Assembly (NCBI GenBank): GCA_977030845.1
Contig: OZ365114.1
Span: forward strand, 25,172,001-25,236,000
Direction: 5' to 3'
DNA length: 64,000 bases
Origin: Fimbriosthenelais zetlandica
Lineage: Eukaryota
A program made the position numbers and the translations under genes. The stretch's first letter is position 1, and each line of letters starts with the position of its first letter. This document shows, one piece after another, positions 1 to 64,000 of this stretch. The notes under the pieces were generated by a model. It had not been told where the DNA came from. It ran no database searches and saw only the letters and a list, made by a program, of their open reading frames with translations.

Positions 1-439
1 TAGCAAGTCCAATCATATCTGCTACACTCAGACTGTTATTATTATTAGAGAGAATACTTTGGGTGCTGTGTTTGAGAACTAGTGGGGTGGTTTGGGTATG
101 AGGAGTGAGGGAGGAAGGGGGTGGAGGGTGGAGAGATACAGGAGGAGACGCGGGAGAAATGGTGATAGGATCGATGGTTTCCCCCAGTAGAGAGTCGCGG
201 TCATCTCCAGTAACACTGAGAGGGGAGCTGGGGCTGATGCTCCGACTCCGGCACATGCTCCCACTCCTCATATCCCGCCCCCGTCCTCCGCCGCCCACAC
301 CGCCGCTCATGTCGTCGTCAGACCCGGCATCTGAACGTGCATAGTCCGTCAAACTGCCAACCCCAGCCCCGCCCAGAGCCGACGATGGCTTGTTCTGTCC
401 CTCAAATGATTTAGATACAAATTCAGTTAGTCCTTCCAT
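1..439 (-). CDS. shox: Short stature homeobox (SHOX/SHOX2) orthologue, first coding exon, partial (continues beyond window start)
   Basis: ATG at 439 opens a stop-free frame to the window edge (146 codons): MEGLTEFVSKSFEGQNKPSSALGG...SPSSPLSVTGDD...LSVADMIGLA. The N-terminus matches the vertebrate SHOX/SHOX2 start MEELTAFVSKSF. An AG acceptor (442-441) with a CTGAC branch-like motif lies 1 nt before the ATG. The homeodomain is outside the window, so the call rests on the N-terminal motif. Confidence 0.8.
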   Translation of the reverse strand, partial: MEGLTEFVSKSFEGQNKPSSALGGAGVGSLTDYARSDAGSDDDMSGGVGGGGRGRDMRSGSMCRSRSISPSSPLSVTGDDRDSLLGETIDPITISPASPPVSLHPPPPSSLTPHTQTTPLVLKHSTQSILSNNNNSLSVADMIGLA

Positions 440-440
440 A

Positions 441-828
441 CTGTCAATTCAATTTTTGTCAGTATGCTTGACTACAATTGCAAGGTTTTGCTTTTGTGTT
501 GGTCTTTTAAATCTTGTTCGATTCACTCCTTTGAATTTTTATAGATTTTGGCCATATATCTAAAGAGTGTTGCGTGACTAAAGACATAAATTTGAATTTT
601 TTCTCTGGTGAGGAGGCAGTATTAAAGAGATAAGGAAGCGATTTACAGAGAGATTATATGACAAGGCTGTACTAATTTGCATCAAACTCTCAAAATAATC
701 TGGTCGATATAACCGTCAATAGATCTATTGTTCATGGGTGCCTCAAATGTGTATTTGTTCCTTCCCAAAATGTTTCAATATATTTCCTTGTTATGACTCC
801 ACTAGTGGAGAAGCCCTTGACAGGTTAC
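441..828 (-). other. Probable 5'UTR intron of shox
   Basis: Donor CAG|GTAACC at 828 and acceptor GACAG at 442-441 on the - strand; the upstream exon is AT-rich with no convincing coding frame. Confidence 0.5.
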
Positions 829-1597
829 CTGCAGGAACTGATTAGTAATAAATTAATTGATATTATAATTAAATATTTTGTGTTAAAATGTTGGGAAGTA
901 GCATCAAATCTCCGTCACAAAGTCGCGACCAAAGCAATTTTGGCGCGAATTGCTTTTAAATTTTTGAACCTCTTTGAAAAACTATAGCTATGTCCTATTT
1001 ATAGCTTTTTGGGGTTTAAATTTGTATCACGTGGACAATATAATTGGAGGGTGTCCAATTATGTCCCTGTTTGCATACATGGATCTACTTTTGATTCCAC
1101 TTTTGTCACCGTAAGTGGGACACCGGATCCAAAGTTAGTGACAGCCTTCAAAAGAAAGGGCGTTGGATCTTTTCCTTTCTGGTGGGAGGATAACAATGCA
1201 ATCGTCCTGAGTCTTGGTAATTTAGATACCAATGATAGTCTGAGTGAGAAATCAATAAATATCCCATGTGTGAAAGTGTGTAGTCCTCTATGTCTGTACC
1301 GCATGAGTAGTAGTGGCGTCACCAATGTCTTGTGCCATGTATACACAAAGTTGCAGGCTTCCTTCACTTGGTTGTACCCGTTCAGATTGCCTTCATCTTC
1401 TGTAGTGAATTCTTCTCCTTCCTCCTGGCCTTTAGATCCCTCCGCCCGCCTATAAGGTCACTCCTCCAGTAGGGTAGTGGTGTGTGAGATGGAGAGGATA
1501 GGCTCTGGTGGGGGGTGGTGTAGGTGGGCTGGCCTCAGAGCGGACACTGTGGTCGGTGAGTCGTGGGCCTCATGTCTCATCCAGGCCCTCCACTCTG

Positions 1598-1611
1598 GCG
1601 CCACCTACTAG
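1598..1611 (-). promoter_or_regulatory. CTCF-like site upstream of shox
   Basis: CTAGTAGGTGGCGC on the - strand, one mismatch from the CTCF core consensus, in a GC-rich island near the presumed shox promoter. Confidence 0.35.
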
Positions 1612-4600
1612 CGTCAGATAGCGTCAGCAGTGAGAGGGAAAGTGGCGCTTATAATATTACAGGTATAGGAAAGGATTCCCAGCTTCAAACACGGACGCGC
1701 AAAGAGCATTACTGAAGGATCCAAGGCTGAAATTTACTTTCTAAAGTAGGCAACAGATTCTCCAGGGATATATTTTGTTCAAAGGTTCAATTTGACAGTT
1801 TGTTTCATGAAGAGAAGAGTGAAGCATTGTCAATTGATACCCATGGGACTTCTGCATGCATTTCTAGAAAGTGAACAGCAAGACTGAGCCACAGACATGG
1901 ATTATGCCTGTAAATGTGTGCAGAGAAATGGCAAAATGGGATCACCTGTGACGTAGACTTCAAAATCCCAAAGTTTCAATGACGATGACTGGTAATCAAC
2001 GCGCGCAATCATTGGTCTGACTTTGGTCATGGCATACGTTGGCGGAGATCATTAAATTTTCAAATTTAAATGTACATATTTGCCTCTGATTTTCATGATA
2101 TAAAGCCGTCGACAGCACAATATTCTTCACCTCATAATCATCATAAATTATCACATCTTGCCTTCCCAAGTCTCCCACCACTACTTGGCAGATGTTCATT
2201 TCCACTATAGTATTTTATGTTCTTTTCTGGCCCTTATCAGGATTGAGATTTTTTTTTCTTCTCAAACTGCATTCGCATTATCTCCGCGCATACAAGATAA
2301 TCATGACAGCCTTGGTTTGTTCCACGTGTTGTATATCCATTAAAACTGTTGTCACACAATAATAAAGTATACATACACAGGCAATATATTGAATAAACTC
2401 AAAATCCAGCTGAGCATGACGGGTGGTGCGAGAGATCATATCATATTGCTTCTACACCAATTACAGTCAGGTGGAAGAGAGGCAATCCGACAATAATAGC
2501 TCGGTGGGGCCATTTCAAAGTCAATTTCAGATATCGTACACTTGAAAAAAATCAAGATGTTATCAAGAATGTCTAGATTCAAATATTCAGCCCTATGGCT
2601 GCTGCAGGCAGCACATTGTCCTAATAATTGATATGCAGAAGGAGACAAAGGCTCATATGTCACACTTTGGCGTAAAATTCATCCAACAATAAAGCACCAT
2701 TTGCTGCATAAATGTCTATAGGAAAAGATACATACATCAGAAAACAGAGATGTGCTCCAGTCTCTCAACATGTTTATCTCCTTCAGTTGTTCTAGTTTTG
2801 TGTTTTGGGCATTGTGTTCTTAGACACCATAATAATAGGAGCAAGGACACACTGAGGGGTAGACTGCTATTTTGGCAACTTAAGATAAGATCATGCAGCA
2901 AATCTACACACAGAGTCACGATAACCTATTGTTGTACTAAGTTAATACATACATAAACATCCAACTGCCTCAACTTGGCTTTTTATCAAGATCTTACATG
3001 TATTCACATAGCCGCAATATGATACACAACTAAAAAAAGGTTATGTATAAAATATCACATAACGGACTACCCATCCCATAATGAATACCATTTATTTCAA
3101 CAAAATCCTAAAATGTCTCATTTTATTTCTTTCTAATGACATTACATTTTTCTTTCTAACTTCAACGGCCCCATATGCAACGGCATGACCCCGTTCTTGA
3201 TCTTCAAAGGCCATGCAGCTGGAAAGTGACTTAGAAGATCCTATGTGTTTTTATTGAACCCCCAGATTTGATAATTTTAAATATGAGTGAGGGCAATGTG
3301 TAATATTTGAGTGTTCTTCAAGGGAAACTGGTTTAACATAGAGATGAAGGGCCCTCACATGCAGGCCACGCTAATGACTTGTACCACTTACTGAGAGCAA
3401 TTGATGCGCAATGCGTACCAAGGCCTTGCCCGGAGGGCATTAAAGCAAAGTTAAGAGGGTCTGTAATTAATGCATTTGGTGATTTAATTGGTGCTCATGC
3501 GTGTAGACATGCAAAATGACCATCTTTACTTCTCAATCTCCCCCGTGTTTAAATTGTCACATAAAATCCCACAACTTTAATTGGCTGATCTTTGAATATC
3601 CCCCCGAATAGAAGGAGTTAATTAAAAGTATTTTTCTTATTATGATCATGTCAGGCGATGTCTATCTGTGTATAGGTTTGATATATTCCTCGTGACATAC
3701 TAAACTGTGAATGGTATCTCCTGTTATATCAAGATCATTCTATCTCTCATTTGAATGAAATCCCTGCCGTCATTCTAGAAACAAGTAAACCGGCATTATT
3801 AAACTAGCATTGAAATTATCATAATAATCTAAGGATTGAATACGCTCTCGTCTCACTATGGCTTACTACAATGCCTTGTAGGTTGGACTGCTCTTAATGT
3901 TGGGGGAGGGGGAGATGCTGGGAAAGGACATCGATCAGAAGATATGAAGAAGGAAGGTCGGCTGGCAAGTGAGGAGAGGGTCGAATGATACGAATTACAA
4001 GGAATTCCTGATCATTTCAGCCAACACTTGAGACAAGCAAGCGTGAAACGACATCAGGGGGGGATTGGATGGGCTGGCATCGTGTTCCTAGCCCTAAGGG
4101 GGTAGTCTCATATGAATATTAACCCTATTAGGTGATCAACCCTCCCTATCTCCATGAATACTGCTCGTGCAAATATGCGCCAGCAAATTGAATTAATTAA
4201 CACGAGAAGGGATCCCATTCAGGCTGTATTTATGTCCTTTTGTGAGTGACTGCCACAGAAAAAAGGGGGCGCTTCACGCGGCTGTTACACTGCTCATCGC
4301 GGGCACAATCGACTGCAGTCTGCAGGAGCAAACGGTGTAAGACTTTATTATTATGAATATCACCTCACGGCTAATATTTTCTTCCCAAAAAACATCCATA
4401 GATGAAAATCAGTGTTACCCATATAGGGTTTATACTGTATGGGAATCACTTTATCAAATCCTGGGAAAAGAAGAAGACAAGTGTATAGAAAGAGAGACCG
4501 GGAGATGGAGAAGGTCAAGAAGAAGGGATGAAAGGAATGGCAGAAGCAGCATGAAGTTAAGCTGCTGAAAACAAAATGTAATTTATGATGTCAATGGGTT

Positions 4601-6060
4601 CGGTTGTCGCTAAATAAAGGAGCGGTCTGGTGGTAGGCGTTGAGGCGGCACCAAATGGTGGGTTAGCGGGCCTGCCCTGGTTCAGCCCACACGCTATCAT
4701 TAGCTCTATAGTCACCACGACAAGACAAGCTTTTCTATATAAGCCAAAAACCAAATTATAGGTATTAGGTATCAGCGACGAATCTAATTAGTGTTTATTA
4801 ACCGTGCCTTGCAACTTTACAAGAGTGTCATTGGTTGCCGACAGGCAAGGTCGGATGGCAGCAAAAAAAAAGAGAAGATGGTTTAAAAATCAACGGTTGA
4901 AGTTGGATATGAAGGGTCGGGGGTTGAATATGAGTATGGATGTTACTGTATTGAAGGATAGCATAGCTGTGTTACACAGGGTGATAATGGGTGGTGGGGC
5001 AAGTGTGACAAAAAGGAGGGCTGGTCACAGTTGAGAGTGACACCAGTGGGTGTTGATGATGTATCGGCTTTGCTAAAACAGGTGATATTCACGCGTGTTC
5101 TTTGCTTCACTACATCCAGCCCTTCTCACCTCCAGGGACCTGACGAGAGAGAGCTGTAATATCTACAGGCCCTGTACTTGATGCTGATCAAAAGGCTTAT
5201 TGCGATAAAGATGGTAGTGTATGTAGACAGGGTAGTTGCAATGTCTATAGCGGTCTCTATTATTTATGATCAGATTACCAACATTGCAGGGAAAGTCAAT
5301 CTATTGTCATTGGCATTGCCTCACTCAGACACATATTTCTAAAGATAATTAAGGCTAATAGGTGATGCAAAGACGTCCTCGAACAATATTTATGTGCTTC
5401 TCCCCAAAAAATAACCTGTATTGAATAGCGACTGTCTAACCTAGCGAAAATTGTCCACATTTCATCAAGAAAGCCAGATTTTCCATTGTGTTTTTTAAAC
5501 TTACAGAATAGCATACCTTATTTGGATATAAGATTTACTATTTTTATGTAATTTCAGCTTAGCAACAGCAAGGACTCTATGATAATTGTATGAGCAAGAA
5601 GTATTCTATGATATCATTGGAGTATCTTTGTCGGGACTTTCTTAATCAGGGATTACAATTGACTCAGTGTAGCCGTGACCGTGCTCCGCCCACCAATTCA
5701 CACCCACTCCCAGGCAAGGCGTCATAATTGCTTGCATGAAATGCGCACATCCTTTCCATTAATGGAACATGAATTTTTCAAATTAATCAAATGGATTTAA
5801 TGTGAGAAATTATGCAAGCATAGGACGTCGGGGCATGTCTTTGAATATTGGCCGCCACAAATGCCTCATTGTGTGGGACGACTTCATTGCCTACGCCTAC
5901 CCCCCACAACATCACAAGTCATCCCCTGCTTCAGTCTGGCCTTCTTCCTTTCTTCTTAAATTTGTTTCAAGCTCTCACATAGATATTCTCCTTCCGAATT
6001 CTTCTTTATAGTGTGTGTTTCTACACTGTCCACTTTGTGCTAAATGCTGGAATCATTTCA

Positions 6061-6180
6061 GAGCAATTGTGATATGGCATGAAGACCGTTGGATCGAACA
6101 ACTGTGGCATGGGGAATGGTAGAATGAGCAACTGTGGCACGGAGACTGTTGGACCGAGCAACTGTGGCAGGGGAACCATT
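6061..6180. repeat. Degenerate ~30-bp tandem repeat, 4 units
   Basis: Core GAGCAACTGTGGCA (or variant) at 6061, 6096, 6126 and 6156. Confidence 0.75.
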
Positions 6181-6249
6181 TCAAAACAATAGTAAAGTGT
6201 ATTTTATCGAAGTCCAAAGTATGAGAAAGCCCGATCGATAATTGTCCGA

Positions 6250-6450
6250 TTCTTAAAGGTTCCCATCATTGGAATAAGATTGAAGCTACATCAGGGTGGA
6301 AGGACAATCAAATCATCTATGTAGAACCTATAGCTCTACATCCCCTGTCTGACAAACTTCAGTGCTTCGCTACTCAGTATTGAATTTCTCAAATTGATGA
6401 TAAGCACATTTAGTCTCCCCTAATTAGCCTCCAGAAGAGTCAATTAGTTT
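6250..6450 (-). mobile_element. Decayed LINE reverse transcriptase fragment
   Basis: The - strand reads FVRQG(M*SYRF)YIDDLIVL, i.e. the RT QG and YxDD motifs collapsed by deletion. Confidence 0.45.
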
Positions 6451-7099
6451 CTGAAAAGCTGGCAGAAAATGTCACGCTAAAAAGATTCATCTTCCCCCAG
6501 ACGCCTAAGACCTGGTAATTTTATCTGCGGGGAGTGTCGTCCTCAAAGGTGCAAAAATTGAATAACTACCACTTTGGAGGGAGGAGGTGGACTTAATCCT
6601 CTGGCGGGGCTGTGAAGGGAGATGTGCACAACAGGTACGACCCCCTCACCAACTATTCAATAGCACACCAATTACCCCCTCTTTTGATCAAACTTTTAAC
6701 TCAGTCACGGCTAAAATTGCTCAGTAAATGGGCGGTTTTCTTTGTAATGCCGAAAGAAGAAGCTGCTACAGTTGATACAGTATACTTTTTGACTTGGGCT
6801 GACTTATTCCTCTAAAATAGATTGCCTTTCCCTTTCGTCACCTTTCAATTTGATCAGTTTTGTACTTTCGGAACAGTTGAATCGATTTGAAGCTGGCTTT
6901 GCATTGGGTCTGATGCTGGTAGGCCGATATAGCTATCAATGGCTAGGATATGTTAGAAAGAAGAGGACATTTCAGAAAGAAGTTATTCTGGTCGCGAGAT
7001 ATGAAACTCTTTGACATATTCATCGCTATTCATGCCATTACCCGACAAACAGCCTCACCGCCAATCGCAGGTAGATGACTGCTGGGCTTTGCTGTTTGT

Positions 7100-7300
7100 C
7101 CAATAAGACAAAAGAGACTTGGCTAAGATCGGATATAGCCGACTTTAATGAGAACATTAATGGGAATATTGGCAGACATGAAGAAGGTCAGGTTTTCTTG
7201 ACAAACTACACGATTTGGAAGTGGTGTAATGACAGAACCACCGCCAGGGACCGCCTTTTGTTTCCGGTAGAACTGATTATGGCCAGCAGAGTGTTTTCCT
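7100..7300 (+). mobile_element. Decayed LINE APE-endonuclease fragment
   Basis: ETWL...DFN...G..FL motifs in the frame of ORF 7075..7302. Confidence 0.4.
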
Positions 7301-10300
7301 AACGTGGTCGCCGGTAATGGGCCAGCCTGATACTTGAGACTTGATCCACAGCAGAACGAAGAGGATAAACTTTGCTGAATGTGCTGTTAGGCCCAATATC
7401 TTCATAATGTGGATGGTATTAAGGCTGATTAGTGCCCCCAGGATGATCAGGTTCTCTTTGAATTTCCACCAGCATCCGCTCCAGCCTTCTGCCCTTAAGT
7501 AAGGCCCATAATACCAAGTTAGCCGCCTCCTTATGGGCTTGACTGTGCAAACCTAACAGACAGAAGTGATATAAATTAGTGACAATTAAGGGACTGAAAA
7601 CAGACAATAAAGGCAGGAGGCCTTGCAACCCAAGACATTGGGTCTGATGGAGTGCATACCAGACGAGACGTGGAGGCTGGGTGCAAGCAGTAAGCTACAC
7701 AAGCCTGATGGGCAGCCCATCAGGAGGAAGACCCAGGAGGCATCTCACCTCACCCTTAATTACTAACTCACATCACCAGCCTCGAAGCTCCTCCCTAAAG
7801 GCCTGAACCCAACAATGGGCCTACATGATCCTCTCTCTGTTTCTGGTATAGATTCATGGATCATTCAATGATGACTAAACTAAAAAAAAATAATGTCTGT
7901 GTATTGATACAGATACAAGTTGTTAGAGAATGGTAAACTGATAAAGAATATTTTTCTAAAATCAAGGACTTGGTTTCAATCTTGATGCAGTAGGCCTATT
8001 GACTGATATGAAAATACAAATGCAAATACACGCTCCACCTGAATAAAGCAAGCAGATCTTAAGGGGTGAGGCCTGCGTGAATGGTACAGAAAATGCTGAC
8101 CTTCGAGATGTCACACCCAGGGTTGGTGGTCAAAGGGGGTGGTCAGTATGTGATGGATTATCAGCAAAGCGGGATCGGGCAGCCCAGTCTGCCAGCCTCA
8201 ACAAGCCCAAGTCCCCAATAACAGAGACTAATGCCTCATCTAAATGGTTTACTTCTGGCTTGTAACATAATTTGTATGCACCCTGTATACAAGGGCATCA
8301 CCATCGCATGTACTTCATTTAACGTCCAATGGAGAATAACTCCATTATCGCTCACGCGCCGGTACCGTCCTGTGACAGACAATAGACATAATGTAAACGA
8401 ATGTCGCAACAAAGTGGTTTACTTGGTAAACAGTTGAATTTAAAGGGTGCCCAGTCCTTTCACAATCGGCACCTACACTAATGGAAATGATCCCATAAGG
8501 CTTTGCGGCGGCCATGTTCGCCCGATTCATGAAAGTTTTAGAGGCCATCATGACACCACAAATTTAGAACAGACTCTCTTTTCACCATGAGAATGGTTAT
8601 AAACGAGTGGCAAAATGGGAAAAGAATTATAAAAGAATGGCACGAATGAATCATGGATGCAACAAAGAGTTGTTGAATAAAGTGGAATCAAGTAGGCCTA
8701 CAGACTTAGGGCTTCCGGTTAGGCTACCGTAATTCGGCATGGCCACCACCCGCGCGAAATTCAAATCGCTATTAGGCCTATAGCTGGGCCTATATGCTCT
8801 TTTTAGCTATGATTTGATATGCGTCCCATATGTTAATAACCTTATAATAGAAGAATATTCAGCATATTACCATTAATTAGCCATTAGGTCTACTAGTGAA
8901 TGGTAAAAATCAAATCTATGAAAGGTCAGTACTGAGTTAAGTAGTAGCTTAATTTAAAGTAGGTTCCATGTAAAGGCCAACCAATTACAGATCCACTTCG
9001 GAAATGAATAATATCTCTCAACTCAGATGTCATTGGATCTATTTGGAAAAATGAACAAAAAGAAACCCCATTAGGATAATGGCATGGAAGTCATCTAAGA
9101 CTTTCATTTCCCTGATCCGGGATTTATTTCTGTGCTAATGTGCTACACCGACATTTAATTGGTAAAAGGGTGTCTCCAAGGAGACGGCTGCATGGGAGTC
9201 ATGGTTAAGAGAAATTCAACATCCCATATAATCAGTAAATAGTATTTAGCAAATTGTAATCAACTATGCTGCATTTCTCATCAACATATTTGACATATTA
9301 TTTCATAAAAAATCTTCATATGCATGACATGTCTATAGTCTACTGATATTCGCACCCTTATACCCTAAAATAGGGTCATTCAAGACTACTGATCGTCAAT
9401 CGGCCCTGATTTCATTCCATTAATAGGAATATTTTGAACATATTAAAAAGAAAAAGCAAGCTACCCTTTTTCTCTTTTTCTTCTTTTTTGACATGTGGGA
9501 TTGTAATCTATGTTCCATAAGATTTGCCTCTGGTGCTGAGATGGATTTCCAGTAGTAAATATATCCTGTTGGAACTACAGGAAAGTGTTAAAAGCATCAC
9601 TTGCCTTGAGGATGGCGTGAGGACAGGCAGCACTGAGTAAGAGAAGTGAGAGGAGGATGATGGGGGATGGGGCAGGAGCATGGGGGAGAAAGAGGGAGAA
9701 TGATGGCCCCAGCCTCAGGCCATGCAGTTATGTAACAAATGGATCACTATCAGGGAGCCTTTGTTTGCTGAGGCAAGTTGTAATTACATTATCACCCGGG
9801 TCATAGAGCACTGCACATAACGAAACATCCTCATAATTGAAGCTGAAAGGGGACGCTTCACTATGAACACAATGGCAGATCGTCCGAGCCGCGCCGCTTG
9901 GGCTCTGATTGATTTCCATTCAACAAAATTGGCAAGTATTTGCATTTGGGCCAAGGCATGCTCGTTACTGGAGGGATAGAGCCTCGAGTAATTTGCAAAA
10001 GTGGGATGGAATGATTGAATTATTTTCATATCAAAAGAGAGGATTATCATCGATTTGTGGTGCGTAAATTTAGAAAATGCTCGGTCATGCACTTGTCTCG
10101 CATGCTTATATTGTATTCTTAGGAATATTGATAGCACTTTGATTCAAGATTATGCTGCAAAGATGATGATTGAAATATGGTCCACTGAGTTCCCCCAATG
10201 TCTTTTTAGACTCCGAATTAGTTTCCATTTAGAAATGTCCATCTATATAATATTGTACAGAACAGATATCTTTAATTATTTCCAGCAGAAGTTATAGACA

Positions 10301-13300
10301 TCCTAAATCCAATGACAAAGTGCGACTGTGGTTCGCGCCATTGGATTTCAAATATTCTGGCACCCCTTTGGCAAATCCTAGGCATTACTCCTTGCACTAT
10401 CCGTAGTCCAAAAGTGGCCAGATATTTCAATGTTGGTGACGTTTACAGCAGTCCTATCCTGCCCTTAGATTATCATCAATATACCAACAATTTTGTAACG
10501 GAAACTGCTAAAGATCTTTAGCAGTACTCTTATGAACTCACTTCATTTGGGCACATGCACACTTTCTAGGGAAAAACTTTACTCTTTATTTGGGCACATG
10601 CACATGCATGAAGGCAGCATGAATCTGTGTATCCATAGTGAAACAGAGCGGGTCTTCGATCGGGGTGCTGACACAAGGGGCAGAGGAGAAGGCAACAGCC
10701 AAAACTAACACACGGCAGATTAGCAGATTAAAGCTGGCGCAAAAACCCACCATCACGCCGCCCGCATGTCTATGGGTTTTAGCATGACATTTATTGGTCT
10801 AATAAGAGCTGATGTAACCTGGTATGGTGACTGTCTCCAGGGAAGATCAAGGCCTAAATGATGGCCTCTCTGGGTATCAGTCCGCCAACAATAGGCCCTA
10901 CCTACTCCCCCAGGATCCAATCAGCCCAGCCTTACGCCCATATGTTGATTTTGCCAGCCATATTAGAATTAGGGTAGATTTTATGTTGGGGAGGGGGGTG
11001 TATGGATGGATGGGGTTAAGTGAGAGTAGGTGGGAGAGTGAATGAGAAGGATCCATGATATCCTTGGAGGATTGATTCAAAATGGGATTCAACAACATTC
11101 TAATGATTCACATTAACCTCAAGTCTTCAAGTCCTTTAATGACCTATATATAGTGATACTATGTGTTGCTCAAATGTATAAACAGATATGAGTAGTGAAT
11201 CTTGAAGGGTAAAAGGGATGATATATTAATTAATATCATTTTTGATGCACTTAATCTACCCCTGGAGATCATTTTGATCTTCAGAATCGACTGCTACCAG
11301 GATGCTCCATAGGCATATATCATGCTTTTTGGAGTTCCGTAAAAGAGTGGAATGTGCATGCGCATGCCCTCAGAGGTATATCCGCCGACGTTATATATAT
11401 AAGGAGCAGAACATGCTTGATTCATGAAGGCTGCCATCATGAACTGATGGCTCCAGAGACTGAGGTATAGTTATGGGTGGACTATGGCAGCGCAAACAAT
11501 TAGTCTTCATATAAAATTCATGATTAATTTAGGCTGAGGGCCGGCGGCGCCCACTGGCCTGCTGATAGAGCTTCCTTTTACAAGCTCTATTAACAGAAGG
11601 GGCTGGATCAGGGCCCATGGGCTAATCCAATAAAGCACCACTAATATTCGCTTAAAACAAACGCGCTGAATTATTAAAACCTCTGCCCGCTTGGCTACAA
11701 ACAAAATCTAATTAAGTAAACAGGTTAATTATATGATATTGGCCTGGGCCGAGGAGGTGGGTGGGGAGAGCAAGGTTAAGTCCGCATGTGTCACATTGAC
11801 TGGCACGGTGATATTAGGCCAATCATATAAAGGAGCCTCCAGGGTCGGAGGGCATTAACCCGGTGGGAGTGGCTGGAGCACCCGGGAGGATGAGGCAGGG
11901 AGGCCGGCAGCCTGGGGCGGCAGGCACCGGCCTCAATGCTCATACCAGATACCTGCTGTGTCTTGCCAGTAGTAAAGGAAATTGGGGATTTCCTAAGGCT
12001 ATTCTAATGGTCGCAAATGATTCGACTGAGAGGGCATTCAATAGGCGAATTAATCAAGGAAATGATATAATTAATATGTTTGATTTGAGCGCATGCTGAG
12101 TTCCCGCACATTGATGAGTTGCCAAGTCCTGTCATTGTTCAGGGAAGACCAAGCATAAACTCACTATTTGTTGGGAATCATGGGAAAGTTCGTTCAGAAT
12201 TCAGTGGATATAATCTCATTAAGTTGGTTTATGAGTTAAGTAATGCAGTATACATGTACTTTTGAAAGTTATCAATGTATATGTACAGCCCAGCACTTTT
12301 ATTATAAAGCAGTGATTTGAATGTTTAAGGCAGAATGTCAGATGCTACGTAATCGAAAGGTCAAAATGATGCTTGACCTGAAGTATATGGGCCCAATTAG
12401 AAACAGCATTATGGAATTTCTATTATCTAAATGCACCAATAAAACTATCTGTCGTGGGTAATATCATGCCTACAGGCCCATCATCTTTCATACAGCTGCT
12501 AGATTTATATGCTATTGACTTCGTTTTGAGTATTATAACCTATTAGGTGGGGAGAACAACAAAGTGTATGGGTCTGTTGTTTGCAGCTCATTGGTGGAAG
12601 AGTCACGCACGCTGACATGACTTTTGACACCTGGTGAAGACGCTCAGGCCACCACTGACTCCTCATAAATTCTCACAGACACCCCAGCCACAATCCCCGA
12701 GAAGAAGATGGCGTGAGAATATCAATTATGTTACCATGACAACTCCTCCGTCACCAAACCTATACACCAATGCTGTACTTGTAGGTGTGAATACGGACAG
12801 GATAATGAATATTAATAATCCTTCCCTGTTAAAACCATATCATTTGTCATATGCCTGGTGTCCAATTCTGCTTCTAGTCTCTATAATGTTGAAATAGTTT
12901 AAAGAGAAAGCTTACAAGAAGGTATGTGATTAAAAAGAGGTTATGTACCGAAATTTGGCTGCTTCAGAGTGTTAATGTCAATATAAAAGAAATGATTGTA
13001 GGCCTTTTCTCCTACATGTATGCGTACTAGGTATGAACGCTGTAAGTAAGGATACCATGCACCACTTCTTGATTTACTAAAGAATCCCATGCAATGCATG
13101 TTTCAGTGTCTGGAACACTCAGCCACCAAAATGTATACATGTCTTACAAATAAGGCTCATTCAACTTTAAATCAATCCCTTTAACTAGGCACGATTTGTT
13201 TCTTAGGCATGAAATATTATTCAAGTTACCTTGTTAGCCTCTTGCATGAATATATCGACCAATAATCGACTGAAACATTTTGCACATGCAAAGCCAATGT

Positions 13301-13979
13301 ATATTCATGCCAACATGATGAATTCATTAACAATAATAAAACCAAGGCTCTTGAATTATCCTGCCCAGTATATGTGTGAAAGCAATAAAAATACATGCTA
13401 TCAAAGAAGCAGTTTTCGTGACATTCAAGTTGGTGGGATTGGAGACTTGCCTTGCCTTGCGCCTGACTTTTGTGAGCTTGGCTGTCATAAAGTGAGTGGT
13501 GCTGTAGGTTGATTACCCCAACAAGCCACCTAATAGCCATATTATATTAGGATAATGACAGTGATCTTTGAGATAAAAACCTGACTCAGGCTATGACCGT
13601 CATTGATAATAAACTATCCTTTGTTAGAGCGCTCCTCGGCCTGGCTTGATAGCCTAATCTTCCTGACGCTCACAATTCGTACACGGACAGTCCAATATGG
13701 CGAAAACTTCTGTCGGGCATTTTTTCCATGGCGCGTGACACCCAGTTGAAAATTGCTGGTGTGCCAGGAACATACAATGATGAAGATTTTAATGATTATA
13801 AGCCATGTAAGTCTCCATATCTTATCTCTATCAATATATAAATCTATGCATGTAGTTTAAGATAACGGACTTTTCCTTGAAGACCATGTAATGCCTTTAG
13901 GCCGGGCTGATTCCGGCGATTTTGTGTACAGAATTCTGTTGTATTAACCGTTGCATAGGAAAAATAAAAGTTAGTATAT

Positions 13980-15050
13980 GTGCTGCCTTTTAAAAATATT
14001 TGATATTGCCTCAAAATGTTTGGCATTGGTCACAGAGCTTTTGCAGCTGGATTTACACTAATAAATAGTTGCCCTGGTTGCAATGCATCATGGGATTTAA
14101 AGTGTTCGGCAATGCACAAAAGATTTGTAACACATTTCAGAAATCTGTCCATTCATAAAATATAATATCCCAGATATATCTATAGAGATCTGATAACGAA
14201 TGGTTACAGATATACCCAGCGCGCCTCTTGTTCGAAATCATATTTGAAATCATATATATGTAAAGATATTTCTTTATATCTTGAATTGGTAGCAGCAATA
14301 TCGTCCAAACAATCTTATCAGAATGCAACATTGCGAATTAAATCTTTTGTGCATTGCCGGATACTGCCTTTTGTGGGATGCCTTACAAATGTTACTATCA
14401 AGTAGGCATTTAATATGCTGATATGCTGAAAATATCTTTTCTTGAGAGATTGCATGTGGAAGTACATTTATAACATGGTTGGGCTGACCAAGGCCGTAAC
14501 ACCATAACCAATTACATAATGAATCCTGCACACAGAGGGATTTACCTCTTTTATCTGAGAATAATCCATTTTCAAGACACCTTTGGACCTTCAATTCCAA
14601 TCTGGGTGTGGTGACGGTGCCCAAAGTTCATGGAATCAGTGCGTTCCTGGGTCGGTTAACGTTATTACATGCTTATCTTTCCACAGATAATCGACCATTG
14701 GATGTGATCCATAGAAGCGCATTCAGCCGCAGTAATGGAATCAAATAGTCATTATTCAATAATAGACACAATGAGTTCCCGTGCCTGGGTCTTGACCAAC
14801 GGTAATAACTTGATCTCTCACAAGAAAAAACATGATGTGTTTCACTAAGAAAAATTATGTCAGCATCCGATTTTGTAGGGAATCGTTAAAACAAATTTAA
14901 GTAATCTTGTGTGTATATATAAGGTTATATATATAAGACTTCGAACAAGGTCGAGGTCGAACAAGTTTAAAACTATGTTCTGGAGGATTCTTAAGATTGT
15001 AATTACTTTTTTGCAGTTCTGCTTATTTACCACTTTACTCATTATTGAAA
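13980..15050 (-). mobile_element. Decayed LINE (L2/Crack/CR1-type) RT and 3' region
   Basis: Motif remnants in the expected order on the - strand: STLFEVLYI (~14960-14930), DADIIFLSET (~14868-14839), YDFKYDFEQE (~14255-14225); many stops and frameshifts. Confidence 0.55.
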
Positions 15051-17449
15051 GACATACGAACAATCTTGTCCACATTATATTGGCACATTAAGAAGGTGGA
15101 TACATTTTATGAAATGTTTTCATAATGGACAAACATTCAGTTGTTTTTAAACAAGACATATTTAAAAGTAAATCTTGTTGAAACGAGGAGGTTGTTTGTG
15201 AAATGGTATGAGGTAGAGGACCTTTCAGACTGTAGTTGTATTAAGTGACCAGGAGAAGTTGGTCTGACTCCCTCTATAGGGTATGATCCATCAATGACCA
15301 AAGACGGCCGCCACTAAGCACCCCCTAACTGACCACCATCTGTATCCATTAGGCCCTTCTTATCACACAATTACTCCCTATCAGTACCCGATAACGCCCA
15401 CCAAGGTAATACCAACCCCCTACAAAAGGAAATACTAAATTTGTTCAAAATTTCTCCCTGGCTTCCCGATTGCTGCTTGCGGAGGCTGTAATATTTTTTT
15501 TGCCAATTTCGCCGGAGCCCTTTTTGTCCAATTGGTTTATTATGCAATTAATGGCGAATTAGTTGAGGAAATAGGAAGCTGGCTTGGGCGGTATGGGTGT
15601 AATTTGTCATGATTAGTGTCATACCTGGGGAAGTTGGTTATTGATAGTCCACTGGAAGGGCTGTGGTAATATGTGGTCAGGGGTGCAAGGTGAAGCCGCT
15701 CGGGGAAAAGGCGCTTGTGTGGAGGGGGTGGGAGGAAGCGGTGGCAGCCAGGGGGTTGGGCGTGGGTTGGGACAGGGATGGGGTGGAGGAGCACACCAGG
15801 CACTGCAGAGTTAGGCAGGCTTTGAGGCAAAAGCCAGAAGGAGCCATGCCCCTTGGCGAGAAACGTAGGAGTGTAGAAGTTGTTGAAGAGAAAGAAAAGA
15901 ACATTCATTTGCCGGAGGGGAAAACGAGACTCAAGTAAAAGAGGTGGCTTTCAAGAAACTTGAAATACGGAACATAATAGTAGTTCTTTTAATTTTGAAT
16001 ATAGTAGCCAGGGGATGGCAATTATAGTACTAGTGGTACTCGATGTTTTCAGTCGTTGTTTTGAGTAATAAATGGGGTATAGTAGTATTATAGTTAAAGC
16101 AGTAGTAGTATAGTACAACAATAGTTGTTTTCAGTATAGGAACCAATGTACATGGTTTTATTATACCAGTTGTTTTCATTAGTTGCTCGGGTAGGGTAGT
16201 AATACTCCTTTCAGAAGTAGTCAAGGCATGATAAATAAGAAACCAATTAAGATTGGGGCAGTAGCTATACTGGTATCTGGTATAGTAACAGCTGAGTACG
16301 TTTCAACTTTGATATTTTAACTTGTACAGTAAACACAATACAGATTGAAGTTGATTTGGACGGCTACCTCCATCTAACCTGCCTCCATCTTTTCAAGTCA
16401 AGGAATCCCTGAGGTAAGTTTCTGGTGTGGATCCTCTGACCCCTTTACCGAGCCGTTACTAGCAACCTGAGCACCTCATTACCTTATTAGTACGCATGCG
16501 TCGACGAGCAGATTAAGACCCTTAATACCTGCCAAGTGTCAACTTTGTCTCCAGCCCTCTGGCGGCAGGGCTCTTCACAAAGGTGACAGCTGCCCCCAGG
16601 TGAGTATCTTGATTCCTAATTAAACTAATTGCATTAACGAGGAACGCCTTTGTCTGAGGATTAATCCGTCGTTTCGTGGATTGATCTCCTGCGGATGTCC
16701 CAGGACCTAGTCAAGCGTCTTAAATAACCTGAAGGCGACAGATTAGCCTCCCTGAGACAAAAGCAGGTCTTGGTTTTGAATGGGGATGAATCCAGGCTCT
16801 TTACTCCTAATTGAGTCAATGGGAGCTAATGGTATATATGACCCAATAACAAGGTAAACTCGGGCATCCATTTGATCTTCCAATTTGCAGCCAGAAGAAA
16901 CGATAGGTCAATAAGTAGTGATCTAAAGAAAAAGTAATTAATTATCTATAGAAACGTCTAAAGAAACAGTTTAACAAGAAACAGAGATTCCTCATTAAGA
17001 ATTGGATCTCTGTGATGTATTTCACCTGTATTTAATGATAACCTGTAGAGACTTTGAGATGTCCTCTTTCTGTCCATTGACCTGATTGGTTAGCCTGGGA
17101 TAGCAGAAGTGGGTGTCAAGAGAGGGGAAATGGGATGTCACCTAGAGGAGAAGGCATGTCACCAGCTTGCCCTGACAGAAAACTTTCATTAGTGATAATA
17201 TCCTCTCTACAGAGGCTTAAATAGGATTCACAAGACATTGCCTGTTCATTATAATAATGTCTAAGAACAAGGGAAGAGGGAGCTAGTGAGTAGAAAGCTT
17301 AATTTTAGCTGCTTCCAATAAAACCATGAGCCAATATACAGTGCATCATAGAAATCGTTTGATACTTCTTCATGAATACCACGTATATAGTTCGTCGATG
17401 GACATTGACCCAATAACTACTTTAAGTACATATAAAATGTGTAAATCCC

Positions 17450-18250
17450 TCTAATCATTTAAGTAGGTAGAATTTAAACTTGTGAATGTGCAACCTCATT
17501 GATGTCAATGCTGCTAAGGGCGATCCAGTCGCCTGGTAATTATAATGTTTCAATCACCTCAGTAACGATAAGACACCATATCTGTGAAGGTACATCTTTG
17601 TCATCAGATTGAAATGGGCTTCAATGCTGCAGCTCCATCTACAGTGTGACAACGAAAATAAGAACTGCAAGAATAATCACTTGGAGGTCTGACTCAGTGC
17701 TGCCATCTGCTGAGTCAATGGTAACTTCACAGTGTCCAAGAAAAACATCGTCAGAATAGAGTTGTTATAAAAGGCATAGAGTTGGCCCTAGTGTTGCACC
17801 TTGGGGTACACCGGCCGGCTGTATGAGGTGGGAGTGTCTATCTGAATCAACTTTGACTTGCTGTTTCCTTTTTCAAAGATTATTTCCGGAAAATATGCAT
17901 GAGCATATTCAATTTATTACATAAGGTTTGTGTGCATAAGAATGCATCATGACAGATACTATCAAAGGCTTTCTTTAGATCTATAAAGATACAAAACCAC
18001 AGTGAAAGAGTGAAAGTTACTGTCTCTTAAAACCAATGCCTTCTTGCCATGTAGTCTGAACTCTGAACAGATCATTACAGTCATCGAAAACAGCATCGCA
18101 CCATGGCCTGTGCTGCCATCTATGAGTACCTCTCTTAAGCTTGAACCAAGCTTAAAGTGAGGCGCATCACCAAGCAGACCATTGAATGTGCCTGGGATCT
18201 GTTCCCATTTTTGCATTACTTACATGCTTTGCCAAGTTTTTAAAACAGAC
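17450..18250 (-). mobile_element. Decayed LINE (CR1/L2-type) reverse transcriptase
   Basis: NGLLGDAPHF, FIDLKKAFDSICH (~17990-17950), GVPQGATLGPTL (~17815-17780) and LYSDD (~17760-17745) in canonical order, with frameshifts. Confidence 0.8.
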
Positions 18251-19633
18251 AATCACCATTTGCAGGATTATTGCAACCTCAATTCCAAACATGACACACA
18301 TCATATGACTTAGGTATACGAGATATCAACAGAGGAGGTTAGAACTATGACTAACGAGTATAGGCTGATCTGTAACTGCAGGTTAAATAGCTCCAGGTGC
18401 ACCTGTGACTTTGGCTAATTTCCAACACCATCATTTACTCAGTTTAATAGCCGCCTGCCTCTCCCCAGGCCAGAGTATGCATGGTCATGAGAAGTATGTT
18501 AATTGGCAAAAAAAAAAGGAGAGAAAATGCCTCCATTTGCATGGCCTCCCTGGCCTAATTAGGGGTAAGGCAATGATGGGGGATGACCAGTTATAAACTG
18601 TACAGTGCTATCTATTGTAATCAATAGTCTCATAACTCCCGGTCGTGTAAAGACTGCCTGGCTCTCTATGAGCTAGATAGCCATTATACTCCCAATAGGT
18701 CCTCGGTTGGGGTATGTCATGTAAGGAACAGTTGTTAATCTAGAAACGAGGAATATCCATTAGGCTCCAGCTAATCCCAGCCCCCGTGCAAGAAAGACCA
18801 GCTCCAGGCCACTTACCAGCCCTTTGTCCCCCTGTTATAGATCACTCCATTGTCCCCCTCCTCCTTCCCACCCTCTTCTTTCTCCCCTCCCAGCCTCTTC
18901 CTTTTACAGGTTCGTGGGACTCTATATTATTCCGAGCACACCATGAGAAAGTTGTATATAGCGGATTCGATGTCGATGCCGAGTCATGCAAACAGCCCGC
19001 TGTTCCTGCACATTCATCAGCAGGCTGTTCTCTGAAAATATGTGCCACAGTCACAGAGAAATTCTATACGTTCCTTTAACCAAACAGCCTCATGAACACA
19101 TTGTTCTTAAAAGAATAGTCTTCAGCATGGCATTAAGTCATTTGGTGAATTTACAGGAACAATATGGCTCCTTAATGGCTAAACTATATGGCTATAGGGC
19201 AAAATTAGATTCAAGCAATTCGCTGCAAACTCAGGCTAGCCATTTGGTAGCCTAAGGCGTTCTCTATTGCATCTACTGGCAAGAGTGGACACTTTGGTTT
19301 CTTTTAACTCTCGTGTATCGAGTGTGTCAATCATCAGTGATCGAGTGATCTACCACCCACACAGCACTCAGGATGAAAAATAAACAGATATGAAGACATA
19401 TTTTAAACAACTGAGTAAAGAGTGTATAACTTTAGACAGCTTCTAACATTGTTAGATCCACCTCAAGGACGCGTCGACTGGGGAGTGTCAGTTGTCATAA
19501 TCAATTTCCTCCTGGGTCGTTGGGATCATAATGCAACATCGATTTCAACAACGATTACTCATTCTTACGGTATTGATGCAGTCTGGGCAAACGCAATACT
19601 GATGTGATGGCCAACGTTGAGACCCTGCTATTA

Positions 19634-19844
19634 CCATTCCTGTGGGAATCTTTTGAGGTAAAGGCTATATAACAGTGTATGCCTATAGTCCAAAGAATGG
19701 TTGTCTTTTGTCGTGAAACCATTCCTTCAAGAGAGGAGGGAATGCTAATGCCATTCCTATGGGAATCTTTTGATATAAAGTCTATAATAGTCTATGCCTA
19801 TTGGTCAAAAGAATGGTAGTCTTTTGTCATACAACCATTTCTTT
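19634..19844. repeat. Diverged ~94-bp direct repeat, 2 copies
   Basis: 19634-19727 and 19751-19844 share CCATTCCTRTGGGAATCTTTTGA...AAAGAATGGTWGTCTTTTGTC...AACCATT. Confidence 0.85.
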
Positions 19845-20418
19845 AGTGCAGGTGCTCATGATGTAACATGATGTAACACTAAGGGAGGGAAGCTGTCTAA
19901 AGTACATTGGACAGCTCAGGGATTCAACTCCCTACCCTGACATCACTCTGTATAATCCGACACAACTGTCCTCTAGGTCTCCTGGCATGGGACGCAGTCG
20001 CCTCTGTGTATGCCATTCACCTGAATAGTATTTTTTCTAGACAGCAGGCCATACTTGAGCCAGCCCAGGGTGAAGTCGAAAAGGAGAATAATAAGCTAGA
20101 GGGGGCAGAACAGGAAGCACCCTCCCCACTGCCTTACCCCAATCCATAGATGTCTACACGCCTCTCCCGTTACAATGCCTACCTCCGCGCCCATTCTCCC
20201 CTCCCTCCTCCTCTTCCTCCTCCCTCCCCATCCTCCCATTCCATCTCATTCTCTCAACCAACACAGACACGGTCACAAAGCGCTGCTTCCTCATCCACTA
20301 CACTCACAATGATGAAGGTCTCAACACTCAACACCACTCATTGCTTACCGCTTAAAACTTCCTACCAACTCAACTTCAATTCTTAACTGGCTTTCCAGCA
20401 GAGGACAAGATAGCCAAC

Positions 20419-23400
20419 ATGGGGATAGCCGAAGCCTGGCGTCACAGGACACTGTTGATGAAGATATTCACACTTATCCAGGTGTTAGCAATACTCCTTC
20501 ATTCTTTCTGTCTGATATCTAAACACTGGGCAACAACTACAGGGAGTAATTCACGTCAAATAGGACTATGGGACTACATTGTCAACAAGCACAAAGGTAG
20601 GTCAGCGGTTTGCCATTCAAGCAGTAAATAGGTAACGAGGACAGGTTTAATGCTTGCCCAAAGTTCTCTATGCATATATTCAAGCCCCTGGGTCTATTTC
20701 TGATTCCCTCCAAGACTGCCACCTATACCAGTTGATGGAAATAATCACTAACAAGGCATAGAAAGTATATTTTCAAATACTCAAATACTTTTCAATTTGA
20801 CCTACAATTGGGATAGTTATAAAGTAGTATCCAAAAATAATTAACACAGAGAAGGCATGTGGGAATGCTGGCATATTATATGAATAAAAATAGATTTCAA
20901 ACATTATTTCTACGACAGTTGACGCCGCTAGGCAACCTCCAAAATCTCATAAACTAGTGTATTTTACCCACCATCTGGTTAGAAATCCATTAAACCGTTT
21001 ATAGCAATCAATATAATCTTATATTGTTCATTTCCATAATATGTAACGTTCATTTGTTTCTATGCCCTTCATAACACAATTTACTTAGCCACAGGTCGTT
21101 ATTTATGATTTATTCATTTCATCCCCTCAATCCAGACTAATCTTCTCCCATTACATATATGATTATGTACATATATATAGACATATATATCATTGGGTAT
21201 AAAACACACTGTTGAACATTGGTTAATGCATTTTTTTCCTAGAAGTGGGTGCCTGGACATATTGCTGTGTGTAGCATGTTTAGCTCATCATCATCATCAC
21301 CATCATATAGAAACAACCATGACTTGGTCCAGGGTGCTCTATCGATCCAATCATCTATCATTTATCTCCATAATAAATATTTGTCTCTGAAAGGCAGGAA
21401 GTGTGTTTGAAGTAACTACATGTTACTTCCATCCCACCATCAAAGGAAGCAGAATGAAACCCTGCTACAAGAATTTTTAGCCAGCAATGTGTTACATCTA
21501 CTCACTGCTTATGATTCATTCATCTAGCCTCTCAGTGGTTGGGCTCCACAGGCACTGAGAGATGGCAGTGGGCTGGGGGTCTCTCATGAAAAACACGGTC
21601 AATCTCTCATAGAATTACTATGGGCAATAACAGTTTTTATGAAACACCCTCAGGGCCTGGCTGTCTGCTCATACAGCTGAAAGTGCTTCAATATATCGAT
21701 GGAAGCCGCACAACTAATTGTTCTAACGCTATAACTCATTTTATATGAAACACTCCCCAGTTAGCCCCCTCACCTAATATTTCTTCACTGCTGACCCTTG
21801 TCTAGCACCTGGATGGTTTTGACCTTTTTAAGCAACCGCCAAACTCATTTCCCTAAGGTGGCCCTTAATGCACCATTCTATAAAGTGGGAGGAGCTGTGA
21901 TGTCCCTAAAATGTCAGACAATTAATAGTGGCACGAGAAAGATCAATGCATAGTAGTCTTCCCTATACCCAACTACCCCACCACTATGAGTATGATGTAG
22001 GACAATTCACGTTTAATACATGAAGGGACCTGAATGAGCATGTCAGTAAAAGCCAACTCAAGCTCAGAAAGGAGAACCTACTAAATCACAATGGTGTCCA
22101 CTATAGATTGACTGGGAAAACATTGTCGCCCCTTTGTTTTCCTAGTGCCTAGACATGAGCATCACGTTTCACCCCTAAAAGTTACACAAAACTTATCTAT
22201 TATTGATGACTGTGACACCCCAGAATCAGGTTACGGGAGTGGAAGTATAGAGTTTTATTCCTGGTGTCATGTTGATACAAAGCTATCACATTGACATCCC
22301 ATGGTATTTATAGGCCTTCCGATACCAGTTTCAATATTACCAGTGATTGTAAAATTGTAGCACCAAGGAGGATTCCAAAACACCTGATGAATTTTGTCCT
22401 TAATAACTAAGTTTATAAAGAATATTATACGTCAGTACTGTTAACTCAAGATAACTTCCTTGACAGAGAGTGCCAATATCACTCGATTGTTTTTTTAATA
22501 TAGGCATTGTTTTTTTAATATAGGCATTGTTTTTTCAATATAGGCATTGTTTTTTCAATATAGGCATATGAATTCTTCGGCAGGTATATAATATGTCACA
22601 AATTCATGTCCCCTATGTCTTGTATCATATTACTTTGTGACATGACATGCAATTTATTCTGGGAGGGATGGTCCTGATATAACATGCTGTTATTCTTTAC
22701 TGCCGCATGTGTATTTTTGTATCAAAGCCTAACAGGTGCAATTGGTCTTTTTACGATGAATTTATATCTAATAGAATATTGGGAGTCTGTGATGTGGAGG
22801 AGATAAAAGTAAGTGTTCACCTACCGTTAGAAGATGCTCCAAATCAATGATCAGCAGGAAATGGATCATCAGCTGCTGGAAAAAAACAAAGAAATGTTAT
22901 CACTTAATATATATTTTGGTCAAGTTAAAGTCTACGAACAAATGAAATGATGACCGAAGGTTCACTATTGACGTTCAATGTGAAACCTTGAGAATGTCCA
23001 GTTATGCCCTCCTTGACCTTACAGTAGAGAGCCTTTTGTATATGAAGTCATATTCACCTCATAATCAATTTAGCATTGTCTCATCTCGTGTTAGCCACCA
23101 GTTATTGTCAACAGGAATGAGAATACAATGCAGACCTGGCATGGAATCAAGCAGTGGGTAAATGGTACTTTCTTTTATATGCTCATAAAATACAGGAACA
23201 CATTTATTAAACACATCCATGGACACTCGCCACTAAATTAAGTGAACGCTATGGCTCCATGGCAACGAGAACGAGTGGGGTTTCCCTCAGCAACAGAATA
23301 GTAATCAAGTGAAGACTCTTCAGTAACATATCGACCCGAAAAAAATGTCATGTTTAATTAGTTTATTCCTCAAATAACTTCAAGCCTGCCTCAATGAGAA

Positions 23401-26400
23401 GATATCTATTATGAAATCATACCAGACCACTATTAGTGGCGACGTGTATGATACATCGATTGACAATCACCCCATTTTGAAACGCTGTGACATTATTGTC
23501 GTCTTATAAATTTATATCTTTTTTTCGTATCTTTTCTAGTGTCTCTCGGCCCAGCTCACGTGGTAGGAGCAGTATTAGCCGTGGCTTCACTAGTTCTCAT
23601 GCTCGGCGCATGTATTCTCAATATCCTCTGCCTTCACAGACGTCTTATCGTGGTTATGACGTCATTAATAGCCTTAACGTTTACTTCCGGTAAGTTATCC
23701 AACACATTTCAGTGACAAGAAACAACCGTTACCGAAATACAGTGAACAAAATAAGATCCTAATAAAGGATTATGATAAGAAATGTGATCGTCATGATTCT
23801 CATGCCTCGTCACTTGATTTAGGGTGAATTCTCATGAACTGTCCGCACACGATGGACGAGCTGACGGTGCTTTACATATAAGAGATACATGCATAGCACT
23901 TATGTCAATATATCCGCCTCGTCATTTTCTATCGGGGGATATATGGTTTTACTTACCTGTGATCAGAACTTTTCATTGTATGACTGAAAAACATGCCAAT
24001 TTTTGCCATTTTGAAAAAAAACCACGTGAGTAATTTGAGGTAACTTGGTATTGTAAAATAAATAAGACTAATGGAGTAAGGATTAATGCACGAAAAGATC
24101 AACAAGACCCATCATTTCTTGGGAAACTTTTGAAATATTGTCAATCCCGAACTGAATATTTTCTGTGGCTGATTTAGTCATGGTGTACTTGTGCATCACC
24201 GTGAGTATGCCTAAATTGAGAAGCCCATACACTTACATTAGAGAAATCCTAGTTCAAGTTTTAATGGCTTAAAATTACCGTTAAGCATTGTAGTGTTTAA
24301 TGCAACAATGAAATACTGGACTCTTCATATCTGGATCAGGCATATTTCTACAATTCTCTAAAAAGTCCAGTTTTTGTGTAGTTTTTGCGTCACCGTGAGT
24401 ATGCACTTATTTCAAGCATTACTTGAAAACAAAAAAAGAATAAGATGAATGCTTCTGTACATTAATACCTCGAGGTCCTGCCTTCGTTCATGAACAATCG
24501 TAGATCCATTGCACAACCTGTGTCTTGGATAATGTGGCATCTTTTGCCTTCGTCACCGTGAGTATGCTATCACCGTGAGTATGCCAAATTGCCGCCAGGA
24601 GGCTTTTGACCTCTGCTGCCAAGTGGCGGGTTTCATAGAACTAAGCGGCCGTCATTTTGGGCACCGGATATCAACGTCACCGGGCCTTGGTCGGTTTGAG
24701 TTTGGTGAGTATTTCCACGTATTATTTCACAGTACTTTTGAAATCGTACAGGAATAGTTACAGAACATCATGTAGGGACTTCAGGAAAAGTTTAAAAAAA
24801 AGAAAAAAATAAGCCAAAAACACATTTGTACGATGTAAACAACTTATCATTCTATATCAATCAATATATTTTGGCGCGAAATTCGCTTAAGATTTGATTT
24901 TATTATCATGTATACGCACGGTGACGCTCAAGGCATACTCACGGTGATGATTCACCGTTAGTTTGATACAGCAAATCGTCTCCCCCTGTTTTTTATTCAG
25001 AACTATTCTCTGGTCTACTGTAGAGGATGTATGTTTTCTTATATTTTTGTGCTTTATTTTATTTTATTTTGATGATTATTTATTTGGAATGTTAGAGGAA
25101 AGAAAATTGAAGATAGTGAAGTTTTTCTACTGTATTTTAAATTCTGTTACACCTTAGGCCCTTCTTTAATTCAGTTATGATGTCTTTATTCTACTGTACA
25201 CATATACAGATTATTATGTATGGATTATTAAAATTTGTTTTGAAGTATTTATATTGAATACAATTAATGATGCCGTTCCTAGTAGTGTCAGCGTCACCGT
25301 GAGTATGCCTTACACTGTGGCCCCTTTTTGTTATAACTAGACCATCTAAAAGTATGTTGTTTACCAGAAATGATTTTGTGAATCATTTCTTGTATTAAAA
25401 ATAATATATTATGGACATTTCAGGGTTGGTTTTGTATATTTAAACTGTTTTATAGCACTAAAATTCACGAATCTCTGATAAATCCAGGGAAGACAGAAAT
25501 GGCACCAAAGAAACGGAGCTCCCTGAGCGACGGAGAAGGAACGTCACTCCTATGTCCCTGAAGTAAATTTCAAAGCCTTCCAACTGAATTTGATCAATTC
25601 AAATTGTGATCCATTTTAATGAAATTATTTTGAAGGAGTTGGTTGAATTGAAGTTAGTTTATGTTACCCATGTTTTTCTTAGGACTAGACATGCTGTACA
25701 TTAAGTACTCCACTGAACTCTGCAAGTTGTGATTGTAGGCCTACCTATTGTAATATGAACAACTGTATTATCTAATCTACATATTATATTAAAGTATAAT
25801 GTATACTATTATCTATTCCAGCATGGCTGTATTCCTAATGATTTGTTCTGTATATTCCAGTATGCAATGTTTATATATCCAAGATAGTTCAATCTGTGCA
25901 TAATTATATACATGTAGCCTATGTCGGGGATCATACAACATATTTTGCTACTGGACATTTTAGCTATGATGTACCTATGTTAGCAATAAAATATAATAAC
26001 CCTAATTCATATTTTGTATGTATATTCTCAATTTTGAAGTATGCATCACCGTGAATATGCGCGTCACCGTGAATATGCATGATAATTTAGCAACTATTTA
26101 AATCGTAATTCAAATATGGCAAAGAAATATACCATTAGTATGTTCTGTACTATGTGAAATATGATTAAACACGTTAATAAGGTATATCAGAAGAAACCAC
26201 CTTAATATAAGAATAGGCTAAAATTCAAGGAGAATCGTTTTTCAAGAAAGTGCAGGCCAAGATGTCGTTTATCAAATTATATATCAGGTACATACTCACA
26301 GTGCACTAAAAAAGTCAAATTGGACAGGAAAGGATAGAACCACGCAGCATTATACAGAGACTATACATGAATTAGTATTGTTGTACAAATGCATCACCGT

Positions 26401-29400
26401 GAGTATGCAGTTTTTGTTTTCATTCTAGCTTCATAACTAAGCAAAGAATACTATCAGAATGGATACCATTAGAAAGCCTAGGATCTCTACCAGGTCTACC
26501 AGAAATATGGATTTATTGAAGCTTCTAATGAGAGAATCACAGTGTTGTAAGGAAAGGGCGTTCAAGATAAGCTATCATCTCCAAATTGCACATTAAATTT
26601 GACACGATAAAAAATTATTTCACTCATAAAGAAAACTTATTTTTTCTATTAGCATTCCTCAGTATACATGTTTTCTCCATGAATGCGAAATAAATTCACG
26701 AAAATATGCCTTTTGAATATATGTAAGAGGTGAAAAACAAAACGAAGGCAGAGTGCATACTCACGGTGATGCATGATATTCACTGAAAACTTCAAGTGGA
26801 CGTTGTAGGCCGAGTTTTAGAGATTAGTGTTCCCAACTTTCAGAAATAATACTTGAAGATGTCTTCTTTCTTACAACTAAAGGATTAATAGTTAGGACAA
26901 TTTTTAAATCGGACTTATTTTTTCTCCCAAAGCGGACAGTTCATGAGAATCCACCTTATATTCATTTTGTTGGCAGCATGCACTTAAAAACCGTGTCTCA
27001 AAAAGTGAAAGCTTTATGCTAGCGAATGAAAATGGCTTTCTGCGGCGTGAGAATGGCTTTCTGCGACGTGATTTTGAAGCATTGGCACTTCCTGGTGCGT
27101 CATGTCATAATGACGTCGCACAATGTCGTTGTTTTCTGCCGTGAAAAGCCGAGTTGATGAACAGACGGGGTGCAGTAATTAGTCAATGTGCATGGATCGC
27201 TTGTTGATAACCATATTAGGCGGCGTCTATCTTTGATGAATCAGCTCGAGGAGAGCAGAGTTGGCCAGAGCTTGTCTTGCCCTCAGACAAAACAGGTAAT
27301 TCACTTAGCGACACCCATCTGTTGTCTGGCAGCATACACAATGAGAAATGTTCTTGTCATAAGAGCATTCAACTACAATCCCAGCTTACTGCTTCATGGA
27401 TTGAACAAAAATCAGGCCCGGATCTGAGGGTATGAAAACGTCCATCATGGATATCAGGGTTGCAATTTTAACATTAAGAGGACTGACTTCTCCCTTCTGC
27501 ACGTTCCCACCTCAAAGATTAATTGGGAAATGGCATGTTGTCCACCAAATACATTTGGTTTCCAATCAAGGATTATAAAGCTGTTCTTTCCTGTCTGCAA
27601 ACTGTCCACATTTTTCATGAATATTCGTACGTTCTAAGGGCTACGATATAATGACGAAACTGTCTACGATGTATCATTTTTAATGACATCTGCATGTGGG
27701 GAAATCAAGTACCCAGTATTAATTCGAGATAAAAGCACAATTGTATAATTATACGTTAAATGTGTTGGGCTCCCTTGGGGCGTAAACATGGTCAGAGCTA
27801 ACAGACTGTTGTGAATCCACACGTAAAGTTTTATAACTATTATTCCAGTGACAGACCATGAATGAAATGAAGCGTCAAGGCTTCACTTTTTGGCAAATGA
27901 GCAAACTCAATGTGATTGATTGCCAGTATGATTAATATTACAAACCATGAACTCAGGCGATGGGCTTAGCTGAGTTTTATGACAATGAAGGAAAATGGAG
28001 TGCAACAGAATGAGCCCAGAGGCCGGTGTCTAAAAGTGATGTCTATTAATACCACATCGCAACTTTTGTATCTCCTTAAGAATTATATGCAAATGTGAGG
28101 TACTTTGAATTCATAATCATAATCATGCGTACATGATGTATCCGGCAAGAGATTTATAATACTTTTTTATCGTAACTCAATGTCTATCATATATTTATGA
28201 AATAACCCAGATATATTTGATTTTTACGCAACAATATCATACATTTTTTATGAAAACCAACCGGCAGGGATGGGACTATGTCATGCAAAGTACAATCCAT
28301 CTAACCTGTAAAGGGCGCATTCATCACCCACCATGGCAGATCATGCTGGCCACTCTGTGTAAATAATGAAAAATCATCACACCCCCTGAGAGACAGAAAA
28401 CGGGAGAGCAGAGCTTATTAATTCATGAAATGGTGTCTTTCTAAAATGTAATAATCGATATTGACGTGCAAAACTTAAATCTGAACTTCTTAATGTTATT
28501 GAATTTCCTCTCTGTTTTTAAATGCAATCGTAAGTTTTAGTGCTATTTATGATTCCCCCTGTGATATTGAACATATCCCCCAGCTGCTATCTATACCGAG
28601 GGATAATGCATTAATACCAGCAGTGAATCAGATAAAAGGTATAGAAGCATACTTTTACCTCAGCACTGTGAGATCAATAAGCCCATCCCATGCCCTGCCT
28701 GCATCTTGTCTTGGGTTCCAACTGGGCTTCCATTGGATCTCCCACATAGTTCCTAAAACCAATAATGTTTTGGGGGTTATTTAAGACCATGAGTTAAGCA
28801 TTTCTAATTGGACAATAATGGGATTAGTGAATCGAAGTGACTGTTGTTTTTCACTATTCATTTTTCTCTAAGTCCCAGTCAACCTTTTACCTAAGTGCAG
28901 GCTCAGCTGTACAGGTCGGCCGGGTTTTTTTTCTTTTCCCAGTGATAGATGAATACTCCTTTGGTGAAACTATTATTATGGATTCTCTTTTACTGCAACG
29001 ATGGAGTCAATTCCCTTTCTTTTATTATGATCTAAGATAGGGAGTTCCATATTGCAATGTTACCAATTTCCTGTCAGCAGCCTCCAGAGGAAACGTATGA
29101 AATGTACCATTGTTGTATATATGGCAAATGCCTTCATAATCATCCATTTTCATTTTGCCCTTTGAGCTTCGGTATAAGGCATAAGCTCATTATTGTTGCT
29201 TCGGGCAACCTTCTCGTTGCAGGAACGAATTCTGCATCGAAAATGTACATAATGGAATAATGGAAGCACAGTTTGTGCCTCCCTAAGGGCAATCTGCCTC
29301 AACTATGGCATATGTTTTTGTTTCCTTAATATAATCAATTGCCTTTTTCTTTGCCTTCTCATAGCTTTAATTTTCTTTGCTTCTTCTTTCTCTAGGTGTT

Positions 29401-29625
29401 TTGCTGATTGCGGTGGTGGTTTTATGGGTAAGCACACACGCTGACCTGCCCCAACTTTCCATCTCCTGGGCCACTTATTTGACAGCAGCTGTGAGTGTCC
29501 TTCACCTTGTGACCTCTACTTTAGCCATAGCTGACCTTGTGTGGACTAGCCGGAGGGGGGCTCCACAATACCGTGTAGAACAGCCTCCACCAGAAGCTGA
29601 GGAGGAAGTGGATGAGTTGCTATAG
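20419..29625 (+). CDS. PMP22/claudin-superfamily four-transmembrane protein, 185 aa
   Basis: Exons 20419-20596, 23540-23689 and 29396-29625, all GT-AG with consistent phases (1,1); 558 nt in total. Four hydrophobic helices, a W...GLW motif after TM1, SW before TM4, and an acidic C-tail ending EEEVDELL. Confidence 0.85.
21285..21306. repeat. (CAT)n microsatellite
   Basis: catcatcatcatcaccatcat. Confidence 0.7.
22486..22567. repeat. 20-bp minisatellite, 4 copies
   Basis: Unit ATTGTTTTTTYAATATAGGC repeated head to tail four times. Confidence 0.95.
23822..26956. mobile_element. Non-autonomous TIR DNA transposon (~3.1 kb), possibly Kolobok-like
   Basis: 25-bp terminal inverted repeats at 23822-23846 (GGGTGAATTCTCATGAACTGTCCGC) and 26932-26956, 23/25 identical; flanked by TTTA and TATA; no transposase ORF; 12 internal copies of the 18-bp motif GCRTCACCGTGAGTATGC in both orientations. 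The superfamily is inferred only from the RR..YY termini and TWTA flanks. Confidence 0.75.
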
Positions 29626-30946
29626 CAACATATGGAAGTATTAGTTTAATATCGCTCAGTGGTGCCAATGGATTGCTGTAAATATATTGCTTCCTCTCAT
29701 ATCTGTTGCTTTTTCTATATTGTCTATACACAAGGAGTGGAGTGAAGCATGAAGTATTTCCTGCTTTGAGTCCACTAGCTCACTGGCATGGATTATCTTT
29801 ATACATCAGGGATTGACAATCGAGTATGGACCATATATATCATCATTCATACAGACTGACAAGTGTTCACAAAGATAATGGTTGATTACACAGCCTGATC
29901 CTATACGAATTCTAATGCCATGAGCGTTACATGTGCTCAGCTAACTATACCAGGAAATCTCTCACGCAAATCCTGTGTGATTAACGAGGTAGGATGGATC
30001 ATGAAAAGTAAATCTCGCCTGTTATCAAGATGACAGAGGTTGTGTAGAGACTTAACTAGCTTCATTACCGCGGTGTATATAGCTTGGTTTTGTCAATAAA
30101 TCTACAGGTAATACCATCGCCTATTTCCGTAAGCTTGAATGGGATGCTATTGGAATGCATCTTCTGGCTGAATAGATGCTCTAGATTGGCTGCTAGTTTC
30201 CTTGATATGGATATGACCCCAGTTGTCGACACAAAGACATCGCTAAATGATCGTACACGCTTACTCTCCATTATATACCATATTGGCTTCCATTGTTACT
30301 AAATTTGGAAGATGCCAATGATATGTCTGCCATGGGGGAGATAGATCTCATTTGTTTTTTAATATTTCTCTATGAAAGCAATGATATAGGTAATGAATCA
30401 CAATCATGATCTCTCATGTAGTTATATAGGCTCAACGGTCTATAGCGCAATGTATAAACCTACACATATAATATGTACCATAGTTAAAACAAGCACAATG
30501 AACGTATTGTTCAAAGGGCCAATGATTATTTATTTTTAATTAAAATTATAATTCCAAAACAATTGAAAATCGCCTGTACTAACTGGGACTGCATAAAGGC
30601 CTACAGGCATTACATACAGGCATTATAATGACTGCTTTAGGCCTATAGGTTATCTATACTGGGGATGGAAATGATTAGTGGCAGCCTTCTTATGAGGTAA
30701 GATCTTCACTTAATGTTGTACGAACCTGTAAAATATGCTTGTAATATATAAAAGTGTAACATCATTTAGGCGACATATCATCCATTTCAAACGATACAGG
30801 CCTATAAGTCTCCACAAGTAAAAATGAACTATAACTGGTAGTGCTGCCACCTGATGAGTTACAAGGGACTAGGGAGCACCATCAGCACATTACCCATAAT
30901 ACCCTACTGCATCCAGTGAAGGCCAACATACTACCATGATGCTACC

Positions 30947-32660
30947 ATGGACCAGCAACCATCCAGTCAGTTCTGCTATGAAGCATGTATCATACAAGAA
31001 GGATACTGTACACCCCAAGATGACGGTAAGAAGGTTTATGATGTAGAGTAAGTATACAGTAAACCAGTATTATCAATTTAAGGTCCACACTGACGATTTA
31101 TATGCAATGAAGTTGTACGGCTTTATTTTATTAGGGTTAACCCTAGGTTTGTTAACCCTAACCTGAAGGTAAACACTAACGCTAGGAACGCTAACTTATA
31201 CCCGCCCCCACCCCACGTTTGAAAAAGAAACCTGGAGCCTCCCCTAAAGGTTCAATACGTAAGTAGGTCTTAAAGCCGGGATTTAATTTTTTGGAATAAT
31301 ATGACCGAGATAGTTTTGACCTATATTATAATATTAAATAGGCCTCTATGCATGGTTCTCATTATGAAGGTTTCTGACATGTATAAAAAAACTCCTATTA
31401 ATAATGAAGATAATGCATTTTACTCATGCTAATTCTTTGTAATGAGTTTGTAATGTAAGCCTATTCTATCTTGTACAGAAGTAGAAAGGGGTAGAAACAG
31501 GCTTGGAAGAAAAGTAGAGTCTAAATGTTAATTGGAGCAATAAATTGGGCGAATTAGCCTCAAAGGTATGTTTCGCCCACCTGTACTTTTAATGAACCCA
31601 CGTTCTCTTCCACATAACAGGTTCCTTCTTGGCTGACTGCAGTATCACACTTTTGAAGGGGAGAAATAATACTCACAACATATTAGTGGACACTGGTGGA
31701 CCTAAGGATTCCCAATTGATCACAGAAGGTTCGTAACTCCATTTGTAATGCATTTTTGACCAGCAAGCAGGAATGAACTGCAAACTTCCATTCAATGTTA
31801 CACGTAGACTGATGTTCTCCTGTGGCTGTACAGTTTTGTTATGGCAGTGATTGCTTTTTCACAGGTCTTCACAAACTTGGCTTGAAGCCAGAAAATATAA
31901 CCCACGTGATTGGTACTCATGGTCACTCTGACCACATAGGGAACCTGAATCTCTTCCCTCACGCCTTGGTCATTGTTTCACACGATATCTCACGGGGCAA
32001 TGTGTACTTTGATCATAACTTCAAGGAGGTATGCGTCACAGTTTTATAATTCAGATTCAGACATTTCTTGATATTGTAAACAAAGAAATCGCATAGATCT
32101 ATATCGGGACCTCATAATCCTTTTGCTATTTCAGGGACCTTATAAACTTGATGACGGAGTGGAAGTTTTCTCCACGCCTGGACACACAGGCAGTGATGTT
32201 AGTGTATTAGTAGCAGAGTCAAACTATGGCAGGCTCGTAGTCGCAGGTTAGCTCTCCATAATAATTGCCTAAGCATAATTTCTATTCAAATGAAATTTCA
32301 GTGCAGGAATATTAGATCAATGCCTACCTAAAAATAACTTTATTTTATAGAAAGCTGGGGGTCCCCTACTATGGAGACAACTTAGCTGTCTCATGTCTTG
32401 CATTATTAATTGGAGATTATAAAATACATTGGACTTTTTATGTTTCAGGCGATCTGTTTGAAAGTGAAGGTGACTTGGAGAATGCCTCTCTGTGGCGGGA
32501 TGTGAGTGAAAACCCGATCATACAGGCTGAGAACAGATGTAAGGTGATTGATATGTGTGACTATATCATCCCTGGTCATGGCAAGGGTTTCACTCTCACT
32601 GATCGACATCGACAACTCTGCCATCAGCAAAAGATAGACATAACTCAGGGCAAATCCTAA
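30947..32660 (+). CDS. MBLAC1: Metallo-beta-lactamase domain-containing protein 1, 224 aa
   Basis: Exons 30947-31025, 31621-31728, 31865-32028, 32135-32246 and 32449-32660 (675 nt; phases 1,1,0,1). Motifs [20 protein letters not shown] (HxHxDH), TPGHT, AGDLFE and IIPGHG; AATAAA at 32681. Confidence 0.95.
31132..31190. repeat. Telomere-like palindrome and CCCTAA-like repeats in MBLAC1 intron 1
   Basis: Perfect palindrome TAGGGTTAACCCTA at 31132-31145, followed by TAACCCTAACC and CTAAC units. Confidence 0.5.
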
Positions 32661-34199
32661 TTCTTCAATCACTAAGTTCTAATAAAATGAGCACTGTTCA
32701 ATTAGGGTACCATTGTCGAGTTAATACCGTTGGATATTACATACTGACATTCCTGTATATCGTTGTGTATATCGTATTTATATAAAATAAAAAAAATAAC
32801 AAAGATAAACACTCAACTCGAAAACTTTTTGCGTATTGATAATATATAATTACCCAACTTCGTAGCAAGAATATGAATGAACCAACGATAGATAATAAAC
32901 GTTTCTGATGTCATGCTTGATTTCATTCTGGCCCAGATAATGACCTGAACATTGGGTTCAGTTTCAGCTGGGTGACTTTAATATTCACAGGATATTAAAC
33001 AACTGGGCTTGGATTTGGACCATATCCGTTTTTTACTCACCCTTGTGAAATATTCATGGTAAGGCAGTTGTGCGTGACGAACACACTTGGTATTAAAGAG
33101 GTCGAGTTTCGGTGTCTGAGGTCTGGGAAGTCTCTGATCGTCAGTAGTATCAACAGGAACATGCTCATATTATATACAAAGTCAGTATCGTGCGGGTTGT
33201 AAATACACTACAAGGTTCAACTTATCAGTACTTATCTATATTAAGTTCGTCACAAGAAGACTCCTGCCATTAGTTCCCCATCCACTCATCTTCCTGGTCA
33301 GAGGTAAAGTAAATTCACCTTTAAATATCACTATTAAATTACCTATCATTTACAAGTGTAATCTATGGGAGCATGTTAGATCACTAAGGCTAGAAGTTGA
33401 TATTATGGGTCTGGACCTGCAGTAACGTCTAAAACTAGGTAAGTAGGCCATCAACTTTTTATCTCGCCTTTTCTGTGATGTTCTTTGAGTGCATGTATTA
33501 TGGTTCAGTCAGTATGTTATATATGGACCATGCAGACAACCCTTCCTTTGATATGGTTCAAGTGATAGAGCATATACTGTGGCGACATCTTCATCTCGAG
33601 ACATATACTAAAAACAATACATATTACAATGGCCAAAGCCTTCTGAAGAAATATCTCCGGATTTTTAAAGGATCTTTAAACACATTATTCTTTGGCACCA
33701 TTAACTTCTAACCACTTGTGATATAGGACGCCTAAGCATAGGGAGTGGTCAAGATGATCAACGTCATAAAAGCATGTGACCATGACGTTTACAATTATGC
33801 AAATATAGCATATAAGAACATTCACATGCCAGTCTACATGCAGATACCAAGTATAGATTCAATCCTCTAATATGCAAGGATATTCATTAACAGGATATAT
33901 ATCTTTGACAAGTAGTGACCTTTATTTTTGAGAACACAGGTATAGAATTGTATAGTTTGTTTCTTGTGAATAGCTAGCTCAGCATGTTTCCATTCACCAT
34001 CCTTTATCAGGTAGGACTTCTTAAATTATCGACTCAGATGTTAAAGACTGACATCTCTGACATATTCTTCTTGTTCATGTATATTCTGTCAATGGTAACA
34101 TTATATTATAAATTCAATGCTTCCAAATCACTGATTATTTTCACTTTATCCTATTTAAATAGCTTCGGGGAATCTGTGTTGAAAACCTGAGTGGTGAGC

Positions 34200-37100
34200 A
34201 TGGACTCTTCTGATGAGGACTCGAATATACCAACCAACATGTTTGTCGACGTAGACCAATCAATGGTTGTGGGCAGGCATGGTTACCTTGAAATCATAGA
34301 GAGGCGGCTCAATAATGAAAAGTAAATTTATCTTATCTTTTATTTGATTGATGTTTTATGTCGCAGCAAAGGCCACGGTCAATAATGACACGTTACTCAG
34401 TGGCTTCCCACTCCAAAAACTTGCGACCTTGTGATGATACAACAACGTGTTGCCGCGGTCACTGGCCAACCGCACACAGAAGAAAATGCTCTGTAGCGTA
34501 TATATTTTGTACTGCATGTCATTTCTTTTCTTGAAAATGTGAATGAAAGATGTATAAGAATACAGACGAATACTTTGTTTTACATCATGTTTTCAGGATA
34601 ATTGCCATTTCTGGTATGGGAGGTGTGGGTAAGACGACATTGACCTGCCTCTATGGCTATGGCAACATGCAGAAATATAAAGATGGTGTCTTCTTCGTTG
34701 ATGCTAGTAACATTGATATGTTACCACTGAACTTTGCTGATCTAGGTTAGTTACATATCCTAATAGAACGGAATAAACATGGTCTTGTTGCAAAACAAAA
34801 CGCGGCAGTAAACCTAATGTGGTCTATCCTTCAAATATGTGACAGTAGACCATGTAATCAGTCATATTTTCCTTCATTTCCTTTCCTTGGTTCCTTTGAA
34901 GACATCAATACGTCTTATGTTAATACCATTGCTCTTCCTGCAGCTGGTCCATCGGTCATGGACCTGATACCAAGGCCAGAGCAGGACATAACAAGCAGCA
35001 TTAAGGCGGCTTCCAACTTCTTAGAGCGTCACTCTGACTATCTGCTAATCTACGATGCTGCTGATGATGTTAGCATCCTTGAGGAGCTAGGTAAACAGCG
35101 GCCTTCAGGTGCCCGCTACATACCACCCAAAATCAAACTGAAAGGTCATGTCATTATCACCTCACGATGCCCTAAGGAAAAATTCGATCTTGTACAAATC
35201 CTCGACCCGATCCATCTAGATGATTTGTCCTCGGAGGATGCACAGGTCTTCCTCTGGAGAAGAGTCTATGGTGATGAATGTCAGAATCTGGAAGAGAGGA
35301 AACAGCTGAAGACTTTGTCAGATCAGTATCTTCGCTCTCATCTTCCACTCTTCCTGGAACAGACAGCTTCGTATATCAGAGGAGAGAACATGACGTTTAA
35401 GGAGTATATCAGAGAGATACAACACAAACAAAAAGTTCCAGTTGGGGCCGCAAGCTACGGAGATAATCGATTTGGCATCGACGAACGCTACATCCCAACG
35501 TTTGACGGCATTGAGAAAAGTTGCAAAGAGGCTGGTGTTCTGCTCAATTATGCTGCACTCTGTCATTCAAGAGACATTCCCATGTTCCTCTTCTCAACAC
35601 TTGCTTACGCTGTCAATGTCCATATGGAAGGCTCTGACGTAGATGAGAATTCAAGAGCACTTGCTGACTTCATTCTTGAGAAAATGAAAGAAGAAGGTTT
35701 CCAGGTAGAGGCGGATTTTGACTTCTCCCAAATCAATAAAACAGGAGAGAATGGAGTAAAGAAACTTCTAGCCTTTCCTCGCAACACACAACTTGTTAAC
35801 TACAAGAGGGGAGGTCACAAGTTCACTATACATGCCATCATCCAAGACCAACTGTGTGTCAGGATGGAAGAAACTGAAAAGATATCGACAGTGCATACTC
35901 TTGCAAGTCTCTTCCTGTATGTCCTCTCTTCGAACCATATTCCACCAGGCACCAAGAGAATGTTCCTGGCTCATGCAGACAGTTGTGCAGGCCACATCCG
36001 AGGCATGGACTCGGCGAAGACTGAAGCCCTTGTCCTGAAACTACGTATAAAAACGGCATATATCTTTGCAACACTTGATTCAAAGGACGTAGCATGGAGA
36101 ATCCTGAGTGATGTTGAGGAGAAGTTATCAAGATTAGATGCGGTTGATATCAGAAAAGAGCTCATTGCTGTGAAGGCAAATCATCTCATCTGGCAACACA
36201 AAGCTACAGACGCCCTTAGAATTGCAGATGAAGGGTTAAAGCTTTTCGAATATGGGAATACTTTAGACATGGCTGATCTGGATGCTACGAGACAGTACGC
36301 TTTGCTCTCCAAGTCTTCCGCCCATGCACTCATTATACTCAATGAGCCTGATTCGAATAAGATACAGAAGCACATCTCTGAGGCGAAGAGGGCATATGAG
36401 CATATCATTGGTGAGTTACCTAATTGATGGAGCAGGTTCCATAATATAGTTTCCACGTTGTATCATTTAATTATTAGAACTTTATATTTTAATTTATTTT
36501 TCGGTTAATAGAAAGAGACAGGCATCGTGTTTTAATGGAGTATGCAACGTTGCTTATGCTGCATGGCCAGATGCATCGAAACATTGCCTATCAAAACCAA
36601 GAGAACCAAGACTTGCAAGAAGAGGAATTGACCAAGGCAAGCAAATACTTGAAAGAAGCCTACGATCTCATGGACAAAAGCCACTTTATAAGTGATCTTT
36701 GCAGGGTGAACATATTTAGTTGTTTTTTTCAATATTTGGTCAGCTCATTTGTTCGGCATTTGCAGTATATCACTTCTCTTTCCGAAGGTGTACTGCATTA
36801 ACAAAAGTTTCTGGACTAATGCAATGAATTTCATTCTTTACATTCAACAGGTCCACCTCCACATGGCTGATGTAAAGCTAGGGAAGATCTCCCGAGCTGA
36901 GGCCATTACTAATGTTGGTGAGAGCCATACGGATTTGGTGGAAAAACTAGGGTACAATCATCGCTACTCAGCCTGGATTTTAGAAAAGATGGGTCAGCTC
37001 ATGGCAGAGGAGAAGAAGCATGATGAGGCTCTGGATTTGATGAGAAAGAGCCTTGTCATACTCAAAGAGGCTTATGGACAAGACGGTGGCAGTGTACAGA

Positions 37101-37395
37101 TTGGTGGAACAATGCTGCAAGAAGGTAAGAACTTGGTTGATGAAATTACACATTAACTGGGATGACTTTGACGAGATGGATATCAAGTTATAACAAGTAT
37201 GGTGAGATTTTCATTTATCATTTTCATTTCTGTACAGGAAAGTCGTTGCTTGCATTAGGACGGACGGAAGAGGCTCTGAAAATCTTTCTTGAAGCAGAGA
37301 AGTATTTGATTCTAACCCCACAACATGGAGCCTACAAAGAATTGTGTGGTGTAATGGAGAAAACACATGAAATCCTTGAATACGAAACTGTGTGA
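34200..37395 (+). CDS. NB-ARC (STAND) NTPase - TPR protein, copy 1, 787 aa
   Basis: Exons 34200-34321, 34597-34745, 34944-36410, 36512-36705, 36851-37124 and 37238-37395 (2364 nt; phases 2,1,1,0,1; all GT-AG). VVGR, Walker A GMGGVGKT, Walker B LLIYDAADD, sensor-1 HVIITSR, LPLFLEQTASYI, MHD-like IHAIIQ, and a helical TPR-like C-terminal half. Confidence 0.92.
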
Positions 37396-37707
37396 ACAGA
37401 GCATCAGCCATAACAGAATCATAAAGATTTGCCTTTTATTATATTGATGATCTTCTAAGCTCCATCGCCAATGATTCAGGAATAAAGTGACTATTTTCAT
37501 TGTGCATGATAGTAGACTATAATTATTTAATAATCAATAAGTAATGTGAAAAAATAATCAATGAACAACATAGTGTGTCTGTCATAGGCACAGTTATTGC
37601 ACTGTCCGGTCCCTGGTTTTGGTCGTTTTACATGAAATAGGGAGAGGAATGATTGACAATAATAGAGAAGACTTTGTGACAACCGTATAATGTTGAGGCT
37701 TCACTTA

Positions 37708-37902
37708 ACGTGATTGGTACTCATGGTCACTCTGACCATATAGGAAACTTAAATCTCTTCCCTCACGCCTTGGTAATCGTTTCACGATATCCCAAGGGGC
37801 AATTTTTACTTTGATCATAAGTTCAAGGAGGTATAATATCAGAGTTTTCAGAATTCATGATTATTCACAGAATGCTTCTCTGTGGCGGGATTTGAGTGAA
37901 AA
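37708..37902 (+). pseudogene. Fragmentary MBLAC1 pseudogene
   Basis: 37708-37830 copies the 3' part of exon 3 ([25 protein letters not shown], then a 2-nt deletion and frameshift) with its donor; 37869-37902 copies part of exon 5; exon 4 is absent. Confidence 0.9.
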
Positions 37903-39189
37903 AGTGATTCTTACATGATAAATAATAAATACCGTTTCTGATGTCACGCCTGATTTCATTCTGACCCAGATAATGACCTGAACATTAGGTTGAGTTACAG
38001 CTGGGCAACTTTAATATTCTTAATATTCACAGGATATTAAATAACTGAGCTTTGATTCGGATCATATATACGTTCTTTATTCACCCTTCTGAATATTCAT
38101 GTTAAGGCAGTTGTGCGTGACGAATACACTTGGTATTAAAGAGGTCGAGTTTCGGTGTCTAGGAAATGGGAACTCTCTGATCGTCAGTAGTATCAACAGG
38201 ACTAGTAAACAACATGCTCGTATTATATACAAAGTCAGTATCGTGCGGGTTGTAAATACACTAGAAGATTCAACTTATCAGTACTTATCTATATTAAGTT
38301 CGTCACAAGAAGACTCCTGCCATTAGTTCCCCATCCACTCATCTTCCTGGTCAGAGGTAAAGTAAATTCACCTTTAAATATCACTATTATATCACCTATC
38401 ATTTCTAAGTGTAATCTATGGGAGCATGTTAGATCACTAAGGCTAGAAGTTGATATTATGGGTCTGGACCTGCAGTAACGTCTAAAACTAGGTAAGTGGA
38501 CCATCAACTTTTTATCTCGCCTTTCCTGTGATGTTCTCTGAGTGTATCATCGTTCTTGTGCAGTATTTCATATATATAGGCCATACAGAAAAACCTTTCT
38601 TTGATGGTTCATGTGAGAGAGCATATACTGTGGCGACATCTTCATCTCATAGGCATATACTTATAAAGGCATAACATATTACAATGGCCAATTCCTTATG
38701 AAGAAATATCTCAGGATTTTAAAGGATCTTTAAACACATTATTTGTTGGCACCATTCACTTCTAACCCCCTTGTGGCATAGCAACGCTTAAGCATAGGGA
38801 GTGGTCAGGGTCAACGTCATGTGACCATGACGTTTACAATTATGTAAATATGGCATGTGATAGTTCTTATATCTGCACGCAGATACCATGTATAGATTCA
38901 ATCATCTAATATGCAAGGATATTCATTATTAACAGGATACATATCTTTGACAAGTAGTGACCTTTATTTTTGAGAACACAGGTATAGAATTGTATACTTT
39001 GTTTCTTGTGATAAGCTTGCTCAGCATGTTTCCATTCAGCGACCTTCATCAGGTAGGACTTCTTAAATTATTGACTCAGACAGAAGTCATATATATATAA
39101 ATTCAATGCTTCCAAGTTACTGATTTTTTTGCACTTTATCTTATTCTAATAGCTTCGGGGAATCTGTGTTGAAAACCTGAGTGGTGAGC

Positions 39190-42100
39190 ATGGATTCTTC
39201 TGATGAGGACTCGAATATACCAACCAACATGTTTGTCGACGTAGACCAATCAATGGTGGTGGGCAGGCATGGTTACCTTGAAATCATAGAGAGGCGGCTC
39301 AATAATGAAAAGTAAATTTATCTTATCTTTTATTTGATTGATGTTTTATGTCGCAGCAAAGGCCACGGTCAATAATGACACGTTACTCAGTGGCTTCCCA
39401 CTACAAAAACCTGCTACCATGTAATGATACAACAATGTGTTGCCGCGGTCACTGGCCAATCGCACCCAGAAAAAATATACCACGGCCAAGACACGCTGAC
39501 TTGTCATTAGTATTTGCTCTGTAGCATATATAATGCAGAACAAATTGCATCGTGTAAAATGTCAATGATTGACTAGCTCTGTATAAAGTCCTATACCGGT
39601 ATAAAGCTATAAATTCTTTTGTACTGCATGTCAATTCTTTTATTATGTCAATTCTTCTTCTTTGAAAATGTGAATGAAAGATGTATAATAATACACACGA
39701 GTACTTTGTTTTATCATGTTTTCAGGATAATTGCCATTTCTGGTATGGGAGGTGTGGGTAAGACGACATTGACCTGCCTCTATGGTTATGGCAACATGCA
39801 GAAGTATAAAGATGGTGTCTTCTTTGTTGATGCTAGTAACATTGATATGTTACCACTGAACTTTGCTGATCTAGGTTAGTTACATATCCTAATAGAACGG
39901 AATAAACATTATATTCTTGTTGCAAAGAACGCGGCATAAACCTAATGTGGTCTATCCTTCAAATATGTTACAGTAGACCATGTAGCCTAATCAGTCATAT
40001 TTTCCTTCATTTCCTTTCCTTGGTTCCTTTCAAGACATCAATAGGTCTTATGTTAATACCATTGCTCTTCCTGCAGCTGGTCCATCGGTCATGGACCTGA
40101 TACCAAGGCCAGAGCAGGACATAACAAGCAGCATTAAGGCGGCTTCCAACTTCTTAGAGCGTCACTCTGACTATCTGCTAATCTACGATGCTGCTGATGA
40201 TGTTAGCATCCTTGAGGAGCTAGGTAAACAGCGGCCTTCAGGTGCCCGCTACATACCACCCAAAATCAAACTGAAAGGTCATGTCATTATCACCTCACGA
40301 TGCCCAAAGGAAAAATTCGATCTTGTACAAATCCTCGACCCGATCCATCTAGATGATTTGTCCTCAGAAGATGCACAGGTCTTCCTCTGGAGAAGAATCT
40401 ATGGTGATGAATGTCAGAATCTGGAAGAGAGGAAACAGCTGAAGACTTTGTCAGACCAGTATATTCGCTCTCATCTTCCACTCTTCCTGGAACAGACGGC
40501 TTCGTACATCAGGGGGGAGAACATGACGTTTAAGGAGTATATCAGAGAGATACAACACAAACAGAAAGTTCCAGTCGGGGCCGCAAGCTACGGAGATAAT
40601 CGGTTTGGCATCGACGAACGCTACATCCCAACGTTTGACGGCATTGAGAAAAGTTGTAAAGAGGCTGGTGTTCTGCTCAATTATGCTGCACTCTGTCATT
40701 CAAGAGACATTCCCATGTTCCTCTTCTCAACTCTTGCTTATACTGTCAATGTCCATATGGAAGGCTCTGACGTAGATGAGAATTCAAGAGCACTTGCTGA
40801 CTTCATTCTTGAGAAAATGAAAGAAGAAGGTTTCCAGGTAGAGGCGGACTTTGACTTCTCCCAAATCAATGACACAGGAGAGAATGGAGTGAAGAAACTT
40901 CTAGCTTTTCCTCGCAACACACAACTTGTAAACTACAAGAGGGGAGGTCACAAGTTCACTATACATGCCATCATCCAAGACCAACTGTGTGTCAGGATGA
41001 AAGAAACTGAAAAGATATCGACAGTGCATACTCTTGCAAGTCTCTTCCTGTATGTCCTCTCTTCGAACCATATTCCACCAGGCACCAAGAGAATGGTCCT
41101 GGCTCATGCGGACAGTTGTGCAGGCCATATCCGAGGCATGGACTCGGCAAAGACTGAAGCCCTTGTCCTGAAACTTCGTATAAAAACGGCATATATCTTT
41201 GCAACACTTGATTCAAAGGACGTAGCATGGAGAATCCTGAGTGATGTTGAGGAGAAGTTATCAAGGTTAGATGCCGTTGATATCAGAAAAGAGCTCATCT
41301 CTGTGAAGGCAAAACTACTCATCTGGCAACACAAAGCTACAGACGCCCTCAGAATTGCAGATGAAGGGTTAAAGCTTTTCGAATATGGGAATACTTTAGA
41401 CATGGCTGATCTGGATGCTACGAGACAGTACGCTTTGCTTTCCAAGTCTTCCGCCCATGCACTCATTATACTCAATGAGCCTGATTTGAATAAGATCCAG
41501 AAGCACATCTCTGAGGCGAAGAGGGCGTTTGAACATATCATTGGTGAGTTACCTTGATGTATTACCCCTAGGTTCCATAATATGATGTTTTATTTCCACG
41601 TTGTATCTTTAAATTAGAACTTGAATATTTTGTCGATTTATTTTTCGGTTCATAGAAAGGGACAGGCATAGTGGCATAGTGGAATATGCAACGTTGCTTA
41701 TGCTGCATGGCCAGATGCATCGAAACATTGCCTACAAAAACCAGGACAACCCAGACTTGCATAGAGAGGAATTGACCAAGGCAAGCAAATACTTGAAGGA
41801 GGCCTACGATCTCATGGATAAAAGCCACAGTACCACTGATCTTTGCAGGGTGATTCTTTTCAATATACTTAGAACTTTTGGACTTTTGGGGCTGATACCC
41901 CAATACATTCCCTATAGTAGACGATTCTGATACCCTATACAGTAGCAAACGTTTCTGGACTAATGCAATGAATTTCATTCTTTACATTCAACAGGTCCAC
42001 CTCAACCTGGCTGATGTAAAGCTAGGGAAGATCTCCCGAGCTGAGGCCATTACTAATATTGGTGAGAGCCATACAGATTTGGTGGAAAAACTAGGGTACA

Positions 42101-42543
42101 ATCATCGCTACTCAGCCTGGATTCTAGAAAAGATGGGTCAGCTCATGGCAGAGGAGAAGAAGCATGAGGAGGCTTTGGATTTGATGAGAAAGAGCCTTGT
42201 CATACTCAAAGAGGCTTATGGACAAGACGGTGGAAGTGTACAGATTGGTGGAACAATGCTGCAAGAAGGTAAGAACTTGGTTGATGAAATTACACATTAA
42301 CTGGGATGTACTTGGACGAGTCGGATGTTAAGCTATAGTTAGATGCATAGTAAAATTTCCATTTATCCTTGTCATTTCCGTACAGGGAAGTCGTTGCTTG
42401 CATTAGGACGGACAGAAGAGGCTCTGAAAATCTTTCTTGAGGCAGAGAAGTATTTGATTCTAACCCCACAACATGGAGCCTACAAAGAATTGTGTGGTCT
42501 ACTGGAGAAAACACACGAAATCCTTGAATACGAAACTGTGTGA
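39190..42543 (+). CDS. NB-ARC (STAND) NTPase - TPR protein, copy 2, 787 aa
   Basis: Exons 39190-39311, 39726-39874, 40077-41543, 41656-41849, 41995-42268 and 42386-42543; same exon lengths and phases as copy 1; 29 amino-acid differences by manual count. Confidence 0.92.
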
Positions 42544-42576
42544 ACAGCCATGAATACGAAACTGTTTGAACAGTAC
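42525..42576 (+). repeat. 26-bp tandem duplication spanning the stop codon of STAND copy 2
   Basis: TGAATACGAAACTGTGTGAACAGCCA followed by TGAATACGAAACTGTTTGAACAGTAC; absent in copy 1. Confidence 0.85.
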
Positions 42577-44149
42577 ATGCCATTTTACAGAATCATTAAG
42601 ATTTACCTTATTATAGATTATATTGATGATCCAAAAGATATATAGCATGCATCGTGATTTGTGAGAAGATAATATTTACTCGGATCAATTGAAAAGGATC
42701 AATCATGCTTGATAACGAATAGATAAGACATAGATGAGAGCATATACTGCTTGGCGACACATTATTGTGTCCGAGAAATATTTCTAGACGACTCTAGTAT
42801 AGAAATGTAAATTCTTTTATTACATGTTAAAGATACTTAAAATAATCACAAGACTAAAGTTGAGATGAGATTTACTGGTCCGCTGATCAGGCAAGAATAG
42901 AGTGACTATTTTCATTGTGCATGATAGTACACTATATTTAATAATCACTCTCAAGTGACATAAGTAATGTGAAAAAATAATCAATGAACAACATGGTGTC
43001 ATAGGGCAGTACAACTATAGAAAAGATGTAAACTTTGTATAGGTTAACATTGTGGTCCCATTTTATATATCAGTATTTTCGTTTTAAAGCTGGCACAGTT
43101 AAAATACACTGTCTGGTCCCGGGTTTTGGTCGTTTTACACGAAATACTGAGTTTAGTTTGACTACACTTGCACGATATAACATTGTTACTACACGGATAA
43201 TACCTTAACTTTAGAACAACTTATGTTTGACAATTAACCATTTGGATTAACACAAAACATCCTATAATAATTTTTTTTCTTCTTCATGAAGTGACCTCCC
43301 ATCTGACTGACCCATAAGCTTATAGAGGCGTTATAGAGGCATGACCAGAAATTGTTCATGTTCCCGCTAACCTAAAGCTAACGTCACCCTAAAATTTATA
43401 ACTGTATCAATTAACAATGTAAATAGATGGATTATATTGAATTTAAAAGTTATGGTGGCACAATGATTAGGAAACATGAGTTGTTAGATTTATATAATAT
43501 TATCATATCGAGTGGCTATGTACCTCTATGAAAAAAGCATGGAATGGTTCTATAGATCTCTTTCAGATGGCGTCGTTGTTGAATCCTAGATGTGGCACCC
43601 ATGATTTCAGACTGTTTCTAGCCTTCCCGTCTACCGTCGTTGTACCGTGCACAGATGGTGAGGTCACTTTAAATTGATGGTTGTATTTTTTTATCACTGT
43701 TTGACATCGTCACAAAGACACTGAGTAGGAATACATCATTATATGCACCTGTGTGTTGGGGCTCATCGAGTCATCTGGACGCATGCACCAAGAGGACTGC
43801 TGACCATCTGTAAAATAAATCCCAAACAATGATACACACTTCATTCCTGAGACATGCACTAAAATCTGAAGCTGCAACATCAATAGATTCTTATTCAAAT
43901 GAAATAAGTTCCTACATCATTGCATTCCTTTAATTCCTAGGTTTCAATAAATTTTCTATCAGCTATGGTTCTCTAGTTTTTCAAATGAGTTCCTTTAAGG
44001 AGGTCTGTAGTATTGAAACATCACAGTTTGTTTTACATGTAATTGGTTTGATCCGTGGCTGCTAGCTTGAACCCGGGGGATCCATATCGGCCGTAAACAG
44101 TCATCTGACAATGTCTCTGTACTATTTTCACAAGGTCCCAAACGAATGA

Positions 44150-45050
44150 AGTTCGTTAGTGGAGGATTACTGTCGTGGTCGGTCGTGATTCAGTCGGCCA
44201 TCAATCACGTTTTTGTATTGACTAACGGCATGAAAGCTGGCGCTGGGTGCAGCTCAGCCAAGCTGCATTATGAGATCTCCACCAAGCCATCGATACAGAC
44301 CAGCTTTTATATAGACTGCCTTGGTCATCTAGGGCTCCCACTAAACACCACTCCTTCATGGCTGACCTTCAACTGCTCCTTCCTTTGCCCAATATACCAG
44401 GGGTTCATGTTGCACACAGAAAGGTTGACATCAAACATGTATGATGCATCGTCCACTATTATACTATCTTGCAAGTTTCTCTTGAGAATGGCTTTCATGT
44501 ATAATCCTATAGAAGCATGTATAGTCACCAATTCAGCATTTAAATGCTGCATTGGTGATTGCAAGAACAAGTACCAATGCAGGCTATATATAGATACATG
44601 TATCGTAATACTCTTAAATCTGGTGACACCATACTGGTGCTGTCAGAGATCACTGCTTGGATCCTTTGCTTCTAGGAGCAAGTTGACAATGTTGAATTAC
44701 ACTCAATCTCAATGGGGAATTTCCATGTACTATGGCACTCTCGTTGGTCATCTATTTTACTTGGAGCCCACCGGCGTCTTTCCTATCTTCCTCCCAATTA
44801 GAACCAAGATGGATGACCCATCAGTGCAAGTGAGAGTTCTTTCAGGGCTTCAGGAGTGAGAAATTGCTTCTGAACTGTTATTGAGTTCATCTGGGGCCTG
44901 TTTCACTGAGGCTTGAATTTTGCGAGTCTTGCATAAAATAGAATGATATCCTTCAGTTCTTGAGAAAACCTCGAGGAAAAGCGTTTTTAGTTGAAACAGG
45001 CTTTAGAGCTTCCCGCAAGGTGGATCAGTTTGCGAGGAGCTAAGGTTTAT
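44150..45050 (-). mobile_element. Decayed LINE (CR1/L2-type) reverse transcriptase
   Basis: GPDEL-like motif, PEALKELSLAL, QHQYG, and YIGQRKEQLKV...SGSPR*PRQS (degenerate SGVPQGS) on the - strand. Confidence 0.6.
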
Positions 45051-45858
45051 GTTATATCCAAGACAAATCCCATAGCCTGCACCTCCTCATCTCCCTGCCC
45101 TAGGAGAACCTACACGCACCTCTTGAGGCACAGATCCTGTACCCCTCATCATTATTTCCGTGTATCTCCAATCCAAACAGGAGAACCAACCTTCAGTACA
45201 TAACCTACCTCATCCTCCCACTCTTCTTGCTGTCTCCCTGCACCCCTTCCCACCCCTTAGCTTCCCCGTCTCTCCTTTCTGATAGCCTATAGGTCTTGGA
45301 AGATGTACTTCCTCGACATGGGCCAAAATAACGAGACACTCTGGGCGCAATACACAGAGGATTGTTTGGTAAAATTGGATAGCATTCTGCTTGGCCGTAT
45401 TCATAAATGGTCCTATTCGCTGTGAGTGCTTGTCTACATCTCTCCAGGCATTGCATTTCATGCTCTTCTAATTTCCCTTCGTCTGTGTTTTGACATGCCT
45501 ATATCCGCAGAATAATTCTCTACGTGAAATCAATTTACTGCACTAAAGGAATATATATAGTCTCCCATGAGATATAAAACATATAAAGCATATAAAACTG
45601 AATGTAAGGACATTGTGTGCAGCTTAACCGAGATGAAAACGAATATACTGTTATGTTGACATTGCCTACATGACCTGCAAGTTGCTGCAAGACAAGTCTC
45701 ATGGCAGGCGGGGTGGAAGCAGCCTCGTAGACTTTGCAATGCCTTTGACATAGTAGGTTAAACTTAAATTCACATTTTATAGGCTAATAGCCGATTTTAA
45801 AAAGCGCCTTTTCTTAAAGGTTATGCCACTGTGCCCGGAAATAACTTATAATACACTA

Positions 45859-45915
45859 AAGACCATTTGAAATTGATGAATAAGACCAGAAGACCATTTG
45901 AAATTGATGAATAAG
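45859..45915. repeat. 26-bp direct repeat, 2 copies
   Basis: AAGACCATTTGAAATTGATGAATAAG at 45859-45884 and 45890-45915. Confidence 0.9.
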
Positions 45916-47019
45916 GAGCCTGGAATATGGATTGCCTCATGAGAATTATTCAGTTGGGTTCATACTTCAGTTCCAGTCTTCTGGTTGGATGAAATATGAT
46001 AATACTCCCTCATTAACCATGGCGATACGGGCTCGTCAGGGGAAACTACAGCCCGTGGTGAGAGGACAGCATTTCATGTGTTACCCTTGACAATTTCACA
46101 TGCCATTTGTCAAATGACAAAAATGTCATGTCATTCAGAGCTAACATTCTTCTTCGGTGTTGTTTTTTTAATACCAGTTGAATCCGGACAGGCCCTTCTG
46201 CTATATTCAGAATTGCCTAAGGCGTACTAGAATTAATGAGGTCCCTTATCTCTGTTCTTGTTCTTAATTGATTAGCGTTTGATAGCGTTCTGTAAGGAAC
46301 TGATAGGTTATATTCTATAGTCCTGGCATGCTTTATCCACTATAGAGCGATTGAAGCACAAGACAATGATAATTATCTGCGGATTCATCAGCATACCCGA
46401 CGCTTGTAATAATCTGCTCTGGTTAGATGGAAAACACCCAGATTATATTCAGAGCAGTATATTTGGCAGGCAAGACCCCACGTTCTCCCCTATAGTCTCC
46501 TCATCAGTCTATAAATCACGGACTTGTCAAGGCTTGGTTGACACCTTTGACTTTACTCCATCCTCCACCCACTGCCTCACCATTAACCCATTCCAAACCT
46601 TATACAATTCCCTCCGCAAGCTGTAAGCCGCTGGCCCAGGGCCAACAAAAAGCCTTCTCTCTGAGGCAATCCGTGCCTGGAGAAAGTCTGCTAAAAAAGC
46701 TTTGTCCATGCGAATCGTGCTTCCAGTAACACCATTACAAACTGATTTGGTTCAGATTCAAGTCCTGCACCCCAACAAATTGGCCATTATTCCTTGGTTT
46801 TCCTTTTAATTGATGAATTGGCATGGTCGGAGCAAGCCTCCCATCTAATCCATTAGCAGCCCTGTTGTTTTTAAGGTCTCTTTAGTATTTACTTCAGTAA
46901 GATCTATCCCGAGGGTGAATGAATATTCAATATCTTAATGAAAAGGCTTCACTGCCTGTGGTGTGGATATTCTTTGGGTAAGATAGTTACACTCACAATG
47001 AGAAAATGGACTCACCCTC

Positions 47020-50000
47020 TCAATAATAGTTGCAGACATCGAAACAGTCACTGTAACTTTTCCTTTCTTCATACATACATAGCCCAGTGCAGAAAGCAGA
47101 AGCTCGTTCCTGGTAGTCTGTGCTGTAGGACAAACCAGACAAGGGATGAATACAACATACACTAATTACAGATGGCTGCTGCACTGTATACAAACGTGTA
47201 GAAAAACAACCAAAATCGATCAATTTAGGAAATTCATTGAATAGATGGAACCACGTATTTGATATCCTAATCGACTAGCTTGAAGACTCGAGAGCCAATA
47301 CAACGATATAGAAAAATATAAAGTTGTACAAGATACAGCCCTGATGGGAGAAATAACGTGAAATTCTGAAGCATCATGCAGAGGAATGGTATGAAAGGCC
47401 ACATCATCTACCAAGGAGATACGGACTCATCTTCTCCTTATATTTAACAAACATCATGCATACATTTCTCTCTGTGATATAAGAAAGTGTACGTAGGCTC
47501 GCCATCTGAATAATAATCTAAATGCTTCAACCCTAAATCTGCAACTTTGTGATCCTATAATTTATAATGGTTATTCAATCTAGTCACTCCATTTGTTGAC
47601 CATGATTAAATTTCTGTTCATCTCATTAAACCAACAACATGACTGCTAGCTAAGTCACAGAACACAGGCGCAAACCACAATGCAAACGAGGCTACCTAGA
47701 CCGGAACAGGAAGTCAGTGGCAGCCCTGGTGGCAGTCTAATCAATCACACGCTAGAATGCCAGTGAGGCCCCAAAGTACGGTTCCTGGATAAATAACTCA
47801 TCATCGATTTCATTTCCATGTTAATGAGATATCCCAATACAAAAGGAAGCTTCATTATCCTGTTTTATGTGCCCGGCTCCGTTGAATGCTGCCATATCCC
47901 TTGCTGGCCCACTATCGCTGAATTTCAATATGGCTGCCAAGTCCTCTGTGCCGTGTTGTGCTGCAGTGACTGGAGGGGCATCACTACTGCTACAAAATAT
48001 CCCGACTCAGATTATTAACTTTCTTAATGTCATCAAAAATGCTTGCACTTTTATTTCTCCCAGGGGGATTTCAATTTAATCGAAAACTCGAAAACGAAAA
48101 TGAGGGCGAAGAAAAAAACCTTTGGCAAAATTCTGAAATGTTAGATGTCTATCAACATCTGTGACGGCTGTTTTGTACCCAGGCACTCAAAGATAAGATG
48201 AGAGATGGGCCTCGTATAGGCTAGTTGCCTGCGTGACTTTTACATTTTCCTTTCCCTTTCGTTATTCGTGATAGACTTCAGCCTTCGTTTCGCCATTGTT
48301 TTCATGATTGATCTGATTAGACGAAATCGCATTTGAATTGCATTTGTTCTCTTTGCTCTTGGGTTTGCGCCTTAAGAAGAGTGAGGCTAGGACAATATTT
48401 ATTTAAGCTGAAATCACAACAACACCATATCACTGGGAAAGAATCTTAACAGAAAGATGATTGATGTCATTTTTCTCTTAGGGTGCATTTAGAAGTGCTC
48501 GATTTTCAAGTAATTGGATAAACAGGAATATGAATTGGTTGAAACGTTAATATTGGTTGTCTGTGATACTGAATCAAAAGGATTCCAATGGCTTCTTTAA
48601 TTGGGATTGAAGTTGAAATAATATCAGAAATGGAGAACATAGTAGATTTAAATAGTCATATCCTGTTTGTTCAATTACTCATATTATATCTAAGGGGGGT
48701 TAATTGTGCTTTATAGACCTTAATAAAAGCAAACATCCAGATACTATTTAGCTTCCTACAAGGTTTTAGGATCTTGGTGTCTATTAAAATATCTTTCGAT
48801 TGTACAACGGTTGAATAAGGTTCTCGTTTATTTCTGATCTAAAAATCCTTTAAATTATTTCAATTGTGAAAATAATGTTGGTTATATACATGCTTAATTA
48901 ATGACGAAATAAAGAGAAACCAACTTCATGTATCATACGTGGCCCCCTGCATCCCTATTCAACGAGTTTTGGTGTACATAATTCCCTTTTCCCTATACAT
49001 TTATGACTTTAAGGTACATTGCCTTTACAATAAATGCTGCCAAAATGAAATTTCGGCAGACAACCTCGATTTGTCTGCTGGGTGTATATTAATACTTCCC
49101 TATATTGAAGGAAGGTTTAACCCCACAAGGGGCCGCATTTGATGCAAGATAACCTAATAATTATACTTTGAAGCAATAATCTTAACATTGCAAACTTACA
49201 AACTCCCACTTTATAGAGGAAAGTAAATAACGAATTAATTCTATTACTCAGCTTTTTCATAAGTGAAAGATATTTTAGCTTAAACGGGCCTCTTGCATAC
49301 GTTTAAATAGCTCGATCTTGTCTTTTAAATGATGCTTGTATAAAGAACGGGATCAAAATTAAAAAACAGAAATAAATAGGCCCCCGATATGTTGGCGACA
49401 CATTTACCCTGGGGAGGACATTTGCGGGACACCATTAATATCATAAATTTATCTCAAGAATAAAATACCACACACTCTGTGAATGAAAGTATCTTCACAC
49501 TTGGCAATGAAATTCATGGTTGTAGGATTGGTTGTAACATTGTAATCAAAGAAGAGAAAAACACTAAAGTGAACCTGAACTTACAAGCTTCCAGTTGAAA
49601 GGTAAAGTTGAAGTATAACAAATCAGAGGAAAATATACGGTCAACTACAAATTCCTAGTTATTAAAGTATAAATATAATGGTACTGTAGTGAAGGATACT
49701 CAATAGGAAAGCCAGAGGATTCTAAAAGTCATACATCTAAAAGTTAAGAAAAACTTGTCTAAGGATACAGGAGTTCAATAGATACTACATATAAGATAGA
49801 TTTTTGTTTTAGAGCCAATCATGATTAACTTCTGTCAGTGAGAATTTGAGGCCAATATAGAATAAGAATATATATATTACTTCTACATATTATGATTACA
49901 ATAATTCTGTATTTTTCTAATATATTACTCCGGAAATTGGGAATCAGTGAGATATCCACAAAACATGACACGACTCAATCACAAACGACAATGACTCCAA

Positions 50001-53000
50001 TAGTAAAAACACTATGGAATATTCCATTTGATGATAGGGTGAAAAGACAATATAATTACAAATTGGCTTGGTTTGGCTTTACAACAGTGAGATACCAGTG
50101 AGCTGTGTGATAGAGCAAGCTCTAAAGGAAGCCACGATGATCCATCCGAATTCGGGTCTCATTCAGTCTGAGCCGAAAAGGAATCAGTACTTTCTCTTAA
50201 TCAAAAGAATTTTAGTCCATGCCTTTCCAGCGCAGATATTGACGTGCGCACAAGCCAAAGTAATACACCAAAAAGGAGTGCAACGTGTTTAGACTTTCAA
50301 CGAGGGAGGAATCCTTTTAGGCTGAATATCTCTCAACCTTTTAGGTGATCCCTCGTCCCCTGCTAATGGAATTGGTCCCTCGGGGACCACAGGCCAGGAC
50401 ATGTTGGAATTCAAAATAATATCTAACATGGAAAGACCAGCTCATCCCAGAAAGATATGAAAACTGATAGGTATTATTCCAATTTCATCTTTAAAATAAC
50501 AGGCTGCCAGGAGGTCATAAAATGTAATCATGTGTGCTCTCCAGTTTAAACCCTTGTCAATTTCAGAAAACCCTCTTCAAAATGTCTAAGACCCTCAAGC
50601 AATCACTGAATTGAAGGAAATCACAGGTATTGCACTTCACAAGCCTTCACAAGTGAGCTGATGGCATGTCGTCTCGCACTCATTGCAGCAATTCATCACC
50701 AAAAATAGGCGATAATTGAGAGTTTGAGGAGGTCAACAACCTTGACCTTGGACACCAACTTTGTAATCTTGGTCGTTCGCGAGGGAATTTCATGGACCAG
50801 AAGAAGAAAGACATGAACACGATGCAAGGAGAACCAAGTTCTATTTAAGGAGATTTTCCATCAACAGAATGACATTAAAATATAGTAAATTATGGAGGAT
50901 TATACACCAAGAAGGCGGATAAAATAACATAGTATTATCTAGAGACTGTCGGGATTTTGCTTGCCTTTTGCATATGTTTCAAAGACAGGTTAACCCGGAC
51001 CTGAATGAAGATGAACATTATAGCAATGGCGAGGCAACAATCCCATAGAATTCTGTCTACTGTATTTATAATGCATTGAGTAGAGGATATGGGACAGGGG
51101 ATGGATGACAAAGACACAGGAGGAAGAAAAACTGAAGGTCAAAAACTTACTATCTTTTCTGACGTGATCCGCTGATATCACTGTTCCTCTGTAGTGACTG
51201 TTATGGAGAGAAAAGATCATTATACAAACCAACATCATATAAATTGGGATATTGCTAGAGTAATAGAGAAAGTTGAGTGATAAACATTTTAACATGCAAT
51301 CATTTATGCCAACAACCAAATTTGCTTGCTAATAGCAATAGAGAGATTTTCAGGAAATAAAGTTGAAAGTAAAAATTGCGAACGCGGTTGTATTACAGAT
51401 CTTTCAATGTCAAATCCCAAACAAGAAAAGCTAGTTTAGAAAAGCAGGAAAAAAAACAGCCTTTTTCCCCTGTGTGTGAGTAACAATCTTCATCAAATGC
51501 ATTGAGAATTGAAAATGGCAGGCGGTGCCATAATGTCCCTCTAGGGGCCAGACAAATATTGGATCTAAATGTAATTGAATGTACAAAGCAATTACTAAGA
51601 GCGTGTCTCGCCATACCTATCTCCCCCACCGTGTTACCAGCACCGACTCCTTGATTGAAAGTATCAGAATGGATTAGGTGGGGAGCATAACATGATTTCA
51701 AATATGTTCCATCCTTATTAGACTCTTTGAACGATCCCATTGCTCCATCTATAGAGCTTAGCAGAGGATTAGAGGGGTACTTATCACTTGGAAAGAACAC
51801 CAGAGATTTCACCCTTGAGGTTTGATAAGGGCAGATAAGATTTATTAAGGGAAGCTGTGTTCTTGGAAGGGTTTTCGAAATGGTACAATGGGGAATTGTC
51901 CAGACTCTTATAAGTTGCTATTGAGTATGAATATTAAAGCTTGTAAGAGAGTACATAGACCCTTATGGAATAATTATGACGAGGCTTCCATGAAGATACT
52001 TTCGTATCAGTTCAGATCAGGATTATCGACAAACTCTACTCATTGGACTTAAAACCTCATCCGAGTTCAAATCGATGTACAGAACTCTGATACCCTATCA
52101 TTAAAGGCCCGATACGGTCTTCAGTGCTGGCTTCCACCATGATACAGCCGTCACAAAACTTACACTATACGGCACAGTTCATCTGAATAGAGCTCCATGT
52201 ATAGGTTCTGATGTATTTCATGTGGTCATGTTTATCGAAACATCGAGATGGGGATTTGCCTTTGAGAAGGATCAGAATGGTGTCAACGTTGAACATTTCA
52301 CATGGCCATGTGATCAGCGCATGACTGGCTTTATCAACGGCACAAGGCTAATCTCACCAAACCACGCATTCCCCCAGAGAATTCACTTGCTGAATGTTAG
52401 TGGTAGAACATTATAGACAGTCCTTCATCAATATTATGGCTACTCAGAGTTTATTAAGCATAACGTATGACCAAATGATCACCATTATTGAATGTCTAGA
52501 CGGACGTCTAATAATAAATTTACATTGATTACAATAGGTTAATTTTCATTCTTCTGATAATTTCTGTTGTCCCAAGTTGTTCATGTTGAAGTGTATATAA
52601 AAGGAGGAAATAAGAGAGGATAACACAAATACAAGAGATGGAAATGCACTGTTAGAAGCTAAAATAAACTATTATTTATCTCTGTTTTTTACCAACAACC
52701 ATGCTGTGCATCATAGCTGTAATGGGAAACTGCACTAGAGCAAAGAATATAACATCCTGTTTTTTGTAATAGCAGTGTCAACTTTGGTTATGGATGGTAG
52801 TTATGGGAGTCCATTTCATCACCATAGTCAAATAAAGCTACAATGTTGGAGACAAATGGAGACGAGCAACATAACCTCAAGAGTATCATCTATCTCGCTA
52901 CATCTCATGTTTTTTAAAACTTATGTCATGCTAGAAATCAATCTCTTGATATCTATTAACTAATAATAAAATAAATAGGGAATAGGAAATCATTGACATA

Positions 53001-56000
53001 ATCTACGATTAAAAATACTACTAAATGTGTTGTATGGAGATTCTAAGCCAAAAGAAAAATACAAAAGATACCAAACACATGCAAAGCCAAATGTTGTGTA
53101 TTCCAATCTCCCAGCTGAGAATAAGCTGTGACCTTAGGGTAGGCAATCTGCAGTTAAGCGATTTGCATTTAAGAATCGCAAGCTCAATATATAGACTACT
53201 GAAGACCTTAAATCAACTCACACCCACCTGTGACTTCAACGTTTTCAGAGCTGCCTGCAGTGCATTTGACTGTAAATATAAAGGAGATAAACTGTTGATT
53301 GAAATTAATTTATTATGAAGGAAAGCAAAGAGTAATAGAATATCTATAAAGAAGAGCTGAACGTCATGCAGCTCACTGCAAATAGAGCATGGCACAAATT
53401 GTTCCTTAATTAACCTCAAATTAACCTCAAAATGATGAAGAGGCCTTTGCGAGGACGAGATAGCAATGGAATATTGGAGAAAGAGTATATTTATCACCTA
53501 ATAACTATCAAGGCATATCTTTACCAGCATAAAGCAGGCAGCAAATGATAATATGATAACGACTATTTTCCGCATATTGACATTGGGAAATCATGAGGCA
53601 AGACCATCAATATTCTCTGAGGTCTCTGCTCGTCCATAGAGAAAGCAAGGATTCCTGAAGGTACTGGAGGCAGACAGTTGTATTAGGTCTTCAGCTCACA
53701 CTCTGTCTGTCTGCCCCTTGAGTACCTCTCTCCTGTGAAAGGAGATGGAAAGAAGAGCCTTGGTCACGTGCTTGAGCTGCAAATGCTCGTCGACAATAGG
53801 AAGAAGGCTGTGTGCCAGTTCTTTCTACAGTCTTATTATATGTGTATAATGTTGTAATAAGAGGTTCGTGTACATATCGAGACAACATATGGTGTATTTG
53901 GTGAATATAAGCGTACCTAAATATATAAAAAAATAACATTTCACCATAATGCATTTGGAGGCTGGGGTCGGGGAGATATATAATATAATACTGGAGTTGC
54001 AGTAATGTATTGTAATAGCCAAAAATCTACTAAATTATACGTTAATATGTTTGTCTTTGCTGGTCGCAATTACCGAAAGGTGCTTTCTGTTAAGAGCAAT
54101 CAGAATCGAGGACATACCCAGACTACTGTCCCTCTAGAGAAACGCCGGTTCTCACTAAGCTATTCACGACCAATCCCCCAACTGATACTTATAGACCTCG
54201 ACACCCCCTGCTGGGATGTACAGCTCATTCCTGTACAACTTGCTGGTGAGATCCTGATGGTTTCCTTTTGAAACTTCCACTCCGGTGGCTGGTATTGCCT
54301 TGAGATCCTCCGGGAAATCTCATTATTTGGGGAATTGCTTTTACAAGATCTCACTACAGCAATTGAAGCAGGCCCTTCTAACATAATTTTCTCGATGTCC
54401 GTAGCTGATATTTTCTCAGCATTTTATTTACAATTTCTTATTATGAATTTGAGCAATTTATTCTACAATGTCAGGGCCTACAACTTCAGATAGTAAACCG
54501 CCTCTATTCTATTCTTGCTTGATTAAAAACTATTTCTAATCAGTGTTGGGGTCCGCAAGGAATTTTTAAAAACATAATCTATAGCTCATTCAATCCCTAG
54601 GAAGGAAGTAATTTGAATAAAAGGCCAGGTAATGAAAACCGAGCTCCAGAAATTGTGGCTTGAGCTGAAGTATTGAGCTGACAGACCGAGCTTTGTACAC
54701 AATTTGAAGGGTAATATTTCCCAAATGATCCATGGAGTCACTGTGGCACCAATCCCTCCCCGAGGCTTTATAGATCTGCCAGTGCCATCCATTATACCTG
54801 GAATGGAATTCAATACACAGACACTTTCCTTGCAATCAGGATGGGCATGAGAATTTATCAATCACCTCAAACCTTCCCAATGCCATAAGAGAGACTTCAA
54901 TCTTGAGCTAATATCCGACGACCAATCTTTATACCCTGCCTAGTTTCAGTGCCGGGGAAGTGCCTCCTCATGACAATGGCAGGCATTTGATATCGGAAGG
55001 CGTTTTGACTGCCAAGCGATCATTTCCATAATGAAGCAATTACTTCAAGGGGCTATATGAAAGGAAGCATTTTTACGAGCTGTCACTTTCATTTGTTATG
55101 ATCTGACTGGGAATATTTCTCATGGATCAAAGTATTTCGCCTGGGAACCCTGTGAATTTTGCTTGAATACACCGTACCAAACAGTGCAAGGAAGCTTCCT
55201 TAAAAGTCTTGCAAGATCATGAGCATGAATAGATCCATTATGTTGCATGTAGAAAATATATCAATTTAGTTGAAACACATGTAACAATATATTGGTGTTC
55301 ATTAATATGAAAAAAAGATAATGTTAACATTGTCGACATCTGATAACATTTCCTGTACTGCTGGCCGACATTCTGTTTTACTCAAGACATTGATCCGTGA
55401 AGAGATGGGGCTTCACCAGAGCTGTGCAGGCCCTATAACAGATTGATGTATTTATAGGCGTTTCCATGGAAACAGTTTATCTCCAGAAAGCCAGTGTGAA
55501 TTCATCAGTCTGTTTGGATTGAGATAGTCTCCAAGCGCGTTTCTCTAATGCCCCATTTAGACATTGAAAAGTCAATTTTCATCAGTTTACTCTGGCAGTT
55601 CAGTTTACTATCGCAATTGTATCAATGTTATTCAAGATTGGTCACCCAGTTCCTACAACCTTTACTTGAATTCTCCTGATCCCTTATAAGCCAAATTTCC
55701 CTTTCCTGCTCAGGAAGTCCCAGAATCCCCCCATTAATACAGATCTGTATTAGAAATACTGAAACCCAAGTCTAAGCACTAAGGGCCTTAACCCAAGTCT
55801 AAGCACTATGCCTTAACCTAAGCCTAAGCATTAAGGGGCCTTAACTATTATCATTCTAAACGCTAGTCATATGATTCTCAACTAACTTCTGAATTTTGAT
55901 GAATTACAATTACACGCAATGCACCCTGAACATTGTATACGTATAATACAAAATAGCATATGCCAAGAGTCCATTGTCTTGTCATGCATGGTTTTACCCT

Positions 56001-59000
56001 TAAAGGGATCCTTCCATGAGTCGAAGTACCACACACAGCTGTTAACTTTACTACCACAGATCTAAGTAGTAGTGGGATCTAAGGACGTCCTGAAATCTTA
56101 GAACAGTGATACTTAATTTTCAGTACTAGCTGCAGAAAGAAAATGAATAAAAATCATCCGTACTTAAATCTAGGTACAGTCGTCCTAAGGGTTTAAGGAC
56201 GTACTTAAGAGGACGGACGGACTTGACTTGGTCAAAATAAGGATAGGACATCTTAGTGCTCATTGCGTGTCTGTGAAAGTGCTCCTTTAAGCTGATTGTT
56301 GAGCAGATTGTTAGTGGAACATATCTGCAGTTGGGGGTGTCAGATATATGGCAGGAGCCACTCCTGTTGGCCCAGCCATGAGCATCAAACCGGGAAAAAT
56401 TGTGCCAGGGCTGTCCAGATAAATCGTAGACACTGCCTCCTCTCAGTGCCCCGGGCCCCGCAGCAGCACCAGTAGGCCCGGGTAAATGTGATTGTCACTC
56501 CACGGAGGTGGGTATTATTCTGGCGGCTGGATTCTAGTTAAAGCAAGCCAAAGGAAATGTGATTAGTATTAGATCAGTCCTAGCTTCCGGGCCCCCTGCT
56601 GATTTGCAGGTGTTTTTCTCCGAGCAGGGTTCTTGCATTGGTCTCATATTGGAAACGAAAGCTCTCCTGAGATCTGAACGTTTTTGGTGATGCTTTTGCA
56701 GCTGATGTACTTCATATGAAACATAAACCCCTGATGAACTAGTTTAAGGACATCTTATACTGTATCTGTATGCATGAGTAGGTAAATGTATTGGTAGTGG
56801 GTACCATTATCATAGCAATGACTTCCCATGGGTCCAAATCAGGGTGCTATGAATTCAGTCTAAGTCCACAGCAGGGTCTATAAACTAACAGAGGTCATGG
56901 GGATAGCATTGCTTTCTCCCCGTTGTCCTCCATTATCACTGGGCCTGGGTTGGTTGTTAGTCAACAAAGGGTACATGTCTTCTCATTTACGTAAGGTGAG
57001 TGATTGCCCATGATCACACTCTCTTGCGCCTGCCTTCCGGTAGCAAAGAGAACTGTTCAAACGTGCTATAGAGGGCCTGGTGATCTGGAACTCTGGAGGA
57101 CTTTACTCTCGGGCAATGGAAACTACGGCATGAGAATAGACCTGCAGTGTCAATGTAAACTATATCATGGTTCGATTAAAAAGGCCTCGAATGAGAGTAG
57201 AGAGTATTATATACGTTATGCTATCAGTATTATTCAGGTTGAAGAGTGTAATACCAGTTCAATCATATTTTGTCACTCAAGAAGGCATTGTCCATAATGA
57301 ACTAGAACAAAACTGGTTATACCTCACGCTGCTTTTAGGTCCCAGGAAGTGACAATGCCCACACAGCCATTAAATGGGGAACACGTATTTTAACTAGGAC
57401 GTGAATTTTGGGTCGATATCAGAGCTGCCATTCCCATCTGAGTGTTACGGCCCAGGACATCCCACGTAAAGTGAATTACTGTGTTGATCCTAGTCTTCCT
57501 TGTTTACCCAGGACCAAATTCCGATATCGCCTCTATCTACCCTGCCTCAAAGAAGCCGACTTAAACCCTGTTCCTCTTCTGTATAGGCTTCGAGACCGTG
57601 AAGGATGTCAGTCCATTCATGTGGGAGGAAGAGAAATCCATAGAGTATGTTTTATGGATCTGTGAATCTCTCTGTAGCATCATCTATAAGGGTATTATCA
57701 CCCCACAAAATCGAATGACCTTCATATATTCTATTTCTGACGAAGGAAGGTATATCTTTTTTCTTTTGAAAAGAAGGAGAGGTATATACTTGAGGCAATT
57801 TGTGTATATTATTGTAAGGTTCAGGAAACTTCCGCATCCTTATGAAAATAATGATGGTGATGCACTTGCAGGGGAATGATGATATAGCCTATACAGATTA
57901 TAATTTTCATAGAGGAATCACTGCATAAAAGGCATTGTGAAGCACCCTACTTGGGGAGTTATGGCATAGACTGTGGGGCATCATGGTGAACAGAGGTGAT
58001 ATGATAAATGCCGGGATGTGTCTGAAGGCATGGACTAACAATGAATGTTGGCATGGATATTGAGGGTCGAGTGTAAATAAAAGTGGCTGGGCCTGACTTC
58101 CCATGTTGAAGTACACTAAGGAAAAATGCCGGATCTTCAAGTTTTACCAAAGAGCTTAACAAGCAGGGCTTTCTACCCCGTCAGAATTTATTCATGAGGA
58201 TCAGACATGGGAGCTTCTTTAAGAACGTCCTTGCTTGAAATCAATGGTAGCAATTCCTTTTATTTTCAACATGATTGGCATATTGGCAGATGCTTTCCCT
58301 CTCAAAGGAAGATATTCAAGGAATAGAAAATGTTATCTGAAGCAATTGGTGGCATTCATTGTAATTCAACGATGGACATGCACTGAGACATGAAATGGAT
58401 CGCGTCTTTAATGTCACATGACTACGAATCGATGCGCGCCATCAATTTGTCTCTTCTCTCCTTTTTCTTTGCGATGTTAGTTTTTTTAGGGATAAGAAAC
58501 CAATATGAGTAAGGTACTTCATTACAGCCCTGCCAGACTAAATGATCCTGTCAGTAATTCCAAGACGTTTTTTTCATTCCTTGGCTTTCCGGACAAGCCC
58601 AAACTTTCCACCTGATGTTCTTGAAAGGGAGAGTATTGAAAAGCTCGGAGAAATGCTTCGCCATATTCGACTGCCTTCCACAGTGAGACCTTTAAGAATT
58701 TCTTTCCTTATATGGGAGAGGTGTCTGGCTTCACTCCTCCCTGGTCTAATAAAGCTGTCAGAGCCATGGAAGCCCTCAAAAGAAGCAACTAGTGAGAACA
58801 CTACTGCTGAGCTAAGCAGAGATGTGAGCCTCGATAAATATTAACCCACAAATGACTAGAGAATATAGCTCGCGTAATATTTCTAGATACCGGTTTAATG
58901 ATGAGAAGTGATAAAATATCTACTTTTATTGAGCAGATATCGGCTTGACAAAACTCCACCACTGTAATACTAAGCTTTATGTGCAGCCAGCCTGTACCAT

Positions 59001-62000
59001 AAATTCATTTTTATGGCCTCATCTTCATCGCTAGATGATAATTTATTCCTTCAGAATACCCTTCCCTGTTCCATATTTACAGGGAGATTAGACTTTAAAA
59101 TCCCAGATCCTACATGGTCCAGCCACAAGCCCCGAGGAAAAAGCTCGTGCGCAACTGAGGGCTTATTCACATGCCTAATATGATGCATATTAGGCATGGT
59201 AAAGTCTGAAATGATATGAGCCTATAGAGGTCCCTGGTGTGAACATGCCTTTCGTGCTCAAACCAAAGGAGTATACTGCATCTACCTATTACCCTACATG
59301 CAGGGAGTTCCAAGATGAAAATGAATCTGGTGACCATTTCAAAGCTTTGATAATCTGTAATATATCCGGAAACGAAGGGAAAAGGTCTATAGAGCTATAG
59401 AGAGAACATCAAGTAAGATCAGCCCTCTACAGCGGTGCATCTCTCATGGAAGAACTCCAGTTCTCACTGTAATAAAGATGCAATAATTATTGTTAAAGGT
59501 ACCCTCCATTCAAGGTGATTTATCTTGGACTCTTGGGCAAAACGACTAAAACCACCGTACCTAATTACCAGCGCAATTGGCCATGCTTCCCGGAACTTCC
59601 CAATTGGGTGGATTCATAAGGGGACCAGTGTATATTGCTTCCTTCACCTAAATCGGTCCTTCCTTCCTTCTTTTGTAGTCCTCCGGATGATGCATCAGAT
59701 ATCGGAGGCTTTGGAACAATGGCCATCAACAAGTCAGTTAATCATCTTTTGTTGGAAAGACTGGCCTTTGAGCGTCAGCTCGCCTTTGACATCCTCCCTG
59801 CTTGTTAGCAATATTTGGACTAGAAAAATAAGCGGAGGCTCCCCATAGGTCATTATATAAGAGAAAAGTGAGGCCAATGATGGTGATTTTGCCTTCGTTA
59901 GACAAGGCAAGCCCAATTATACCCTATCAGTGGACTCTGAAAGCCATGGTACACTTAATAATACTACATTATGGCTTCCGGAATCTAGATCATGTGTCTG
60001 GGAAGCTTGTATTTAAGCTTGAGGTGACGTAAAACCCAGCATACTGCTCGGGAAGGATTGCAGTGGTTAATAATAGGGAATTATCCTATTTTGCTCACGT
60101 ATTGTATAATATATTCTGACCTCTCACCTCATAGACACCATTCAGGGTACCATTCATAACAAAACAAGTAGGATGTTGAACCACCCTGCTTCACTCTGCT
60201 AGTGCCTAGGTGACTACCAGTCCACCCTCACAGAATCAAGTCGATGAAATACCCAGAGACTTTAAGAAACTTTTTTTTAATTTCAAGCCGTTTGGAAATT
60301 TCAACCAGATTGCTCTATATATATGCTTCATTGCCAGATGGATATGCATGCATGGAGTCCACCTCATATCATATGTCTTCTCTGGGGCCACTTCCCGGAA
60401 AATGATAGTGGTATAATAAAGCTAGTCTACAGCATATATCTTTCTGAAGAAACAAGCCCGTGAGCATGTATTAGATGTCTATATTGAGATGATCAATGCA
60501 GTCATGTTGCCAGGCATAGAGATTGACATTGATTGCATTGTTATGAATGTTGCAGTTGCTTGAGGCAACACTTCTGGATTGCCTCCATTAAGACTCCCTC
60601 ATTAAGATGGAGGCTTTCTTCTGCGTACAATATGACCCATGGACATATCTCAGATCAACCATTCAAAACGTCCTCATCAGGCAAAGCATGTCCTTCAATG
60701 GACTTTCAATCGCTCAGGCCAGTGAGTCGTGTTCATGCATGAATATATGGAATACGTGTCATCTCTGGATGCCGGTATCCAATTCTAAAGCAGTGAAACC
60801 AGCGGCTGTCCCCAGATCATTCTTTCGACCTAATTTTCCTTGCCTGACTGGCCAGCAGTATTTACACATTCCAGAGAGACAATGCAATTTCTAAACCCGC
60901 TCATCCATTGCTTTACCCCACTGACCATGTAAAATTCAGTGACTGATAGACCAACATCATCTCATCAGTATATCATGCACCCATTTTGGCTACGGCTGCC
61001 CAAATGCTGATCAGAGAATATGATTTAACACGTTAGGAATATGCTTTAACACATTACGACGAACAACCTGTGTATTTTCGGAGTGGCAGCCTATACATTG
61101 GTCGAGTCTACGGCTGAAACTGGTATCCTGGCTGCTTGAGATTCCACAGTCACAGACTCAGTATCAGGTCTATGAATGAGGAATGACCTCCCAGGGAGTA
61201 GTTAGGAAGGGTCACAACAGTGTCTTTCAGGCCCTTCACCTTGCATCATTAGAGTGCCATTAGAGGAGATGCTATAGTGACAAACAAGCCTATAGTGCCC
61301 GTGTAAGCAGGCCTCTTCACTTTGGATAGGGTCCATTTTTCCAGCCTACATTTTCTCTGAGTGATGTTAACGTCACATTGGAGGAGCCTGGGCAGCATAT
61401 TTGTATTAGATGGATGGCCTGTGTGGAGGAGTCACGACAGGGGAGCACTCATAATGTAATCTCCCTGCCACAGGCAGACATGTCAGTCCTAAAGCTTAAC
61501 CAATAGGAGGTCTTTTTACAGATGCCAGCTACCTGTACAGCCAATGATGGGCTTCGTTAGAGTGGACAATTCATTACGGCCATACCAAATTTGTTTTTTC
61601 TACCTTAACTATACAGTACAGCGAAATGACCCACAGTGTCCAGTTTTTGAAAGTGACTGCGTTTTAAACATTGCTGGTTTTTTAAAGAGTATTATATCTT
61701 AAAATAAATGAGCCGAACACCACTAAATCAGAGGGATGGCCGCTTATTATATAGTGAAAGGCTTTTCGGTTCAGCTTCAAGGAGCATTTGTGAGGGAGAG
61801 CAGCTTGTGATTAGATTGTGCAGAAGTGGGCTGTTCAAAAGCTTTATGGGGCAGGCTGATAATAAAGAAGGACATAGTGACGGTGAAACAGACTGAGAAG
61901 CCCGTCCTCAGTCCTCGCCTGTCTCCTGCACTGGCAGGAAATGGAGGTCAGCAAGAAATCTCTTGATCAGACAAATATTTTTTTCAATGAAAGACTTCGG

Positions 62001-62524
62001 TAATGTATAATCCATCACACCGTCGATGGAAAGGAATCTGGCTCCTTAGAATTTAGATTTTTTATCAATTGCTCATGAACGATGCAAGAACCTGAATGAA
62101 GTATTCCCCCTGCAGAATGATATTACCTTAGCCTAAACATATGATGGACGCGCCGGAACTGCAATGTCTACTATTCCTGTTCAGAAGTGCTTCTCACCAT
62201 GATATCAAATGCACTTATCGATGCTCTTCATCTGTGAAGTGCACTACTTAACAGTCCGACATTCCGGATAAGACTTCTACCAAACCAAAAAGAACATGAG
62301 ACGACGCGTGCGACAACAAACATCCTGCGACAAAATTATAAGTTGCCGTATGCTCTACCACTATAGTTTACTTTGCAATGAATTAAATTTTGAGTTAAAT
62401 TTGTGAATTTTCTGTCTTTTGCACTCACCTTGTGTGGAATGAATGCGCCCTCTACCTCAAGGACTGATGTGGCCACATAGAGGACCAAGCAGGCTGTAAG
62501 AAAGTATCCACCCAGCTTGTTCAT
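47020..62524 (-). CDS. Putative secreted neuropeptide/hormone precursor with a C-terminal four-cysteine peptide (95 aa; 106 aa with an optional exon)
   Basis: Exons 62524-62429 (signal peptide, donor AAG|GTGAGT), optional 53732-53700, 53269-53228, 51197-51151 (donor GTAAGT) and 47122-47020 (stop); phases 0,(0),0,2 are consistent. Product: MNKLGGYFLTACLVLYVATSVLEVEGAFIPHK-(ERGTQGADRQS)-SNALQAALKTLKSQ-SLQRNSDISGSRQKR-YTDYQERASAFCTGLCMYEERKSYSDCFDVCNYY*. The exon chain is a manual prediction. Confidence 0.7.
51290..51620 (+). mobile_element. 3' end of a decayed LINE (L2/Crack-type)
   Basis: KLRT..YY..F (~51373) and NALRIENGR....P...R (~51496-51550), resembling the KLRxYxxFK and LxIExGR motifs of LINE ORF2 C-termini. 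Confidence 0.6.
54160..55620 (-). mobile_element. Heavily decayed LINE RT relic (L1/Tx1-like?)
   Basis: Scattered KIDFS, FIMEMIA, GIKIG and FLGI motifs in the expected order; very degenerate. Confidence 0.35.
55763..55845. repeat. 25-28-bp tandem repeat, 3 copies
   Basis: Unit AACCCAAGTCTAAGCACTAAGGGCCTT and variants. Confidence 0.85.
57300..60900 (-). mobile_element. Decayed RTE-like LINE (endonuclease + RT) in intron 1 of the peptide gene
   Basis: WNV (60873-60865), GIQ..TRIP (~60773-60749), GWFN (GDFN-like), W.KHFSELFN (~58663-58635) and a PDG...LF....G..P remnant (~58180-58120), in canonical order. Confidence 0.55.
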
Positions 62525-62584
62525 GATGGTAGTTTATCTAAACTCGCTCTCACTCACACACGCGGCCAACCAACAATTACACTT

Positions 62585-63220
62585 CTAACCCTCAAATCTT
62601 TCTTTCTCTCACTTAAATAGACAAAGCCCAAAATGGTCACCGCTGCTGGCGCTTGTGATAGGGGCGGAGGTGGTGGAGGTGGAGCCCCCAGATGGTTGCG
62701 TGGGTGTTGGAATGCTGAGTCACGATGGCGGATTGGTAATCAGGAGGACCAAGAGCAGCAAGCAGTCTTGGACCCGGATGGTTCCCTCTTTCTCCCACCT
62801 CCCACTGCTGCCTCTCTTCCTCTCTCTCTCCTCCTCTACACCACCAACCAATCATTGCTCAGCATACCGACCCCCACCTGGAGGCGCCCCATCAGCAGAC
62901 ATTTCTGGGTTTCTTCCATATATGGAATGGCTATATGACGTAAAAGATGTTTACGGGTAACTATTGAACCAGCATCATATGAGGAACCCTCATGTGGAAT
63001 CCCCAAAACCTACTCAATCAAGGAAGGCCTTGCAATGACGCAAGCAAAAGGGGTGTTCTAGAAGGGGTAGTTGCCCCGCAGTATTTTTCCATTGTGACGT
63101 AAAGGAATCCCTTCCTGCATAATTAGAATTGGCTCGTTTAGTTTTTTTTACTCCAGTATGACGACTATGATGTTTTATTAATGGATTGTGACCTCCACCT
63201 ACCCAGGCCCACTGACGTTA
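62585..63220 (-). promoter_or_regulatory. Promoter of the putative peptide-precursor gene
   Basis: TATTTAA at 62619-62613; GC box 62661-62670; AP-1 TGAGTCA 62716-62722; CCAAT at 62732-62736 and 62848-62852; CArG CCATATATGG 62916-62925; TGACG cores at 62936, 63036, 63095 and 63213. Confidence 0.65.
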
Positions 63221-64000
63221 TCAATTTTGTAATAGATATGCGATAAGAAGCCATCTCCTAATCATGATCTTTAAGTCCATCAATAGATTACTACCACTTT
63301 ATCGGGAGGTAACGCAATCATCGCAGGGATAACTTTACATATCATTCACTTTAGAGCTACATAGGATCTTCGCTCTAACTTTATACCGGCTATTAGTCTT
63401 GGGTAACCAGACATTAGCTTGAGGCAGCAGTAATAACTGACATAGCATACTCGACTAGACCGACATAAATGTATCATTATATTGTACACACACGGATGTA
63501 ATATCAAGATTCTCAATCTTTTGTTATAATTTAAGAACAGCGTGATAATTAACTCTACATATACAAATCTTCATTAGAGCAGAAAAAGAATGAAAAATGT
63601 AAACCTTACTCTCATAAAACTGATCGATGCAGCCATTCTTTATGAATGAATGGATACAAGTTGGAGTCATTTCCCTAAAGAAAACACCTCCTTCAAGAGC
63701 TATAACTCTCTCCGTTCATTACGATCACCATTACATTGGTGTAAGCATCGTTTATCATTAGAATTAATGAATGGAAAGAAGGATGATAATGGAAGGTTTG
63801 CTCTGTCTGGGACTGCTTCCCGAGAGGCCACTAATTGCACCTAATCCTCTCGATTGATTTGCGGCTTTTTGCTCAGCATATTCACATTGAATTCGTCTTA
63901 ATGGGAGATGAGAGGGAACGCTGAAAACAAATCAGAAACCGACTAATTTCAAATATAGATGGTGCGCCATGTTTATCATACGATTCCACACATGCGTAAC

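Follow-up and report, generated by a model that had tools for sequence, protein, structure and literature searches.

Structure of the gene

The question raised by this locus is whether several very small exons on the minus strand, scattered over kilobases of the window (the whole 64-kb stretch of DNA analyzed here), form a gene and, if they do, what kind of peptide it encodes. The explanation that we consider highly probable is that the locus represents an annelid QERAS proneuropeptide gene, most probably from a Sthenelais species (Sigalionidae), whose product would be processed to a secreted signaling peptide of 34 residues; the same confidence applies, as a part of this whole explanation, to a gene of five exons across approximately 19 kb, four of them coding.

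Four coding exons with GT–AG borders are found on the minus strand, and their coding parts (96, 42, 47, and 103 nt) add up to a spliced CDS of 288 nt, translated in frame into a 95-aa precursor. A putative signal sequence opens this precursor and is followed by a short propeptide, RQKR, and a C-terminal peptide of 34 aa with the C-x3-C-x10-C-x3-C spacing of cysteines. This product is exactly the one written down in the preliminary description, whose model of four minus-strand exons joined in frame stands, as does its layout of putative signal peptide, propeptide, RxKR site, and cysteine-stabilized C-terminal peptide, the family being classified as a proneuropeptide one. The features of the locus, in the order of transcription, are as follows (a slash marks the splice border).

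62613 to 62619, minus strand: TATA-like box TATTTAA, found by pattern scan, approximately 90 nt upstream of the ATG
62429 to 62524, minus strand: exon 1, coding part (96 nt), with Met, the hydrophobic putative signal sequence, and the start of the propeptide (AFIPHK); donor AAG/GTGAGT
53700 to 53732, minus strand: candidate 33-nt cassette exon, unsupported; AG/GT signals present
53228 to 53269, minus strand: exon 2 (42 nt), propeptide SNALQAALKTLKSQ; acceptor tttacag/, donor CAG/GTGGGT
51151 to 51197, minus strand: exon 3 (47 nt), end of the propeptide, RQKR, and TA of the Tyr codon; acceptor ataacag/, donor ATA/GTAAGT
47016 to 47122, minus strand: exon 4 (107 nt), third base of the Tyr codon, 33 more codons, stop at 47022–47020, and 4 nt of the 3′-UTR
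43775 to 43808, minus strand: start of exon 5 (3′-UTR); acceptor ttttacag/; loose end of RNA contig X1

The TATA-like box at the first of these positions might serve as the core promoter. The 5′-UTR continues upstream of the coding part of exon 1.

Individual exons are supported as follows. Weak local homology to the signal and propeptide region of one homologue (P0002) maps exactly onto the coding part of exon 1 (tblastn), which also aligns with other homologues and agrees with the translation of a Sthenelais EST; the propeptide encoded by exon 2 is found in the same translation letter for letter. Exon 4, with the acceptor cctacag/ and a coding part of 103 nt running from 47122 to the stop codon, gives E 3e-20 when compared alone with the window, and the QERAS sequence is present in the 64-kb window once (tblastn).

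The exon variants allowed in the preliminary description were not retained. The optional 33-nt exon has good signals, yet 1.3–1.7 equally good in-frame cassettes are expected per 9.16 kb, and intron 1 alone contains 244 minimal in-frame micro-exon candidates with AG/GT borders. As the frequency of such cassettes equals the chance rate, and as the 33-nt insert (53732–53700) is missing from both the published EST translation and all homologues aligned, this exon was rejected. For the 48-nt version of exon 2, the acceptor would end in AT, not AG. An apparent intron-retention match in P0011 (tblastn) was likewise discarded, the multiple alignment showing it to be an over-extended alignment.

Elsewhere in the window, the Rfam search yielded no RNA family, and the Pfam search of six large ORFs yielded no family for five of them. 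The ORF at 36749–37156 has a weak TPR match in Pfam, and the ORF at 34817–36427 (536 aa) has one match with 49% identity.

Transcript data and the 3′-UTR intron

The Sthenelais EST mentioned above is FR770837, whose translation is aligned in Additional file 10 of Conzelmann et al. (2013; PMC3890597). It coincides with the spliced product at 87 of 95 positions, a count made on noisy machine-read text of the translation and not on the EST nucleotides. This agreement appears to give cDNA-level support to all three coding junctions, and to the form of the transcript without the 33-nt exon. The coding junctions are thus placed by the noisy machine-read translation together with homology, while the RNA contig described next spans the junction of exons 4 and 5 only.

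This contig (151 nt, from X1, a seawater metatranscriptome and the sole run listed; approximately 97% identity) covers positions 47083–47013 and then departs from the genome sequence. Its loose end has a sole match in the window, at exon 5, with 2 mismatches in 30 nt and no chance matches expected. The corresponding donor, GAGG/GTGAGT, lies 4–6 nt 3′ of the stop codon and joins exon 4, ending at 47016, to the 3′-UTR exon at 43808. Both the transcription of exon 4 and its splicing to exon 5 are confirmed by this one contig, and the exon taken as the last in the preliminary description is hence followed by another. Candidate poly(A) signals 3′ of the start of exon 5, identified by pattern scan, are ATTAAA at 42942 and AATAAA at 42821.

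Family identity

As judged by sequence similarity, the joining of these exons is far beyond chance, since the product matches a named neuropeptide precursor: the best hit among 5.8 billion proteins is the "QERAS neuropeptide" of Platynereis dumerilii, with E 3.7e-21 and 100% query coverage, and whole-length comparisons with QERAS precursors give E from 1e-19 to 1e-21. The mature peptide is identical to that of Platynereis at 32 of 34 residues, and to the long-tailed sequences described below at approximately 79%. The 12-sequence family alignment has 19 invariant columns, among them those of the four cysteines, and the product keeps every one of these residues. The core YTDYQERASAF directly follows RQKR in the product, as the family requires, and the four cysteines with the C-x3-C-x10-C-x3-C spacing, invariant in the alignments, are located near the C-terminus. 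Among the transcript-derived homologues, RxKR is kept in nearly all, immediately before Y-T/S-D/E. The family profile finds 28 representatives among 1.84 billion proteins, with the core common to nearly all of them. An annelid host agrees with the near-identity of the product to the Sthenelais EST translation, and with the GC content of the window (approximately 40%, vs. 39% in S. limicola chromosomes).

The peptide had been presented as uncharacterized and novel, with the proviso that homologues might reveal a known family, and the Platynereis match does reveal one. QERAS was placed by Conzelmann et al. (2013; PMC3890597) with the proneuropeptide families whose recognizable orthologues are confined to annelids; it is also known from Urechis, and the nerve-cord transcriptome of Eisenia contains a QERAS contig. 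Hence the gene model is correct, the family is already described, and there is little new in the identity. The Pfam search of QERAS precursors yielded no family at E up to 1. Assignment to small Tim (twin Cx3C, zf-Tim10_DDP) proteins, which are made in the cytosol with no signal peptide and enter the mitochondrial intermembrane space, was considered and rejected, given the N-terminal hydrophobic signal of the precursors, the RxKR furin site, and this same absence of Pfam matches.

Conserved intron in the tyrosine codon

A phase-2 intron divides the Tyr codon following KR (TA/GTAAGT ... cag/C), and the split of this codon noted in the preliminary description is seen as TA/C at the join of exons 3 and 4. 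An identical TA/C split is present in the genomic DNA of Paralvinella palmiformis, where the exon ends with ...AAA CGA TA/GTAAGT, and also in metagenomic DNA (L002). In ten genomic ORF matches, Ser (AG+C) is read ahead of T-D/E (TDxQ). The intron in the Tyr codon is a feature found in the present analysis and stands outside the published definition of QERAS.

In the Paralvinella gene model P0020 the upstream KR exon is skipped, and the peptide exon is extended into a 353-aa product, an example of how automatic annotation can misread genes with such small exons. On the other side, a gene of 42–107-nt exons over 15–19 kb proved correctly readable from raw sequence. Annotation of QERAS in other annelid genomes can make use of the small additions from the present analysis: the conservation of the phase-2 intron that interrupts the Tyr codon, the intron of the 3′-UTR, the helical hairpin predicted for the peptide, and the finding that the family is very small. 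They also help in the design of probes and synthetic peptides for receptor de-orphanization.

Probable processing, predicted structure, and possible function of the peptide

In an assessment by eye and by alignment, a hydrophobic stretch at residues 7–21, with a small residue at position –1 (VEG/AF), corresponds to the signal regions of the homologues. The signal peptide would direct the precursor to the secretory pathway, with cleavage probably after VEG, and an enzyme of the furin/prohormone-convertase type would cut after R-Q-K-R, freeing a 34-residue peptide that starts with YTDYQERAS. The freed peptide would then fold as a helix-loop-helix hairpin, with two disulfides, C1–C4 and C2–C3, presumably holding the helices together, this pairing being required by the C-x3-C ... 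C-x3-C geometry, and, once secreted, would signal through a receptor. The analysis itself establishes the exon structure, the homology, the conservation of the cleavage site and of the intron position, and the hairpin as a prediction; that the precursor is in fact cleaved, that the disulfides pair in this way, that the gene is expressed in neurons of the window species, and that the peptide acts as a signal are inferred.

In the AlphaFold2 model of the mature peptide, a helix at residues 2–19 is followed by a loop and a second helix at residues 23–31 (mean pLDDT 91), and the mature peptide is thus predicted to be a helical hairpin. The fold assigns no family, as the matches are generic only: a sequence profile has no match in PDB at E up to 10, all Foldseek matches in PDB have E ≥ 6 and are generic helical hairpins, none of them significant, and the best hit of the wide VIA-align search (Z 4.9) is also to generic hairpins within larger proteins. 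The sole small PDB structure matched by Foldseek over its whole length is Luffin P1 (E 8.6, TMq 0.55, not significant). The ESM Atlas feature search retrieves generic small Cys-rich secreted peptides, both toxins and hormones, with scores below 0.9.

In Platynereis, QERAS expression rises from RPKM of approximately 10 at 24–48 h to 299 at 10 days, tracking the bulk of neuropeptide genes, and the extreme conservation of the mature peptide fits a constrained ligand–receptor interaction. In the literature found, no receptor, bioactivity, function, or cell-type localization is reported for QERAS, and QERAS is thus classed as a "neuropeptide" by the architecture of its precursor; the searchable literature text contains no evidence of mass-spectrometry detection of the peptide. 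The peptide has borne a published name since 2013. One idea, for which we see a small chance, is that the target of the hairpin belongs to a class unusual for neuropeptides, e.g., an ion channel that this endogenous ligand gates or blocks directly, by likeness to structurally analogous toxins, instead of a typical neuropeptide GPCR.

Alternative explanations

The gene may be real and its peptide still not a neural or endocrine signal, acting instead in defense or channel modulation (as an antimicrobial, a protease inhibitor, or an ion-channel blocker). The resemblance of the predicted C-x3-C ... C-x3-C hairpin to the alpha-hairpinin and kappa-hefutoxin layout, the insignificant whole-length match to Luffin P1, the toxins and hormones among the low-scoring Atlas neighbors, and the lack of a reported receptor or bioactivity in the literature found are all compatible with such a role. 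Toxins and defense peptides, however, usually evolve fast, and here the peptide is identical at 32 of 34 positions to that of another annelid family, with 19 invariant columns in the alignment. It also occurs once in the window, has no sequence relation or significant fold relation to hairpinins or toxins, resembles classical neuropeptides in its developmental expression in Platynereis, and is present in the earthworm nerve-cord transcriptome, so that we regard the defense role as improbable.

Much less credible is an inactive pseudogene copy, with QERAS expressed from elsewhere in the genome. The analysis covered one 64-kb window, other copies being possible, and duplication does occur in the family, because a metagenomic scaffold of another animal (L005) bears three QERAS-type exons in tandem; against this, the frame is intact, the splice sites are canonical, all 19 invariant residues are retained, the EST translation matches the product, and the gene is preceded by a TATA-like box. 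The reading in which four pieces with splice-like signals are concatenated by chance and no such mRNA exists draws on the ease with which AG/GT micro-exons of 42–47 nt arise (the 244 candidates in intron 1), and on RNA coverage confined to the junction of exons 4 and 5. It is already refuted, its probability being negligible, by the whole-length QERAS match, by the EST translation, which holds exons 1–4 in the same order and register, by the exon 3/4 boundary, reproduced base for base in Paralvinella, and by the RNA contig, which covers exon 4 and splices onward.

Comparison with known systems

Plant alpha-hairpinins and scorpion kappa-hefutoxin-type peptides are built as helical hairpins with the C-x3-C ... 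C-x3-C motif. The former (e.g., Luffin P1) and the latter (CS-alpha/alpha peptides) carry on two antiparallel helices the same motif that the QERAS sequence and its model place on a helix-loop-helix. They come from different organisms than QERAS and differ from it in precursor layout and known activity, with no homology detected, and the resemblance of QERAS to disulfide-stapled helical hairpins is to be taken as an analogy only.

Among the closest known systems, QERAS of Sthenelais (FR770837) has practically the same precursor, with exons 1/2, 2/3, and 3/4 joined as in the window gene and with no 33-nt exon; the few differences, e.g., near residues 10, 17, 21, and 93, may be either reading errors or differences between Sthenelais species. 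Platynereis QERAS (UniProt V5TE09, GenBank KF515937) has the same organization, in which a putative signal peptide and a short propeptide that is not conserved precede RQKR and a YTDYQERAS 34-mer with C-x3-C-x10-C-x3-C, in a precursor of 91/92 aa, compared to 95 aa here. The signal peptide and propeptide are only loosely similar to those of Platynereis (47% identity overall), and the published peptide ends with ...NYYW, while the window peptide ends with ...NYY. Moreover, the window propeptide has KT where most homologues carry an internal KR dibasic site.

Long-form precursors, that is, those of Tubifex and leech (from the alignment of Conzelmann et al., 2013) and the sequences P0006–P0009, P0016, P0019, and P0022–P0024, share with the window gene RxKR, the Y-T-D/E-x-Q-E/D-R-A-S core, and the four cysteines. 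In these precursors the fourth Cys is followed by N-W-N/T-G-x-x-P-S-P-W and then by a basic tail of 50–150 residues, whereas the window peptide extends only three residues beyond its fourth Cys. In QERAS of the clitellate type, this long basic extension might constitute a second functional module.

Gene Structure and Family Assignment

The peptide encoded in the window belongs to a named annelid proneuropeptide family, QERAS. Scripted splicing of the four minus-strand coding exons at the coordinates of the preliminary description gives a 288-nt coding sequence and exactly the 95-aa product claimed there, upholding the four-exon in-frame gene model (slashes mark splice or cleavage points).

62524–62429, minus strand: exon 1 coding sequence, 96 nt; donor AAG/GTGAGT
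53269–53228, minus strand: exon 2, 42 nt; acceptor tttacag/, donor CAG/GTGGGT
51197–51151, minus strand: exon 3, 47 nt; acceptor ataacag/, donor ATA/GTAAGT
47122 to the stop codon at 47022–47020, minus strand: exon 4; acceptor cctacag/

The precursor comprises a hydrophobic N-terminus, a short propeptide, the site R-Q-K-R, and a 34-residue peptide with the cysteine spacing C-x3-C-x10-C-x3-C; the Tyr codon following KR is divided by an intron (TA/C).

The product was searched against 5.8 billion proteins. The best match is the Platynereis dumerilii protein named "QERAS neuropeptide" in UniRef/nr (E 3.7e-21, full coverage), followed by nine more, unnamed relatives from metatranscriptomes. The mature peptide differs from that of Platynereis at 2 of 34 positions, 19 columns of a 12-sequence alignment are invariant, all four cysteines among them, and the family name can be read in the peptide itself, Y-T-D-Y-Q-E-R-A-S. 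Conzelmann et al. (2013) count QERAS among the proneuropeptide families whose recognisable orthologues are confined to annelids. QERAS is also listed for Urechis unicinctus (PMC7737342) and in the Eisenia fetida nerve-cord transcriptome (PMC5688751), and the alignment of annelid QERAS precursors in Additional file 10 of Conzelmann et al. (2013) includes an EST row, Sthenelais_FR770837. Its translation, in a machine-read and noisy text, is identical to the spliced precursor in 87 of 95 residues, reads ...IPHK-SNALQAALKTLKSQ-(S)LQRNSDISGSRQ(K)RY-TDYQERAS..., and spans all three coding junctions; the few residue differences may be reading errors or between-species differences. A Sthenelais species is accordingly the most probable source of the window; GC content is approximately 40% in the window and approximately 39% in the chromosome-level genome of Sthenelais limicola (PMC10352628). 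As the peptide is QERAS, and its Sthenelais orthologue has been in print since 2013, the earlier claim of an unrecognised, novel family is refuted, and the remaining interest is limited to the orphan status of QERAS.

Two proposed exon variants are rejected. The 48-nt form of exon 2 is preceded by the dinucleotide AT, not AG. The optional 33-nt exon (53732–53700) is the sole intron 1 candidate passing a stricter filter (polypyrimidine tract and GTRAG donor), but the same filter yields 1.3–1.7 in-frame cassette candidates per 9.16 kb over the whole window on either strand, so that one match is at the chance level; the Sthenelais translation runs without this exon.

Exon 4, in turn, is not the last one. 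A 151-nt contig from an oligo-dT seawater metatranscriptome run matches 47083–47013 with two mismatches and then departs from the genome. The departing sequence has a single match in the window, at 43804–43775 on the same strand (2 mismatches in 30 nt, with no chance matches expected), just past an acceptor ttttacag/. With three bases assignable to either side, the junction is 47016/43808, and exon 4 has the donor GAGG/GTGAGT 6 nt past the stop codon. Hence, the gene extends to a fifth exon, which is non-coding, and the supposed last exon is internal. The contig stops short of the exon 3/4 junction, and documents transcription of exon 4 and its onward splicing; as its identity to the window is approximately 97%, a close relative or a different population is its probable source. 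Thus, the gene model is essentially correct after three changes: the 48-nt and 33-nt options are removed, and the 3'-UTR exon is added.

Conservation of the Split Tyr Codon

In a Paralvinella palmiformis contig (WGS JAODUP01; PMC10414810), an exon ends with ...CAG AAA CGA TA/GTAAGT, and 374 nt further the sequence reads ...ccttcag/C ACA GAC TAT CAG GAA AGA GCT. The Tyr codon is thus split at the same place and in the same phase as in the window, whereas the window intron is 4,028 nt long. A metagenomic DNA scaffold reads ...tgcctctag/C ACT GAC TAC CAG.... Ten profile-search matches come from ORF calls on genomic DNA; in each of them Ser (AG+C/T) stands directly before T-D/E-x-Q, the same signature of the split Tyr codon.

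The deposited Paralvinella model P0020 (353 aa; JAODUP010000615.1, positions 6001–10117 of scaffold L004) includes the QERAS peptide exon, leaves out the upstream KR-bearing micro-exon (8390–8455 of L004), and splices into unrelated downstream sequence past the peptide exon. This annotation is probably wrong, and exemplifies mis-annotation of micro-exon genes.

Proposed Processing and Role

The preprohormone would be secreted, with the signal peptide removed probably at VEG/AF, since the aromatic-hydrophobic-Pro that follows aligns with L-Y-L/V-P and Y-Y/F-I/L-P of homologues. A second cut, after RQKR, would be made by an enzyme of the furin or prohormone-convertase type, setting free the active product, a 34-mer stapled by disulfides. 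Directly past the predicted signal cleavage every family member has an aromatic/hydrophobic-hydrophobic-Pro motif, AFIP in the window (exon 1, 62,524–62,429) and LYLP, YYLP, YFIP, or YYIP in others. The window propeptide has lost an internal KR site present in most relatives.

The analysis supports the earlier interpretation of a secreted peptide precursor. On indirect evidence, the QERAS peptide is most likely a signalling one. Both the prohormone-type architecture of the precursor and the occurrence in the earthworm nerve-cord transcriptome (PMC5688751) count for such a role. In Platynereis, expression rises from approximately 10 RPKM at 24–48 h to 299 at 10 days, tracking other neuropeptide genes. 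In family alignments, extreme conservation of the mature peptide contrasts with a drifting propeptide. The main rival, a non-neuronal role in defence or channel modulation, seems improbable, since the mature peptide evolves slowly and the window has a single copy. No receptor, bioactivity, or mass-spectrometric detection of QERAS was found in the literature text searched.

Neighbouring Features

A tandem segmental duplication of approximately 5.1 kb, with copies 85–99% identical, terminates near the probable QERAS 3' end.

32,890–37,525 and 37,925–42,940: duplicated copies
34817–36427, plus strand: long ORF, 536 aa, one copy
40091–41557, plus strand: long ORF, 488 aa, other copy
44,146–44,859, plus strand: ORF, 237 aa, inside QERAS intron 4
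51,393–51,812, minus strand: ORF, 139 aa, inside QERAS intron 2

In each copy the long ORF is followed by a TPR-containing ORF (36749–37156; Pfam TPR_12, E 1.9e-5). In neither long ORF does Pfam detect an NB-ARC domain (E threshold 0.01), and the 536-aa ORF has a single relative in the databases, an unnamed protein (49% identity). A 78-nt repeat (31,904–31,981 and 37,708–37,785, 92% identical), translated by eye as ...HGHSDHIGN..., suggests a further duplicated exon beside these ORFs; such motifs are typical for metallo-beta-lactamase-fold proteins. The two intronic ORFs have no Pfam match, and may have arisen by chance or be what is left of transposons.

Family Diversity and Predicted Fold

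Of 1.84 billion cluster representatives, a peptide-domain profile retrieves only 28 with an E of 0.001 or lower; for 23 of these, E is at most 1e-10. Short forms, including that of the window, end 2 to 6 residues past the last Cys; long forms continue with N-W-N/T-G-x-x-P-S-P-W and a basic tail, and in the alignment of Conzelmann et al. (2013) are those of Tubifex and a leech, i.e., clitellates. Nearly all members derived from transcripts have RxKR in front of the peptide. Three diverged QERAS-type peptide exons (312–407, 4140–4238, and 6016–6111) lie within 6 kb on the same strand of a 24-kb animal metagenomic scaffold, compared to one in the window; they represent either paralogues in tandem or alternative terminal exons.

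The AlphaFold2 model, run with a 31-sequence alignment of the peptide domain, is a helical hairpin (helix 2–19, three-residue turn, helix 23–31; mean pLDDT 91). It sets the two C-x3-C pairs opposite each other, so that inter-helix disulfides C1–C4 and C2–C3 would be the natural reading. No Pfam family and no solved structure is related to QERAS by sequence. All Foldseek matches in PDB have E of 6 or more and are generic hairpins, and the top VIA-align Z of 4.9 is under the noise level of the tool for helical models. Among the Foldseek matches, only the plant alpha-hairpinin Luffin P1 (E 8.6, TMq 0.55) is both small and matched over the whole length. QERAS resembles alpha-hairpinins and kappa-hefutoxin-type peptides by analogy of design, and is not a member of these groups.
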